A stretch of DNA of 64,000 nt, taken from contig JAWXBZ010000105.1 in the NCBI GenBank assembly GCA_034440375.1, positions 9,431-73,430 on the forward strand, in the 5' to 3' direction. Each line of letters begins with the position of its first letter. Within the stretch, counting starts at the first letter, position 1. The notes under the pieces were generated by a model. The model worked only from the letters and a program-made list of their open reading frames with translations, searched no databases and was not told the origin of the DNA. The position numbers were made by a program, and so were the translations under genes. Source of the DNA: Candidatus Eiseniibacteriota bacterium. Lineage in GTDB: Bacteria > Eisenbacteria > RBG-16-71-46 > JABDJR01 > JAWXBZ01. This document shows positions 1 to 64,000 of the stretch, piece by piece.

Positions 1-160
1 CGTAGCTGTCGCGGCCGGCCAGCACCTGGGCCAGCGTGCTCTTTCCCGAGCCGTTCGGGCCCATGATGGCATGAACCTCGCCCGGTTTCATGGTGAGGTT
101 GATCCCCTTGAGGATGGTCTTGCCGCCAACCGAGGCGGAGAGGTTCTTGATCTCGAGCAT
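1..160 (-). CDS. sufC: Fe-S cluster assembly ATPase SufC (5' part; runs off the window edge)
   Basis: Minus strand from ATG at 160 reads [49 protein letters not shown] (Walker [10 protein letters not shown]); directly downstream of sufB. Not in the ORF track. Confidence 0.93.
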
Positions 161-192
161 GATGGTCGATTCCCTTCGTAAACGGTGGCGGA

Positions 193-1637
<1,445 letters not shown>

Positions 1638-1641
<4 letters not shown>

Positions 1642-2099
1642 GCGATCTCCCCGGTCAGCTTGCTTTCGGCCGACATCAGGTGCGGAAGGGGCACCGTCGG
1701 GCGGGCCATGTCCGCCAGGCTGATGCCACGAAGTGACTTGAGAACAGCGTTGTTGATACGACTCCAATTACCCCGCGAGGGGCACCGCTCCTCGTGGGCG
1801 CATTCACCAGCATGAACGCTGCAGGTGGTCAGCCCGATCGGCCCGTCAATGGCCTCGATGATGGCCGCGACCGAAATGGACTCGGCCGGCCGGGCCAGGT
1901 GGTAACCACCATTGACCCCCCGGTGAGAAATCAGGAGCCCCCGATGAACCAGGGCCTTCAGGATTTTCCCGACCATGGGGAGGGAAATCCCGGTCTCGAC
2001 CGACAGATCCCGGGCCGTGTAATCGCCTTCTATTGCGTCAGTTATGAAGTGACTCAACAAAACGATCGCGTAGTCGGCCTGCTTGGTGATGCGGAGCAA
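1638..2099 (-). CDS. Rrf2-family (IscR-like) SUF system transcriptional regulator
   Basis: [31 protein letters not shown] and three Cys ([15 protein letters not shown]). TTG start at 2099 follows a GGAGG RBS; first gene of the suf operon. Confidence 0.92.
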
Positions 2100-2139
2100 T
2101 CTGGCCTCCGTGAAACGATGGGCAACGGGACTAAAGTCA

Positions 2140-2164
2140 ATATCAGACCAAAACAGTCTGTTTT
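2140..2164. promoter_or_regulatory. Putative Rrf2/IscR-type operator upstream of the suf operon
   Basis: ATATCAGACCAAAACAGTCTGTTTT contains the inverted repeat CAGAC-N7-GTCTG with an AT-rich core, resembling the IscR type-1 site architecture (GAC-N7-GTC); about 40 nt upstream of the regulator start. Confidence 0.6.
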
Positions 2165-2239
2165 CAGAATAACAGTCGTCCCGCATCGGTTCAAGGTAAA
2201 TTCTGGCGTGGAAAAGAGGTGGCCGGGCGTTATCTCCCG

Positions 2240-2851
2240 CTACTTGATCAGGCCCGCCTTCTCCAGTCGGGTCGTCAGCGTTTCGGACAGTTCAAGGATG
2301 TTTTCGTTCATGCTGCTGTGCTTGATCACCGGGGATCTGGCCGACCAGAGCAGCTTGCCCCCGGCATCGTACAGATTCGACTCGACCTGGACGGAGGTCT
2401 CCTTCGAGTAGTAGCCCGGTGCGGACACGGCCGAGGCGGCCGCGGAATAGAAATCCCAATAGCTGTAATAGTAGTTCGGCGGGGTGTAGTCGGTCATGCC
2501 CGGTCGGGTGACCGGCTCCTTGCCGACGGAGACGGCCCGGGTCGTCAGGATGCCGTCGAAGCCCTTCTCCCTGACCATCCCGGAAATGGCCACCTTGTCG
2601 GCCTCGTGGCCACCTGGAATGATTGGATGGCTCTGGGTCGCCACATTGCCATGAGCCGTCAGCGTGCTGGCGAAGGTGTCCTCGAAGCTGCGACGACTCG
2701 TCTGGTTATCGCTGACACCGATAATCAGGATATTTCCCAGGGGCCCGACGGCCGTTGGATCCTTCCAGTCATTCCTGACCTTGGTTCCGCCGCCGCAACC
2801 GACGAATCCGAGGAGGACGATCGCCGTGGCAATCAATCTGTCTACACGCAT
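2240..2851 (-). CDS. Uncharacterised lipoprotein (DUF4136-like)
   Basis: Lipoprotein signal MRVDRLIATAIVLLGFVGC; RRSFED, a Tyr-rich segment and VESNLYD...LLWSARS, typical of DUF4136-type proteins. Confidence 0.6.
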   Translation of the reverse strand: MRVDRLIATAIVLLGFVGCGGGTKVRNDWKDPTAVGPLGNILIIGVSDNQTSRRSFEDTFASTLTAHGNVATQSHPIIPGGHEADKVAISGMVREKGFDGILTTRAVSVGKEPVTRPGMTDYTPPNYYYSYWDFYSAAASAVSAPGYYSKETSVQVESNLYDAGGKLLWSARSPVIKHSSMNENILELSETLTTRLEKAGLIK

Positions 2852-2977
2852 GGCCAGCCTGCCCTTCGGGTTGGATTTCAGGATAATGGCTCGAACGACA
2901 CCATCGGGGTGAAATTTGACTTGAGACGACAGTATCAGATGATCCATGAAGTCGGGAATCTTCGAGAATCCGGAGAT

Positions 2978-4663
2978 CTATCGGACCAGAACCACGCGCG
3001 TTGTCAGCGCTCCGAGCCGCGCGACGTACACCCCCGGCGAAAGGTCGTCCGACGGTCGCCATGTCCATCGGCCGTCGGCGTCCTTTTTTTCAACCCGGGC
3101 GACTCGTCGTCCGAGGACATCAAATATCTCCACCGGGCTTGCCGTTGGCGGAGCCTCGGACAGCTCGAATGCGAAAGGTCCCGGCGAGGGAGAATGCCAG
3201 GCCAGCAGCCGCGCCGGCCTCTGCGTCCCGGTCGGCGGCACGGCGCTCGGCAAGCTGAATTCGTAGGCACCCAGATCGATCGGACCCGAGATCGGCCGGG
3301 TCCGTGAGCCCTGGTGTTTCATGTAATGGCGAGCGATGGCATGTTCCGGCAGCGTCGCCGGAGCCGCCGCAATCCCCTGGTCGATGCCGGCGGATGTCGA
3401 TGCCAGTTCGAAGTTGTCAAAGGCGGCATCCTGGAAGCCGGGATCGCTCCCCGTGATCTGACCGTTGTTGATGACGCTGGCGGCGGCGCTGTGGCTGTTG
3501 ACCCAGCCGGTCTTGAACCAGTTCTGCGCGATCGTGAGCGTGCCGGTCTGGTCCAGCATGCCGAGGCGATTGCCGGTGGCGGTTACGGAGACAATGTTAT
3601 TCCGTGCGTCAGCCGTTTCGGCACTGCTGGAGAGACGCAAGAGTGTGGTGTTGCCGCTCCGCCGGGAAACCACCGTGTTCTGAAAAAACCAGAGCGTCCC
3701 CTGTCGATAATGGCTCAGTATGCCGCTGTCCCCGCCGTAGTGGGCGATCTGGCTGTTGCCATCGCCATCCCGCTCGAGGAGCACGTTTCCATACACGAAC
3801 GTATTGCGATAGTCCGGGTCGTCGTACACCTCGGGGAAATCGGAATCGACCAGGTCAAGCTGGCGGTTGCCCCCTTCGATCCAGTTGTAGCGGATGACGC
3901 ATCCGGCCGAGCGATCCTTGAGATTGTTGCCGCCGGCCCCGACCTTGAGCGGGCCGAACCAGTTGTACTGGAACGTGATGTTGTTGGTCTCCGTGTAGTT
4001 GTTGTGCTCAAAGATGGAGCTGACGTTGCCGTTGTCCTCGAACCGGCACCCCTCGACAAGCAGATCGGATGACAGGTAGGCACTGAAGAATCCGTTGGCG
4101 CAGTCATGAAATCGGCAACCGCGAATGACGAGGTGCTGCCCCTTTTCCACGTAGATGCCGGCGGCATTGCCGGCCCATGCGGTCAGGCCGCTTCGCCCGG
4201 TAAAGCTGTTCGGCGTGTGCGCCGCGCGAAGTTCCAAGTTTTCGATCACGATCCACGCCGGCATCGTGTCGGGAGGGTTGTTGGCCCCGCCGATCTTGAT
4301 CAGACCGCGATTCTCCGACCAGAAATTGAGCTGGGTGCGCGTCGTGGCATTCAGTCCGGTGATGACCGGCAGATTACCCACCGCATCGGGAATGCCCGTC
4401 ACGACGATGGGCTCTGCCTCGGTACCGACCCGGCAGAGAACCCACTTCTCCGCGTAGGGTGCGGGGCGGGCGTGAATCAGGACAGAGTCGCCGGGTGCGA
4501 GGCTCTCCCAGGGGACATCACCGATATTGAGGAATGGGTGGCCCGGTCCGACATGACGGGTGATTGCGGCAAGAGCGGAACTCACGATTCCCGCGGTCAG
4601 CATCAAGAGGCATGAGATCGAAAGTGAAAAACGAATCGAGCCGGGGCGGTTGCGAGTGGGCAT
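2978..4663 (-). CDS. Secreted right-handed beta-helix protein (putative polysaccharide-acting enzyme) with a C-terminal FlgD/T9SS-like domain
   Basis: Signal peptide; LAPGDSVLIH, beta-helix rungs (IRGCRFHDCANG, VEGCRFEDNG, IRYNWIEGGN); C-terminus IFDVLGRRV...PGVYVARL. Start could also be 4678. Confidence 0.7.
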   Translation of the reverse strand: MPTRNRPGSIRFSLSISCLLMLTAGIVSSALAAITRHVGPGHPFLNIGDVPWESLAPGDSVLIHARPAPYAEKWVLCRVGTEAEPIVVTGIPDAVGNLPVITGLNATTRTQLNFWSENRGLIKIGGANNPPDTMPAWIVIENLELRAAHTPNSFTGRSGLTAWAGNAAGIYVEKGQHLVIRGCRFHDCANGFFSAYLSSDLLVEGCRFEDNGNVSSIFEHNNYTETNNITFQYNWFGPLKVGAGGNNLKDRSAGCVIRYNWIEGGNRQLDLVDSDFPEVYDDPDYRNTFVYGNVLLERDGDGNSQIAHYGGDSGILSHYRQGTLWFFQNTVVSRRSGNTTLLRLSSSAETADARNNIVSVTATGNRLGMLDQTGTLTIAQNWFKTGWVNSHSAAASVINNGQITGSDPGFQDAAFDNFELASTSAGIDQGIAAAPATLPEHAIARHYMKHQGSRTRPISGPIDLGAYEFSLPSAVPPTGTQRPARLLAWHSPSPGPFAFELSEAPPTASPVEIFDVLGRRVARVEKKDADGRWTWRPSDDLSPGVYVARLGALTTRVVLVR

Positions 4664-4800
4664 GCTGCAAGAATGCACCGGGCCACCCGGCCGTGTCCAT
4701 GAACATCGACGGCCTCTCCTTGCGGGCCCGCCCCCCCTTTGGGTACCGTCCCGGTCGTTTCCTCCCGCCCGTCACGTCGCACTTCGCCCCGAGGTGATGA

Positions 4801-6216
4801 ATGCCGACCATTCCCGACTGGCTCACTCAACTCCTGGCAATTGGGATTCTCCTCGGAGCCATTGCCCTCGTCATCCTGAACCTTCCCAGGGTGGAGCTGG
4901 GCCACTCGCCCGCGTTCCTGAAACGGCGGTTCTGGAATTGGTTTCCGCTTGGCCTGACCTACGCCTTTCTGTACATGGGTCGATATAACCTGACGGTCAG
5001 CAAGAATGCGCTCGGCGACCTGATGAGCACGGCGGATTTCGGGACTATTTTCTTCTGGGGAACGCTGACCTACGGGACGGCATTCGTCATCAACGGTCCC
5101 CTGACCGATCACTGGGGGGGGCGCCGCACCATTCTGATCGCGGCAGCCGGCTCGGCTGTCTGCAATCTGTTGCTTGGCCTGGTCACCTGGCTGGTCATTG
5201 CCCGCGGATGGAATCCGCCGGGCGGCGGGCTCGTTCCGATCTTTTCAGTGGTCTACGCCGCCAACATGTACTTCCAAAGCTTTGGGGCCGTATCGATCGT
5301 CAAGGTTAACGCCGCCTGGTTTCATGTTCGCGAGCGCGGGATCCTCGGGGGGCTTTTCGGCATCCTGATCTCGCTTGGACTCTATTTCGCCTACGACTGG
5401 AGCGGCTTCATCGTGAAGCATGCCCCGACCTACTGGGTCTTCATCGTGCCGGCCATCATCCTCACCGGCTTCTGGATCATCGACTACTTCATCATCCGCG
5501 ACACGCCGGGCGAGGCCGGCCAGCCGGACTTTGATGTGGCCGATGCCTCTTCCTTCGATACCGGACCACCCCTGGGTTTGGCCGCGGTGGCGAAGAAGAT
5601 GTTCACGAATCCGGTCATCGTCACGATTGCGCTGATCGAATTCTGCAGCGGCTTTCTCCGCAATGCCGTCATGCAGTGGTACATCATCTTTGCCAAGCAG
5701 GTCGGCATCGCCGAGTCATTCGTGCCGAAGAACTGGGGGCTGCTCCTCTGCGTGGCCGGCATCACCGGTGGCATGCTCGCGGGCGTCATCTCCGATTATG
5801 TTTTCCATTCACGACGCGGGCCGGTGGCCGCCTTCCTGTACGCCGGGCTGATGCTCGGCGCGGTCCTGGTCTATTTCATGTTGTCGAGCCCGCTGCTCGG
5901 CTTTGTCGCCGTCTTCATGTCGCTTTGCTTCATCGGGGTGCATGGCATGCTTTCCGGCACGGCCAGCATGGATTTCGGCGGGCGGAAGAACGCCGGGGTG
6001 GCGGTCGGGATCATTGACGGGCTGGTCTATCTCGGCACGGCAATGCAGAGCCTGTTGCTCGGCAAGGTGCTTCCGCTGGGTGACGCCGCAAAGAATCCCG
6101 AAAATTGGAGGAACTGGCCACTGGCCATGATGCCGGTGGCCGTCATCGGGTTTCTTCTCTGCCTCCGCCTCTGGCACGCCCGGCCGAACAGCAGCAAGGC
6201 CGTCGCCGCTCACTGA
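4801..6216 (+). CDS. MFS transporter, GlpT/UhpT (organophosphate:Pi antiporter)-like
   Basis: About 12-13 hydrophobic helices; YMGRYN, GPLTDHWGGRR, WFHVRERG, ISDYVFHSRRGP, AVGIIDG. Confidence 0.85.
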   Translation: MPTIPDWLTQLLAIGILLGAIALVILNLPRVELGHSPAFLKRRFWNWFPLGLTYAFLYMGRYNLTVSKNALGDLMSTADFGTIFFWGTLTYGTAFVINGPLTDHWGGRRTILIAAAGSAVCNLLLGLVTWLVIARGWNPPGGGLVPIFSVVYAANMYFQSFGAVSIVKVNAAWFHVRERGILGGLFGILISLGLYFAYDWSGFIVKHAPTYWVFIVPAIILTGFWIIDYFIIRDTPGEAGQPDFDVADASSFDTGPPLGLAAVAKKMFTNPVIVTIALIEFCSGFLRNAVMQWYIIFAKQVGIAESFVPKNWGLLLCVAGITGGMLAGVISDYVFHSRRGPVAAFLYAGLMLGAVLVYFMLSSPLLGFVAVFMSLCFIGVHGMLSGTASMDFGGRKNAGVAVGIIDGLVYLGTAMQSLLLGKVLPLGDAAKNPENWRNWPLAMMPVAVIGFLLCLRLWHARPNSSKAVAAH

Positions 6217-7743
6217 CTAGGGCGTCGACAGGACGCCGAGCACCGCCTGCCGGATCTCCTCCTCGCCGATTGTCGGCGGCGGACCGCCCGTGCGAATGAT
6301 CCGATAGATGAGCGTCCGCATCCCGCGGGCCGACTGCTCGAAGTAGATCGGGCGGAGCCGCGATTCGGCGGCCACCACGGCCGCATCACGGGCCAGGGGC
6401 AAGAGCTCGGGTCGGAAGCGTTCGGTGACCCAATCATGGACGACGAGGAAGTCACCACCCCTCGCCACGATCTCGTCCAGTATGGCGTCGTAGCCGCCGG
6501 CCGGCGTGAATCGCCCGATCGCCCCGGCGTAGTATGCGGTGTAGGGCTTCCGGTCGTAGACGATGGTGGCCGGTGTGCAAAGGGCCTTGAGCCAGGTCCC
6601 GGCCTCGACCAGTTCCGGGAAGTAGCCGTCTTCATTCATCGTGTAGAGATCCCGGGAGAACCAGGCCGCGAACGTGATGGAGCCGACCAGCAGCAGGGTC
6701 AGGGCCAAACGTCCGGCCGGTCGCCGGACCCGTTCGATCGTGACCAGGGAAAGAATCCAGAGGATCGGCAGGAACGGGAAAAGGTAGCGAACGCGCGCGC
6801 CGATGAACGTGAGCGGCAGGAGAATGATCTGCGACAGCCCCGCCAGCAGGAGCCATGTCGGGCCGAAAAGCCCGAGGGGTCCGAGCAGCAGCGGCAGGTA
6901 CCCCGACTGCGCCCCCAGCTGGCGCAATACCTCGCCGGCCCTTTGAGGGTAGAGGCGGATGGTCTCGCCACCGAATCGTGCGAGTCGTTCGGAAACGCCC
7001 ATGCCGACGACCTCGCCGCCGGCCTGTGCTTCGGCGGCTGTCCAGCTGCCGGCGGCGATGTTGAGTGACTTGGGAGAGAGCGTCCAACGGCCATCGGTGA
7101 GGCCCACGGCCACGACATACGGGATGACGATCAGCGCCGCGCCGGCCAGGAGGCGCACCCAACTCGCGGGGCGACGCCATTGCAGCAAGGCCACGATCAG
7201 GACGCCCAGGAGTCCTTCCGGCCGGATGACGTAGGACGCGCCGAACACCGCCCCGGCTGCCAGCCAGCGAGTGCGGGCCGAGAGGCCGATGCCCAGGAAG
7301 AAGAGCGCCAGGAAAGGCATGTCGGTCATCGTGGTCAGGGAGTAACGGATGGCCAGCGGGGTGACAGCCAGGGCCGCGGCCGGCAGAAGGCGCAACCGAC
7401 GATCCCGGAGGAACGCGGCGCCCAGCCAGCCGGTGATCGGAATGAGCAGGGTGCCGGCCACGAGCGCCACGACGCGGGCCGCAAGCACCCAGTCCGGAAT
7501 CAGGAAGTGCGCCAGCCAGATCAGCGCCGGGTAACCGTACTGATGCACGGAGTCGATGCCCGGGCCACCCGCGAAAGCCTGAGCCATGCGGAGGTAGGCC
7601 GTACCATCGACGGATGGAATGGACTGGGTGGACCAGAGCGCCACTCGAATGGCGAGGCCGAGGAGCGCGACGGCGGCGAGGGCGAACCACTCCCTCCGAT
7701 CGATGGATGGCGGGGGGACGGAATCAGTGCCTTTGGGCGTCAT
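6217..7743 (-). CDS. Membrane glycosyltransferase, GT-C fold (ArnT/PMT-like)
   Basis: Multi-TM protein with DGTAYL after TM1, GYPALI, TDMPF, YVIRPEG and RYLFP. Confidence 0.7.
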   Translation of the reverse strand: MTPKGTDSVPPPSIDRREWFALAAVALLGLAIRVALWSTQSIPSVDGTAYLRMAQAFAGGPGIDSVHQYGYPALIWLAHFLIPDWVLAARVVALVAGTLLIPITGWLGAAFLRDRRLRLLPAAALAVTPLAIRYSLTTMTDMPFLALFFLGIGLSARTRWLAAGAVFGASYVIRPEGLLGVLIVALLQWRRPASWVRLLAGAALIVIPYVVAVGLTDGRWTLSPKSLNIAAGSWTAAEAQAGGEVVGMGVSERLARFGGETIRLYPQRAGEVLRQLGAQSGYLPLLLGPLGLFGPTWLLLAGLSQIILLPLTFIGARVRYLFPFLPILWILSLVTIERVRRPAGRLALTLLLVGSITFAAWFSRDLYTMNEDGYFPELVEAGTWLKALCTPATIVYDRKPYTAYYAGAIGRFTPAGGYDAILDEIVARGGDFLVVHDWVTERFRPELLPLARDAAVVAAESRLRPIYFEQSARGMRTLIYRIIRTGGPPPTIGEEEIRQAVLGVLSTP

Positions 7744-8384
7744 GGTCGCGCATTATAGGCGGGCATCAGGGCCCGCGCCCTGATGGCGGCCGGCCGAACA
7801 TGGCACCCATCGAGATGATCGTTGACCAGTCCCATGGCCTGCATGAAGGCATACATGGTCGTGGGTCCGACAAAACTCCACCCCCGTTTCTTGAGCTCTC
7901 GCGAGAGTGCCTTCGACTCATCGGACATCGTGACCTTGACCAGCGCCGATCGTGTCAGGACGCTCGGTCGCGATGCGGGAGCGGGCTCGAACTGCCAGAA
8001 AAAGGGGGCGAGAGAGCCGCACTCTTCGGCCATCTCGATGGCGCGGCGGGCATTGTTGATGGTGGATTCGATCTTGCCCCTGTGGCGGACAATGCCGGCG
8101 TTGGTGAGCAGCCGATCCACGCGACGCGGCGTGAAACGCGCGACGCGATTGAAGTCGAAGCCGTCGAAGGCTTCACGGAAGTTGTCGCGCTTCCTCAGGA
8201 TTGTCAGCCAGGAGAGGCCCGCCTGAAATCCCTCCAGGCAGATCTTCTCAAAGAGACGCGTCTCGTCGGTAACCGGAAATCCCCACTCGCGGTCATGGTA
8301 GGCCGCGTAGTCCGGGCTTCCGGCACCCCACCAGCAGCGGGGCGCCCCATCCTCTCCCGTCACCAGGCCCCTGCTCTCGAACAC
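7740..8384 (-). CDS. tag: DNA-3-methyladenine glycosylase I
   Basis: RCWW..YHDREWG, LFEKICLEGFQAGLSWLTIL, FVGPTT.YAFMQA.GLVNDH..C. GTG start at 8384 follows AGGAGG. Confidence 0.95.
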   Translation of the reverse strand: MFESRGLVTGEDGAPRCWWGAGSPDYAAYHDREWGFPVTDETRLFEKICLEGFQAGLSWLTILRKRDNFREAFDGFDFNRVARFTPRRVDRLLTNAGIVRHRGKIESTINNARRAIEMAEECGSLAPFFWQFEPAPASRPSVLTRSALVKVTMSDESKALSRELKKRGWSFVGPTTMYAFMQAMGLVNDHLDGCHVRPAAIRARALMPAYNARP

Positions 8385-8611
8385 GCACCCCCCTCCTTTC
8401 TCTCTGCAATGGCCCGTATGCCGGTCCGCGTCGCGAAAGCCGGCGGACAATATCGTGTGAGTCACAAATCATTCAATCAGACTTAACTATTGACTCAAGC
8501 GGACCATCCCTCCGGACGATTACAAGGAGCAGATCCTCAGTACTGGCCATCGCCGGTCGATAAGATCGGGTGATGAGACCTCGCGAACCATTCGAGCTTT
8601 GGGGAGACCGT

Positions 8612-9601
8612 GTGAACCAATCACAGGCCCATTCCTCTGCGTCCGAGCGAACCGGACCCGCCATCGTGCTGAAGGCCGGCCGCCGGATCATGCGACAAAG
8701 CTGGGACAACTGGCTGCTGATGCTCATCACGCTCGTGACGACGACGATCGGCCTTGGTGCCGCGGTCGGGAGCTTGCTGTTGGCGCGTGATCGGGCGCCG
8801 TGGCCCTGGAGCGGAAGCGAGTGGGTTCTGCTGGCCGGGCTGTCGATCATGGTTGGTCTGTTCGGATCGTACCTGACGGTACAGCGCCGCCGGCTCTTCA
8901 GCCTCCAGCTCGAACTCGAGGAGGCCCGCGAGGCCGCCATTGGCTCCAAGTCACGCCACCATGCCCGGCTGATGGCCCTCAGCCGTGTCAGTCAGACGAT
9001 GGCCAACGAGAACGACATCGAGTCGATCTTCGCCGGCATGACCCAGCACTGCTTCAGCCTGTTCGAGTGCGATCGCGTGTCGGTGATGCTGGTCGACCGC
9101 CAGACCGGCGAACTTGTCGTGCGGGCTGCCATGGGACACCAGGGCGCGTCGGAAATGATCGGAACGCGCCAGCAACCCGGCAAGGGTATCGCCGGCTGGG
9201 TGGCCCAGCATCGTGAATCCGTCATCCTGGGCCAGGTCGTCGAGCCGGGACGGTTCGAAGGCTTCGAACCGAGCAAGGGGGGTCTGACAGCGGCCATCGT
9301 GGTGCCCATCGTGGTCCGCGATGAACTGGTCGGCGTCATGAGCCTTTCCAGTCGGAAGCCCGGCATTGAGTATTTCGATGAGGACCTGAAAGCTCTCGAG
9401 ATATTCGCGGGGAACGCCGGGATCTGTCTGCGGCATACGGAGCAGGCGGGGTGGCTGCTCCAGCGCGTCGAGCTATTGGAAAGTACGATCCGTCCGGCAG
9501 CGACAAGCCACGGGATCAGGTCGGTCAATTGTCTCCCGGCGGTGGGGACTGATAATGTCGAAGCGTGCGACACCGACGAACGGCTGCGACCGGCCTCCTG
9601 A
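8612..9601 (+). CDS. Membrane-anchored GAF-domain protein without an output domain
   Basis: Two N-terminal TM helices, a coiled coil, then a GAF domain (RVSVMLVD, GKGIAGWVA, IVVPIVVRDELVGVMSL, FDEDLKALE). Start uncertain (8570, 8612 or 8690). Confidence 0.75.
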   Translation: MNQSQAHSSASERTGPAIVLKAGRRIMRQSWDNWLLMLITLVTTTIGLGAAVGSLLLARDRAPWPWSGSEWVLLAGLSIMVGLFGSYLTVQRRRLFSLQLELEEAREAAIGSKSRHHARLMALSRVSQTMANENDIESIFAGMTQHCFSLFECDRVSVMLVDRQTGELVVRAAMGHQGASEMIGTRQQPGKGIAGWVAQHRESVILGQVVEPGRFEGFEPSKGGLTAAIVVPIVVRDELVGVMSLSSRKPGIEYFDEDLKALEIFAGNAGICLRHTEQAGWLLQRVELLESTIRPAATSHGIRSVNCLPAVGTDNVEACDTDERLRPAS

Positions 9602-10122
9602 CGGCCGCCCTCTTCCTTATCCTCCAATCGCCGGGCGTAGCCACCTCCCCAGCCGCCCCCAGGCTAGAATCCTTCGGCAAGGTCCTGCAGCGTCATCGGG
9701 TCACACTCGGGCCGGATCAGCATGTCGTGATCGGCGAAATCTTTCATGGACCCGGATCGGAACTTGAGTTTGGCCTGGTTGAAGGCCGCTGGCACGACCG
9801 CATCTACTATCGCGGCAGCCGCCGAATCCTGCAGGAGTGGGCAATTCCCGGACCCGGCCTTCCCGACAGCGCCCTCTCGTGGGGCCGGAGCTTCGCCGCC
9901 CTTTTCAGCACGCACGACACGCTCTTCGTCGAGCTCTACCAGCCCGGTGACCCGGGCTGGGCCACGGGTGAGCGGGCCATGCGAATGGAAGCCCTTTTCC
10001 AGAAGTGGATTCGGGGCGACTTCAATCGGGGGGATTGGGCCGAAGCGGGGGCGCTGGGGATTCCTGCGCAGCGCTTCCAGGGGCCGCCGCCGGAACTTGT
10101 ATGCCCCCTCGGCGGCGGGTGA
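9565..10122 (+). CDS. Hypothetical exported protein
   Basis: Signal-peptide-like N-terminus (RHRRTAATGLLTAALFLIL); fills the gap between two genes and overlaps the GAF gene end by 37 nt. Confidence 0.5.
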   Translation: MRHRRTAATGLLTAALFLILQSPGVATSPAAPRLESFGKVLQRHRVTLGPDQHVVIGEIFHGPGSELEFGLVEGRWHDRIYYRGSRRILQEWAIPGPGLPDSALSWGRSFAALFSTHDTLFVELYQPGDPGWATGERAMRMEALFQKWIRGDFNRGDWAEAGALGIPAQRFQGPPPELVCPLGGG

Positions 10123-10201
10123 TGAGGTCCCGTCCCGCCCGTGCGGCGGATTTCGGTCTTGATGGCAGAACCCGGTCTATACTGCCCGCCGGAGGAAACC
10201 C

Positions 10202-11422
10202 GTGGCCCGATCACTGCCATCACCATTTGAACCACCCTGTCGATTTCTGGTCACCACCGCGCTTGGTCTCGAGGGGTTGTTGCGCGAAGAGTTGATCGAG
10301 ATGGGCTTTGCGCCGTCCGCCACGCCGGCCGGGGTGGCCGTTCTGACCGGCGACTGGGATACGGCGGCGCGGGTGTTGACCCGTTCGCGCATCGGCTCGC
10401 GCCTCCTTCTTTCGGTCCGCGAGTTTTCGGCGCGTACGGTCGACATGTTGTATGACCAGGTCCGGCGCATCGACTGGCCGGCTCTTTTTCCGCACACCCT
10501 GTCGATCGCGGTCAACGCGTACGGCACGACTGACAGCACCGGATACAAGATTTCGTTTGCGCCGCTCAAGATCAAGGACGCCATCTGCGATGAATTCCGC
10601 AAGCATGGAGGGCCGCGCCCGGATGTCGACCGGATCAATCCGGACGTCCGGCTGGCCGCCTTCTTTTTCAATGGGCGATGCGAACTGTCAATCGACGTGA
10701 GTGGCCAGCCGATGCATCGACGCGGCTACCGCGAGGAGGGCGCCGCCGCGCCGCTGCGCGAGAATCGAGCCGCCGGGCTTCTGCGCATGGCCGGTTATGA
10801 CGGTTCGGCCCCGCTCTTCGATCCGTTTTGCGGCAGCGGCACCATTCCGATCGAAGCAGCGCTCATCGCGCGACGGCTGGCACCCGGCCTGCTCCGCCCC
10901 GTGGACAGCTATGCCGCGGTCCGATTCATTCCCGCGCTGACGACGGCCCTCGGAGCGGAACGGGCAGTGGCCACCGAAGAGAGTCTGCCCGCCGCCCCCC
11001 ATCCAATCCTGGGCCGCGACATCGACGACAGCACGCTCTGCGTGGCGCGAAGCAACGCGCGAAAGGCCGGCGTGGACCGGGACGTCCGTTTCGAGCAAGG
11101 TGACGCACGCAACCTGAATGCCCGGGGCGGCTGGATCGTGAGCAATCCGCCGTATGGTGAACGACTGGCCGACCCGGAGGCCGCCAGGGCACTCATCTGC
11201 GAGTTCGTCCGGCGGGTCAAACACCATGGCACGGGAACAAAGCTGGCGCTGGTGCTGCCGCGGGGGCCCCTTGAAAAGTCCGTCGGGCTGAAACCGGCCC
11301 GGCGCCTGCCGATCGAAAGCGGGCCGCTCGGGCTGCAGCTTCTTCTTTTCGACGTTTACGCGGGAACCCGTCGCGGCGGTTCTGTCGACGCCGCGACGGC
11401 GGAAACCACACAGGGAGACTGA
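10202..11422 (+). CDS. THUMP-domain RNA methyltransferase (RlmL/YpsC-like)
   Basis: THUMP N-terminus; HRRGYR, APLREN.AA, DPFCGSGTIPIEAA, SNPPYG. Confidence 0.9.
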   Translation: MARSLPSPFEPPCRFLVTTALGLEGLLREELIEMGFAPSATPAGVAVLTGDWDTAARVLTRSRIGSRLLLSVREFSARTVDMLYDQVRRIDWPALFPHTLSIAVNAYGTTDSTGYKISFAPLKIKDAICDEFRKHGGPRPDVDRINPDVRLAAFFFNGRCELSIDVSGQPMHRRGYREEGAAAPLRENRAAGLLRMAGYDGSAPLFDPFCGSGTIPIEAALIARRLAPGLLRPVDSYAAVRFIPALTTALGAERAVATEESLPAAPHPILGRDIDDSTLCVARSNARKAGVDRDVRFEQGDARNLNARGGWIVSNPPYGERLADPEAARALICEFVRRVKHHGTGTKLALVLPRGPLEKSVGLKPARRLPIESGPLGLQLLLFDVYAGTRRGGSVDAATAETTQGD

Positions 11423-12129
11423 TGCCCGGGGAGCCGATCGTCGCGGCGAGCGACGAATCGTTCCTGATCCGCCTTGGCGAGACCGTGACACCCGAAACGA
11501 ATCGACGGGTTCAGGCGGTGACCGAACAACTCCTCCTGCAGGCACCGGGCTGGCTGCGCAACTGCCATCCCGGTTACGTCAATCTGCTGGTCGAGTTTGA
11601 TTGCCTGGCGATTGATGCGGGAGAAGTGCGTCGTTACCTCTTGAAGCTCCTCGAGGCGACGACCAGCGCGACACCGCTCCCAGCGGCACGGCGCCTCGAA
11701 ATCGCGGTCTTGTACGATGCCGAGTTCGGCCCGGACCTGGCCCACGTGGCCGCCCACCATGGCCTCACGACGGATGAGGTGATCCGGCGACACACGGCGC
11801 CCGACTACCATGTGCACTTTCTCGGATTCTGCCCCGGCTTCGCCTATCTCGGCGGACTCGATTCCGGCCTGGCAACCCCCCGACTGGCCTCGCCACGCAT
11901 CCGCATCCCGGCAGGAAGCGTCGGAATCGGAGGCGAACAGACCGGTGTCTACCCGGTGGCCTCCCCCGGCGGCTGGCGATTGATCGGCCGCACGCCGGTC
12001 AGGATTTTCGATCCGACGATCGAGCCGGCCGTCCTCCTCGCCATCGGCGACATCATCCGGTTTCGATCGATCACCAGGGTCGAGTTCAACGCGTGGCCCC
12101 CCGCTGCCGATCGTGGCACAGGGGGCTGA
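11422..12129 (+). CDS. pxpB: 5-oxoprolinase subunit B
   Basis: FGPDL, FLGFCPGFAYLGGL, PR..IPAGSVGIGG.QTGVYP..SPGGW.LIGRTP; adjacent to pxpC and pxpA. Confidence 0.92.
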   Translation: MPGEPIVAASDESFLIRLGETVTPETNRRVQAVTEQLLLQAPGWLRNCHPGYVNLLVEFDCLAIDAGEVRRYLLKLLEATTSATPLPAARRLEIAVLYDAEFGPDLAHVAAHHGLTTDEVIRRHTAPDYHVHFLGFCPGFAYLGGLDSGLATPRLASPRIRIPAGSVGIGGEQTGVYPVASPGGWRLIGRTPVRIFDPTIEPAVLLAIGDIIRFRSITRVEFNAWPPAADRGTGG

Positions 12130-13085
12130 TGATGAGTTTTCTTGTCGTGGAGCGGCCGGGAATCCTGACAACCATCCAGGATCCCGGGCGGCCCGGCCTG
12201 GCTCATCTCGGCATCTCGATGTCGGGTGCAGCAGACGATTTATCGATGCGCCTGGCCAATCGGCTGGTCGGAAACGTTGATCGCGCCCCTGTCCTTGAGA
12301 TGACGCTGATCGGCGGCCAGTACGCCTTTCACGGTCCGGCCCACATCGCCCTGACGGGAGCCCCGATGCCGCTCCGGCTGGCCGGAGCCCCCGTGCCCAT
12401 GTGGCGAACGCTGGCCGTTCGCGCCGGCGAGCGACTGACAATCGAAGGAACAGCCACCGGTGCCCGCGCCTACCTGGCTGTCCGGGGAGGCATCGACGTG
12501 ACGCTCCTCTTTGGCAGTGCCTCGACACATCTCGTGAGCGGAGTGGGCGGCCTCGGCCGTGCCCTTCGGGCCGGCGACATGCTGGGCTTCGGCACCTCGG
12601 GTTTCGAGCGCCAGCCCCCGGCCGATGGCCCGCCCCCGGGCCTCGACCGGCTTATCGAGCGCCTGTCGGCGGATCGAGCGATCCGCATCACACCCGGCCC
12701 GCAGGCCGACTGGTTCACCGACGCGGCGCGGCAATCGATGGCTCTCGATACCTGGACGGTTCACGACCACTCTGACCGAATGGGCATCCGCCTGATCGGG
12801 CGGGCGATCGAACGCCATCGGCTTGATGAGCTCCTGACCGAGGGGGTGACGCTCGGGGCGATCCAGGTGCTGCCCGATGGCCAGACGGTTCTTCTCTTCG
12901 TGGAGCACCAGACCACCGGCGGCTACCCGAAGATCGCCAACCTCGCGGCCGTCGACCGGCACCGGGCCGGCCAGCTCCGGCCACAGGCCCGGGTTCGGTT
13001 CGAATGGATTGACTTTGGTAAGGCCAGGCAACAACTGCGGGAGCAGGAGGCGGCCCTCGAGGCCTGTCTTCCGGGGGTCGTGTGA
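12129..13085 (+). CDS. pxpC: 5-oxoprolinase subunit C (biotin-dependent carboxyltransferase family)
   Basis: TTIQDPGR, LANRLVGN, GARAYLAVRGG, SDRMGIRL, QTTGGYPKI; ATG 12129 overlaps the pxpB stop. Confidence 0.92.
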   Translation: MMSFLVVERPGILTTIQDPGRPGLAHLGISMSGAADDLSMRLANRLVGNVDRAPVLEMTLIGGQYAFHGPAHIALTGAPMPLRLAGAPVPMWRTLAVRAGERLTIEGTATGARAYLAVRGGIDVTLLFGSASTHLVSGVGGLGRALRAGDMLGFGTSGFERQPPADGPPPGLDRLIERLSADRAIRITPGPQADWFTDAARQSMALDTWTVHDHSDRMGIRLIGRAIERHRLDELLTEGVTLGAIQVLPDGQTVLLFVEHQTTGGYPKIANLAAVDRHRAGQLRPQARVRFEWIDFGKARQQLREQEAALEACLPGVV

Positions 13086-13885
13086 CGGCCAGCATGGATC
13101 TGAATGCCGACGTTGGCGAATCGCCATCCGCACTGGCGGACGGCTCGGAGGAGCGGCTGATCGCGATGGTCAGTTCGGTCAATGTCGCCTGCGGTGGTCA
13201 TGCCGGCGATCACGCCTCGATGCACGCGGTGGTGATGCTGGCGATGCGTCACGGCGTCGCCGTCGGCGCACACCCGGCCTATCCGGATCGCCGGAACTTC
13301 GGCCGCCGCGAACTGGACATGAGCCACGTAGATCTCACGGCATCGATCAAAAGGCAGGTGACCGACTTCGTGAACATCGCCGGCTCGCTGGGGACGACGA
13401 TCCGACACATCAAGCCTCACGGGGCCCTCTACAACGCGGCGGCCCACGATCGGCCTGTGGCGGAATTGATCGGGCAGTGTCTCCTGCCGTGGCGCGGGCG
13501 TGTCCATCTGGTCGGCCTGGCCGGATCGATCATGCTCGAGGTCTGGGCATCCATGGGATTCCGGGTGGCCGCCGAGGCCTTCGCCGACCGTCGCTACGAG
13601 CCCGACGGCCGGCTGCGCTCGCGCGAGCATGACGATGCCCTGATCCACGACAAGGCGGATGCGGCGCGTCAGGCGATCCAGATTGCGGAGCAGGGCACCG
13701 TGCTTGCCCTCGACGGCTCGGTTCATGCGTGCCGCGCCGACACCATCTGCCTGCACGGTGACGCGGCGGGTGCGATGGAGCGGGTAATCGAAGTTCGGCG
13801 TGCCCTGGAAGCGGGGGGCATCCGAATCGCCGCGCCATGGCCCGTATTCGGATCGCCCTTGAATACGCCCCCCGGTGTACCATGA
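13082..13885 (+). CDS. pxpA: 5-oxoprolinase subunit A (LamB/YcsF family)
   Basis: DLNADVGE, NVACGGHAGD, GAHP.YPDR..FGRR, HIKPHGALYN, EAFADRRY, TICLHGD. Confidence 0.95.
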   Translation: MTASMDLNADVGESPSALADGSEERLIAMVSSVNVACGGHAGDHASMHAVVMLAMRHGVAVGAHPAYPDRRNFGRRELDMSHVDLTASIKRQVTDFVNIAGSLGTTIRHIKPHGALYNAAAHDRPVAELIGQCLLPWRGRVHLVGLAGSIMLEVWASMGFRVAAEAFADRRYEPDGRLRSREHDDALIHDKADAARQAIQIAEQGTVLALDGSVHACRADTICLHGDAAGAMERVIEVRRALEAGGIRIAAPWPVFGSPLNTPPGVP

Positions 13886-13906
13886 CCTTCTCCCGGGGAG
13901 TACGCG

Positions 13907-16900
13907 ATGGCCGGAACACGTTTTAATGTCGTCGATGCGCGCCTGGCGCGCCCGAGATTGCCGCAGGTGCTGGAGCGTAGCCGGCTCCTCGATCAGATCC
14001 GTACCGGCCTTCTTGAATTTCCCCTGACACTGATCACGGCCGGCGCCGGCTACGGGAAAACCACCCTCATGGCGTCCGCGGCCGAACTCAACCCGGACGG
14101 CACCCTCTGGTACTCCCTCGGCGAGGAGGATGCCGACCTCACGCGATTCCTGCAGCACATCGCCGCGGCGCTCCAACGTCGCAATCGGCGGCATGGCCGG
14201 GGCTTGAGCGCCCTCCTGGGCGAAGGGGCGGTGGGTGCCCGATCGGCCACGGCCGCGGCCGGAGCGTTGCTGAACGACTTCGAGAGGATTCGCGAACCGC
14301 TGATCCTGGCCATCGACGATCTTCACCTGGTGAGCGGCTCGACCGAAATCAGCCAGTTCCTGGAAACGCTGGTCGAGAACAATCGCACCCTTGTCCACCT
14401 GATGCTGGCCACCCGGACCGAACCACCGCTTCCACTCGGCCGATTACGGGCAAGGCGAATGATATTCGAGCTGGGTTCCGCGGATCTGGCGTTCACGTCG
14501 GACGAGATGCGCTCACTTCTCGAGGAAGTCCATCATCGCCCCGTGTCCGAATCGGATCTGGAGTTTCTCACCCGATTCACGGAAGGATGGGTCACGCCGA
14601 TCCAGCTGGCGCTTCAGGCGGGTCGCACGCTGGCTCCCCAGGACTTGCCGCGAGCGCTGGAGCGAGCCATGGCCTCCGGCGCGACGCTCCATGACTATCT
14701 GGCCGTCGAGATCCTGGATCGACAGTCGCCCGAATGGCGACGCTGGATCCTGGAGAGTTCGCCCTTCGAGGAGATCGAGCCCGATCTGCTTCGGTCGGTC
14801 CTTGGTGAGTCGGATCCGGAAGGACGCCTGCGCGAGCTGCTGCGAAAGAGCCTGATTCAGGCGTTTGAGAGTGATTCCGGGATCGTGTACCGGTACCACA
14901 CGCTCCTGCGTGATCTGTTCATGCGGCGATTTCGCGCGGAGCTGCCGGAGGCCGATCGTGAAAAGCTCCACACGTCGGCAGCGGCCTGGTTTCGACGCCG
15001 GGGCGATCTGGTCGCGGCGGCACGGCAGCTGGCCTTCCTCGAGGATCGGACGGCGCTGGCGGAGTTTCTTCGCGCCGAGGCCCTGACGCTGCTCGACTCG
15101 GGGCAGTACCAGGCCCTGGCCCACTGGTTGGAACAGTTACCCCCCGGGCTGCTTGACGAAGACCCCTGGCTCCGGTTGCGCCGGGGCGATGCCCGCCACT
15201 ATCTCGGCGACTGGCCGGGCGCCGAGCTTGACTACGAACGGGCCCAGGCCCTCTTCCAGGATCAGGGAGACACGAGCGGCGAAGCCTGGACGACCCTTGG
15301 CCTCGCGCGACTCTGGAATCTTCGGGGTCAATCCCGACGGGCCGTGGAGGAAGGCGAGGCGGCTTTGGGCACGCTCACCGACTCGGGCGATCGCTCGTCG
15401 GAAGAGCTGGAGGTTCGGCTATTGAAGGTCGTTTCCGGTGCCCATTACTACCTGGGGCAGTATGCGGACGCCATTCGCCGACTCGATCGACTGGAGGAAC
15501 TGGCACGAGGGCACGCGGAGCGACAGGCCGTCGTCTGGAACAATCGCGCGGTGGTGCACGCCAGCCAGGGCAACTTTCCGGCCGCTGCCGCGGCCTTTGA
15601 AAAGGGATTGCGGCGTCCCGGCGCCCGACAATCGCCGCGGGCCGCGCTTCACCTGTCGAATCTCGGACTCCTGCTGAACGAAATGGGGGATCCGGAGCGT
15701 GCCCGGCCGCTCTTCGATGAGGCGCTCCGTCGAGCCCGGCGCTGGCAGAATCGGAGTCACATCCTCTCGGCGCTGCTCGGGCAGGCGCACCTGAACTATC
15801 GGTTGGGAAACATGGAGGCGTGTCTTGCGCGCCTGCGGGAGGCGGATGAGCTCAACGAGGAGCTTCGGATCCCGCTCCTCAAGTCCGATGCCCTGGCCCT
15901 CCGATCGCGCGTCCTGGCAGAGGCCGGCCAGTTTGCGGCGGCGCGCGAGCTGCTGCGGAGCGGGCTTGCCGCCTACGGCCCGGCCACGCGCGATTCGCAC
16001 TGGCTGCTGTACCGGGTGGAGGATGCCGTGCTCGACCTTCGTGCCGGACGGTTGGAGGAAGCCTATGCCGCCCTCACGGAACTGCGTCCAGTGGCCTTCG
16101 AACTCGAGGCACTCTTTCCCCGGATGCGACTTCTCTTCCACCGCGGCGAGGCGGCGCGCCAGCTGGGGCTCGATTCCGCCGAAGAGGAAATGTCCGAAGC
16201 CCTCGGCCTCGGCCGATCACTCGGATATGACGCCTTTCTGCGGGCCGAATTTCGGCGCGATACGGCGCCCTTCTTCTACCTTCTGCGGCGAGGCCGGGAA
16301 TGCGAGTTCATCGCCCGGCTGGCAGCGGGCGCCGGCTCGACGCTCGAGCTGGAGATTCTCCAGATGGCCGGGGAGGAGTCGCTGCCGCCCGAAGCCGGAC
16401 GCGCCATTCTTCAAATCCTGGGTGAAATCGGCGGTCCCTCAAGCCATCGGCGCATCAGTGCGTCCGCCTGGGCCGCGGACGGAGCGCTGGTCCGCTCGGC
16501 GCGCGCGGCCCTGGAGGCCATCGAACGGCGGCACCCCGAAAGCCGGACGCTGAAGTCCTCAGGCCTCCCTGGCCTGCGCCTGACAACGCTCGGCCCGCTG
16601 CACCTCTTTGGACCTCTCGGCGAGATCGAGCCGGCGCGGTGGCGGTCACAGCGGGCCCTGTCAATCTTCCTCTACCTGGCCATGCGGGGCGGGCGCGGGG
16701 TGCCCCGGGATCGCCTGGTCGAACTCTTCTGGCCGGGACGGCAGCGGCGCAGTGCCCAGGGCAATTTTCATCCGACTCTCTCCTACATCCGGGGCGCCCT
16801 CCGCGACGTCAGCGAGGGTCAGGTCGTGGTCGTCCGGAATGCGCTGTACCAGCTCGATCCCGACCTCCTCCTGACAATTGATGCCCATCGCTTCGAGGCC

Positions 16901-17314
16901 CTGGCTGTTGAAGGACGCACGAGGACCAAACCGGCGGACCGGATCAAGACGCTGGAGGAGGCGGTAGCCCTGTATCAGGGCGATTTCCTGGATGGCCGCG
17001 ATGAGCCCTGGACGGACGAAATCCGCACCCGACTGGCACTTGGCTTCGAAAATGTGCTGGCGGCGCTGGCGGCGCTGCTGGTCCAGGGCAACGAGCCAGC
17101 CCGGGCCATTCCCGTCTGCCGGCGCCTCCTGGACCGGAGCCCCTACCGGGAAGAGGTTCACGTCCGCCTGATGGGGTGCTACAATCTGATTGGCGATCGT
17201 CATGCAATACTCGAGCATTACCGACGACTGACGCGCCTGCTTCGCGAGGACCTGGGATCCGAGCCGCTCCCGGAAACGACTCGCTCGTACGAATCCTTGA
17301 TTGCCGCAACTTAA
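13907..17314 (+). CDS. Large transcriptional regulator: MalT-type STAND ATPase, TPR array, C-terminal winged helix and BTAD domain
   Basis: Walker A AGAGYGKTT, Walker B LILAIDDLH, LATRTEP, TEGW, YRYHTLLRD; TPR-like repeats; C-terminal LTTLGPL..LVELFWP..IDAHRFE..LYQGDFL..PYREEVH..LMGCY (SARP/BTAD). Confidence 0.88.
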   Translation: MAGTRFNVVDARLARPRLPQVLERSRLLDQIRTGLLEFPLTLITAGAGYGKTTLMASAAELNPDGTLWYSLGEEDADLTRFLQHIAAALQRRNRRHGRGLSALLGEGAVGARSATAAAGALLNDFERIREPLILAIDDLHLVSGSTEISQFLETLVENNRTLVHLMLATRTEPPLPLGRLRARRMIFELGSADLAFTSDEMRSLLEEVHHRPVSESDLEFLTRFTEGWVTPIQLALQAGRTLAPQDLPRALERAMASGATLHDYLAVEILDRQSPEWRRWILESSPFEEIEPDLLRSVLGESDPEGRLRELLRKSLIQAFESDSGIVYRYHTLLRDLFMRRFRAELPEADREKLHTSAAAWFRRRGDLVAAARQLAFLEDRTALAEFLRAEALTLLDSGQYQALAHWLEQLPPGLLDEDPWLRLRRGDARHYLGDWPGAELDYERAQALFQDQGDTSGEAWTTLGLARLWNLRGQSRRAVEEGEAALGTLTDSGDRSSEELEVRLLKVVSGAHYYLGQYADAIRRLDRLEELARGHAERQAVVWNNRAVVHASQGNFPAAAAAFEKGLRRPGARQSPRAALHLSNLGLLLNEMGDPERARPLFDEALRRARRWQNRSHILSALLGQAHLNYRLGNMEACLARLREADELNEELRIPLLKSDALALRSRVLAEAGQFAAARELLRSGLAAYGPATRDSHWLLYRVEDAVLDLRAGRLEEAYAALTELRPVAFELEALFPRMRLLFHRGEAARQLGLDSAEEEMSEALGLGRSLGYDAFLRAEFRRDTAPFFYLLRRGRECEFIARLAAGAGSTLELEILQMAGEESLPPEAGRAILQILGEIGGPSSHRRISASAWAADGALVRSARAALEAIERRHPESRTLKSSGLPGLRLTTLGPLHLFGPLGEIEPARWRSQRALSIFLYLAMRGGRGVPRDRLVELFWPGRQRRSAQGNFHPTLSYIRGALRDVSEGQVVVVRNALYQLDPDLLLTIDAHRFEALAVEGRTRTKPADRIKTLEEAVALYQGDFLDGRDEPWTDEIRTRLALGFENVLAALAALLVQGNEPARAIPVCRRLLDRSPYREEVHVRLMGCYNLIGDRHAILEHYRRLTRLLREDLGSEPLPETTRSYESLIAAT

Positions 17315-17326
17315 GGTGTCTAAAGG

Positions 17327-19900
17327 ATGAGATCGGGCAACGGCCGGACCGTGACCAGAATCCAGATTCCATTTCGCGCCATCGTCCTCCTGGCATGCGT
17401 CCTGCTGCCTGCTGCCCTTCCCGCCCCCGCAGTCGCCTCGGAACCCTGGATGTGGGATCAGGACGAGGACGGCATCGACGATCGACTGACGGCCACATTC
17501 CAGCAGGGGATTTCCGCCGCCTACGAGAATGGCGATCCGGAAGGCCGGCTGCGGTTCGACGTATCAACTCTGAACAACGCGCTCCAGTACGGCGGCTACA
17601 TCCTGTATGACCACCCGCCGACCACGCTTGACAGCCTGGCCCTGGCAGGCGCCGGCGCCGAGGTCATCACGCGGTTCATCTCGGTGCCCTACATCCGCGT
17701 GCGGGCACTCTACCCGAGCCTGGTCGCCATTGCCGCCCAACCCGGCGTGGAGCGCGTCGAAGCGGTGACGCTGATGTTCCCCACCAACTGGAGGACCACC
17801 GGTGCCGTCGGCATCCGAGGTGGCGGAAGCGGCGCGGCTCCGGCACTTCACGAACTCGGTGGCCCCACCGGCAGTGGCTCGGTCGTGGCGATTCTCGATA
17901 CGGGAATCAATGACACGCCGATCGGTGCCTATCCCGGCCATTCCGACATTGCCGGAAAAGTACTGGGGGGCAGCTCCTACTCCGGACCCGGCCCACTCGG
18001 TTACACGAACTGGGGATCCAGCGTCAATCCGGCCCAGTCGACGCCCGGCCTGTCGAGCTACCACGCCACCCACGTCGCGGGGACCATCGCCGGAGCCGGC
18101 CGCGACCGAACATTTGGCGGCATGGCGCCCGACGCGCGACTGGTCGACGTCAAGGTGCTGGATGACTCTGGAACGGGGTACGGCCTGGCGGAGGGGCTTG
18201 AGTGGTGTCTCCAGAACCGGACCCGCGTCTGGGACCCCACGCACACGGGCATCGACGTCATCAACCTGAGTCTCACCTCGATCGATCCCTCGGACGGTCA
18301 GGATTGTGTCTGCCGGCTGGTCAATGCCGCCGCCGCCAGTGGAATCGTTGTCGTGGCCGCCGCCGGCAATGATGGTCGTTGTAAATTCATCCCCGCGCCA
18401 GGTGCCGCGGATCAGGCCATCACCGTCGGTGCCCTCGATCTGGATGTCGCATCGGCATCGAGCCGGCCGGCGCTCGCCACCTTTTCCAACGACGGTCCGC
18501 GAAACGACGACCTGGATGGCGGTCACGCCGACGAACTGAAACCCGACCTGGTGGCACCGGGCACCCAGATCGCCGCCGCCTGGGGCGCCCCGCTCGGCAC
18601 GGGCCAGGGTTGGCGCCGGAGCAGCGGGACGAGCATGGCGGCTGCCACCGTTTCGGGCGTGGTGGCCCTGCTTCGCGAGACCAGCCCCACCGCGTCGCCC
18701 GATCAGATCCGAGAGATACTCCGCCGGACGGCCCGGCACCGGACCGACACCACCCTCGGTTGTTCCATCGGCGCCGATCCGTACGGGATCGAGCCGGACT
18801 GGCGGGCCGGCTTCGGCTTCGGCGAACTGGATGCCCTCGCCGCCTGGGAAGAGCTGGTTCATGAGACAACCACCCAGTATGTAAACCTGTCAGCGGAGTT
18901 CCAGGCCGGTTCGGGTGAGATCGAATTCGCCTGGACCACGCAGCGGGAGTCCGGAACCACCAGTTTCCTGGTCGAGCGGGCCGATGATCTGGGCGGCGCA
19001 CCGGGAACATTCACGCCGGTTTCGCCGGCTGTTCCGGCGGTCGGCTTTTCCAATCTCGCCCTGGGCAACCGGACGACCTATCTCTGGTCCGACCCGGTGC
19101 CGGCCGGTCGCAAATTCTGGTACCGGGCGCGTACGCTGGGCGGCCCCACGACCATATCGTCGTCGATCCCGGCTCGAAGCGAGGACCCCATAGGGCGTGC
19201 GGAGATCACCTTCTGGCACAACCGCCCGGAACTCGATTGGACGATGCAGTTCGGTTCCGGTCCCTGGATTGCCCCGCCGGATTGGAGCTCACCCCTGGCG
19301 ATCGACGCGGACCTGAACTCCGCAGCACCCTTGCCCAGCGCCGATCCCGAGGACAAGTACCAGGGGATCCTGGTTCGATCCCTCTATGCCAGCGACATCC
19401 CCGCGTGGCTCCTGCCTCCGTCTGCATCCCACCCCTGGTGGTTCGAAACCCTGGAAGGCAACTCGCCCGATCATTCGGGGCTGGTCACCGACTTCCGAAT
19501 TGTGGTGGGGATGACTCTGTACCAGTCGTCAGACCCGATGCCACAGTTGACCATCGAGGGTTCGCCCACCGTTGTTGTCATCCCGACGATCACCATCTCG
19601 GGGACGATGGCCAATGGGGCACCGGACGCCGGGCCCCGTTGGCTGCGCGTGCGGGTCAACCCGGCCCGTGGCCCGGTTCAACTGAACCTTCCGCCTGGCA
19701 GCGATGCCTCGACCCTGACCATTCTTGATATCCAGGGACGCATCGTGCGCCGCTTGCCGATTCCGGCTACGGCTGGTGAGTCCGTCGTCACCTGGGACGG
19801 GAGCAATGAGTCCGGCGAGGAGACGCCCTCCGGCCGCTATTTCGCTCGGCTCGACGATGGCACCACGCGACAGGTTGTGGGCGTGGTCCGGATTCGCTGA
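17327..19900 (+). CDS. Secreted S8 (subtilisin-like) serine peptidase with a C-terminal FlgD/T9SS-like domain
   Basis: Signal peptide; catalytic triad VAILDTG, HATHVAG, GTSMAA; oxyanion AAGN; KPDLVAPG; C-terminus ILDIQGRIVR..WDG..GRYFARL. Confidence 0.9.
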   Translation: MRSGNGRTVTRIQIPFRAIVLLACVLLPAALPAPAVASEPWMWDQDEDGIDDRLTATFQQGISAAYENGDPEGRLRFDVSTLNNALQYGGYILYDHPPTTLDSLALAGAGAEVITRFISVPYIRVRALYPSLVAIAAQPGVERVEAVTLMFPTNWRTTGAVGIRGGGSGAAPALHELGGPTGSGSVVAILDTGINDTPIGAYPGHSDIAGKVLGGSSYSGPGPLGYTNWGSSVNPAQSTPGLSSYHATHVAGTIAGAGRDRTFGGMAPDARLVDVKVLDDSGTGYGLAEGLEWCLQNRTRVWDPTHTGIDVINLSLTSIDPSDGQDCVCRLVNAAAASGIVVVAAAGNDGRCKFIPAPGAADQAITVGALDLDVASASSRPALATFSNDGPRNDDLDGGHADELKPDLVAPGTQIAAAWGAPLGTGQGWRRSSGTSMAAATVSGVVALLRETSPTASPDQIREILRRTARHRTDTTLGCSIGADPYGIEPDWRAGFGFGELDALAAWEELVHETTTQYVNLSAEFQAGSGEIEFAWTTQRESGTTSFLVERADDLGGAPGTFTPVSPAVPAVGFSNLALGNRTTYLWSDPVPAGRKFWYRARTLGGPTTISSSIPARSEDPIGRAEITFWHNRPELDWTMQFGSGPWIAPPDWSSPLAIDADLNSAAPLPSADPEDKYQGILVRSLYASDIPAWLLPPSASHPWWFETLEGNSPDHSGLVTDFRIVVGMTLYQSSDPMPQLTIEGSPTVVVIPTITISGTMANGAPDAGPRWLRVRVNPARGPVQLNLPPGSDASTLTILDIQGRIVRRLPIPATAGESVVTWDGSNESGEETPSGRYFARLDDGTTRQVVGVVRIR

Positions 19901-20022
19901 TCAAACGAACCTGGCTGTTGCTACCCCTCCTGGATGCATGAACGGATCCATGTTCAATCATTTTATGTAAGTTAATTGTTTTCAACAAGATGTGGCCTTC
20001 CGGCTTGAATTAAATCCCGGTT

Positions 20023-20044
20023 ACTCAATACCCACTCAATACCC
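20023..20044. repeat. Perfect 11-bp tandem direct repeat (ACTCAATACCC x2), candidate activator site
   Basis: ACTCAATACCC at 20023-20033 and 20034-20044 in an AT-rich intergenic region, about 75 nt upstream of the 20120 start. Confidence 0.8.
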
Positions 20045-20119
20045 CCCCGACAAACTTCCTCCTGTCAGTCACCCAGAGCCGGATGGCTGGTCCGATGGCC
20101 CCACCGAGGAGGTTTCAAG

Positions 20120-20692
20120 ATGCATCGCTTGACGTGCAAGGCGAGTCGCGCCGCCCAAATCATCCCACTGGTCCTGGTGGCCGGGGCGATGGCGCTGTCG
20201 ATTCAAGCATTTCGATCCGGATCAACCGACAACTCCGGAGTGACGCCCGCCCTTGTCACTCCGAATTACGAAGTCTCGACCTGCAACCTGCGTCATCCGA
20301 TCGAAGCCCGGCTGGTGCCGCAGGGCGCAATGACCCGGGGCGGCACGGTGCGCGTGGCGCTCGAGGTTGAGGCCACGGTGTCCCTTTCCGCCGCCGAGGC
20401 CCGAATCCTCTCCAGCGGCGGGGCCACGATTCTCGGACGTCAGCGGGCCGAACTCGGAACACTCGACGCCGGTGATGTCCGGCGCATCGAGTTCACCCTG
20501 CGTCTTCCGGAGAACGGCCGGCGGTTCGTTCTACAAGTTCTGACCACCGGCGAATCAACCACCGGCCCGATGAATCGTCTGGCGATGCTGAACATCCTGC
20601 CCGACGGCCCGGCCGATCCGGGGCAGGTCGTGACAACCCCCACCGGCGAATCGATCCGCCAGTACGCCTCGAGCGGGCGGAGGATCAACTGA
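20120..20692 (+). CDS. Hypothetical exported or membrane-anchored beta-sandwich protein
   Basis: GAGGAGG RBS; hydrophobic N-terminal segment; beta-rich body; stop overlaps the next start (TGATG). Confidence 0.7.
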   Translation: MHRLTCKASRAAQIIPLVLVAGAMALSIQAFRSGSTDNSGVTPALVTPNYEVSTCNLRHPIEARLVPQGAMTRGGTVRVALEVEATVSLSAAEARILSSGGATILGRQRAELGTLDAGDVRRIEFTLRLPENGRRFVLQVLTTGESTTGPMNRLAMLNILPDGPADPGQVVTTPTGESIRQYASSGRRIN

Positions 20693-23600
20693 TGCGCCTC
20701 CTCGATCGCCTCCGTCATGGGAAGGGCTGTCCGAACAAGTCCTTCGCCTACCTCATCGCCCTGATCATCCTGATCACGCTCGTCGCGACCCTCGTGCTCA
20801 CCTCCTTCGTCACGTCCGCCGAGGCCGCCTTCACGGCCAGCGGCCGCTTCCTGTATGCCGACAAGCTCTGGGACAAGGACGGCTACACGGGTCAGGAACA
20901 GAACCTGCCCATCCGCCACGCGCGGGTCGAAATCGTCGATGTTCCGTCGCTCCAGGTGATCGGATCCGGCGTTGCCGACGCCGACGGCAATTACTCGATC
21001 ACGGTCACGCCACTGGCGCCGATCGTGCCGGTCAACGTGGTAGCTCGTGTCCTGACCGACGGGCGCACCGCCGGCTACGAAATTCGTATCGTCGACGAAC
21101 TGACGCGCGGCCTGGGTGAGCCCGCCGTCATCGGCAACATTCACGCCGTCCTCAACGATCCGGTCCTGAATCACAACCAGGCCCAGCCGCTCAATTTCGG
21201 CACGTTTCTACTCGAGGATCCGGACGGCACGGGTGTGGCCCAGGCCTTCAACATCTTTGACTGTGCCGTGGATTACTTCGACTGGATGGCCCAGCCGGGC
21301 CTCTTGAACCGGCTGCCGAATGCCACCGAATACGTCATTTTTGCGTGGTCGCCGACCAGCTCCAATGAGGGTTCCAACTACAGCGGCCACGCAATTCTTC
21401 TGGCATCCCCAGGCCAGGGGAACGACACGGACGCCTGGTCCGACACGGTCATCCTCCATGAAACCGGCCACTGGTTCGATGACTTTTTCTCGAGGTCGGA
21501 CAATCCTGGCGGCCCGCACGGGATAGGTGACAACAACGCCAATGTGCTGCTGGCCTATGGTGAAGGTGTGGCCACGTTTCACTGCGCCAAGGTCCGCAAG
21601 CTCCGGGCCACCACCCGCCTGAACCTGATCGCACAGCCGATCGACAGCCACGTCAGCATCTACGGCGACCTGATGATTCCGCCCGATTCGATGATGGCCG
21701 GCGGCCTGTCGTTCTCCTACGACTTCGAGACCGGCGTCGTCTTCCAGCCGGGCCTGCCGCCGGGTGGCTTCTTTATCGGCCAGCGGGGCAGCGCCAACGA
21801 AACAAACGTTACCTCGGCCCAGTGGGACCTGGTGGACGACGCAGGAACCCCGGATGAAACCCCGGGCGTCGACGACGATCAGGTTGGTGTCAACGATGCC
21901 ATCCCGTTCGCGATCGAGCGCATCTGGTTGCCCGGCCTCCCAGCCGGCAATGCGGTCACGATCGAGGACTATTACCAGGGGTGGTACGCCCAGAACGGCG
22001 CCAATTTCATGCGCGCCGGCGTGGACGACATCTTCTTCAACCTGTCGCTGATGGAGTTCTACCCCGACTCGTACGAGCCGGATGGCACCGCGGCGCAGGC
22101 AACTTCGATTGCGCCACTGGCCTACTCCGTGACGACTGGCGCGCACCTGGTCATCAGCGAGATCGACCTCGGCGCCCAGGATGCCGTGGAGGTCTTCAAC
22201 CCGTCCGACGCCGCGATCGACATGACCGGCTGGCAGATCCAGGTGTACGTCAATGGCGACGCCGCCCCGGTGGTCAGCCGCATCTACACGTTTCCAGCCT
22301 TCACGCTCGATCCGGGTGAGGCCGTGGCGCTGCTCGAGCGCGGCGATCCGCTGAACAACGGCGCGCACCACCTCTACGGCGGCAGCACCGTGCCCAACTC
22401 GTGGAACGCCTCATGGAACTACGGCCTCGACGGGGCCGTCGTCCTGCGGGATGCGTCCAGCCAGGCCGTGGACTTTGTGAGCTGGCGACATGGGAACGGC
22501 ACCCCGAACAGCACCCCGGTACCGTCGGGCACGGCCTTCACCGGCCTCCTCGACAGTCCCCCAGCGGCATCCAACCTGGCGCGTGACATCAACGGCACGG
22601 ATACCGATGCCGCGGCCGATTTCACCCCAGAGGACGGCACGCTGGCCTCGGCCAACGGCACCTTCTCACGGCATCAGACTCTGTTCGACCTGGGCGATGC
22701 CGACCTGATCCGTTTCGACGCCGTGGCCGGCATGCGCTACGGCTTCGAGGTCCGGGCATTTTTCAGCGCCAGCGATCCGTTCGTCGAGCTCCTCTCACCG
22801 ACGGGCGCGATCCTCGGGTCGAACGACAACTCGGACCCCGGCATCCGGGACGCCCGCATCGATCTCTTCGCCGGAACGACCGGCACTTACTATCTCAAAG
22901 TGCGCCACGTCGGTCCGCACACCGACTGGGCGGCCTACAACGTGGCGGCCTTCCAGCGTCCGCCGAGCACGACGCTGCTGGCTCCTGGTGGCATCACGGC
23001 CACGGCCCAGAATGTCAACAACATCAACGATCCGGTCCACCTGGACTGGCTGAACGGGGCGCCCTACGACTCGGTGCGGCTGTATCGCAACGGGGCGCTG
23101 CTCCAGACACTCCCGGGCTCCTCGACCAGCTACGACGACCTGGCCGACCGCGGTGTGTATACCTATGAAGTTTCGGGTGTCGGCGGGTTGAGCGAAACCG
23201 CCAGGGCCTCGACCAACGAATACGCCGGTGTCATCGGCTGCTTTGTTTCCGAGGACTTCGAGCAGGGGAACGCCAACGACTGGATCAGCCCCCCCAACAC
23301 ATGGGGCGTCACGGCGCTGGCGGAGGGGGGCGTGTTCGGTTACACGGACAGCCCGGTCGGCACCTCTCGCGGTTGTGCCGGCGTCCTGGAAAGTTGCACC
23401 ACCTCCACCCCGACCGTCCTCCGAGTCCCGGTTCGGCTCCCGCCCAATTCGCACCTCATGTTCGACCAGATCTGCATCACCGAACATTGCGCACCGACGC
23501 CATGCGATCTCGGCATCGTCGAGATCTCCACGGACGAGGGAACCAGCTGGACGGAAATCGCCCGCTACGATCAGGCCAGCGATCCGGCCTGGACCGACAA

Positions 23601-24075
23601 TGTGGCTGATCCGACCGACTGGCGGCCCGCGGATCTCTCACTGGACGATTTCATCGGACAGCAGATCCTGGTCCGTTTCCGGGTTCAGACAGATCCGCTG
23701 GCGGAGCTGGACGGCTGGTATCTCGACAATGTCCGGGTCAACGAGGGTGATTGCACGCTGGCCGCCGTCGGGCCGGCGGCCGGTGCCGCGGGCCTCACCG
23801 GTTTGATGGCACCGTATCCCAATCCAATGACCGGCACCGCCCGGTTCGCGTTCCAACTGGCCACACCGGTGACAAACGTCTCGATGTCGGTTTATGACAT
23901 CTCGGGTCGCCTCGTCCGCCGTGAGTCACTCGGCCATCTCGATACCGGCACGCACGCCTGGCTCTGGGACGGTCGCGGCGATTCCGGAAGCGAGACAGCC
24001 AACGGTGTCTACTTTGCCCGGCTCGAAGCCGCCGGCAAATCGTTCACGCAGAAGGTTCTTAAAGTCACGCGGTAG
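20692..24075 (+). CDS. Large secreted multidomain protein, putative zinc metallopeptidase (HExxH) with lamin-tail-like, PPC-like, Ig/FN3-like, jelly-roll and FlgD/T9SS-like domains
   Basis: Signal peptide; VILHETGHWF with downstream AYGEGVA; LVISEI..AVEVFNP..IDMTGW (LTD); D.DLIRF..GTYYLKV (PPC); GWYLDNV; PYPNP..YDISGRLVR..WDG..GVYFARL. Confidence 0.78.
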   Translation: MRLLDRLRHGKGCPNKSFAYLIALIILITLVATLVLTSFVTSAEAAFTASGRFLYADKLWDKDGYTGQEQNLPIRHARVEIVDVPSLQVIGSGVADADGNYSITVTPLAPIVPVNVVARVLTDGRTAGYEIRIVDELTRGLGEPAVIGNIHAVLNDPVLNHNQAQPLNFGTFLLEDPDGTGVAQAFNIFDCAVDYFDWMAQPGLLNRLPNATEYVIFAWSPTSSNEGSNYSGHAILLASPGQGNDTDAWSDTVILHETGHWFDDFFSRSDNPGGPHGIGDNNANVLLAYGEGVATFHCAKVRKLRATTRLNLIAQPIDSHVSIYGDLMIPPDSMMAGGLSFSYDFETGVVFQPGLPPGGFFIGQRGSANETNVTSAQWDLVDDAGTPDETPGVDDDQVGVNDAIPFAIERIWLPGLPAGNAVTIEDYYQGWYAQNGANFMRAGVDDIFFNLSLMEFYPDSYEPDGTAAQATSIAPLAYSVTTGAHLVISEIDLGAQDAVEVFNPSDAAIDMTGWQIQVYVNGDAAPVVSRIYTFPAFTLDPGEAVALLERGDPLNNGAHHLYGGSTVPNSWNASWNYGLDGAVVLRDASSQAVDFVSWRHGNGTPNSTPVPSGTAFTGLLDSPPAASNLARDINGTDTDAAADFTPEDGTLASANGTFSRHQTLFDLGDADLIRFDAVAGMRYGFEVRAFFSASDPFVELLSPTGAILGSNDNSDPGIRDARIDLFAGTTGTYYLKVRHVGPHTDWAAYNVAAFQRPPSTTLLAPGGITATAQNVNNINDPVHLDWLNGAPYDSVRLYRNGALLQTLPGSSTSYDDLADRGVYTYEVSGVGGLSETARASTNEYAGVIGCFVSEDFEQGNANDWISPPNTWGVTALAEGGVFGYTDSPVGTSRGCAGVLESCTTSTPTVLRVPVRLPPNSHLMFDQICITEHCAPTPCDLGIVEISTDEGTSWTEIARYDQASDPAWTDNVADPTDWRPADLSLDDFIGQQILVRFRVQTDPLAELDGWYLDNVRVNEGDCTLAAVGPAAGAAGLTGLMAPYPNPMTGTARFAFQLATPVTNVSMSVYDISGRLVRRESLGHLDTGTHAWLWDGRGDSGSETANGVYFARLEAAGKSFTQKVLKVTR

Positions 24076-24144
24076 GTTTCACCTCGCGACGTCGGGGGTC
24101 TGACGGTCACGGCTCTGGCCGGCAGGCCCCCGGCTCGCGGGGGT

Positions 24145-24762
24145 TTATCGAGATGGCGAAACTGGGTGGAAAACAAGGATGTCGGCGGCATCCCTGAGCA
24201 GGTCAATCCGTTGGACCTCGACCCGAAGCGCCGCCATTCCCGTTTTCAAATGGATGTCGGCCAGAAGCTTTGCCTCGTTGCCCGGCTGCAGCAATTCGAG
24301 ATGGTCATAGATCATCGGCGTCGACTGCAGCGAGTCCTTCCAGGGGCGCAACTCGATGGCAGCCACCATCCCGACAACGACTCCGTTAACGACGAGTATC
24401 TCCATCATGCTGACACTACCGTTGGCAACCCCGTTAAGAAGGCCGAGTCCAATGACGATGAACAGGTAGGTGAGATCTCGAATGCGGATCTGTTCCGTGC
24501 GATATCGCAGGATGCCGAACACGCCGAACAGCGCCAGCGCAAAACCGAGCTCGGTCGGCACCTTGCGTAGCAGAAGACACAGGAAGAGCGTCACCACGTT
24601 GAACAGGTAGTAGGTGAATACGTACTCACGATTTCGGTACAGGCGGTAGTAGATCAGGCGAATCACGACGCTCGCGAACGCAAGATCAAGCACAAACCGC
24701 ACCAGCAACTTGCTCATTTCGGACCAATCCGCGAAAATATCACCACCAGGAATCGTGTTCAT
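24145..24762 (-). CDS. DUF4956 family membrane protein
   Basis: LGFALALFGVFGILRYRTEQI...DLTYLFIVIGLGLLNG signature; start 24762 overlaps the VTC stop (ATGA). Confidence 0.88.
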   Translation of the reverse strand: MNTIPGGDIFADWSEMSKLLVRFVLDLAFASVVIRLIYYRLYRNREYVFTYYLFNVVTLFLCLLLRKVPTELGFALALFGVFGILRYRTEQIRIRDLTYLFIVIGLGLLNGVANGSVSMMEILVVNGVVVGMVAAIELRPWKDSLQSTPMIYDHLELLQPGNEAKLLADIHLKTGMAALRVEVQRIDLLRDAADILVFHPVSPSR

Positions 24763-25511
24763 TCCGCTCGTCCTTCCAGTGCCCGGAGGCCGGGCAACAA
24801 TGCGTTCAGGCGCACACCGGGATGGGTCAAGGCAATCCCGGTGCAGTACTTGCTCGTCCAGCCTGGCCGGCAACCGGACTCCCTCAGCGCCGACATGACC
24901 GGGGTTCCACGTCCGTATGGCCACTGCTTCACCTCAACGATGACGATGCCGGACAGCGATGCGTGGCGCTGCCCCATTTCCATTCGTACATCGAAATCAA
25001 GGGTCACGCGCTCGCAAGTCTCAAGGCCCAGGAGTGTCAGCCGCCGAAAGTGAGTCCAGACCTGAGGGAGAACACCCCGGTCAATCCCGGTGTGGATGGC
25101 CACGAAGTCCTGGTCATCAGCGCTCAACTCGTTGCCGCCAAACGGATGCTCGCGGGAGAGCTTGGTCGTTTTCAATTTGCTCCGCCGTGTCTTGACTTCG
25201 AGCATCGTCAGGCTGCGATCCGGGTAGTGCCGAACGCGTGCCTTGTGCCGCACCCGGCGGCCGCGCCGATGCGCGTGGAAGAAATCGAGCTCCGGGGTGT
25301 CGAAGTACAGCGTCTGGTAAGTCGCGACGAGCTCGGTACCGGCGGTCAGCACGGCGTAATCCCCCGTGATCGCGCGGACGAGGTCGGCCGCTGACGCCGG
25401 AGACAGGACAAACTTGGTGTCCGTCCGTCGCCGCAGCTCACGCCGGGCAATGAGTTCCGGCGTCGCCACCGGAAAACAGCTGAGCAGGGCCTGCCACTCC
25501 CCGCCTGCCAT
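24759..25511 (-). CDS. VTC-domain (polyphosphate polymerase / CYTH-like) protein
   Basis: RRTDTKF, TLYFDT, KARVRHY, LEVK, ERVTLD, IVEVK, SKYC; adjacent to DUF4956. Confidence 0.88.
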   Translation of the reverse strand: MAGGEWQALLSCFPVATPELIARRELRRRTDTKFVLSPASAADLVRAITGDYAVLTAGTELVATYQTLYFDTPELDFFHAHRRGRRVRHKARVRHYPDRSLTMLEVKTRRSKLKTTKLSREHPFGGNELSADDQDFVAIHTGIDRGVLPQVWTHFRRLTLLGLETCERVTLDFDVRMEMGQRHASLSGIVIVEVKQWPYGRGTPVMSALRESGCRPGWTSKYCTGIALTHPGVRLNALLPGLRALEGRAE

Positions 25512-25521
25512 CGAAGCAGCC

Positions 25522-26658
25522 TTAGTATCTGACCTGGGTCCAGGCATAGAACTTGTCATCCTGTCGCGCACCGTCCCTCAACTCGCGAAGCTCGTAGTTC
25601 AGCATCAGGCGCCATGGTTTCTTCGGAAGCCCGTAATAGGCGCCGAGAGTCCAGCGCTTGAAGTCATCATCAAGCGTGTCGTATCGAACGATGGGGCCGA
25701 CCTGGGCCTCCGTCTTGCCGACCAGGTTCACGTAGTAACCCGACGGATCGTTCATCTCGCCGGTCTCCACGATCTCGTCCGAGCCACGCACGTATTCGGC
25801 GCTGATGAAGAATCGCGGGTGGTCGAGTTCCACGTCGACACCAAGTCGTTTGAACTTGATCTGCATTTTCTCCTCCCCCAGCAGAAGATCGGCCGGCTCA
25901 ATGAAATCACCGGAAGCCCCGGAGACTCCGAACCTTGCCGTCAGGTTTTCCGGGTCGGATTTCCATCGAAGCCCGACGCGCCCCCACAGGCTCATGCGCG
26001 CCGTATTGTCCTCCTGCACATTCAATCCGGCGCCGTTGACGATGGTGATGGTATCCTCAAAACGGAACCCTTTCGGCCCGAGTTTGACGTTGCCCATCAG
26101 GCCGATCCCAATATCCCGCAGATTGACACCGCGCGACAGGGCGTCGGACAGCTCCGTTCGATTCACCGCGTACAGATTGGTGGATGACTCCGTGTTTTCG
26201 TATCCGAACTGCGTTTTCTGCTGGCCGACCCGAATGTCGTGTCGGGGAATCACTTTGAAATCGACGTACGCATCCCGGAGTATTCCCGTGACTTCCGGAG
26301 CTCGTGGATCGATCTCGATGTTGTAGGAGAGCCACTCGGAAATGTCGCCCTTGACGCCGATACGGACCCTTTGAACACGATAATTGTCGTTGTCGACTAA
26401 GGGGTCGTCGCCGGTCATCAATGAATACTTGTAGTGAATCTGCATGAACCCGAAAACTTCCGGAGGCTTCAACCCCCGTCGTTTCGATGACCTGGGCTGG
26501 TCCGCCGCGCCGGAAATCTTCGGGTCGACGCGGGTGGAATCGACTGCGCCGACGGAACTGTCCATCTGCGCATGACCGACTCCGCACCACAACACGATCA
26601 CGCTGGCCGCGATGGTCGCCGTCCTTCGCATTGGATTGATCGAACGCGTCAAGGACAT
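25522..26658 (-). CDS. Outer-membrane porin (phosphate-selective OprO/OprP-like)
   Basis: Signal peptide; YRVQRVRIGVKG, LRDAYVDF, IRVGQQKTQFGYE, RDIGI; aromatic C-terminus (WTQVRY); GGAGGT RBS before 26658. Confidence 0.78.
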   Translation of the reverse strand: MSLTRSINPMRRTATIAASVIVLWCGVGHAQMDSSVGAVDSTRVDPKISGAADQPRSSKRRGLKPPEVFGFMQIHYKYSLMTGDDPLVDNDNYRVQRVRIGVKGDISEWLSYNIEIDPRAPEVTGILRDAYVDFKVIPRHDIRVGQQKTQFGYENTESSTNLYAVNRTELSDALSRGVNLRDIGIGLMGNVKLGPKGFRFEDTITIVNGAGLNVQEDNTARMSLWGRVGLRWKSDPENLTARFGVSGASGDFIEPADLLLGEEKMQIKFKRLGVDVELDHPRFFISAEYVRGSDEIVETGEMNDPSGYYVNLVGKTEAQVGPIVRYDTLDDDFKRWTLGAYYGLPKKPWRLMLNYELRELRDGARQDDKFYAWTQVRY

Positions 26659-26872
26659 GAAGCGCACCTCCGGAAAAGGACGACTGCCAGGCCATGTGTC
26701 ACCGAACGACACCCCCGGAGGCTCGCAATCAATCTGCGGCCCGGCCGAAAAATCAACGCGAGCATGTGTCAGGGGCAAGAAAGGAACACACCGCCGCCCG
26801 GTTTGTGACATGGATGATTCCGCGGGTGAACCGGGGCCCCTGGTGCCGGAAGGGTGATACATTTGCCAGTCC

Positions 26873-27460
26873 ATGGTCACACGAACCCAACGGGGCCGGG
26901 AGGCCCGAGTCGAGCCCCCCTATCTCCGGGACGCCGAGCTTTTGAAAGCCTGCCGACTGGGAGATGACGCCGCGTGGCGTGAACTGATGCGTCGCTACCG
27001 CGATCTCATCTATTCGATCCCGAGGCGGTACGGGCTCGATGCGGACGACACGGCCGATGTCTTTCAGATTGTCATTGCCGCCCTCTGGAAGGGTCTGGCC
27101 GAGCTCCGTTCGGAGAAGGCGCTGACGCGATGGATCCAGGTGACCACCCGGCGCCAGAGTCAGCGCCAGGCGGAAAAGATTCGGCGGCATGCCTCCGTGG
27201 ACGTACTGGCTCGACAGCCGGACCCGGATTTGCTCGTGTCCGAGAGGCTCCATGCGGCCGAATCGGCCCACCGCGTCCGGCGGGAGCTGGATCGGCTTGG
27301 GAGTCGTTGTCGGGAGATCCTGACCCTCCTGTACATGGAAGAGCCTCCCATGGGATATGACGAGGTTGCGCGGCGCATGGGATTGCCCCGCGGTTCGATC
27401 GGCCCAACGCGGGGCCGTTGCCTGGACAAGCTTCGGGCACTCATGGGAAAAGACTTGTGA
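26873..27460 (+). CDS. ECF-type RNA polymerase sigma factor
   Basis: Region 2 (AWRELMRRYRDLIYSI..DTADVFQ..WI) and region 4 (RCREILTLLY..YDEVARRMG.PRGSIGPTRGRCLDKLR); 195 aa. Confidence 0.93.
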   Translation: MVTRTQRGREARVEPPYLRDAELLKACRLGDDAAWRELMRRYRDLIYSIPRRYGLDADDTADVFQIVIAALWKGLAELRSEKALTRWIQVTTRRQSQRQAEKIRRHASVDVLARQPDPDLLVSERLHAAESAHRVRRELDRLGSRCREILTLLYMEEPPMGYDEVARRMGLPRGSIGPTRGRCLDKLRALMGKDL

Positions 27461-27464
27461 GGAA

Positions 27465-27492
27465 GTATCCGATCGGGGGCCGGCGGTACCTT
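27465..27492 (+). promoter_or_regulatory. Putative ECF promoter, copy 1 (GTATCC-N15-GTACCTT)
   Basis: GTATCC at 27465-27470 and GTACCTT at 27486-27492, immediately after the sigma stop and 23 nt before the anti-sigma ATG; the same motif and spacing recur at 32467. Confidence 0.65.
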
Positions 27493-27515
27493 CCGGCTGG
27501 TAATGGGAGGAGACC

Positions 27516-28151
27516 ATGTCCGTGAAAAGGATTGACGTCGGCGCAAAGACCGGGCACCCGGAAACGGGTGAGCTGCTGGATCAGCTTGAAGGACGGCTGG
27601 CTTTGGACCGACTCCGGGAAGTTGCGACGCACGTGCTGGCCTGCCGACGCTGCCAAAGGTCGATTGAGGAGCTGAAGCGCGTAACCAACTCGCTCGGCGC
27701 ATCGACACTGGAGTCGCCCCCGGAGTGGCTGGCGAACTGGGCGGACGATCGGCCGCGGGATCAGCCGAAAAAGGTTCCGAAGGGTCTGATGCCAATCCTG
27801 AGGCTGGTCCTCGATTCATGGCGTCTCGAACCGCTGGGGGCTCGCGGGGTCGCCCCTTCCAGCCGCCGTCTCCTCTATCGGGCCGGCTCGGTCGATCTGG
27901 ATATTGAACTAGACCTGGGACGCGCGGGCCGGACGGCCACGGTTCGGGGCCAGATTCTTGATGCCACCGTGACCGGTGGGCGACAGTTCTCGGAAGGGCA
28001 CGTTCGGTTACTCGCCGGCCGGCGGCTCGTGGTCAAGGTGCCGCTCGGCACCCGGGGAGACTTCCGGCTGAGCGACGTGCCCCGCCGCGTCTACCACCTG
28101 AATATCGCGGCGGCCGGATTCCGGGTTCGAGTCGATTCATTCGAGATATGA
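27516..28151 (+). CDS. Putative soluble zinc-binding anti-sigma factor with a C-terminal beta-sandwich domain
   Basis: ZAS motif HxxxCxxC (HVLACRRC); no TM helix; LVLDSW..GARG..RRLLY, then a carboxypeptidase-regulatory-like sandwich (VRGQI..GDFRLSDVP..YHL); GGAGG RBS. Confidence 0.8.
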   Translation: MSVKRIDVGAKTGHPETGELLDQLEGRLALDRLREVATHVLACRRCQRSIEELKRVTNSLGASTLESPPEWLANWADDRPRDQPKKVPKGLMPILRLVLDSWRLEPLGARGVAPSSRRLLYRAGSVDLDIELDLGRAGRTATVRGQILDATVTGGRQFSEGHVRLLAGRRLVVKVPLGTRGDFRLSDVPRRVYHLNIAAAGFRVRVDSFEI

Positions 28152-30949
28152 CCCTGTCCGTTCGCGTCGGCGCGCTGGAGCGCGACCTCTTGAACAGCCG
28201 GGGTGATGCCATCCGACCGGCCCATTTCAAAAAATACCTGGCCTCGCTCCAGCGGACCACGCGTCGCGATCCATTGAAAGCTGAGTCCGCATCGAGCCGG
28301 GCCATGCTGGTTGCCCGGGCCGTGGGCGATGGCGTCGCGCTGGCGCATCTGCAGCGGGCACGGGCCCACGCGCGTCGCGCGAGTAACCGATGGCCGGAGG
28401 CGGCCTCGGACTATCGCGCGGCTCTCAAGCGATTTCAGGATCTGGATCGGGCGGACGAATGCGCGTTCACCCGTATCGGCCTGATTGATGCCCTCATGTA
28501 CCTCGGGCGCTACGAGGATGCCCTGTTTGAGGCGCACGCGGCGCGACGAACGGTCCAAAGGCTTGGCGATCCGATTCGCGGCGCCCGCATCGAAAACAAC
28601 ATCGGAAACATTCACCATCGGCGCGATGACCTCGAAACGGCCATCCAATGGTATGACCGCGCGCGGCGGACATTTCGGCGGCGGCACGACGACTCCGCGC
28701 TGGCATTGGTTGAGTTCAACCGCGGAAACGTGCTCGGGCCGATGGGGCGCACCGCCGAGGCGCGGATCGCCTACGAAACCGCCGGGGCCATTTTTTCCCG
28801 GCAGGGCTTCACGGACCGGACGGCCCAGGTGCGGTACAACCTGGCCTACCTTCGCTTTCTCGAAAACCGGTTGCCGGAGGCTCTCGAGGAGTTGGAGCAG
28901 GTCCGCGTGACCTTTCAGGCGACGGGCGATGAACGTCACCTCGGCCTGACGCGACTCGATGAGTCTGAGATCCTTCTCCGCCTGAATCTTTGGGATGACG
29001 CCGGAGAAGCGGCTACCGAAGCCATCCGCCGGCTGAAGGCACTCGGTCTCGACTACGAGCGGGCGAAAGCCCTCACGTTCCTGGCCCTGGCCACGGCCCG
29101 TCGAGGCGATCCGTCGGAGGCGGCGGGCCTGCTGGACTCGGCCCGCGAACTTTTCAAGACGGAAAAAAACCGCTGGTGGGTCGGTGAGACCAGCCTTCAG
29201 CTGGCCCGATTGGCTGTCGGTCGAGGTGCCTGGTCAGAGGCACGGCTGGAAGCGCAGCGGGCACGCCGGACGTTCGCCCGAAGAATATCCAACGAAGCGC
29301 TGGGGCGGGCCCTGCTGATCGAAGCGGAGGCGGCCCGCGGAGCCGGCCGCAGGGCCCAAGCCGGGCGCACGCTGGAGGCGGCGCTTCAGGCCGCCCGGCG
29401 GAGTCGCTCGCCCTGGCTCACGGCGGAAGTTCGCGAGTTGGCGGGACTCCTGGCACTTGACCGGGGCGATGCTGCGACGGCACGGCGCCACTTCAACCAG
29501 GCCATCAAGGCCATTGAACAGCTTCGTGCATTGCTCTCCGGTGACGACCTCCGGGCGGGGTTTCTGCGCGAGCGGGATCGCCCCTATCTGGAATTGGCCC
29601 GTCTCGAACTCGTGGCCGGCCGGCCGCGACAGGCGTTCGAACTATTCGAACGCGGGCGGGCGCGGGCCCTGCTCGACCTCCTGACGGACATGCCGGCGGG
29701 AAAGCGGGCACCAGGCAAGGGTCGCAGGAAATTGGAGACACGAGCCAGGCACCTGCTGTCGGAATTGGGGCGCCGTTATCACGAAGACGACGTCGCCGAA
29801 TCGTCCGGCCAACGACAGTGGACCAGCGCCGGAATATCCGAAGCGCGGGAATCGCTCGAGGCGGAAGCGGCCCGGCTTCTGCGTCGCGTGGATCAAAGCC
29901 CTGGTTCGATCGCCGGGCGGCGTCCCGGTCTCGGCGAGGTGCAACGTCTCCTTCGTCCCGGCGAAACCCTTCTTTCTTTCCACGAAATCGGCGGCCGGGT
30001 CGGGGTATTTCGGATTACCCGGACCCGCTTCGACTCGGTGCCGGACCTGGCCGGCGCGGCCGACATCGAGAGGCTGGCGGAATCGCTGCGATTTCAGTGG
30101 GGGCGGTTCCGCTTCGATGCGGAATTACTGGCACGCCACGGCGCTCAGTTGGAAAGCATGGCCCGGAGCGATCTTCGGCGCCTTCATGAGCTCTTGATCT
30201 CACCCTTTGATTCTCCCTCGGAGAAGGGGCCGCTGATCATCGTTCCGACGGCTGGACTTCGCTCGGTCCCTTTTTCCGCACTCGACGACGGAACGGCGTG
30301 TCTGGCCCGGAGGCGGGCCATCGTCGTGTCGCCCAGTGCGGCGGTCTGGAGCCGTTGCCGGACCCACGAGACGGGCGATGGGGGCCTTGAGAGGGCCGTG
30401 CTCATTGGTATCCCCGACAAGCGGGCTCCGCAGGTTGCCGACGAAATACGGGAGTTGGCCGGGCGGCTACCGGGTGCCCGGGTATTCCTCGGTTCGGAGG
30501 CAACGGCGCACCAATTTCTGGCATCCCTGCCGAAGGCCTCGATCTTGCATGTAGCCACGCATGGCATGTTCCGTACCGATCGCCCGAACCTGTCGGGAGT
30601 CCGACTGTCCGATCGATGGGTCTACGGCTATGAAGTTGCCCGGGGAATGATGCGGGCCCGCCTGGTCGTGCTATCGGCCTGCGTGACCGGGCTTTCCGCC
30701 GCCTGGGCCGGCGGCGATTGGATGGGCCTGGCCCGATCCTTTCTGACCGCGGGAGCCCGCCGGGTTCTGGTAGGCCTCTGGGATGTCGATGACGATGCCA
30801 CCCGGCAATTGATGGGACATTTTTACCGCTTTCTGATCAACGAAGGGCATCTGCCGGCGGAAGCGCTGGCCCGGGCCCAGGCCGAAATGGCGTCCAGCGG
30901 CTGGCACCCGTACTACTGGTCCGGCTTTTCGCTCATGGGAGATCTGTGA
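28148..30949 (+). CDS. TPR-repeat CHAT-domain (caspase/separase-like) cysteine protease
   Basis: Long TPR-like N-terminus; ERGRARALLD; LIIVP..LRSVPFSAL; catalytic His (LHVATHG) and Cys (LVVLSAC); GLARSFLTAGA..LWDVDD; HPYYWSGF. Confidence 0.93.
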   Translation: MTLSVRVGALERDLLNSRGDAIRPAHFKKYLASLQRTTRRDPLKAESASSRAMLVARAVGDGVALAHLQRARAHARRASNRWPEAASDYRAALKRFQDLDRADECAFTRIGLIDALMYLGRYEDALFEAHAARRTVQRLGDPIRGARIENNIGNIHHRRDDLETAIQWYDRARRTFRRRHDDSALALVEFNRGNVLGPMGRTAEARIAYETAGAIFSRQGFTDRTAQVRYNLAYLRFLENRLPEALEELEQVRVTFQATGDERHLGLTRLDESEILLRLNLWDDAGEAATEAIRRLKALGLDYERAKALTFLALATARRGDPSEAAGLLDSARELFKTEKNRWWVGETSLQLARLAVGRGAWSEARLEAQRARRTFARRISNEALGRALLIEAEAARGAGRRAQAGRTLEAALQAARRSRSPWLTAEVRELAGLLALDRGDAATARRHFNQAIKAIEQLRALLSGDDLRAGFLRERDRPYLELARLELVAGRPRQAFELFERGRARALLDLLTDMPAGKRAPGKGRRKLETRARHLLSELGRRYHEDDVAESSGQRQWTSAGISEARESLEAEAARLLRRVDQSPGSIAGRRPGLGEVQRLLRPGETLLSFHEIGGRVGVFRITRTRFDSVPDLAGAADIERLAESLRFQWGRFRFDAELLARHGAQLESMARSDLRRLHELLISPFDSPSEKGPLIIVPTAGLRSVPFSALDDGTACLARRRAIVVSPSAAVWSRCRTHETGDGGLERAVLIGIPDKRAPQVADEIRELAGRLPGARVFLGSEATAHQFLASLPKASILHVATHGMFRTDRPNLSGVRLSDRWVYGYEVARGMMRARLVVLSACVTGLSAAWAGGDWMGLARSFLTAGARRVLVGLWDVDDDATRQLMGHFYRFLINEGHLPAEALARAQAEMASSGWHPYYWSGFSLMGDL

Positions 30950-31042
30950 TGCGCCGTGACGATTGGGCTGGCCACCGGCCGGGGGGGGCCTGTACTCTTT
31001 GATTCCCGCCAAGGACTCATGCCGCCGAAAGGGAATTCTGTC

Positions 31043-32386
31043 ATGACATTCTCATTTCCCACCGCGCGGGCCGCGCTTTCGCTTGGCATCGGTCTGGCCC
31101 TGGCACTCCCGGGCTGCGGCCAGGACACTCTCGAGGAATCGCCCCGGGTTGACAGTTACGCCGCCAGAACCGGCGGCCTCCTGACCGACGACTTCGACAG
31201 TGACGAAATCCTGGCGATCGTGGACCCAAATTTCGACCCCGGCACCATCGCCATCGAACACGGGCTGCTGCTGGTCGATGAACTGCCGGACGGACTCTCG
31301 ACACGCTTTCGAGTGCCAGCCGGGGGCGTCCTGGCGCAGGAGGAAGCCGAACTGGCGCTCGATCCGCGCGTTCTCGGCGTCGACAGGAACCTCTTCGTCA
31401 TCGACACCGAGACGCGACAATCGAGCATGGCCTTCGACGAGGGCAATTTTGTGGAAGGCGCCGTCGGTGACCAGGGCTTTCTGCGCCTGCTCCACGTGGC
31501 CCGGGCGCACGATCGCACCCGGGGCGATGGGGTGGTCGTTGCCATTCTTGATACGGGAATAGACTTCAGCCATCCGGCCCTGGCCGGGCACATTCATCCG
31601 GCGAGTCGTGACTTCCTCGACGGCGACACCGACGCCTCCGAATCCCCCAACGGCATTGATGACGATGGCGATGGATTCATCGACGAGGCCCTGGGTCATG
31701 GCACGCATGTGGCCGGACTCGTCCGCCTGGTGGCCCCGGAAGCCAAAATCATGGTCCTTCGGGTCCTGGACGCCGATGGGCGGGGCCCGGCCTGGGGCGT
31801 AGCGCAGGCAATCGAATATGCCGCTGATCAGGGCGCGTCGATCATCAACATGAGCCTCGGCATGTTGAGCAAACCCGAGATCATGGATGAGGCTCTCAGC
31901 TACGCGGCCGACCGGGGTGTGATCATGGTCGGCTCGATCGGCAACTGGGGGGCGGAGGATCCGGAGGAGTACCCTTCGTCCAGCAGCTCGGTCTGGGCTG
32001 TCGTCGCCACGGATCACGAGGATCGGGCCGCCACGTTCACGAGCTATTCCAGCCACGCCGCGATCGCCGCCCCGGGAACCCTGATCCGCAGCGCCCACTA
32101 TGGCGGCGGCTCGGCCGTCTGGAGCGGCACGTCGATGGCCTCACCGCTGGTGGCGGGCACTGCGGCGCTTCTCCTCTCCATTCACGCCGATTGGACGCCC
32201 GCCATGGTCCTGGCGCGTATCCAGTCCACCGCCCGGCCGGTTACTCCCCTGCATTCGGAACAGATTGGCGAACTGGGCGCCGGCCGGATCGACGTGGGAG
32301 CAGCCCTCGCGGCCGATCAGCACGACGGCACCGCAAACGACGATGGCGAGGGCGAGGTGTACTGGAATCGTCGAACCCGGCGCTGA
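31043..32386 (+). CDS. S8 subtilisin-like serine peptidase, predicted lipoprotein
   Basis: Lipobox LALPGC; triad VAILDTG, GHGTHVAG, SGTSMA; Ca-loop-like NGIDDDGDGFIDE. Confidence 0.92.
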   Translation: MTFSFPTARAALSLGIGLALALPGCGQDTLEESPRVDSYAARTGGLLTDDFDSDEILAIVDPNFDPGTIAIEHGLLLVDELPDGLSTRFRVPAGGVLAQEEAELALDPRVLGVDRNLFVIDTETRQSSMAFDEGNFVEGAVGDQGFLRLLHVARAHDRTRGDGVVVAILDTGIDFSHPALAGHIHPASRDFLDGDTDASESPNGIDDDGDGFIDEALGHGTHVAGLVRLVAPEAKIMVLRVLDADGRGPAWGVAQAIEYAADQGASIINMSLGMLSKPEIMDEALSYAADRGVIMVGSIGNWGAEDPEEYPSSSSSVWAVVATDHEDRAATFTSYSSHAAIAAPGTLIRSAHYGGGSAVWSGTSMASPLVAGTAALLLSIHADWTPAMVLARIQSTARPVTPLHSEQIGELGAGRIDVGAALAADQHDGTANDDGEGEVYWNRRTRR

Positions 32387-32429
32387 GCCAGGGCGGGGGC
32401 TGACACCCCGCTGACCCCAATTTAGCAGG

Positions 32430-32456
32430 AGCCCGCTCCGGAGCGGGCTTTTTCTT
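32430..32456 (+). terminator. Rho-independent terminator
   Basis: AGCCCGCTC-CG-GAGCGGGCT inverted repeat followed by TTTTCTT, downstream of the S8 gene. Confidence 0.85.
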
Positions 32457-32466
32457 GCCCGATTGT

Positions 32467-32494
32467 GTATCCCGTGTCCACCGGACCGTACCTT
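32467..32494 (+). promoter_or_regulatory. Putative ECF promoter, copy 2 (GTATCC-N15-GTACCTT)
   Basis: GTATCC at 32467-32472 and GTACCTT at 32488-32494, just after the terminator and at the head of the glycosyltransferase operon. Confidence 0.65.
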
Positions 32495-32545
32495 GCCTCC
32501 ATGCATCGCAATGAGGCGTATCCGTTCCGGAACGGTGACCGAAAA

Positions 32546-33757
32546 ATGGCACGGCGAATTGCCGCCTACTCGCACGATACCGTCGGACTCGGGCACCTGC
32601 GCCGCACCCTGACCATCACCCGCCATCTCGGGGCACGGCGCCCCGACTTGAACTCGCTCATCATCTCCGGTTCCCCATTCGTCCAGGCGATGGGTTCCTA
32701 TGATCGAATCGATTTCCTCAAACTCCCCGCGGCGAAGAAAATTCGGAACGGGCACTACGAAGCCCGGTACCTCGGCCTCGACTTTGATCACTTCAACCGG
32801 TTTCGATCAGGCGTCATCGACGAGGGGCTCCGGGCTTTCGAGCCCGATCTCCTGATCATTGACAAGACGCCGGGGGGGATGAACGGCGAATTGCTTCCCT
32901 GTTTGCGGCGCCTTCGGGAGACCGGCGCGCGGACGCGGGTGGTCCTTGGTCTGCGCGATATCCTGGACGAGGCGCCGAACCAGCGTGCCGAGTGGACGGC
33001 CACCGGCGACTGGCAGACGCTCGACGAACTCTATGATGCGATCTGGATCTACGGCTCGGCGGACGTTTTCAACCCGGTTACCGAGTACGGCTTCAGCGAT
33101 ACCATGGCCGCGCGCACGTCTTTTCTGGGCTACCTCCCAAAGTACAACGGAATTCGGCCCGTCGAGGCCATCCGGGCTGAACTTGACGCAAAGGATCAGC
33201 CGCTCCTGGTCTTGAGCCCCGGCGGCGGCGAGGACGGTTACGAACTTCTGTCACTCTTTCTCGAAGCGAGGGACGGGGGCTTCCTTCCGACCGGACACCT
33301 GCCGGTCCTGGTCACCGGACCAGGCATGCCGGAAGCGCGCGTGGCCGAACTCCGGCATCGCCTCGGCGCCAACGGCCGATTGCTGGAGTTCAGCGATCAT
33401 TTCACGTCAATTCTGGCGGCCGCCGACCTGGTGATCACCATGGGTGGCTACAACACGCTCACCGAAGCGCTCTGCCTTGGCAAGCGGGTGGTCTCGGTTC
33501 CCCGCGTGCGCCCGAGGCGCGAGCAGTGGATACGGGCACAGCGATTCGCCGAGCGCGGGCTGCTGACAATGGTCGAGCCGGACGGTGCCTCCCCGGCCAC
33601 ACTCGGCGCCGCGATCCGTCATGAACTCGGCCGCGACGTGAGCACCGGATGCCTCCCGCTCGATTTCGGGGGCCTGGAACGGCTGGACGACGAATATGCC
33701 CGCCTCTTCGACAATGAGATGCCGGCCCTTCAAAGCGAGTCCGGAGCAACGCGATGA
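32546..33757 (+). CDS. GT-B glycosyltransferase (COG4671 / GT28 C-terminal-like)
   Basis: YSHDTVGLGHLRR, VLGLRDILD, PGGGEDG, MGGYNT..E, VPR..PRREQ.IRA. Alternative in-frame ATG at 32501. Confidence 0.88.
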   Translation: MARRIAAYSHDTVGLGHLRRTLTITRHLGARRPDLNSLIISGSPFVQAMGSYDRIDFLKLPAAKKIRNGHYEARYLGLDFDHFNRFRSGVIDEGLRAFEPDLLIIDKTPGGMNGELLPCLRRLRETGARTRVVLGLRDILDEAPNQRAEWTATGDWQTLDELYDAIWIYGSADVFNPVTEYGFSDTMAARTSFLGYLPKYNGIRPVEAIRAELDAKDQPLLVLSPGGGEDGYELLSLFLEARDGGFLPTGHLPVLVTGPGMPEARVAELRHRLGANGRLLEFSDHFTSILAAADLVITMGGYNTLTEALCLGKRVVSVPRVRPRREQWIRAQRFAERGLLTMVEPDGASPATLGAAIRHELGRDVSTGCLPLDFGGLERLDDEYARLFDNEMPALQSESGATR

Positions 33758-35082
33758 CGACGCCCGCGACAACACACGCTCCGCTTTGCGTGGCCTACCT
33801 CGTCAAGACCTGGCCGCGCCTCTCGGAGACATTTGTCCTGAACGAGATTCTGGCGCTGGAGGCGCGCGGCGCCATCGTCACGATCCTGGCCCTGAAGCGC
33901 CCGGCGGAGCGTCGCTTCCACGAGAAACTGGCGCGTGTGCGCGGGGACGTGTTGTACGCGCCGGAGGTACGGCCGAATCAAGTCCTTTCCTTCCTCGCAT
34001 CGCAGCACAAACACCTGGCCGGGGCGGAAGTGCTTCTATCGCGGCACTTCTGGACGTCCCTGGATCAGGCGGACGATGAGGGCCTGGAGTCGCTGATTCC
34101 CGCGATCGCATTTCTGCCGGTGGTTGTCGAACGGCAAATCGACCACCTTCATGCCCATTTCGCCACCTCGGCCGCCGCCACGGCCATGCGGCTGGCATCG
34201 CTCGCCGGAATCGGTTGGTCAATGACGGCCCACGCCAAGGATATTTTCCACCAATCGGTTTCAAGTGACCGCCTGCGCGAGAAGGTGGCGTCGTCACGCT
34301 TCACCGTGGCCGTGAGCGACTGGAGCGCCGACTTCCTGCGCGACGTCGTCGGTCACCCGGCCGCATCAAACGTGCGGCGGCTGTACAACGGTCTCGATCT
34401 GACTGAATTTCCGACGCCGCGGTTCGGGGGGGCCGGCACGGAAACAGCGGCCTGCCTGCCGGAACTCCCGGTCACTCCGGGGCGGATTCTTTCCGTGGGT
34501 CGCCTCGTGCCGAAGAAAGGCTTCGGCACTCTGCTTCTGGCGGCGCGTCGACTCATCGATCAAGGCCACGACATTCACGTCGACCTCGTTGGTGACGGCG
34601 AACTGCGCGTCGAACTGGAGCGTCGCATCCACGAGCTCAACCTCGACGCGAGAGTCCACCTGCTTGGCGCGCAGTCCCACGATGCCGTCCGGCAGCTCAT
34701 GCAATCGTCGACGCTGTTCGCGCTCCCGGCCGAAGTGGCGGAGGACGGCAATCGTGATGGATTACCCGTCGTGGTCGTGGAGGCCATGGCATCGGGACTT
34801 CCGGTCCTCTCAACGCCAGTGGTCGGCATCCCCGAGGCGGTCCTCGATGGGATCACCGGCCGCCTTGTCCCGGAAAGGGATCCGATCGCCTTGGCCGGCG
34901 CAATAGCCGAACTCCTCGCCGATCGCGCGGGTGCCGCGCGGCTGGCGGAGGCCGGCCGGCGACGCGTGGACGAGCACTTCGACGGCGCGCGTTCGGCGGC
35001 CACGCTTCACGAGTGGTTCCAGGGGGCCGTACGACTGGAGGCGGCGAAACCGAAATCGATGATGGAGGCGGTCGGTCGATGA
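33754..35082 (+). CDS. Glycosyltransferase family 4 (WcaL-like)
   Basis: WPRLSETFVLNEI, HLHAHFA, TAHAKDIF, VGRLVPKKG, DGLPVVVVEAMA. Confidence 0.92.
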   Translation: MTTPATTHAPLCVAYLVKTWPRLSETFVLNEILALEARGAIVTILALKRPAERRFHEKLARVRGDVLYAPEVRPNQVLSFLASQHKHLAGAEVLLSRHFWTSLDQADDEGLESLIPAIAFLPVVVERQIDHLHAHFATSAAATAMRLASLAGIGWSMTAHAKDIFHQSVSSDRLREKVASSRFTVAVSDWSADFLRDVVGHPAASNVRRLYNGLDLTEFPTPRFGGAGTETAACLPELPVTPGRILSVGRLVPKKGFGTLLLAARRLIDQGHDIHVDLVGDGELRVELERRIHELNLDARVHLLGAQSHDAVRQLMQSSTLFALPAEVAEDGNRDGLPVVVVEAMASGLPVLSTPVVGIPEAVLDGITGRLVPERDPIALAGAIAELLADRAGAARLAEAGRRRVDEHFDGARSAATLHEWFQGAVRLEAAKPKSMMEAVGR

Positions 35083-36248
35083 ACTGGCTCGTCCTCGCAA
35101 ACGACTTCGGCGTCCCATGGCACGGCACCAAGGGGGCCTCGATTCACCTCCGATCGATGGCCGAAGCCCTGGCCACCGGCGTCGACTCCGTCGAGGTGGC
35201 GGTGCGGCGCCTCGGCCGGCCGACCGCCGGAAATCCTGGCCATGGGCGAGTCATTCTGACCGGGCTCGCAACCACGGAACCGCCGACCAATCCGGCGTTC
35301 GATCCCGATCGGATGAACGCGGAATTGCTTGCGTGGATCCTGGAGCGGCATCGCCACTCTCCGTTCGATGCCATCTACGAGCGCTATGCCCTTTGGACGG
35401 TGGCGGGACTCGATGCCGCCCGAAAGCTCGGCATTCCCCATCTACTTGAAGTCAACGCGCCGCTGGTGGACGAGGCCTCCCGCTGGCGGAACCTGGAACT
35501 CACGGTGACCGCCCGGGCGGCGGAACATCGCCTGGCCATGGACGGTGATCATCTTCTGGCGGTGTCGTCACCGATCGCACGACATCTGCTCCGACTTGGC
35601 GCCAATCCCGACCGAATTCATGTTGAAGGCAACGGCGTGGCAGATGCGTTCCTCCGCGTGGAACGGCGCCACGAAGCCGGTACCTCTCCTTTCGTGGTGG
35701 GATTCGCCGGCAGTTTGAAACCATGGCACGGACTGTCGACGCTGGTTTCGGCATTCGATCGACTCGGCGGCGCCGCCTCGGGTTGGCGGCTCCGCATCGT
35801 CGGCGAGGGTCCCATGGCAGAATGGCTGCGCGCGGCTGCAGAGACGCGTGAGGGGGTCGTCCTCACCGGCCCAATGCCGCACGAGTCGATTCCCGGCGAA
35901 CTGGCCCGAATGGATGCCGGCGCCGCGCTCTACGAAGAGGTCGGCGAGGGGTACTTCTCGCCGCTCAAGGTGGCCGAGTACCAGGCGGCAGGGCTCCCCG
36001 TGGTGGCCTCGGGCGGCGCCGGGGTCCGTGAGATGATCACGCATGGCAACGACGGCCTCCTGGTCCAGGAAGGCGATGTGGCCGGGGCCGCCACGGCCTT
36101 CGAACGGATTCGCTTCGAATCAAACCTTTCGGCCACGCTCGCGGCGGCCGGCCGATGCCGCGCGGCGGCCCGCACCTGGTCTGCCATCGCCGCACGTTGT
36201 CGCACACTGGCCTCGGGTCAGTCGCCCTGCGCAGAGATCGGTCGATGA
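35079..36248 (+). CDS. Glycosyltransferase family 4
   Basis: GTKGASIH, IYERYAL, LEVNAPL..E, GFAGSLKPWHG, YFSPLKV.EY.A.G.PVV; ATGA overlap with the upstream gene. Confidence 0.92.
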   Translation: MNWLVLANDFGVPWHGTKGASIHLRSMAEALATGVDSVEVAVRRLGRPTAGNPGHGRVILTGLATTEPPTNPAFDPDRMNAELLAWILERHRHSPFDAIYERYALWTVAGLDAARKLGIPHLLEVNAPLVDEASRWRNLELTVTARAAEHRLAMDGDHLLAVSSPIARHLLRLGANPDRIHVEGNGVADAFLRVERRHEAGTSPFVVGFAGSLKPWHGLSTLVSAFDRLGGAASGWRLRIVGEGPMAEWLRAAAETREGVVLTGPMPHESIPGELARMDAGAALYEEVGEGYFSPLKVAEYQAAGLPVVASGGAGVREMITHGNDGLLVQEGDVAGAATAFERIRFESNLSATLAAAGRCRAAARTWSAIAARCRTLASGQSPCAEIGR

Positions 36249-38863
36249 CGACCAGAGCGGCCCTGTCGAAGCCTTCCAGGACGCTCGTTGAAGACCGGCT
36301 GTCACACCTCGAGGAAGTCCTTGATGCGGGAGCCGTCGGGCGTGCCCTCTTCGATCACCTCGGAGGAGCCGGGTTCAAACCCAATGGGGCCCGCGTCACC
36401 TATCTGAATCACAAACCGGCGGTCGGGGCCCTGATCGGGTATCAATTCGACTTGATCGGGCGCGATGAACCGCTGCGGGCGGCCGGCCGGCTCGTTCCGG
36501 CGGCGCGGCTTGGCGCGGTACGGATTGCACTCGAAAGCTGGGCCCTTCGCCACCCGGGGGCACAGGTCATCCACCTTCATCCGTGGCCACTGGTGGTCAC
36601 ACTCTATCCGCATGACCGACACCTTCCGGGACTTTCCGTGCTGGGCCAGAAGGGAAAGTTCAAGCGCCATGTGGACGCGATGGGGATCGGCGCCGGCTTT
36701 GAAGGGGGCCGCGTCAGCGGCGGGCGGACGACACGCCGGCTTCTCACCTGGAAACCCGGGCGCCGGGCCGTCCTCTGCGCCGACCTCGTCTTCGTGGACA
36801 GTACGGGTCGGCACCTGGGCGAACGGGCCGTCATCGTCAAAGCCTACGCGGACAGCACCGGGCGCGAAACACGCGAGTGGATGACGGCGCTTCAGGCCAT
36901 CGGCGACCTGCCGAAGCCGCTCAGGCTGGCCATTCCGCTGGCCTGGGACGATTCCCGAAAGATCCTCTATCAGGAACGACTGGCCGGCGAGCCGCTCCTG
37001 GAATCGACAACAGCTGTGGAGGCGGCGCGAACCGCGGGGCGATGCCTTGGCGGGCTTCATGGGATTTCGCCCATGAGGGGTGCACCCGGATCGACAAGAC
37101 AAGTCCGGTCGGCACCCAGCGTTCTCGGTCAGGTGCGCGCCGTCTCCTGTCATTTTTCGGAGATCCTTCGGGAGATTGGAGCAGGAGCTGGCGGCCGACT
37201 CGGTCAACAACTGGACGGACTGGTAACGCGCCTCGATCAAACGATCGGCGACACCGAATGCGGTTCCCCTGACGATCTCAGAGTCATCCACGGCGATTTC
37301 CACGCCGGACAGATTCTGATCGAGAAGGATCGAATCGGCCTCATCGATCTGGACGAGATGCGGGCCGGGGATCCCCGCCTCGATCTGGCCACGTTTCGGG
37401 CCCATCTCACGTCCCAGGCGCTGGCGGGGCTGATGCCGATGGAGCGGGCGACAGCCATCGACAACGCCTTCCGGGACGGGTACCGCGACGGGTGCGGCAC
37501 TCTTCGGGGTCAGGGCTGGTTCGATGCCGCCGGGTTGGCGCTCCTGACGCTGGAACCGTATCGTCGGCGCGATCCGAACTGGGAGGCGACAACGGCAAGG
37601 ATCATCGAATCAGCCGAGGCACTCGTGGCGCCGACCCCGGCTCGTCGACCCCGGGCGCCGCACGATGCCGAATCAATGGTCGAGCGGCTTCTGGATCGAG
37701 ACGGGGCCCTTTCCCTCCTGAACGGTCTCCTCGAGGCTCGTGGTTCCACTACCCGGCTTCTCGAGGTTCGAAAAGGGGGGCTCAAGGTCAAGAATGAACG
37801 GCTGGAAGGAACCTTTGACGTTGTCGTCAAGACGGCCGCGACTGGAAATGGACACCGGCCGATCACCCATCTCGGCATCGCATTGCCACACGACCATCAA
37901 GGTTCGGACGATCAGTTGAGCCTCCATCTCTCGCCCGAGGATCCGGCCCTGCCGATGTCATGGATCGAGTCGCCCCAAACACGGTTCCGCACGGCGACTC
38001 TTCTCGGTCCTGGCCGCCCGGAGTTCCGGCTCGTGCGCCATCGACACGGCTCTCGCGCGGCCTGGCAGGCGGTTGCGCCGGGCCCGGGCAGGCCGGCCGT
38101 TGCCCTCAAGCTGCGACGCCGCTCTCCGCGTTGGTTCGTAACCGGGGCGGATGAACTTGTTCCGTGGACAGTCCGGCTGCCGTCGCCGCGCAGAACCTTT
38201 GCCACGGCACAGGAGTGGGTCGGCGGCCCTTCGCTGCACGAACGGATCATGACCGTCGGGGCCACCTCGTCGGAACTGGGCCGGGTGGGTCAGCTCGTCG
38301 GTCGTTTTCACCGCGAGGCGCGACTCGTCCCCGCCGGCCGAACGGGCGTGGTGAACACGAGGACGCTCGGCAACGAGCTCGAATCGCTTGCACGTCAACT
38401 GGCCACGATGCCGGTGGCGCCCGATGAGTTGATCAACGGCGTCGCCTCCCGGCTGGATCAGGCTCGTAAACGGTTACCAGGAGCGGTCCGATCCATCGCC
38501 GCCCTGCATGGCGATCTACACGATCGGCAGGTGTTACTCGAGGGGGATCGACCGGTTGTCATCGACTGCGACATGGCCTCTCCCGGGGAGGCGGAACTGG
38601 ACGTTGGCAATTTTCTGGCTCACCTCGTGCTCCGGGCCGTGCAGCTCGGGAAGGATCCGACTCACATTTCCAGCGGGGCCGGTGTCTTTCGCCGGGCCGC
38701 GGAGGATGCCTCGCTCCGCCCGCTGGACAGGGACAGACTCATCGCACATGTCGCCTGCTCCCTCCTTCGCCTGGTGCTTCTCTATCGACTCAGGATCGGG
38801 GGACGCCGTTTCGGCCCGGCGCTCCTGGCGGCGCACGACGTAGCCGGAGATTGGGTGACATGA
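36245..38863 (+). CDS. Tandem aminoglycoside-phosphotransferase (APH/choline kinase)-like protein with two kinase domains
   Basis: Two Brenner-type motif pairs: HGDFHAGQIL..IDLDE..GDP..DLATF and HGDLHDRQVL..IDCD..GE..LDVGNF; upstream WKPGRRAV..VKAY. Confidence 0.82.
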   Translation: MTTRAALSKPSRTLVEDRLSHLEEVLDAGAVGRALFDHLGGAGFKPNGARVTYLNHKPAVGALIGYQFDLIGRDEPLRAAGRLVPAARLGAVRIALESWALRHPGAQVIHLHPWPLVVTLYPHDRHLPGLSVLGQKGKFKRHVDAMGIGAGFEGGRVSGGRTTRRLLTWKPGRRAVLCADLVFVDSTGRHLGERAVIVKAYADSTGRETREWMTALQAIGDLPKPLRLAIPLAWDDSRKILYQERLAGEPLLESTTAVEAARTAGRCLGGLHGISPMRGAPGSTRQVRSAPSVLGQVRAVSCHFSEILREIGAGAGGRLGQQLDGLVTRLDQTIGDTECGSPDDLRVIHGDFHAGQILIEKDRIGLIDLDEMRAGDPRLDLATFRAHLTSQALAGLMPMERATAIDNAFRDGYRDGCGTLRGQGWFDAAGLALLTLEPYRRRDPNWEATTARIIESAEALVAPTPARRPRAPHDAESMVERLLDRDGALSLLNGLLEARGSTTRLLEVRKGGLKVKNERLEGTFDVVVKTAATGNGHRPITHLGIALPHDHQGSDDQLSLHLSPEDPALPMSWIESPQTRFRTATLLGPGRPEFRLVRHRHGSRAAWQAVAPGPGRPAVALKLRRRSPRWFVTGADELVPWTVRLPSPRRTFATAQEWVGGPSLHERIMTVGATSSELGRVGQLVGRFHREARLVPAGRTGVVNTRTLGNELESLARQLATMPVAPDELINGVASRLDQARKRLPGAVRSIAALHGDLHDRQVLLEGDRPVVIDCDMASPGEAELDVGNFLAHLVLRAVQLGKDPTHISSGAGVFRRAAEDASLRPLDRDRLIAHVACSLLRLVLLYRLRIGGRRFGPALLAAHDVAGDWVT

Positions 38864-40635
38864 CCGGCCGGCGCGCGCGCACAATCATGCCCATCATCGC
38901 CCGGACCACCGGCTTCCTCTACCTGGTTGGTGGAGCGTGCGTCTCGATCGCATCCGGGCCGGCTCCTTCGTTGAGCGACCTCCGGCCGGGTGACTGGGTC
39001 GAAGTCAGTGTGACACCCGCTGCCTCTGGCGGCTGGCAGGGCAACGAGGTCGATCTGAAGGATCACAGCGGAATAGCCGGAGGGTCACTGACCGGCACAC
39101 TCCAAACGATGGCGGACGGCAGACGGTCGATCCTGGGTCACCCCATGGCCATTTCGGCCAGTACAGCGATCAAGGACACCGCGGGCCTGAACATCGCCGC
39201 GAGCGCCCTGCTCGACGGGCTCATCGTCGAAGCGCAAATCCAGTCGGAAGGCGACGGATGGAGCGCGCTGAAGCTCAAAGTAAGGCCCGACGATGTCGAA
39301 TGGGAAATAGAGGGGTCCCTGGAGGCCGTGGTTCCAGGTGATCCGACGGTGCTGCGTGTCCTCGGCTTCGACATTCGCACCACACCCGACACGATTGTCC
39401 GGCGTCGTGCCCGGAAGGCGACTCAAATCCCGGGCGTCGATGACGACGATGTCCGACCATCCCGCGCGATTGCCGTGGGGCCGTACCAGGTCGGAATGGT
39501 GGCTGGCCTGGAATTCGACCCGCGCCGCAACTATGACATCAACAGCGCCCGCGACCGCAATCTCTCGCTGCTCGACATGTCGGCCCTGATCGAGGCGACC
39601 GCCCGTTCGGGTGACCGTTGGCGGTCCTTCATCAAAGGGGGTTACCGCCGACAGGAGGTGTTGCTCGACGAGCGCGGTACCCGAGCCGGCAGCCAGCGCT
39701 GGCAACTCGAGGAGGCCTGGATTGCCCGATCCGGGTTCCTCCACCCGGACCTGGCAATCCAGGTTGGGCGGCAGGACTTCGACGAGGCCCACGAGTGGCT
39801 CTACGACGAAAACCTGGATGCGATTCGACTCCACTGGCTTCCCGTCGGAGCTCACGCCACCGCGTCTCTGAGCACGCGACTCGATGACAATGACCCGACT
39901 TCCCACGATCTCTGGAACGGGTTGGTCACACTTGACTGGACCATGAATCCTGACCGGGCCTTCGGCCTGGTGGTGCTATCGAGGTACCCCATCGCCGGCG
40001 CGCCATTGCCCACGCGGACGTGGATTGGGGCCCGGGCCCTCCGGATTCGAATTGGCCGATTCCGGGGATGGGGCGATGTCTCCGTCCTGCGAGGCCATGC
40101 GGGTGTCTCGAAGATCCGCGCCCAGGCCGCTCATCTGTCGACCAGCTTTCTCCTGTCCCGGGCGGGCCGGTTGACCCTCAACGCGGCCTGGGCACGCGGT
40201 TCCGGGGACAACGATCCGGCCGACGGGATCGACGGCACGTATCGCCAGACGGGCTTTCATGACAACAATGATCGATTCGGCGGTGTGACCGGCTTTCGCT
40301 ACTACGGGGAGATGCTGAGGCCGGAGCTGTCAAATCTTTCCGTTGTCACACTCGGCTTCGGGAGTCGCCCAACGCCGAGCAGCTCCATCGACCTCGTCTA
40401 TCACCACTACCGACAGGTTCATGCGGCTCCCTACCTGTCCGAGTCGAACCTCGATGCGAATCCTCTTGGCCTCAACCCCGATCTCGGACACGAAATCGAC
40501 CTGATCATCGGTATCCGGGAGTTTTCGAATATGCGCCTGGAGGGGGTGATAGCTGCCTTCTTCGCGGGCCCTGCCTTTCTTGTCGACTCGGAGACGGCCG
40601 TCAACAGCCGCCTCCAGGTCGATGTGAGTTTCTGA
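38860..40635 (+). CDS. Alginate-export (AlgE)-family outer-membrane barrel with N-terminal DUF5666-like repeats
   Basis: LRPGDWVEV and EIEG..LRVLG repeats; LEEAW, QVGRQDF...WLYDENLDAIR, ARGSGD, YRQTG, LGHEID; terminal Phe. Confidence 0.8.
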   Translation: MTGRRARTIMPIIARTTGFLYLVGGACVSIASGPAPSLSDLRPGDWVEVSVTPAASGGWQGNEVDLKDHSGIAGGSLTGTLQTMADGRRSILGHPMAISASTAIKDTAGLNIAASALLDGLIVEAQIQSEGDGWSALKLKVRPDDVEWEIEGSLEAVVPGDPTVLRVLGFDIRTTPDTIVRRRARKATQIPGVDDDDVRPSRAIAVGPYQVGMVAGLEFDPRRNYDINSARDRNLSLLDMSALIEATARSGDRWRSFIKGGYRRQEVLLDERGTRAGSQRWQLEEAWIARSGFLHPDLAIQVGRQDFDEAHEWLYDENLDAIRLHWLPVGAHATASLSTRLDDNDPTSHDLWNGLVTLDWTMNPDRAFGLVVLSRYPIAGAPLPTRTWIGARALRIRIGRFRGWGDVSVLRGHAGVSKIRAQAAHLSTSFLLSRAGRLTLNAAWARGSGDNDPADGIDGTYRQTGFHDNNDRFGGVTGFRYYGEMLRPELSNLSVVTLGFGSRPTPSSSIDLVYHHYRQVHAAPYLSESNLDANPLGLNPDLGHEIDLIIGIREFSNMRLEGVIAAFFAGPAFLVDSETAVNSRLQVDVSF

Positions 40636-40653
40636 AGTTGTCCACACATCAAG

Positions 40654-42414
40654 ATGAGGATTCCGACCATGCCCGCTGAAATGACTCGAATCGGACGCCG
40701 CACGCCAGCGGCCCTTCTGTGCTTCGGAACGGCTCTGATTTTGTCCGTCGGTCCGGCCTCGGCCTGGACGATTTCCGGGCATGTCACGAACTCCAACGGT
40801 CAGAACGCCGTGGATGTCGACCTCGACTTTGAGGATCGAAGCACCGGAACGATCCTCGACACACCGGGCGACAGGACGGACGCATTCGGCAACTACAGCG
40901 TGACCGTTCCAACCGGTGACTACCGGATCTACTTCAATGCCACGCCGGCCTCACACCTGTTCGACGGCAGTGTGGACGCGACAATCACCTCAGATAGGAC
41001 GATTGACATGGTCTTGAATGTTGGGACGTACGTCAGTGGCGACGTGGTCGACATGGATGGCTTCGGCCTCGCCTTCGTCGACCTGAATTTCTACGATGTT
41101 TCCAGTGGCGCCAACCTCGGGTACGCGGGCGACGACTCCGACGCTTTTGGAAACTTCGCGGTGCTGGTCGATCCGGGCCTGACCTTCGACATCCTCTTCC
41201 GGCCGGCGATCGGCGACCCGCATTGCGCGCGCCAGATCGAGAACGTCGCGGTCGGCACGTCGGACATCGTTCTGCCCCCGGTGGTCCTGGAAAGCGGCGC
41301 GTTTGTCTCAGGAAGCGTCCACCGCACGGACAACGGCAACCCGGTGGTCGATGCCGATATCGACGCCACGAATACTCTGACTGGTGAACGTCGGACCCGG
41401 CTCGGCTTAGACAACACGGACGGATCAGGAGCCTTTCAGGTCGTGCTGCCCGCCGGCACCTGGGACATCACAGCCACTCCCCCGGCCGGGCAGGGGCTGG
41501 CGGCGGAAATCGTTCCCGCTGTGGTCGTCAGCGGCTCCGTCTCGACCGGCACGATCCAGCTGCCCGTCGGCTACAGCATCACGGGCACCGTCCTTGGCCC
41601 GGGGAACGCGCCGCAGTCGGATGCCAACGTCGATCCTGTGCATGTCGTGCGCCGTATCGAGATGCCGACGTCAGGCGACCACACGACCCCCTCCGGGCAG
41701 TACGCCATGATCCTGGCGGCGGCGACGTACGATTTCCTGGTCTGGCCGCCCCCGGGAGCGCCGCTGGCGGTCGGTGTTCTGCGCAATCGAAGCGTGACCG
41801 GGGCTGCCACCCTGCCGACCGTCAACTTGTCCGGCGGTGTCGTCATCCAGGGCACCGCGAAGACCCCCTCGGGTCTGCCGGTCCGCGATGCCGACATCAA
41901 CGCCGAGCAGCTGGCCGATGCGTTCGTTTACCCCACCCGTGACGACAATACCAACGGGTCCGGGGTCTACGCGATCCGTGTGCCGGCGGGATCGTATCGA
42001 CTCATCGCCCGTCCCCCCGTCGGGAGCGGGCTGGTGGCCGATACGGTTGTCGTGGCTGCGACATCAAACCAGACGGTCCACTTCACGTTCGGCGTGACGA
42101 CGCCCAGTGGCGTCGGGGACAGCCGCCCTCCGTCCCGCCTGGCGCTGGCCACGGAACACGATATCGCCGCCGGAGCCGTGGCCTTCCGGTTCTCACTGCC
42201 ACCGGGCCAGGCCATGCCGACAACCCTCCGGATCTACTCCGCTGATGGCCGCCTGCGCCGGACACTGATCGACGAAGTTATGGACGGCGGATCCCACCTC
42301 ACAAGGTGGGACGGGCGGGACGGCTCCGGTCGTCGCCTCCCGTCGGGAATGTACTTCGTCCGACTGGCATCGGCTTCCGACGCAGTTAACGCCCGGGCTG
42401 TCCTGGTGGAATGA
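40654..42414 (+). CDS. Secreted protein with five carboxypeptidase-regulatory-like repeats and a FlgD/T9SS-like C-terminal domain
   Basis: Signal peptide; five units of about 88 aa with pattern G.V...G....D.D......GD.TD..G.Y....P.G.Y; C-terminus IYSADGRLRR..WDGRD..GMYFVRL. Confidence 0.8.
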   Translation: MRIPTMPAEMTRIGRRTPAALLCFGTALILSVGPASAWTISGHVTNSNGQNAVDVDLDFEDRSTGTILDTPGDRTDAFGNYSVTVPTGDYRIYFNATPASHLFDGSVDATITSDRTIDMVLNVGTYVSGDVVDMDGFGLAFVDLNFYDVSSGANLGYAGDDSDAFGNFAVLVDPGLTFDILFRPAIGDPHCARQIENVAVGTSDIVLPPVVLESGAFVSGSVHRTDNGNPVVDADIDATNTLTGERRTRLGLDNTDGSGAFQVVLPAGTWDITATPPAGQGLAAEIVPAVVVSGSVSTGTIQLPVGYSITGTVLGPGNAPQSDANVDPVHVVRRIEMPTSGDHTTPSGQYAMILAAATYDFLVWPPPGAPLAVGVLRNRSVTGAATLPTVNLSGGVVIQGTAKTPSGLPVRDADINAEQLADAFVYPTRDDNTNGSGVYAIRVPAGSYRLIARPPVGSGLVADTVVVAATSNQTVHFTFGVTTPSGVGDSRPPSRLALATEHDIAAGAVAFRFSLPPGQAMPTTLRIYSADGRLRRTLIDEVMDGGSHLTRWDGRDGSGRRLPSGMYFVRLASASDAVNARAVLVE

Positions 42415-44150
42415 TGTCGAGACCCCGGCACTACCTCTTTGAACTGTTTCTGGCAGCCATGATCGTGGCCGGCGGTAACTCGTTTGCCCTGGCCGGTGAC
42501 CCGGAGGCGCCGAGGCTTCGTGGCACGGTCGTGGACCACAACGGCGCCCCGATCTACAAGGCGGATCTGGACTTTTACGAACCGGGTACCCGCAACCGTG
42601 TCGACCCGACTCCGCCGGGCCGCGATCCGGACTCGGACAAGACCGACCTGGACGGGCAATACTCGATAAAGGTGGCTCCTGCCACCTACGACATCCGATA
42701 CCAACCACCGTTGGGCCGTTCCGACCTGGCCACGGTCGTCGTCGAGGGTGTCCGCATCACGGCAGACACGACACTCGACGTGAGGCTCCCGCGAGGCCAT
42801 GTCGTGACCGGCCGCATCACCACCCGTGGCGGTGAGGCGGTCGAAGGGGTCGACATCGACGTCCTCGACCCGATTACCGGACGGCATCTGCCAACGCCCG
42901 GCGACAAGACCGGCACGGGCGGTGCCTACCGGGTGATCATCGTTCCAGGCACCTACACTTTCACCTTTACACCGCCGTCCGGAGCCCGCCTGGTCGCCGT
43001 CGTCCTGACGCGCGTGGCGATCACGGCCGCCACGCGGCTCGATGCCGCCCTTCCACCCGGGTATTTTCTGGTTGGGCGACTCCTTGGACCGGACGGCGCG
43101 CCGGTCACCGGCGCTGACCTCGACGTCGATGACTCGACAAGCGGGGAGCGGATCCGGACACCGGATGACAGCACCGATCCGAACGGCCGCTTCCGAATCG
43201 TCGTTCCCGCCGGCCCGATCGATCTGATCCTCAATCCGCCGCCGGGCCGGGAAATGGCGGCAAACATCGTGAGAAGTATCATTCTGACCGGAGACCGTGA
43301 TCTCGGGGATCTCAGCTTCGAGACTGGAGCAAACCTATCGGCGATCATACTCGGCCCCGACGGCCTGCCCCTTTCGGGCGCGCGCGCGCTGTTCCACGAG
43401 GAAAGCACCGGCCTCCGTTACCCGGCCCCGGGCTCCACCAGCGGTTTGGATGGACGACTGAGCGTCCGCCTGCCTCTCGGCTCGTGGATCGTCCGCGTCG
43501 CGCCACCGATTGGAGCGGCGTTCGACACTCTCGACGCCGGTACGCTGCGGCTCGACCGACCCGGGGAAGCCATCTGGCAGTTCGACGCCGGCGAGTTCCG
43601 CCGGCTGACCATCGGCCTCCTCAACGCCTTGACTCGGCTCGAAGGAACAGTTGAGCTCTGGCGATCGCCACGGTCGGGCAGACCACTCGTGGCCCTGTCG
43701 GTGGGCGGTGACCGACCCGCCGAACTGACGCTGTCTCCCGGTCGATACGATCTGGTGGCCCGTGCCGGGTCCGCCTACCTTCCGGATTCAATAACGATAG
43801 TCGATCTATCAATTTCGGCTGACACCACGCTGACGTTCGACTTTCTGGCTCGGACGCCCCCACCCACGCCGCAAACCGCGGTCGCTCTCGGCCGATCAAC
43901 ACCAAGCCCATTCGCGAGTACCACGCGCATGACGGCGATGGCGACATCCGGGACCCGGGCAACCCTCTTCGTTTTCGACGTATCCGGGCGGCTGGTTCGT
44001 GAATTCCCTCTCGAATTCGCCACCACAAGTCAGGATGTCGAATGGAACGGCCGCGATATGAGTGGCGCACCGGTCCCGGCCGGTGTTTACTTCCTTCGAC
44101 TGTTCACTCCCACCTCCGTGGCCATCGGCCGCGTGGTCAAACGTCCATGA
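42411..44150 (+). CDS. Secreted paralog with 4-5 carboxypeptidase-regulatory-like repeats and a FlgD/T9SS-like C-terminal domain
   Basis: Same repeat unit as the upstream gene; C-terminus PSPF..VFDVSGRLVR..WNGRD..GVYFLRL. Confidence 0.8.
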   Translation: MMSRPRHYLFELFLAAMIVAGGNSFALAGDPEAPRLRGTVVDHNGAPIYKADLDFYEPGTRNRVDPTPPGRDPDSDKTDLDGQYSIKVAPATYDIRYQPPLGRSDLATVVVEGVRITADTTLDVRLPRGHVVTGRITTRGGEAVEGVDIDVLDPITGRHLPTPGDKTGTGGAYRVIIVPGTYTFTFTPPSGARLVAVVLTRVAITAATRLDAALPPGYFLVGRLLGPDGAPVTGADLDVDDSTSGERIRTPDDSTDPNGRFRIVVPAGPIDLILNPPPGREMAANIVRSIILTGDRDLGDLSFETGANLSAIILGPDGLPLSGARALFHEESTGLRYPAPGSTSGLDGRLSVRLPLGSWIVRVAPPIGAAFDTLDAGTLRLDRPGEAIWQFDAGEFRRLTIGLLNALTRLEGTVELWRSPRSGRPLVALSVGGDRPAELTLSPGRYDLVARAGSAYLPDSITIVDLSISADTTLTFDFLARTPPPTPQTAVALGRSTPSPFASTTRMTAMATSGTRATLFVFDVSGRLVREFPLEFATTSQDVEWNGRDMSGAPVPAGVYFLRLFTPTSVAIGRVVKRP

Positions 44151-45889
44151 AGTCGCCACCGGGATTGCCCCTCACCACCCTCATCGACACGATTCGCCCA
44201 CCAGCCCGCCGGGCCTGGAAAATTATCCTGGCCGGCATGGTAGCCATGCTCGGTGTCTCGGCCATGAAGCTTTTGATCCCCTGGCCAATGAAGCTGATCG
44301 TCGATCAGGTCCTCATTCCCACCGCCGGCCGATCCCGGCTGGATTGGCTTCCGGCCGACGCAACTTCGTCCCTCACGGTGCTCTGTCTCGGGCTCATCGC
44401 CATCTACCTCGTCAAGGGGTGGCTCTTCTCACGGCAGGAAATCGCCATGGCCCGGGCGGGGCGGGTGATGATCCTGGCTCTTCGCTCCCGGCTATTCGGG
44501 AAAATTCTCGAGCTGCCTCCCGCTTTCCATTACCGGCGAAAATCCGGTGACCTTCTCACTCGATTGATGACCGATGTGAACCAGATCAAGGATCTGGTTT
44601 TCGGCGTCGGGTTCAACGCGATCGGTGACGTGGTCACCGTCATCGGGATGCTGGCCATCCTGACCTGGTATGACCCGATCCTTGCCCTGGTGGCGATGGT
44701 CGCCGGACCGATCGTCCTGATTCCCTCGCGAGTCTTCTCGCGCAGGATCCGTGGCGTGGCGCGCGAACAAAGAAAGCGGCAGGGCGAGTTGGCCGGATCC
44801 GTCAACGAAGTCCTCCGCTCCCTGCGCGTCGTGCAAACCTTCGATCGGGCGGATGCCCACCAGAGGGCCTTCGATCAAAAAGATGCGGGGCAATTGGATG
44901 CCGATGTTCGGATGACGCGTCTTCAGACCAATCTCTTCCGGGTCGTTGAGATGGGTGTTGCCGTCGGATCGGCGCTGATCCTCTGGCTCGGCGCCCGTCG
45001 GGTACTGGCCGGGCAGCTGAGCCCGGGTGACCTGATCGTCTTCACGCAATACGTCCGCACCATGTACCGGCCGTTTCAGGACATGGCCAAGCTGGCCGGC
45101 CGGTGGAACAAGGCATTGGCCTCGGCCGAACGAATCGCCGACATCCTGGTCACGCCCGACACCCTCCCCGACCCGGTTCGGCCAACGCCTCTCGGGCGCG
45201 CCCGCGGTGATGTTGAATTCCAGAACGTCACGTTCGCCTACGAGGGTCGCACGGCCGTCCTGAACAACCTCAATTTCACCGTGGCGGCGGGTGAATCCGT
45301 GGCTCTCGTCGGTCCCAGCGGCATTGGCAAATCAACGATGTCGAGCCTGATCCTTCGCCTTCATGATCCCCAGGCAGGCTCGGTACGACTCGATGGCGTT
45401 GACGTCCGCCACTACCTCAAGGCGGATCTTCGACGCCAGGTGGCCGTGGTCTTCCAGGAGCCCTGGCTCTTTGGAGTCAGCGTCCGGGACAACATCGCGT
45501 ACGGGCGCGAGGGAGCAACTGAAACCGAAATCGAGGCTGCCGCCCGTGCCGCGCGTGCCCACGACTTCATCCTTGACCTCCCGGAAGGATATGACTCGGT
45601 GCTGGGAGAACATGGCGCCACATTGTCCGCCGGGCAGCGACAGCGGCTGGCCATCGCGCGGGCCCTGCTCCGGGATGCGCCGATCCTGATCCTCGACGAG
45701 CCGATGACCGGACTCGACGAGGGAAGCCGGCGGGAGGTTGCCGATGCGCTTGGCACACTGCGTCGCGGGCGGACGACGATCCTGATCACGCACGATCTGG
45801 AGGACCTCGACGGCATCGACCGGATCCTCCGCCTTGACGGGGCGAACGGCCTCCACGAAACGGAAAGCTACGCTTTCAACCGCTCGTAA
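44147..45889 (+). CDS. ABC exporter, fused permease and ATP-binding protein (MsbA-like)
   Basis: TM domain (PWPMK, GDLLTRL..DV); Walker A GPSGIGKST, signature LSAGQRQR, Walker B ILILDE, H-loop ITH. Confidence 0.93.
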   Translation: MKSPPGLPLTTLIDTIRPPARRAWKIILAGMVAMLGVSAMKLLIPWPMKLIVDQVLIPTAGRSRLDWLPADATSSLTVLCLGLIAIYLVKGWLFSRQEIAMARAGRVMILALRSRLFGKILELPPAFHYRRKSGDLLTRLMTDVNQIKDLVFGVGFNAIGDVVTVIGMLAILTWYDPILALVAMVAGPIVLIPSRVFSRRIRGVAREQRKRQGELAGSVNEVLRSLRVVQTFDRADAHQRAFDQKDAGQLDADVRMTRLQTNLFRVVEMGVAVGSALILWLGARRVLAGQLSPGDLIVFTQYVRTMYRPFQDMAKLAGRWNKALASAERIADILVTPDTLPDPVRPTPLGRARGDVEFQNVTFAYEGRTAVLNNLNFTVAAGESVALVGPSGIGKSTMSSLILRLHDPQAGSVRLDGVDVRHYLKADLRRQVAVVFQEPWLFGVSVRDNIAYGREGATETEIEAAARAARAHDFILDLPEGYDSVLGEHGATLSAGQRQRLAIARALLRDAPILILDEPMTGLDEGSRREVADALGTLRRGRTTILITHDLEDLDGIDRILRLDGANGLHETESYAFNRS

Positions 45890-46401
45890 AACTCCTTCCG
45901 AAGCTTCGCCACCTTGGGTGCAATGACCGCCTGGCAGTAGGGCTGATTGCTGTTCCGGGCGTAGTAGTCCTGGTGAGTCTCCTCGGCCTTGTAAAACGTT
46001 TCGAGCGGCTCGATCGTGGTGACGATCGGATCCGGCCAGAGACGCCGGGCCTCGATATCCTTCCGGACACGGTCTGCCGTGGCCCGCTGCGTCTCGTCGC
46101 GATACAGGATGATCGAACGGTACTGGGTTCCCGTGTCGTGCCCCTGGCGGTTCAAGGTTGTCGGGTCGTGCAGCGTGAAGAAAATGACAAGGAGGTCCGT
46201 AAGTTCGATCACCAGAGGATCGAACGACACATCGACAACCTCGGCGTGGCCGGTTGTCCCCTCGCAGACCTCGCGATAGCCCGGATTCCTGACCTGACCG
46301 CCGGCATAGCCCGATTCGACCCGCTCAACGCCCTTCAAGTCCTTGAAGACCGCCTCAAGGCACCAGAAGCAGCCGCCGCCAAGTGTGATTCGCTCGCTCA
46401 T
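45868..46401 (-). CDS. msrA: Peptide methionine sulfoxide reductase A
   Basis: GGCFWC, SGYAGG, TGHAEVV, HDPT.LNRQG.D.GTQYRS, FYKAEE.HQDY. Confidence 0.97.
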   Translation of the reverse strand: MSERITLGGGCFWCLEAVFKDLKGVERVESGYAGGQVRNPGYREVCEGTTGHAEVVDVSFDPLVIELTDLLVIFFTLHDPTTLNRQGHDTGTQYRSIILYRDETQRATADRVRKDIEARRLWPDPIVTTIEPLETFYKAEETHQDYYARNSNQPYCQAVIAPKVAKLRKEFYERLKA

Positions 46402-46488
46402 CCTTGTCCTCCCCAGGTTGGTTCAATGGTAGAGTCTAACCCGTTTCCTTCTTCACCCCCGACACGACCTGTCCCGAACGGAGAACCG

Positions 46489-48072
46489 TTGTCCGACGTA
46501 ACACTACCCCTGTTCGCAGGGCGACTGGCCGATCCGGAACAGGTGCTGCAGCAAGTCTTCGGTTTTACCGAGTTTCGGCCGGGCCAGCGCCGGATCATCG
46601 ATGCGGTTCTGGCGGGCCGGGATGCCATCGGCGTCATGCCCACCGGCGCCGGCAAGTCACTCACGTTTCAGGTTCCGGCCCGCATCCTGCCCGGCGCCGT
46701 TCTGGTCGTCTCCCCGTTGATCTCGCTGATGAAGGATCAGGTCGACGCGATGATCCGATACGGATACTCGGCAGCGGTCCTCAATTCCAGCATCGACTTT
46801 GATGCCCGCCGCGAGGTTCTGGCGCGTCTTCGCCGGGGGGAACTGCATCTTTTGTACGTGGCCCCGGAGGGAATCGAGGGATCGCTCCGCCAATTGATCG
46901 CCGAGTGCCACATTTCCCTGGTGGTCGTTGACGAAGCGCACTGCATCAGCCACTGGGGACACGAGTTCCGGCCGGCCTATCGCAAGTTGAAGGGATTGAA
47001 GGAACAGCTCGGCAACATCCCGGTCCTGGCCCTGACGGCCACCGCCACGCGCCGGGTGGCGGCCGATATCCTGGCCCAGCTTGGCATGTCCAGGCCCGAC
47101 GGGTTCCGCGGGTCGTTCTTCCGACCCAATCTCAAGATCACCGCCCAGAAGAAAGGCGAGGGGCGCAACACACGCCAGGACATCCTGGGGATCATCCGTC
47201 GCCACGACGGCATGAGCGGCATCGTCTACTGCCTCAGCCGCAAGGGCGTGGACGCCCTGACCGCCTGGCTGCGCGAACAGGGGATCCGTGCCCTGCCGTA
47301 CCACGCCGGCCTGCCGGACGACGAGCGCCGCCGGAGCCAGGACGCCTTCGCTCGGGATGAGGCGGATGTCATCGTGGCCACGGTCGCGTTCGGCATGGGG
47401 ATCGACAAGAGCAACATCCGCTTCGTCATCCACCGCGACATGCCCAAGAGCGTCGAAGCCTGGTACCAGGAAATGGGACGCGCCGGCCGCGACGGCCTGC
47501 CGAGCGATTGCGTCCTCATGTACTCCTGGTCGGACGTGATCGGCTACGAGTCATTTCTCAATAACGTCGAGGACGAAACGCTCCGCGAGGAAACGCGCAG
47601 GAAGACCGTGGAGATGTTCCGCCTCGTCGACCAGGGGGGCTGTCGTCATCAGAAGCTGGTGGCCTGCTTCGAGGACTCCATCGATCCCTGCGGGGATTCG
47701 TGCGATGTCTGCAAGGGGGGCACGGTGGCCGACCTCATCACGCAAGGTCCAGTGCGTACAGGGCGCAAGGTCCAGGCGGTCCGATCGGGCCCGTCGATCG
47801 ACGGCCGATCAACCGGGGCCGCCACCCCCCGCTCCACCCTGCCCACCGATGTCGACCCCGGGCTCTTCGAGCGCCTCCGCGCCCTCCGTCGCCGCATCGC
47901 CGACCGCGAAAACGTGCCGGCCTATATCGTCTTCAGCGACGCCGTGCTCACCGCCCTGGCCGACCGCCGGCCCGCCACCCCGGAGGAGATGCTGGCAACG
48001 CCCGGCATCGGCCCGGCCAAGCTGGCTCGCTATGGCGGGGAGTTCCTGGAGTTGTTGAACGGGGCGGAATAA
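46489..48072 (+). CDS. recQ: ATP-dependent DNA helicase RecQ with an HRDC domain
   Basis: PTGAGKS, VDEAHCISHWGHEFRP, ALTATA, ATVAFGMGIDK, QEMGRAGRDG, Zn-binding Cys cluster and HRDC. Start uncertain (TTG 46489 after GGAG, or ATG 46426). Confidence 0.92.
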   Translation: MSDVTLPLFAGRLADPEQVLQQVFGFTEFRPGQRRIIDAVLAGRDAIGVMPTGAGKSLTFQVPARILPGAVLVVSPLISLMKDQVDAMIRYGYSAAVLNSSIDFDARREVLARLRRGELHLLYVAPEGIEGSLRQLIAECHISLVVVDEAHCISHWGHEFRPAYRKLKGLKEQLGNIPVLALTATATRRVAADILAQLGMSRPDGFRGSFFRPNLKITAQKKGEGRNTRQDILGIIRRHDGMSGIVYCLSRKGVDALTAWLREQGIRALPYHAGLPDDERRRSQDAFARDEADVIVATVAFGMGIDKSNIRFVIHRDMPKSVEAWYQEMGRAGRDGLPSDCVLMYSWSDVIGYESFLNNVEDETLREETRRKTVEMFRLVDQGGCRHQKLVACFEDSIDPCGDSCDVCKGGTVADLITQGPVRTGRKVQAVRSGPSIDGRSTGAATPRSTLPTDVDPGLFERLRALRRRIADRENVPAYIVFSDAVLTALADRRPATPEEMLATPGIGPAKLARYGGEFLELLNGAE

Positions 48073-48123
48073 GGCCGACAGGGGGCGCCGCCTCGTTGAC
48101 GGATCCGCCATGCCTTTGATCCA

Positions 48124-48672
48124 TCAGTTCGTCGCTCCGCCGGCCCTCGTCCAGACCCACTCCTCCGAGGCCGGCTTGCCGTTCATGGTCCCCTCGATAC
48201 GGGCATGCAATCGCTTCTCGTCGTCCAGCCAGTAGAGTATCCGTTGCGGAAAGTCATGTTCGAGATTCTCGAACACCACCCGGGTGACGCCCATGTCCTT
48301 GACGGCAAAGGCTGTCTGCGGTGCGCCGCGCGGACTGGAGAAATAGGTCACACGGCCGTCGGGGCCGATTCCTATGCGCAGGAACTCGAACGACACCATT
48401 CGATTGCCCTTGACGTCCTTGTGCATGCCGACCAGCCCGCCACCCCCGGTTCCGGTCCAGTGCTCCTCGCTTGTCATGCCTCCGTCCGTGCCAACCCAGT
48501 AACCGGTCATCCAGCCAAGCGCGTCAATTCCCCACGAGACGCCCTCCCGCGGTGGCGCCGTCGGCTTGGTAGCCTCGGCTGCCCGGCCGGCCCACATCAT
48601 CGCGACCACTCCGAAAACTGCCATCGCCAGCCGTGCGCCCGGCCCGATCACTTTCGAGTTCCTCATCATCAC
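48124..48672 (-). CDS. Exported protein, DUF6265-like
   Basis: Signal peptide; LGWMTGYW, EEHW, FEFLRI, VVFEN.EHDFPQRI.Y. Confidence 0.72.
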   Translation of the reverse strand: MMMRNSKVIGPGARLAMAVFGVVAMMWAGRAAEATKPTAPPREGVSWGIDALGWMTGYWVGTDGGMTSEEHWTGTGGGGLVGMHKDVKGNRMVSFEFLRIGIGPDGRVTYFSSPRGAPQTAFAVKDMGVTRVVFENLEHDFPQRILYWLDDEKRLHARIEGTMNGKPASEEWVWTRAGGATN

Positions 48673-48680
48673 TCCCCCCT

Positions 48681-49385
48681 CTAGAACGGATTGGTGGCGA
48701 ACACCGAAAATTCGGGGATAAAGCCCCGATCGTCGATCTCGAGGGCCCCCACGATGGCCCGGGCGATTTCCTCGCTGCGAAGTTTTTTCTCATTGTAAGG
48801 GCGCCCTGCACCACCCGCGGCCACGCTGAAGTTGGTCTGGACTTCGCTTGGATTGACCAGCGTGACCCGGATGTTGTGACGGCGCAATTCGTCGCGCCAG
48901 CAGTCGGTCATGCCGCGCAGGGCGAACTTGGTGCCGCAGTAGGTCGTGCCGTTGGCAAATCCCTTCAGTCCGGCGGTAGAGGCGATGTTGATGATATTGC
49001 CGGAAGCCTGGCGGATCATGTGCGGCGCCACGGCCTGCGTCATGAGCAGGACCCCCGTCACATTGGTGGCAAACGTCCGCTCGAAGTCTTCGAGCCGGAT
49101 CTCGATCAACGGGCCAAACGTACCGAAGCCCGCATTGTTCACGAGCAGGTCGATACCCCCGAATTCAGCCATGACCGAATCAACCACGCGTTGTACGTCC
49201 CCTGGCTTCGATACGTCGCCGGCAAAAGGCGTCGCCCCGATCTCACGGGCCGCCACCTGCAGCTTTTCGATATTGCGCGCCATGAGGGTCACGCGGGCCC
49301 CCTTGTCAATCAACAGCCGGCCAAGCGCCAGCCCGATTCCATCGCTTCCGCCCGTGATGAGCGCGCGAGCTCCCTTCAAGTCCAT
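48681..49385 (-). CDS. Short-chain dehydrogenase/reductase
   Basis: TGGSDGIG, LVNNAG, NIAS, catalytic YCGTK. Confidence 0.93.
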   Translation of the reverse strand: MDLKGARALITGGSDGIGLALGRLLIDKGARVTLMARNIEKLQVAAREIGATPFAGDVSKPGDVQRVVDSVMAEFGGIDLLVNNAGFGTFGPLIEIRLEDFERTFATNVTGVLLMTQAVAPHMIRQASGNIINIASTAGLKGFANGTTYCGTKFALRGMTDCWRDELRRHNIRVTLVNPSEVQTNFSVAAGGAGRPYNEKKLRSEEIARAIVGALEIDDRGFIPEFSVFATNPF

Positions 49386-49595
49386 GCTCTTCTCCCTGGA
49401 AAGTGCCCTGATACATTCAGTTCGCCAGATTACGCCCCGAAGCCGCCAGGCTCAATGCGGTATATCGCAAAATCACACTATAATGAGCGGCTCACGCGGG
49501 GTGGACCGGTCACCCGTGTCGAGAAAATTTCCATTCTTGACCATAAGATCAAGTGGATAATAGGGTTAGATTGCAACAGGCTAACAGATTAGTCG

Positions 49596-49625
49596 TTGCC
49601 ACGCCCGGTCAGATGCACGTATAAT
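49596..49625 (+). promoter_or_regulatory. Putative sigma70 promoter of the NHL-lipoprotein pair
   Basis: TTGCCA (49596-49601)-N18-TATAAT (49620-49625), about 80 nt upstream of ATG 49708, which has a GGAGG RBS. Confidence 0.6.
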
Positions 49626-49707
49626 AAGTGACCGGCTGGTTGTATCTCCTGGTTCCGGCCGATAATCCACAAGTAATGAGCTGATAACAATCGTTCGCGG
49701 AGGATCC

Positions 49708-50895
49708 ATGCCCGACTGGCGCCTGCTGAACAACATTCGGTGCAACATCCTTTGGGGCGTCCCGGCAAGCCTTCTCCTTTTTTCAGCGCTGGTCGGCGGC
49801 GGTTGCTCTTCCGACGACACCCCCGGCGTCGAACCGGGCCTGGATGGCGTCGCCTACGTCGTCGCCGGCACAGCCGGCGAAAGCGGTAACGTGGGTGATG
49901 GTGGCCCCGCCACCGAGGCCCTCCTGTACTGGCCGATCGACGTGGCTGTTCTCCCGGCTGGCGAACTCGTTGTCGTGGACTGGAACAATCATTGCCTGCG
50001 TAGGATCGATGCCAACGGGATCATCCATCTCTTCATCGGTTCCGGCCGCCTGGGTGACTCCAAAACGGGCCAGATGCTCGAGATCAAGTTCAACCACCCC
50101 ACCGATTTCAAGATTGGGCCGGACGGGACCTACTACGTAGCCGCCTTCCATAACTGGGCCGTCCGTCGGATCGATCCGACCACCGGTCAGGCCACCACGC
50201 CCATCGGCAACTCCATCAAGGGCTTCGGTGGTGACGGCGGGCCGGCCAACGCGGCGCAGTTCAACCTCCCCGGCAGCCTCGTCTTCGATCCGACCGGGAA
50301 CCTTTACATCACCGACCAGGGAAACATGCGGATCCGCATGGTCAATGCCGGTGGCACCGTATCGACGATCGCCGGCTCAACGTTCGGATTCGAGGACGGC
50401 CAGGGCAGCAACGCCAAGTTCGGCTTCGAGGGGGATCAGGCCACGACCGGTTCGGGGCCCCGAAGTGGCTGCATCGATATTTCGGCCGACGGCCTGTATC
50501 TCTACGTGGCGGACACCCTGAACAACCGCATCCGGCGCATCGAACTCAGCACCGGCATGGTGTCCACCATCGCCGGAACTGGCGCCACCGGCAACCTGGG
50601 CGATAACGGACCGGCGCTTGCGGCCACGCTGAACGGCCCCAGTGACGTCACCTGTGCGGCGAATGGCGACATCTACTTCTCCGACCGGTACAGCCACGTC
50701 ATCCGCAAGATCAACACCGCCGGGACGATCACCCGGGTGGTCGGTACCGGCGCGAAGGGTGTCTCTCCGAACGGAACGCCGGCCCTGGAGACAAAGCTCA
50801 ACGAACCACTCGGCCTGACGTTCGACAACGCCACCAACACGCTCTACATCGCCGACCAGTACAACCACCAGGTATTGAAGGTGAAAAATCCATGA
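49708..50895 (+). CDS. NHL-repeat beta-propeller lipoprotein
   Basis: Lipobox-like LVGGGC; repeats GDGGPA..A.L..P.D, YVADT.NNRIRRI. Confidence 0.87.
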   Translation: MPDWRLLNNIRCNILWGVPASLLLFSALVGGGCSSDDTPGVEPGLDGVAYVVAGTAGESGNVGDGGPATEALLYWPIDVAVLPAGELVVVDWNNHCLRRIDANGIIHLFIGSGRLGDSKTGQMLEIKFNHPTDFKIGPDGTYYVAAFHNWAVRRIDPTTGQATTPIGNSIKGFGGDGGPANAAQFNLPGSLVFDPTGNLYITDQGNMRIRMVNAGGTVSTIAGSTFGFEDGQGSNAKFGFEGDQATTGSGPRSGCIDISADGLYLYVADTLNNRIRRIELSTGMVSTIAGTGATGNLGDNGPALAATLNGPSDVTCAANGDIYFSDRYSHVIRKINTAGTITRVVGTGAKGVSPNGTPALETKLNEPLGLTFDNATNTLYIADQYNHQVLKVKNP

Positions 50896-52022
50896 TGACT
50901 CGATACGCGATTGCCTTGATGACCGCGGCGATTCTCGTCGGCTGCGGCAGTGACACGTCGACCGGCCCACGGGTCGAGATGGACGGCGTCCTCTACAACG
51001 TGGCCGGCGTCGCCGGTGAACCGGGCGGCGGCCGTGATGGTGTCCAGGCGACGGCGTCGCGCCTTTATTGGCCTCAGGACCTGGTTGTCGATGCTGCCGG
51101 CGAGATCATCGTGGCCGACTGGAACAACCATGTGATCCGCGCCATCAGCACCGACGGCAAAATTCGCCGAATCATGGGTTCGGGAATTCACGGTGATGAC
51201 AGCAACGGTGCGGCACTCGAGGTCAACCTGAACCATCCCGACGGAGTCGCCATCGGACCCGACGGTAACGTCTACATTTCGGGGTGGCACAACTGGAAGA
51301 TCAAGATGTGGGATGTCGCGACGGGCCTCATCTCGTCGGTTGTCGGCAGCGACAATGGCTTCAGCGGTGATGGCGGACTGGCTACCGAGGCCGCCATCTC
51401 GCTTCCGAGCAGCGTCGTCTGGGACCACAGCCATAACATGTACATCTCGGACCAGGGGAACAACCGGATCCGCAAGATCAATACCAATGGCATCATCCGG
51501 ACATTTGCGGGGGCCGGCAGGGGTTTCACTGACGGCGTCGGCCCGGGGGTGAAGTTCGCCTTCCCGAATGGAACCGACGCCTATCCGGGCGGCCGTATCG
51601 ACGTCAGCGCGGACGGGCGCTATCTCTACGTTGCCGATACCGAGAACCACCGGGTTCGCCGCATCGAGCTCGCCACACAGGTCGTCACGACCATCGGCGG
51701 CGACGGCAGCGGCGCGTACACCGGCGACGGTGGCCAGGCCACTCTGGCCCGATTCAACTACCCCACCGATATTGCCTGCACGCCGGAAGGGGACATTTTC
51801 GTGGCCGACGCCAGGAACCATGCCGTCCGAATGATTGCGGCTGACGGCCAGGTGACCACGGTGGCCGGCACCGGCATCCGCGGTGTTTCGGGTGACGCTA
51901 CCCTGGCCACGGAGGCCAATCTGGATACCCCGTCAGCCCTCTACTATCACGTGGCAACGAGGACCCTCTACATCTCCGACACCTACAATTGCCAGATCAA
52001 GAAGGTGAGGTTCCCCGCTTAG
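50892..52022 (+). CDS. NHL-repeat beta-propeller lipoprotein (tandem paralog)
   Basis: Lipobox ILVGC; collinear with the upstream gene (LYWP.D..DWNNH, NHP, HNW, IDVSADG.YLYVADT). Confidence 0.87.
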   Translation: MMTRYAIALMTAAILVGCGSDTSTGPRVEMDGVLYNVAGVAGEPGGGRDGVQATASRLYWPQDLVVDAAGEIIVADWNNHVIRAISTDGKIRRIMGSGIHGDDSNGAALEVNLNHPDGVAIGPDGNVYISGWHNWKIKMWDVATGLISSVVGSDNGFSGDGGLATEAAISLPSSVVWDHSHNMYISDQGNNRIRKINTNGIIRTFAGAGRGFTDGVGPGVKFAFPNGTDAYPGGRIDVSADGRYLYVADTENHRVRRIELATQVVTTIGGDGSGAYTGDGGQATLARFNYPTDIACTPEGDIFVADARNHAVRMIAADGQVTTVAGTGIRGVSGDATLATEANLDTPSALYYHVATRTLYISDTYNCQIKKVRFPA

Positions 52023-52042
52023 CACTTCAGAGTTCCAGCATC

Positions 52043-52080
52043 GGGCCGGCGGCGACTTCGATCGCGCCGGCCCTTTTTCT
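52043..52080 (+). terminator. Rho-independent terminator between convergent operons
   Basis: GGGCCGGC...GCCGGCCC stem followed by TTTTTCT. Confidence 0.75.
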
Positions 52081-52092
52081 TGGCCTGCGGCA

Positions 52093-52563
52093 CTACCGGG
52101 CGCCCTCAATGATCCAGGTCCGGACCAGTTCCAGATCGCCCGGCGTCAGAGAGGCGCGATTGTCCGGCATCCGATCGCCACGGATGCCCCCTCGCCCCTC
52201 CAGCTTCCAGAAGAGATAGCTGGAGTCGGGCAGCCCCGGTTTGATGGCGCAGATACGGAGGGCGGTGGCCTCTTCCCCCGCCTCGAACAGATCGGCATGC
52301 GTGCCGGTCAAGTACCGGGAGCGGGTCCCGAGACGGCTGTGGCATCCCGCGGTGTTGCACGAGTAGCGATCGATCAACGGCGCGATATCCGCCGCGTAGG
52401 TCACGGAGGCCGGAAGGCTGGTGTCGGCCACGCTTGTGCAATCGGGGGGCGGGCCGGGTGTCGTGGAGCCGGAACCGCACGACTGGAATGCCAGCGCGAG
52501 GCCGAGCATCGCCGCGGCACTCAAGAAAAACGGGGTCCGGTGGGAGTGAATCAGAAGCGGCAA
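52093..52563 (-). CDS. Small lipoprotein, putative c-type cytochrome (CX4CH, planctomycete cytochrome c-like)
   Basis: Lipobox AFQSC; DIAPLI..SCNTAGCH..PG.PDSSYLFWKL.G..RMP..LVRTWI.EGA. Start uncertain. Confidence 0.72.
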   Translation of the reverse strand: MPLLIHSHRTPFFLSAAAMLGLALAFQSCGSGSTTPGPPPDCTSVADTSLPASVTYAADIAPLIDRYSCNTAGCHSRLGTRSRYLTGTHADLFEAGEEATALRICAIKPGLPDSSYLFWKLEGRGGIRGDRMPDNRASLTPGDLELVRTWIIEGAR

Positions 52564-53687
52564 ACGCGGACGCGGTTGTTGTACGTATCGGCAATCCAGA
52601 GATCACCGCTGGCATCGAATGCCAGGGCCGAGGGGTAATCAAGTTCCGCCTCGAGCGCCGGCCCGCCATCACCGCCAAAGCCCCGCAGGCCGGTGCCGGC
52701 AACGGTCGTTATCACGCCATCGGACGCCACACGCCGGATCCGGTTGTTGCCCGAATCGGCGATGTAAATCGCACCGTCCGGTCCAGGAATCGCGTCGTAG
52801 GGATCGGAGAGTCCGGCTGCGGCGCCCGGGCCACCATCCCCCTCTGAGCCCGGCTGGCCGGTGCCCGCCACGGCATGAATGATGCCGGCGGCATCGATAC
52901 GCCGCACCGCATGATTGCCTGTGTCGCAGATGTAAAGATCGCCCGTGGCCTGGTTCAGGCGAAGTCGATAAGGGTGCCGGAGTCTGGCCGCCGCCGCCGG
53001 ACCGCCGTCGCCGGCATGGCCCGCAAGGCCGGTGCCGGCGATGGTCGTTACGCGGCCATTCGCATCGATCCGTCGAATCCGGTGATTGCTGGTATCGGCC
53101 ACGTAAATCGGGCTGCCGCCGGTGGCCACCGCCACGCCGCACGGCTCGTCGAATGAGGCTTCCAGCGCGGGGACGTTTTCGTCGCCTACGCCGTGCTCGG
53201 CCCGTCCGGCCACGATGAAGGCCCGCCCGTTGGGGTTGCAATAAAGGATTCGGGGCTCGTGGTTACCGGCCAGGTAAAAGCCGCCGAGCCCATCGCGGGC
53301 CATCGAGAAGGTGTGGTGCAAGGGTGTCTCGAGGGCGGGCCGGTCATCGATGACCGCGGCCTCGGCCCCCGTTCCCATGATCGTGCGGAGGCGATTGTCC
53401 GAGTCCAGCCGGCGGATCCGGAAGTTGTTCCAATCGAGGATGAGCAGTCGCCCGCTCTCGTCAAACCCAAGGTCAATCGGCAGAAAGAGCGCCGCCTGAT
53501 GGGGAGGGGCGCCTTCGCCGCGATAGGCCGGCACACCCGTTCCCACGACGCTGCAGATCGAGCCGGGGTCCGTGCATGTGACCTGTTCGACGCCGGCCGG
53601 ATCCTTGCCGCAGCCACTGGCCAGGAGAAGAACCAGCGCCATGACTCGTGGCAGGATCGGCCATTGCGATAAATGAAATTCCCTCAC
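52551..53687 (-). CDS. NHL-repeat beta-propeller lipoprotein
   Basis: Lipobox LASGC; multiple GDGGPA and YIAD..N.RIRR repeats; GTG start overlaps the upstream stop (GTGA). Confidence 0.87.
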   Translation of the reverse strand: MREFHLSQWPILPRVMALVLLLASGCGKDPAGVEQVTCTDPGSICSVVGTGVPAYRGEGAPPHQAALFLPIDLGFDESGRLLILDWNNFRIRRLDSDNRLRTIMGTGAEAAVIDDRPALETPLHHTFSMARDGLGGFYLAGNHEPRILYCNPNGRAFIVAGRAEHGVGDENVPALEASFDEPCGVAVATGGSPIYVADTSNHRIRRIDANGRVTTIAGTGLAGHAGDGGPAAAARLRHPYRLRLNQATGDLYICDTGNHAVRRIDAAGIIHAVAGTGQPGSEGDGGPGAAAGLSDPYDAIPGPDGAIYIADSGNNRIRRVASDGVITTVAGTGLRGFGGDGGPALEAELDYPSALAFDASGDLWIADTYNNRVRVCRF

Positions 53688-54136
53688 TCCGGCGCCCCGT
53701 TCGTGATCCATTCCTCGATGACATCGATCTCGCCGTCCGAGAGGTAAGGCCCGCCATTCGGCATTCGACGCCCCTTGGTCGCCGGCACGCCCCGAAGCTT
53801 TTGAATCAGGAAACTGTTGTCGGGATCATTGGGATCGACCCGGAGCAGCCCCTCGAGCTGGGCATCGCGCGTCGTTGGGACCACACCCACGAGATTCTGG
53901 TGGGACATGCCGGCCTCGAGGACAAGTCCGGCCTCACCCTGCGCCGAACTGTGGCAATTGCTGGTGGCGCAGGTCGGCGTGAAAATCTCGGCCTGGATAC
54001 TGGCCATGGTCGGCTCGACCGTCACCGGTGGGGGTTTGCTGTCCCCGCCGCAGGCGGCCAGTGCAATACTGATGAGCAATCCGACCGCCACCACAACCTG
54101 TTGCCATGAAACAATTTGAGAGAGAGAGCGAGGCAA
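53684..54136 (-). CDS. Small lipoprotein, putative c-type cytochrome (CX4CH)
   Basis: Lipobox LAAC; IQAEIF.PTCATSNCH..RVDP.DPDNSFLIQKL.G..RMP..IEEWI.NGA; TTG start at 54136 follows GGAGG. Confidence 0.72.
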   Translation of the reverse strand: MPRSLSQIVSWQQVVVAVGLLISIALAACGGDSKPPPVTVEPTMASIQAEIFTPTCATSNCHSSAQGEAGLVLEAGMSHQNLVGVVPTTRDAQLEGLLRVDPNDPDNSFLIQKLRGVPATKGRRMPNGGPYLSDGEIDVIEEWITNGAPE

Positions 54137-54249
54137 GATCCGATCCTCCGCAGCCAACTGGTGATGCCCCCCTTGAGGACTTACCGTCTGTAATGATAGC
54201 TGAAGTCGCCGCACCCCGGAATCATTGGCTCAGACGTTGTTGCCGGCCG

Positions 54250-54735
54250 TCAATCGGAAGCACCAGGTCCGGGGGCTTGTCCCAGGCGTCTCGTCAACAC
54301 GCGATCCAGCGCATTGGCAAAGGCCTGCCGGTCCCGCGAATGAAAGGATGGCGGGCCCCCCGTAATCTGGCCGGCTCCCCGCAGGTCATACATCAGATCC
54401 CGCGACGACAGGATCTCTCCCACATTTTCGGGCGTGTACTCCCGCCCCCGCGGGTCGATCACCGCCAGCCCACGGCCAACCAGGAGCGCCGCCAGCGGGA
54501 TGTCGGCCGTGATGGCGATGTCCGCCGCTTCGGCATGATCCACGATGTACTGATCGGCCACATCCGCCCCGCCCTCAACGAGGACGCTCGTGACCATGGG
54601 GCTGGCGGCGGGAAGCGGCATTCCCTGATTGGCTACCAGGATCGTCTGCAGTCCGATGCGTTTCGCCGCCCGGAAGATGACATCCTTGACCTCGCGGGGC
54701 ATGGCATCGGCGTCGATCCAGAGTTTCAGCGGCAC
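54250..54735 (-). CDS. YaiI/YqxD (DUF188) family protein
   Basis: LWIDADAMP..K, VAN, DVADQYIV, ITADIPLA, IDPRG, FANALDR. Confidence 0.92.
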   Translation of the reverse strand: MPLKLWIDADAMPREVKDVIFRAAKRIGLQTILVANQGMPLPAASPMVTSVLVEGGADVADQYIVDHAEAADIAITADIPLAALLVGRGLAVIDPRGREYTPENVGEILSSRDLMYDLRGAGQITGGPPSFHSRDRQAFANALDRVLTRRLGQAPGPGASD

Positions 54736-56798
54736 TACCAGATGCGGACCCGTTCCTCCGGCGCCAGGAACATCGCATCGCCCGACTTCAGGTTGAATGC
54801 CTCGTAGAAGGCGTCGACATTGCGGAGGGTGCCGTTGACGCGGAATTCGTTGGGGCTGTGGGGGTCCGAGGTGATGACCGTGGCCATCAGGGCGTCCCGC
54901 ATCTTTCCCTGCCAGATCTGGGCGTAGCCGAGGAAGAAGCGCTGGTCGCCGGTCAGTCCGTCGATCACCGGCGCCTCCTTTCCCTTCAGGCTGAGATGGT
55001 AGGCGTGGTAGGCGATTTCGAGTCCGCCCAGGTCGCCGATGTTTTCCCCCAGGGTCAGTTCACCATTGACGTTCATGCCTTCGAGCGGGCTGAAGGCTGA
55101 GTACTGCTTGACCAGCATGTCGGCGCGCTGCTTGAAGCGCTCGGCGTCGGCCTCGGTCCACCAGTCGGTCAGGACACCGTTTCCGTCCGATTTGCGCCCC
55201 TGATCGTCGAATCCGTGGCCGATCTCATGGCCGATGACGGCCCCGATACCACCGTAATTGACGGCATCATCCGCGACGGCATCGAAGAAGGGGGGCTGCA
55301 GAATCGCGGCCGGGAAAACAATCTCGTTCATCGAGGGATTGTAGTAGGCGTTGACCGTTTGAGGCGTGAGAAACCACTCATCGAGATCGACCGGCTTGTC
55401 GAGTTTGGACAGTTCAAAATCATAGTCGAGTTCGCGCGACCGGTTCACGTTACCGAGCAAGTCGCCTTTCCGGACGTCCAGGGCGAAGTAGTCACGCCAC
55501 TTCTTCGGGTAACCGATCTTGACGTTGAACTTGGCCAGCTTTTCATGCGCCTTGACCTTGGTTTCGGCGCTCATCCACTCGAGCGTGTCGATTCGCTCGG
55601 CCATGGCCGCGATGAGATTGTTGACCAGTTCGTCCACCCGGGACTTGGCCTCCGGCGTGAAGTGCCGCTCGACATACAGTCGACCGACCGCTTCCCCAAG
55701 GGTGCCGTTGATGAGCTGGGTTCCACGGCGCCACCGCTCCCGTTTCTGCTTTGCTCCGGTCACGGCGGTGGAGAAGAACGTGAAGTTGGCGTCATCGACC
55801 GACTCGGGCAAAAAGGCGGCATTGTTCCGCAGCAGGGCGGTGGCCACGAAGTCCTGCCACACCTCGACCGGGGTTTCGGAGAATACCTTTCCCATGCCGG
55901 CTATCGCGCTTGGCATCATGACGATGTAGTCGGGCTGCTGATCTAGCTCAAGTCCGGCCAGATAGGGCGCCCAGGGAAATTTCGGGGCGAGTACTTCCAT
56001 TTCCTTCCGGCTCATCTTGTTGTAGGTCTTTTCGACGTCGCGGGTTTCCTCCGCGGGCCAGTGCGCCTTGGCCAGCGCCGTTTCAAGCGTCAGGATGGCC
56101 CCGGCACGACGCGCCGGCTCGGACCGACCGGCAAAGGTCAGCAGCTTGACCAGGTAAGCCTGATACGCCTCGCGCGCATTCGCGAAACGGGGATTCTCCC
56201 TGTCCAGGTAGTAGTCACGATCCGGCAGCGCCAGCCCACCCTGCCCCAGATGGGGCCGATAGTGGGCTGGATCCTTCGAATCCTGTTGGATGGAAAAATT
56301 GAACGGCGTCGTGGCACCGAGCCGGGAGAACTCCGCCAGGAGTGCCGCCACATCGTCATGCGACTTTGCCTTCTTGATCTTTTCCAGGTCCGCGGACATC
56401 GGTTCGAGCCCCCTGGCTTCCCGCGTCTTGTCGTCGACGAAGTCGTTGTACATGTCACCGATTTTCTGCGACAAGCTTCCGGGCTTCACATCCGGCATCG
56501 CCGCCGCCTCGGATACGATGGCCTTCACGTTGTTTTCCGACCGAAGAAAGAGATGCACGAACGGACCGTAGCTCGCCAGGTCGGCCGGGATCTCAAAAGT
56601 GTCGAGCCACTGCCCGTTGGCATGACGAAAGAAGTCGTCCTGCGGGCGGACCGATGTTTTCCGGTTCTTGAGATCAACTCCGAATTCGCCCAGTTCAGGG
56701 GTGGCGGCGGAGGCGGCGTGATTCGGGGCCATGAGAACGGTCAGTCCGAGCAGCGCCGACAAGTGACGGACACGAGATGGATGGGACAAATTGAACAT
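54735..56798 (-). CDS. M13 family zinc metallopeptidase (PepO/neprilysin-like), exported
   Basis: Signal peptide; VNAYY, FPAAILQPPFF, GHEIGHGFDDQG, GENIGD.GG, DPHSP..R. Confidence 0.95.
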   Translation of the reverse strand: MFNLSHPSRVRHLSALLGLTVLMAPNHAASAATPELGEFGVDLKNRKTSVRPQDDFFRHANGQWLDTFEIPADLASYGPFVHLFLRSENNVKAIVSEAAAMPDVKPGSLSQKIGDMYNDFVDDKTREARGLEPMSADLEKIKKAKSHDDVAALLAEFSRLGATTPFNFSIQQDSKDPAHYRPHLGQGGLALPDRDYYLDRENPRFANAREAYQAYLVKLLTFAGRSEPARRAGAILTLETALAKAHWPAEETRDVEKTYNKMSRKEMEVLAPKFPWAPYLAGLELDQQPDYIVMMPSAIAGMGKVFSETPVEVWQDFVATALLRNNAAFLPESVDDANFTFFSTAVTGAKQKRERWRRGTQLINGTLGEAVGRLYVERHFTPEAKSRVDELVNNLIAAMAERIDTLEWMSAETKVKAHEKLAKFNVKIGYPKKWRDYFALDVRKGDLLGNVNRSRELDYDFELSKLDKPVDLDEWFLTPQTVNAYYNPSMNEIVFPAAILQPPFFDAVADDAVNYGGIGAVIGHEIGHGFDDQGRKSDGNGVLTDWWTEADAERFKQRADMLVKQYSAFSPLEGMNVNGELTLGENIGDLGGLEIAYHAYHLSLKGKEAPVIDGLTGDQRFFLGYAQIWQGKMRDALMATVITSDPHSPNEFRVNGTLRNVDAFYEAFNLKSGDAMFLAPEERVRIW

Positions 56799-57103
56799 GA
56801 GATCAAGGCTCCTTCTGGGGCGCGATGCTGTCCACAGGGTAGTCGGCGACGCCGGGGATTATGCGTGATGGACGAGTTCGGGGCACCGGGTGACCAATTC
56901 GGACCTTGAGTCAGGAGGGGTTTTTACAGATTCGTTACATGCTTCCGATCAGCGGGTCTTCACCGGCAATTGTCATGGATGGCCACGATTGTTCGCCCTG
57001 GACGCCCGAAGAGAGGCATTTCCTGATTAGCCTCGTGATGGTTGGCTTACGATACCGAATGCTCGAGAGCGAAGTCATTCACTTACCGGGCCGCTCCAGC
57101 GAG

Positions 57104-58555
57104 GTGCCTGAGGAATTATCGACATCACTCCCCGTGCTGATTCAGGGCGGAATGGGGATTGGTGTGTCTGACTGGCGCCTCGCCCGCGCTGTTTCGCGCC
57201 GGGGATACCTGGGTGTGGTGTCGGGCACGGCCATCGACACACTTTTGGTCCGGCGACTGCAGGACGGAGATCCTGGCGGCCAATTGCGCCGGGCCATGGC
57301 GCATTTTCCAATTCCGGATGTCGCCGGCGAAGTCCTTCGCCGTTTCTACGTCGAAGGTGGCATCGGCCAGAGTACGCCCTACGCGCTCCTGCCAATGTGG
57401 CGATATCCGCTCAGTTCGTTCCGCGAACAGGTGTGCATGCTGGGGGCATTCGTTGAGGTCTGGCTCGCCCGCGAGGGTCATGATGGCCCGGTCGGGATGA
57501 ATCTCCTGACCAAGATTCAAATGCCCAATCTGGCCACCCTGTACGGAGCCATGCTGGCAGGTGTCCATGTCGTCCTGATGGGAGCTGGAATCCCCAGGGA
57601 GATTCCCGGTGTGCTCGACGCCCTGGCCCGCCACCAGCCCGTCGAGATGCGATTGGATGTTGAAAACCTTCCATCGGGACGCATGGAAGCGCTCCGTTTC
57701 GACCCGGACCGGACCTGGACCCCGACGGCACCTCTCGGTCGACCGCAGTTCCTGGCCATCATCTCGTCCAATACACTGGCATTGACGCTCGCACGCAAAT
57801 CCAGCGGAAAGGTGGACGGCTTTGTCGTCGAGGGCCCGACAGCCGGGGGACACAACGCGCCGCCCCGAGGCGAGATGAGGCTGAACGAGCGTTCCGAACC
57901 GATCTATGGTGAACGCGACAGGGTCGACCTCGACAAGTTGCGCGAACTCGGGCTTCCCTTCTGGTTGGCTGGTGGTACCGGGTCGCCTGGTGGCTTGCGG
58001 CGAGCACTGGATGCGGGTGCCACCGGTGTGCAGGTGGGCACGCTCTTCGCGTTTTGCGATGAGTCCGGCATCGAGCCCGCGCTGAAGGCGCGTATTCTGA
58101 CCGCGCTGAACCGGGGCGAGGTGGATGTCATCACCGACGCGCTCGCCTCCCCGACGGATTACCCGTTCAAGTCGCTTCGCATGACGAATGATCCCGACGA
58201 TGTGCGCCGTGCGGCTCGCACCCGCATCTGCGATCTGGGTTACCTGCGCACCGCATTCAGCCGTGAGGATGGATCAATCCGATTTCGCTGCGCCGCGGAA
58301 CCGGTGGAACAGTTCGTCACCAAGGGAGGCGAAGAGTCGCAGACACATCAACGACGCTGCCTGTGCAACGGGCTCCTGGCGAGCATTGGCCGCGGGCAGT
58401 GGCGCAAGGACGGTGGGCGTGAGCCGCCGCTCATCACATCGGGGTCGGACCTCGTCGATCTCCGTGCCATGCTGGCCGGACGCGCCAGTTATCGCGCCGA
58501 CGATGCCATCGACTGGATCATCGCAACGCCTCCCCAGCCCGGTCTCCCGGTCTGA
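57104..58555 (+). CDS. Nitronate monooxygenase-family FMN oxidoreductase (long form)
   Basis: IQGGMGIGVS, LMGAGIP, VEGPTAGGH, LAGG, GVQVGTLF..ESG. Start uncertain (GTG 57104 chosen). Confidence 0.85.
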   Translation: MPEELSTSLPVLIQGGMGIGVSDWRLARAVSRRGYLGVVSGTAIDTLLVRRLQDGDPGGQLRRAMAHFPIPDVAGEVLRRFYVEGGIGQSTPYALLPMWRYPLSSFREQVCMLGAFVEVWLAREGHDGPVGMNLLTKIQMPNLATLYGAMLAGVHVVLMGAGIPREIPGVLDALARHQPVEMRLDVENLPSGRMEALRFDPDRTWTPTAPLGRPQFLAIISSNTLALTLARKSSGKVDGFVVEGPTAGGHNAPPRGEMRLNERSEPIYGERDRVDLDKLRELGLPFWLAGGTGSPGGLRRALDAGATGVQVGTLFAFCDESGIEPALKARILTALNRGEVDVITDALASPTDYPFKSLRMTNDPDDVRRAARTRICDLGYLRTAFSREDGSIRFRCAAEPVEQFVTKGGEESQTHQRRCLCNGLLASIGRGQWRKDGGREPPLITSGSDLVDLRAMLAGRASYRADDAIDWIIATPPQPGLPV

Positions 58556-58583
58556 GGAGGCGCCTTGTCCAAAAAAATGCTGT

Positions 58584-59216
58584 CTAGTGCAGGTAAAAGG
58601 CCAGGCCGATCCCCGCGTAGTTGGGCGAATCGTCGTTGAGGCCGATGCCGAACTCGCCGACCAGGTCGATTTGCTCGGACACGCGGTACTCGATCCCCGG
58701 GACCAGGTTCACCCGGGTGAACGAGTCGTCAGCACCGGGCGGGAGATCCTTGATTGATTCGAACGAGGCATCCAGTGCGCCGTACAACTCCACCCGATCG
58801 CTGAGATGCCCGCTCAACAGTGGCTGTACGTCAAACCCGATGGTATCGAATCGTCCCTCTTTACCGAACGTCCCGTGGACACCCCCCGCCACGGAAAAAT
58901 CGACTCCAGAGTCTTTTTCCTTCCCCTTCAGAAGCCAGAACTCGCCGTCGGCGCCGATGTAGGTGCTGTTTTCAAAGAAGGCGAACTTGGCTTCGGCATC
59001 GAAGCGGTCCGTGAATCCATACCCCGCGCGTGCCGAGAGTCCCAACTCGTCATCGGCTCCATTCTCTCCGAACGTCATGATCGGGGCCAGCATCAGCTTG
59101 AAGACACCCTTCTCAATCGTCTCGGCGGACTGCAGAACACCAACGTTTTGAGCTGACGCCGGCAGACTGGCGCAAAGACCAAGACACACGCATAGAACGC
59201 TTTTCCGAACCCACAT
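58584..59216 (-). CDS. Small outer-membrane beta-barrel protein
   Basis: Signal peptide (ASA-Q); alternating beta-strand pattern; C-terminal YAGIGLAFY. Confidence 0.68.
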   Translation of the reverse strand: MWVRKSVLCVCLGLCASLPASAQNVGVLQSAETIEKGVFKLMLAPIMTFGENGADDELGLSARAGYGFTDRFDAEAKFAFFENSTYIGADGEFWLLKGKEKDSGVDFSVAGGVHGTFGKEGRFDTIGFDVQPLLSGHLSDRVELYGALDASFESIKDLPPGADDSFTRVNLVPGIEYRVSEQIDLVGEFGIGLNDDSPNYAGIGLAFYLH

Positions 59217-59359
59217 GTCGCTTCCTCCTCATCAAGTGTGGAATATCCCCTACCTGCATGTTGCCATCGCAATTGCCATGCCGTACGGGTTGAGTCCGCT
59301 AACATACTACATTAGAGCAACTTGGGGACTAAGATGCCGTGAACGGACGAATAGTGGGA

Positions 59360-60286
59360 TCATTTTCCCTTCAGCATCCGGTAAATCTCACTGTTCGTGG
59401 AGAGGATCAGCAGACTCTGGGGGTCGATCGTGTTCTTGTAGGTCTCCATCGTCTTCAGGAAACCATAGAACGCACGCGAATCGGCCGATTGATCGTAGGC
59501 GGCGGCGGAGATGGCGGTGGTCCGGGCGTCGGCCCTGCCAATGATCTCCCGGGCGGTCTTGTAGGCTTCGGATTGAATGCGCTTGAGTTCACGCTCGCGC
59601 TCGCCGTTGATCCTCGACGCCTCCCCTTCACCCTCCGACCGAAAACGTTCGGCGATCCGTTGCCGCTCGGCGATCATGCGCTCGTAAACCTTCAGCCGCA
59701 CCGCTTCCACATAGTTGATGCGCCGGAACTGGAGATCCAGGATCTCGATTCCCAGGTCCGTGGTCCGGCGCTGGGCATTGGTCAGGATCTCCTGTCGGAT
59801 CTTGTCCCGGCCGAATTGAATTGAATCCAGCACCGCCGCCTCATCCAGCGAATCGTCGCCGGGGTCCGGCGTGCGGTTCGATGAGCGGATGAGTTCCACC
59901 AGGTCATGGTTGGCGATGGAGTTTCGCGTTTCGCCATCCAGGATATCATCGAGCCGGGTCTGGGCACCCCGCTCGTCGCGCAGGCGCTGGAAATAGAGCA
60001 ACGGATCCGATATCCGCCAGCGGGCGTACGTGTCCACATAGATGAAACGCTTGTCCCGGGTCGGAATCTGATTCGAGTCGCCGTCCCACTCCATGAAGCG
60101 CTTCTCGAATCGCTGGACAATCTGGACAATCGGGATCTTGAACTTGAGTCCGGGCGTATCGATCGGCCTTCCGATCGGTTTGCCGAACTGGGTGATGATC
60201 ACCTGCTCGTACTCATTGACGACATAGGAGGAGTTGCCGACGAGAACCAGCAGGACAACGGCCAGGATCAGGGATCCGATACGCAT
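59360..60286 (-). CDS. hflC: FtsH protease modulator HflC
   Basis: N-terminal TM; QFGKP..PGLKFKIP, ARWRI.DPL, RMIAER..A..RSEG, FYGFLK. Confidence 0.95.
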   Translation of the reverse strand: MRIGSLILAVVLLVLVGNSSYVVNEYEQVIITQFGKPIGRPIDTPGLKFKIPIVQIVQRFEKRFMEWDGDSNQIPTRDKRFIYVDTYARWRISDPLLYFQRLRDERGAQTRLDDILDGETRNSIANHDLVELIRSSNRTPDPGDDSLDEAAVLDSIQFGRDKIRQEILTNAQRRTTDLGIEILDLQFRRINYVEAVRLKVYERMIAERQRIAERFRSEGEGEASRINGERERELKRIQSEAYKTAREIIGRADARTTAISAAAYDQSADSRAFYGFLKTMETYKNTIDPQSLLILSTNSEIYRMLKGK

Positions 60287-61275
60287 CAGTTGCCTCCCTT
60301 TGCCGGTGTGCTGTCAAGGTTCAGGAGTGGCAGGATCCCCTTGATGTCCTCGTCCACGATCACCTTTCGGGTCACCTTTGGAAGCACCTCATTCATCGTT
60401 TCCAGGTAGATCCGTTTTCGGGTGACTTCCGGAGCTTTCCGATAGGCGGCAAACAGCGCCACGAAACGGGCGGAATCGCCACTGGCCCGGTTGACGTGAT
60501 CGAGCGCATACCCCTCCGCCTCCTGAATGGTCTGTTGGGCCTCTCCCTGGGCCCGGGGGATGACGCGGTTGTATTCCGACTGGGCCTGGTTGATCAGTTT
60601 TTCCCTTTCCTGTTGTGCCTGGTTCACCTCGTTGAATGAGGGCTTCACCTGATCCGGCGGGTTCACGTCCTGTAATACCACCTGCTCCACCTTGACGCCG
60701 GTTTCGTATTGATCGCACAGGCGTTGCAGCTCGAGCTGAGCCAGGTCGGACACCTCCTGGCGTCCGATGGTCAGCACTTCGTTCACCGTCCGGTCGCCGA
60801 CGACACCGCGCATGACCGCCTCGCTCATGGCCCGGATCGTTCCGCCGACATCTCGAACGCGGAACAGGTACTTGTAGGGATCCACGACGCGGTACTGCAC
60901 CACCCATTCGACCTCTGCCGCGTTCAGATCACCGGTGAGCATCTGCGATTCCTCATCGAACTTGCCGGTCGCGTATTGCGTCTTGATCCCCGCCTCAATG
61001 GTGCGGAATCCAAACTCTTCCTTGAGCTGGCGCTGAACGGGAACCTTGGTCACCGTCTCGATGCCGAACGGCAGCTTGAAGTTCAGCCCCGGATCGGTGC
61101 TCCGAACATACCTGCCGAATTGCATCACGATCCCGATCTGCTCGGGACCCACCGTATAAATCGTGGAAAATGCAAAAAACAGTCCGACGACCAAAATCAC
61201 GGCTGTTCGGATGAATTTGGATGGGATATGCATGGCTCGTATGTCGTCAAGGCCGCTGAACCGGGCATCGGGCAT
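60286..61275 (-). CDS. hflK: FtsH protease modulator HflK
   Basis: SPFH domain; MLTGD.N..V.WVVQY, LQDVNPP..V..F.EV, APEVTRKRIYLETM; AGGAG RBS before 61275. Confidence 0.95.
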   Translation of the reverse strand: MPDARFSGLDDIRAMHIPSKFIRTAVILVVGLFFAFSTIYTVGPEQIGIVMQFGRYVRSTDPGLNFKLPFGIETVTKVPVQRQLKEEFGFRTIEAGIKTQYATGKFDEESQMLTGDLNAAEVEWVVQYRVVDPYKYLFRVRDVGGTIRAMSEAVMRGVVGDRTVNEVLTIGRQEVSDLAQLELQRLCDQYETGVKVEQVVLQDVNPPDQVKPSFNEVNQAQQEREKLINQAQSEYNRVIPRAQGEAQQTIQEAEGYALDHVNRASGDSARFVALFAAYRKAPEVTRKRIYLETMNEVLPKVTRKVIVDEDIKGILPLLNLDSTPAKGGN

Positions 61276-61517
61276 GGGAAGTGCTCCTTCCTGAGACTTG
61301 GTACCGAGCGAAACGCCGACCCAGCATAGCCGCTTGCGATGGCCGTGAATATCCGGCTCGAAAAATGAACCACATCGGGCTACGCTGGTCGTCGCCGAAG
61401 ACGGTGTATTCTCAAGTGCCCGTCCCGGCGCGGACATCCCGCCGGAATCAGTTTCATCGCATCACTTTCCGGCTCCGATCGGGGCCGGATAGAGACAACC
61501 CGCCCGGAGATTGGTGC

Positions 61518-64000
61518 ATGCCCGAGTCCGATTCGCCCGATTTCCAGACCCGGATCGGGCCCTATTCGATCCTCGGCGAATTGGGCCGTGGCGGGATGGG
61601 CGTCGTCTACCGGGCCCATGATCCCCGGCTGGAGCGCGACATTGCACTCAAGATCCTGCCCGGGGAGTTCGCCGCGCAGCCCTGGCGTCGGGATCGCTTT
61701 CTCCAGGAAGCGCGGCTGCTGGCGACGCTCAATCATCCCAACATCTCCACGGTGCACAGCCTTGAGGAGTCGAACGGTCTTCACTTCCTGACAATGGAGT
61801 TGGTGCCGGGTGTCATGCTGGCCGAGCGGATCGAGGAAGGTTCGATCGGAATTGACGACGCGCTGTCGATCGGCCGGCAGATCGCGCGTGCCCTGGAGGC
61901 GGCGCATGCCAGGGGCGTCATTCACCGGGACTTGAAGCCGCGAAACATCATGCTGACGCCCGATGGAACGGTGAAGGTCCTCGACTTTGGCCTTGCCAGA
62001 TCTCTGTCTGAATTGGACGGCAAGGAGGTGCCGGAGACTTCGAAGGGATCGCCCGGCTCGGTCGACATCAGCTCCAACGACCTGGGGCTCGGCACTCCGG
62101 GCTACATGAGCCCGGAGCAGATCTTCGACGAAAAAGTCGGCACGGGTACGGACATCTGGGCCTTCGGTTGCGTTCTCATGGAAGTCCTCACGGGCTCGAT
62201 CGTCTTCGGCGGGGAGACCGCATGGGAACGCATTCACTCGACGATGATTGATGTCGACCTCGATCGGCTTCCCGTGGAGACGCCACCACCCCTTCGAGGG
62301 CTGATCCAGCGTTGCCTGAACCGTGACCCTGTCGAGCGACCACCCTCGATGGGTGATGCCCGTCATGAGTTGGAGGAGTTGATCGAAGCCCGGCGGCTGT
62401 CGGTTCTGCTGGCCCGGCTGAAACGAGCCACCTCGCCCCACCCGACCAACCTGCCCCATCGTGTCACGAGTTTCATCGGCCGTGAGCGAGAGATAAGTGC
62501 GGTGACCGGCGCCCTGGTCCCCGGCCGTTTGGTCACCCTGACCGGCGCCGGAGGATGCGGAAAGACGCGGTTGGCGATTGAGGTCGCGGAACGCCGGCTG
62601 CCCGATCATGGGGATGGCGTCTGGCTGATCGAGTTCGGAGCCTTGAGCCGCCCCGAGTTGGCGACCGGAGCGGTCGTCTCCGCGCTCGGGCTCACCGGCG
62701 ATCCGACACGCCCGCCGCTCGATCTTCTCCGGGATCACCTGGTCACGTCGAACGCGCTGCTGGTTCTCGACAATTGCGAGCACCTGCTCGAAGCGTGCGG
62801 TGATCTGGTGGCGGGTCTGCTGGCCACCTGCCCCGGCCTTCACATCCTCGCCACCAGCCGCGAAGCGCTCCGGGTTCCCGGAGAACAACTGTTCGCCGTT
62901 CCGACTCTGTCGGTACCGCCCAGTGCCTCACTTGCCTCGTCCGAAGACAGTGGTGAGAGTGAGGCGGTTCGTCTCTTCGTGGATCGCGCCCGTCTGGTTC
63001 GGCCGGACTTCCAGCTCACCGCTGGCAACGCCGAAGCCGTGAACAAAATCTGCCGGCGACTCGACGGGATCCCTCTCGCTCTTGAATTGGCGGCCGCCCG
63101 CGCGCAGTCGCTTTCGGCGGAGGAGATCGCTCAACGCCTCGACCGGCGATTCCAGCTCCTGACGGGCGGGCCCCGCACCATGCCAAGGCATCAGACCCTG
63201 CGAGCACTGATCGACTGGAGCTACGAACAACTCGAGGACAAGGAACAGGCAGTTTTGCGTCGCCTGTCGGTCTTCCCCGGGAGTTGGACGCTTGGCGCGG
63301 CGGAAGCCGTTTGCGCCGGTGAGAGAATCGCCGATTGGGAGGTAGTCGATCTATTCTGCCGGCTGGTCGACAAGTCGCTGGTCGAACACGATGCCGATGC
63401 CAGTGCCTCCTCCGGAAAGGCACGCTACCGCATGCTGGAGACCGTGAGGACGTATGCACGCGACCGACTGTCGGAGGCCGGTGAGGAACCGGATGCGTGG
63501 CGACGACACCGCCGGTATTTCTCGTCCCTGGCGCTCGAAGCGGAACCCCATTTCGCAGGATCGGAGCAGGGAACCTGGTTCACACGGCCGGAGACCGATC
63601 TCGACAATATCCGGGCGGCGCTGGCCGCCTGCATGGATGACGAGGCTGGAATCGAGATGGGACTGGTCATGGCCGCCGCCCTCCGGGAATTCTGGGAGGT
63701 GCGCGGGCACTGGAGCGAGGCGCGTCAGATTTTCCAGCGATTGCTCGCGCACCCGATGACGCGGGACCGGTTGTCTCACGCACGAGGTCTCGCGCTGAGC
63801 GCGGCGGCCCACATGGCCTGGTATCAGAGCGAGTTGGACCAGGCCCACGTTCTGAACGAAGAGTGCCTCACGATCGCGCGTCAGATCCTGGATGAACCCC
63901 TGATGGCCCGGGCTCTCTCCGGACTTGCCATCCTTGCTTCCGATCGAGGTCAGTATGAGCGGGCGCGATCACTTTACGAGGAGTGCCTCAGCATCCGCCG
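61518..64000 (+). CDS. Hanks-type Ser/Thr kinase fused to a STAND-type ATPase and TPR region (3' end beyond the window)
   Basis: From ATG 61518: ELGRGGMGVVY, IALK, HRDLKPRN, DFG, GTPGYMSPEQ, then NLP...SFIGRE, TGAGGCGKTRLA, LLVLDNCEH, DGIPLALELAA and TPR-like helices. Not in the ORF track because no stop falls inside the window. Confidence 0.9.
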   Translation, partial: MPESDSPDFQTRIGPYSILGELGRGGMGVVYRAHDPRLERDIALKILPGEFAAQPWRRDRFLQEARLLATLNHPNISTVHSLEESNGLHFLTMELVPGVMLAERIEEGSIGIDDALSIGRQIARALEAAHARGVIHRDLKPRNIMLTPDGTVKVLDFGLARSLSELDGKEVPETSKGSPGSVDISSNDLGLGTPGYMSPEQIFDEKVGTGTDIWAFGCVLMEVLTGSIVFGGETAWERIHSTMIDVDLDRLPVETPPPLRGLIQRCLNRDPVERPPSMGDARHELEELIEARRLSVLLARLKRATSPHPTNLPHRVTSFIGREREISAVTGALVPGRLVTLTGAGGCGKTRLAIEVAERRLPDHGDGVWLIEFGALSRPELATGAVVSALGLTGDPTRPPLDLLRDHLVTSNALLVLDNCEHLLEACGDLVAGLLATCPGLHILATSREALRVPGEQLFAVPTLSVPPSASLASSEDSGESEAVRLFVDRARLVRPDFQLTAGNAEAVNKICRRLDGIPLALELAAARAQSLSAEEIAQRLDRRFQLLTGGPRTMPRHQTLRALIDWSYEQLEDKEQAVLRRLSVFPGSWTLGAAEAVCAGERIADWEVVDLFCRLVDKSLVEHDADASASSGKARYRMLETVRTYARDRLSEAGEEPDAWRRHRRYFSSLALEAEPHFAGSEQGTWFTRPETDLDNIRAALAACMDDEAGIEMGLVMAAALREFWEVRGHWSEARQIFQRLLAHPMTRDRLSHARGLALSAAAHMAWYQSELDQAHVLNEECLTIARQILDEPLMARALSGLAILASDRGQYERARSLYEECLSIR

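Follow-up and report, generated by a model that had tools for sequence, protein, structure and literature searches.

How might a sigma factor be set free by a protease encoded beside it, and which genes would it then switch on? This is the question raised by a four-gene cassette in a 64,000-nucleotide stretch of bacterial DNA, referred to here as the window. A first-pass annotation, made from the sequence alone, had described four co-directional genes, and the ORFs of 26873-32386, all on the + strand, bear this out: they encode an ECF sigma factor, a protein at the +1 position with a zinc motif, a TPR-CHAT protease and an S8 subtilase, with catalytic residues intact (Table 1). The explanation that we favour, with a probability of roughly 0.55 for the account as a whole, is that the locus encodes a sigma switch, ECF54-like and gated by a protease, whose output is at the cell envelope.

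Table 1. Features of the cassette and of its candidate target operon, in window coordinates.
Feature	Position	Strand	Basis or remark
ECF sigma factor, ECF54-like clade	26873..27460	+	195 aa; Pfam Sigma70_r2 and Sigma70_r4, TIGR02937, motif comparison, tree
Candidate promoter P1 (predicted), GTATCC-N15-GTACCTT	27465..27492	+	between sigma stop and +1 gene
Soluble +1 protein: zinc anti-sigma domain, linker, Ig-like (CarboxypepD_reg-like) domain	27516..28151	+	211 aa; alignments, profile matches, structure model
Cytoplasmic TPR-CHAT protease	28148..30949	+	933 aa; Pfam, structure model
Lipoprotein S8 subtilase	31043..32386	+	447 aa from ATG; Pfam, motifs
Terminator-like palindrome and T-run (candidate)	32430..32453	+	read from sequence
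Candidate promoter P2 (predicted), second exact motif copy	32467..32494	+	just past terminator-like palindrome; 52 bases before glycosyltransferase start
GT28-like glycosyltransferase, first operon gene	32546..33757	+	Pfam Glyco_tran_28_C; motif upstream of homologues
GT4 glycosyltransferase	33754-35082	+	Pfam
GT4 glycosyltransferase	35079-36248	+	Pfam
Tandem APH-fold phosphotransferase	36245..38863	+	Pfam APH, two stretches
Outer-membrane barrel, alginate-export type, with DUF5666	38860..40635	+	Pfam
Exported paralogue 1, CarboxypepD_reg repeats and FlgD-Ig tail	40654-42414	+	Pfam
Exported paralogue 2, CarboxypepD_reg repeats and FlgD-Ig tail	42411-44150	+	Pfam
ABC exporter, last operon gene	44147..45889	+	Pfam

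Region 4.2 of the sigma factor reads GSIGPTRxRC. The start of the CHAT gene overlaps the +1 stop codon (ATGA), as first annotated, and an upstream GTG at 30956 is an alternative start for the subtilase, giving 476 aa. The terminator that had been said to close the cassette was found as a terminator-like feature on inspection of the sequence, namely a T-run behind a 20-base perfect palindrome (32430-32449); a terminator scan listed only a weaker overlapping stem at the palindrome, and the fold that RNAfold gives for 32421-32465 is a different one (-20 kcal/mol). Given a second copy of a promoter-like motif at 32467-32494, the four-gene feature was probably drawn too short on its right-hand side.

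That cassettes of this kind would occur in other bacteria had been anticipated, and a gene-order survey agrees: the sigma, +1 and CHAT genes lie in this order, and on the same strand, in 42 of 48 other loci and, since these loci were picked by CHAT similarity alone, the order is not a matter of chance. Beyond the window's class, the breadth of the cassette comprises 7 Acidobacteriota loci and 1 actinobacterial locus; near three other actinobacterial sigma matches (L105-L107) neither CHAT nor +1 was found. The 42 loci include a paralogous cassette in the window's own genome, on contig C18. The gene content itself is not new: by sequence comparison it matches that of ECF54, a group for which Huang et al. 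2015 is reportedly the source.

As described in the accessible parts of Casas-Pastor et al. 2021 (PMC7826278) and of a review (PMC8999054), ECF54 comprises an ECF sigma factor, a CarboxypepD_reg-like protein at +1 and a subtilase and TPR-CHAT protein nearby, is 100% actinobacterial, lacks an anti-sigma and has a predicted promoter with -35 GTATCAG and -10 CTCC. The review already proposes control by proteolysis, and the novelty of the cassette had to this extent been overstated. The window shares with ECF54 the CarboxypepD_reg-like +1 protein, the TPR-CHAT protein, the subtilase and a predicted GTAT-type -35; additionally, a Nonomuraea locus of ECF54 context has a homologue of the window's +1 protein, the same region 4.2 motif in its sigma factor and the same promoter motif. 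In a FastTree phylogeny of 57 sigmas, the Nonomuraea sigma clusters with some cassette sigmas (support 0.91), and the clade joining that group to the window's sigma has a support of just 0.60. Unlike ECF54 as described, however, the window's host is apparently not actinobacterial (its outer-membrane porin genes point to a diderm), its +1 protein carries a full zinc anti-sigma domain, its S8 enzyme is a lipoprotein, its -10 reads GTACCTT rather than CTCC, and it offers a glycan operon as candidate target.

What the sigma factor may transcribe is suggested by the promoter-like motif, which occurs exactly twice in the window and in none of 100 shuffles. Genome-wide, exact copies number two in the window's own genome and three in another genome, G001 (0 for a reversed-pattern control), all of them at cassette or operon starts, and a site orthologous to P2 is present in G001. 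Of 46 cassettes, 15 have a related motif at most 160 bases past the end of the sigma gene (mean for shuffles, 0.44). Its -35, with a consensus of GGTATCAA in relatives and GTATCC in the window, is in line with the ECF54 prediction of GTATCAG; the -10 differs between lineages, CTCC being matched in some of them only. Autoregulation of the sigma gene was considered and rejected, the motif lying upstream of sigma in just 1/46. At the paralogous cassette on C18 no P1-like motif was found, and a sigma-70 promoter scan gave nothing above chance.

Five Acidobacteriota genomes gave 26 motif matches against 0 in the control. The -35 is GTCT in 16 of 17 matches with the sigma helix GETSISP and GTAT in 7 of 9 with GSIGPT, so the motif appears to co-vary with the recognition helix, as a single evolutionary event among relatives that are non-independent. 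We also used an independent matrix, trained on 35 sigma 3' regions from other genomes with the window and G001 left out. At 10 bits or more it matches upstream of 9 of 17 GT28-like genes, compared with 2 of 160 coding controls and 7 of 340 shuffles, and in 3 of 17 reverse-strand controls; the window's own two sites, at 8.9 and 9.7 bits, fall under this mark. Applied genome-wide at 10 bits, the matrix has no specificity (599 matches versus 720 in reversed sequence) and adds no regulon members, one match, on contig C241, falling within a coding region. From these sequence comparisons we consider it very probable that the motif is the promoter of the cassette's sigma factor and that the glycan operon is a target.

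This operon, an eight-gene set of glycosyltransferase, kinase, porin and ABC genes at 32546-45889, begins just past the terminator-like hairpin and had been passed over in the first-pass annotation. ATGA overlaps occur at its GT4 glycosyltransferase genes (33754..36248), the entire operon is syntenic in G001, and GT28-like genes stand downstream of the motif in two of the five Acidobacteriota genomes. Counting the window, only 9 among 49 loci have a GT28-like gene within the examined region, so the operon would be one frequent target and no fixed part of the system. A check of the literature outside subscription papers found no link of an ECF54-type cassette to a glycosyltransferase operon.

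The subtilase has an intact triad (D170, H219, S364) in its Peptidase_S8 domain (E 1.4e-46) and a lipobox at Cys25, as annotated. It had tentatively been cast as the source of the trigger, a peptide that would be imported, bind the TPRs and activate CHAT. An S8 gene is indeed close to CHAT in 37/48 loci, the peptide receptors Rap and NprR resemble the TPR region in a generic way (E 1e-6 to 1e-5), and feedback from an output protease could be conceived. However, S8 is absent from 11/48 loci, five of these with full flanks, and where present it differs in position and strand between loci. Within the cassette, no gene for a peptide precursor or an importer was recognised, and the subtilase is predicted to be exported, in a different compartment from the cytoplasmic CHAT. 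Moreover, the sigma's promoter motif lies upstream of S8 in 7/7 Acidobacteriota loci, in G001 and in Nonomuraea. Because the sigma's own motif often precedes its gene, the subtilase seems to belong among the products that the sigma factor induces and not to act as its trigger, and we regard the peptide trigger as very improbable.

The +1 protein had been annotated as a soluble anti-sigma with an HxxxCxxC motif. Its aligned zinc ligands, H14 and H39-x3-C43-x2-C46, and its N-terminal helical bundle conform to the class I zinc anti-sigma (ZAS) pattern H/C-x~24-H-x3-C-x2-C, and no transmembrane helix was found in it (best 19-residue hydropathy 0.73). Profile matches to RsiW, RslA, ChrR and DdvA in the PDB support the zinc anti-sigma identity, and the structure model (pLDDT 86) has ChrR as its top Foldseek match. 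A single-sequence search returned only 3 proteins, the wider family being recovered by profile search; a viral sequence collection held no relative. CarboxypepD_reg, its only Pfam match, is sub-threshold in the window (E 0.006) and in 5 of 28 family members. On this evidence from sequence and fold the +1 protein is quite probably an anti-sigma.

Zinc ligands are complete in 122 of 126 +1 homologues (the profile favours full-length forms), and the most conserved residues of the family are those of the LDSW..GARG linker, already suggested as the possible place of the cut (D100 in 122/126, R110 in 125/126); R110 sits in a flexible loop of variable length, modelled at low confidence. The zinc motif is absent or degenerate in 8 of 51 +1 matches (one of the 8 cut by a contig end), and the actinobacterial Nonomuraea +1 protein lacks the zinc part, yet is homologous to that of the window (profile E 1e-11, hhalign probability 95%). 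Because of these losses, the conserved core of the family, as judged by alignment, is the linker plus the Ig domain, not the zinc domain. These losses bear on the idea that the zinc domain is itself a redox or zinc sensor (cf. RsrA, ChrR), with CHAT and the subtilase merely induced effectors, for instance in defence or controlled cell death. Such a role would suit the likeness to ChrR, RslA and RsiW, a CHAT gene downstream of P1 and a weak PADLOC match to BovA (E 5e-4). The cassette, however, persists without the zinc domain, adjacency of +1 and CHAT is strict, the modelled docking uses conserved surfaces, and the cassette showed neither an effector toxin nor a defence gene (flanks were searched for homologues of window genes and motif-led ORFs), leaving this an improbable explanation.

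The TPR-CHAT protease has, besides its TPRs, a CHAT domain at 675-932 (Pfam E 2.6e-53) in which the catalytic pair described as intact is H805 (THG) and C845 (SAC), invariant in 37/37 homologues. Its model (pLDDT 90) resembles separase, Csx29 and DdvA, with separases, separase-securin complexes included, as top Foldseek matches. Separase likewise joins a TPR-like solenoid to a clan CD protease, but is a eukaryotic protein with about 12% identity to the window's CHAT; it cleaves after Arg, according to the accessible text of PMC11506125. The proposal that CHAT would bind the +1 protein gained support from a complex model, in which the +1 Ig domain docks on CHAT helices 646-671, a helical hairpin, at 0.70 versus 0.00 for the best control; the mark applied is reached by 116 of 157 solved pairs and 2 of 215 mismatched pairs, a rough guide with the alignments used here. 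Runs share at least 71% of contacts, partner pLDDT is at least 76, and the modelled interface falls on conserved residues (CHAT F649 in 30/37; +1 G145 in 126/126 and Q146 in 113/126). The modelling makes it reasonably likely that the two proteins bind; that CHAT cuts the +1 protein, freeing the sigma factor, we hold at even odds. By analogy with separase, we infer that the enzyme is Arg-specific and would cut at the near-invariant Arg110.

Confident contacts in the complex model leave out H805, C845 and R110, the docking site lying away from the active site, which would fit a securin-like partner in place of a substrate: the +1 protein would inhibit or adapt CHAT, with R110 a pseudo-substrate or structural residue, and sigma would be freed by partner exchange, or CHAT would cut another target, e.g. 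the sigma factor itself, as the accessible text of the review (PMC8999054) proposes for ECF54. Members that have lost the zinc domain still keep the linker and Ig domain, and separase-securin complexes are among the best fold matches, both of which point the same way. Against this stand the zinc domain, complete in nearly all homologues found by a profile favouring full-length forms, and the placement of R110 in a flexible loop of variable length, as expected of a cut site. We regard it as unlikely, if less so than the other alternatives.

In the protease-gated switch that we favour, the zinc domain of the soluble +1 protein would hold the sigma factor at rest, as homology suggests, and docking of the Ig-like domain on the TPR-CHAT helical hairpin, as modelled, would place the linker near the enzyme. 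CHAT would be activated by a signal in the cytoplasm, the long TPR solenoid being its probable sensor, and would cut the linker; since separases cleave after Arg, the cut would most likely follow Arg110. The freed sigma would fire the two promoters predicted at the locus: P1, downstream of its own gene, would drive the anti-sigma, CHAT and subtilase, the last as part of the response, and P2 the eight-gene glycan synthesis and export operon. A wider claim we offer tentatively, with more doubt than confidence: that this is a widespread, CRISPR-free, separase-like switch in which an Arg-specific TPR-CHAT carries its own Ig-docked substrate, cuts it in response to a cue from the cytoplasm and so releases a sigma of ECF54 type. 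The sigma would remodel the surface by inducing an undescribed phosphorylated-glycan pathway and exported proteases, perhaps for protection from phage or predators.

The zinc anti-sigma at +1, the promoter motif before a glycan operon and the modelled Ig/CHAT docking all go beyond ECF54 as described. The accessible text on that group reports no studied member and treats the role of its proteases as a proposal, and outside subscription papers we found no experimental study of any ECF54-type cassette; if true, the separase-like switch would give ECF54 its missing anti-sigma, a mechanism and a first output. The literature consulted names no substrate of stand-alone bacterial TPR-CHAT proteases of this kind. 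For such an enzyme, the locus offers a candidate substrate with a candidate site of cleavage and a modelled surface for docking; it also offers two predicted promoters and a candidate regulator for a glycosyltransferase-kinase-exporter operon.

Two described circuits come closest. As in the type III-E system of Csx29, Csx30 and CASP-sigma (accessible text of PMC10028731), an ECF sigma and its soluble inhibitor adjoin a cytoplasmic TPR-CHAT, and the CHAT fold matches Csx29. Unlike type III-E, no Cas7-11/RAMP gene or array was found for the window's system, and the activating signal cannot be crRNA-target pairing. In the 93.7%-complete genome no RAMP-domain gene was found, none of the 20 largest repeat families listed for the window is CRISPR-like, and the Csx30/Csx31 models of PADLOC and NCBIfam gave no match. 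Independence from CRISPR, proposed from the outset, is supported. A CRISPR link via cas1 on another contig of the genome, C181, was rejected, there being no exact motif copy there. The other circuit is DdvS/DdvA of Myxococcus xanthus, for which the accessible text of PMC11506125 describes a single circuit that combines an ECF sigma with a zinc anti-sigma domain and TPR-CHAT, and proposes CHAT-dependent release; the window's proteins have profile and fold matches to 8rlz, 8rot and 8rw5. DdvA spans the membrane as a single protein, its CHAT in the periplasm, and controls a CBASS-CRISPR island, whereas the window's zinc protein and CHAT are separate and predicted to be cytoplasmic, with no membrane step.

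The four-gene feature is real. The open reading frames described in the first-pass annotation were recovered at their positions, with Pfam agreeing for the sigma factor, the TPR-CHAT protease and the S8 subtilase. Sequence motifs in the window place the CHAT dyad at H805 and C845 and the S8 triad at D170, H219 and S364, with a lipobox at Cys25, and both enzymes are intact as had been claimed. No hydrophobic helix was found in the +1 protein, the product of the gene following sigma, in agreement with its description as lacking a transmembrane segment, and the proposed terminator corresponds to a 20-base palindrome followed by a T-run 3' of the S8 gene.

Coordinates of the cassette genes and the neighbouring operon in the window
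Feature	Position	Basis or content
Sigma	26873-27460	ORF call; Pfam sigma regions 2 and 4
+1 protein	27516-28151	ORF call
TPR-CHAT	28148-30949	ORF call; Pfam TPRs and CHAT domain
S8	31043-32386	ORF call; Pfam Peptidase_S8
Eight-gene run	32546-45889	GT28-like enzyme, two GT4 enzymes, double APH kinase, alginate-export barrel, two exported CarboxypepD_reg proteins, ABC exporter

The view that the locus lacks a CRISPR array and Cas genes also held, with no RAMP gene in the genome of the window and no array among the 20 largest repeat families listed for the window; a cas1 gene lies on another contig of the same genome (C181:944-1795). The cassette is not a type III-E system, as these are described in the accessible part of PMC10028731.

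CHAT protein matches at E 1e-40 or better occur in 29 of 61 related genomes. We fetched regions for 43 of the 45 CHAT matches (omitting two short contig pieces) and seven Acidobacteriota loci, and considered 48 loci besides the window, selected by CHAT alone. Sigma, +1 and CHAT lie in order on a single strand in 42 of these; the remaining six comprise two contig ends, one locus without a detected sigma, one rearranged locus and two of a distant type. An S8 gene lies within the fetched region at 37 loci, in varying position and strand, and is absent from 11, of which five have complete flanks. The genome of the window also carries a paralogous cassette with the same gene order on contig C18 (L001:5515-11171; 31-44% identity), and a third CHAT-domain gene close to a contig end (C233:16001-16873). 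Among the fetched loci, L045 has a tandem duplication of the cassette with one CHAT in two frames, L069 a single CHAT between two sigma/+1 pairs, and L071 a rearranged cassette.

As a single sequence, the +1 protein gives only a weak CarboxypepD_reg match. Across 28 aligned homologues, hand-chosen from first-pass matches, H14, H39, C43, C46, D100 and R110 are invariant, and the resulting profile hits RsiW, RslA, ChrR and DdvA, all of them anti-sigma factors (E 3e-6 to 8e-3). In the structure model (pLDDT 86), a flexible linker joins a helical N-terminal domain to a beta-sandwich, and the best fold match is ChrR. A wider set comprises 126 proteins, the window's own and 125 full-length matches of the profile search; 122 of them have all the zinc ligands, 122 have D100, 125 have R110, and G145 is present throughout. 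The profile matches and ligand conservation bear out the zinc anti-sigma domain postulated earlier. However, the H-x-C-x-x-C motif is missing in 8 of the 51 +1 matches at fetched loci (one truncated at a contig end), which counts against a simple reading. Proteins with the linker and Ig domain and without the zinc motif are encoded at L005:5155-5634, L008:4963-5457, L055, L059 and L061, and the actinobacterial form is alike; there may have been several losses of the zinc domain.

In the CHAT protein, H801, H805, E766 and C845 are invariant (37/37 proteins), and the model (pLDDT 90) matches the folds of separase, Csx29 and DdvA. A complex model of the pair was run with CHAT residues 70-933 and +1 residues 85-211, and scored 0.70 against 0.00 for the best control; among solved complexes 116 of 157 attain this mark, and among mismatched pairs 2 of 215, counts that are rough with the alignments used here. 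Runs share at least 71% of contacts, with partner pLDDT of at least 76, and set CHAT helices 646-671 against one sheet of the +1 Ig domain, where CHAT F649 is kept in 30/37 and +1 G145 and Q146 in 126/126 and 113/126. The model supports docking of the +1 Ig domain on CHAT. It bears on docking alone and not on cleavage, since neither the catalytic residues nor R110 are among its confident contacts. From the conservation and loop position of R110, and by analogy with the Arg specificity of separase, we infer that CHAT may cut after this residue; Arg specificity is tentative because Craspases cleave after Met or Leu (both specificities from the accessible part of PMC11506125).

A two-part motif was noticed in the DNA 3' of sigma stop codons. 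Of 46 cassettes, 15 carry the pattern in the first 160 bases 3' of the sigma stop (mean of 0.44 in shuffles, 0 on the reverse strand), a count that is partly circular because the pattern was drawn from these regions, and one carries it 5' of sigma. It follows the CHAT stop in 8 of 47 (mean of 1.1 in shuffles). In several relatives the site falls within the sigma gene, at its 3' end. The form GTATCC-N15-GTACCTT has exactly two copies in the window, at 27465 (P1) and 32467 (0 in 100 shuffles), and no others in the whole genome. G001, a related genome, has three, 5' of the +1 gene, a second S8 gene and the orthologous glycosyltransferase; the reversed pattern is absent from both genomes. A matrix built from the sigma 3' regions of other genomes (35 regions, window and G001 excluded; consensus GGTATCAA...CGACT), gives the window's two sites 8.9 and 9.7 bits, against a mark of 10, and lacks genome-wide specificity. 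No P1-like site was found for the C18 cassette, which may therefore use another promoter; in G001, its counterpart (L040) is likewise without one.

With a pattern for the Acidobacteriota lineage, five genomes yield 26 sites and the control yields none. Three of these genomes encode a sigma with the helix GETSISP, and 16 of their 17 sites have GTCT as the -35 element; the other two encode GSIGPT and have GTAT at 7 of 9 sites. This co-variation, albeit one evolutionary event, suggests recognition of the motif by the cassette's sigma. We examined 13 sites outside cassettes, some of which are probably chance; many precede proteins with apparent signal peptides, including further subtilases, barrel proteins and a di-haem peroxidase.

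The second window copy lies just past the terminator and 52 bases 5' of an eight-gene run with ATGA overlaps at 6 of 7 junctions, syntenic in G001. This operon, overlooked in the first-pass annotation, is a predicted target of the cassette sigma. Its GT28-like gene has matches in 17 of the 61 genomes, of which 15 have a CHAT match compared with 14 of the 44 others, although these genomes are related and not independent. The matrix reaches at least 10 bits 5' of 9 of the 17 genes (coding windows 2/160, shuffles 7/340, reverse strands 3/17) and scores below zero in the two genomes with the gene but no CHAT match. In two Acidobacteriota loci the gene stands straight behind the motif, 3' of S8. 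Of 49 loci, only nine have a GT28-like gene within the region fetched, so the operon would be a recurrent target and not a fixed member. L044, L047 and L078 show a second arrangement, with the motif 5' of GT4 genes pointing away from the cassette. The two exported operon proteins (40654-44150) consist of CarboxypepD_reg repeats, which share their fold family with the docking domain of the +1 protein; the likeness is probably coincidence.

The subtilase had been proposed to make the peptide that triggers the circuit. Its absence from some loci, its extracytoplasmic location and the motif before its gene (7/7 Acidobacteriota loci, G001 and Nonomuraea) speak against this; the subtilase is more plausibly an output of the sigma. 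TAnnnT elements resembling a housekeeping -10 box, seen by eye shortly 5' of several S8 genes (window 30990-31000; 3' of the CHAT stop in L001, L039, L041, L057, L063, L068 and L072), make a second, sigma-independent promoter for the S8 possible. On the other side of the cassette, Porin O/P, VTC and DUF4956 genes (minus strand, 24145-26660) point away from the sigma gene, with no motif copy 5' of them. Beyond these, 20120-24075 holds a gene for an exported 1127-aa protein with an HExxH motif and lamin-tail and FlgD-Ig domains, and a small upstream gene coupled to it.

Conservation, intact enzymes and the motif with its positions come directly from the sequence analysis. In the mechanism we propose, the sigma gene would lie outside its own control, and the promoter behind it would drive inhibitor, protease and subtilase, with the glycan operon as a further target in the window. 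The +1 protein would inhibit sigma and, as modelled, dock on CHAT; the TPRs would sense a signal, and CHAT would cleave +1 at R110.

The gene content matches a kind of system already catalogued as ECF54. In the accessible parts of Casas-Pastor et al. 2021 (PMC7826278), ECF54 is 100% actinobacterial, always has a carboxypeptidase-regulatory-like domain at +1, with subtilase and TPR-CHAT, has no putative anti-sigma, and has predicted promoter elements GTATCAG and CTCC; the part of a review available to us (PMC8999054) names proteolysis as the mode of control proposed for it. A search with the window's sigma led to a Nonomuraea gerenzanensis locus that has the ECF54 context. The 156-residue +1 of this locus is homologous to the window's; it keeps the Ig domain and the conserved D and R but has no zinc domain. 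GTATCAG lies 5' of the S8 gene there, and the Nonomuraea sigma has the 4.2 motif too and groups among cassette sigmas with modest support. Given the shared context, +1 homology and 4.2 motif, the window's system probably works like ECF54 and belongs to its clade, as a variant that differs in host and in having a putative anti-sigma. It is not DdvA (as far as PMC11506125 was accessible), and sigma factors in myxobacterial metacaspase operons (PMC3501461, in part) have no direct bearing on it. Literature searches turned up neither an experimental study of the cassette nor a connection with a glycan operon. The additions to the catalogued type are three: an ECF54-like sigma with a putative, hitherto hidden anti-sigma, a model in which the protease and its putative substrate dock, and a predicted output in envelope glycans. 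Two Streptomyces plasmids (L105:7589, L106:9842) carry a related sigma with a nearby motif and no CHAT or +1 gene; the L106 sigma sits in a fatty-acid or polyketide cluster.
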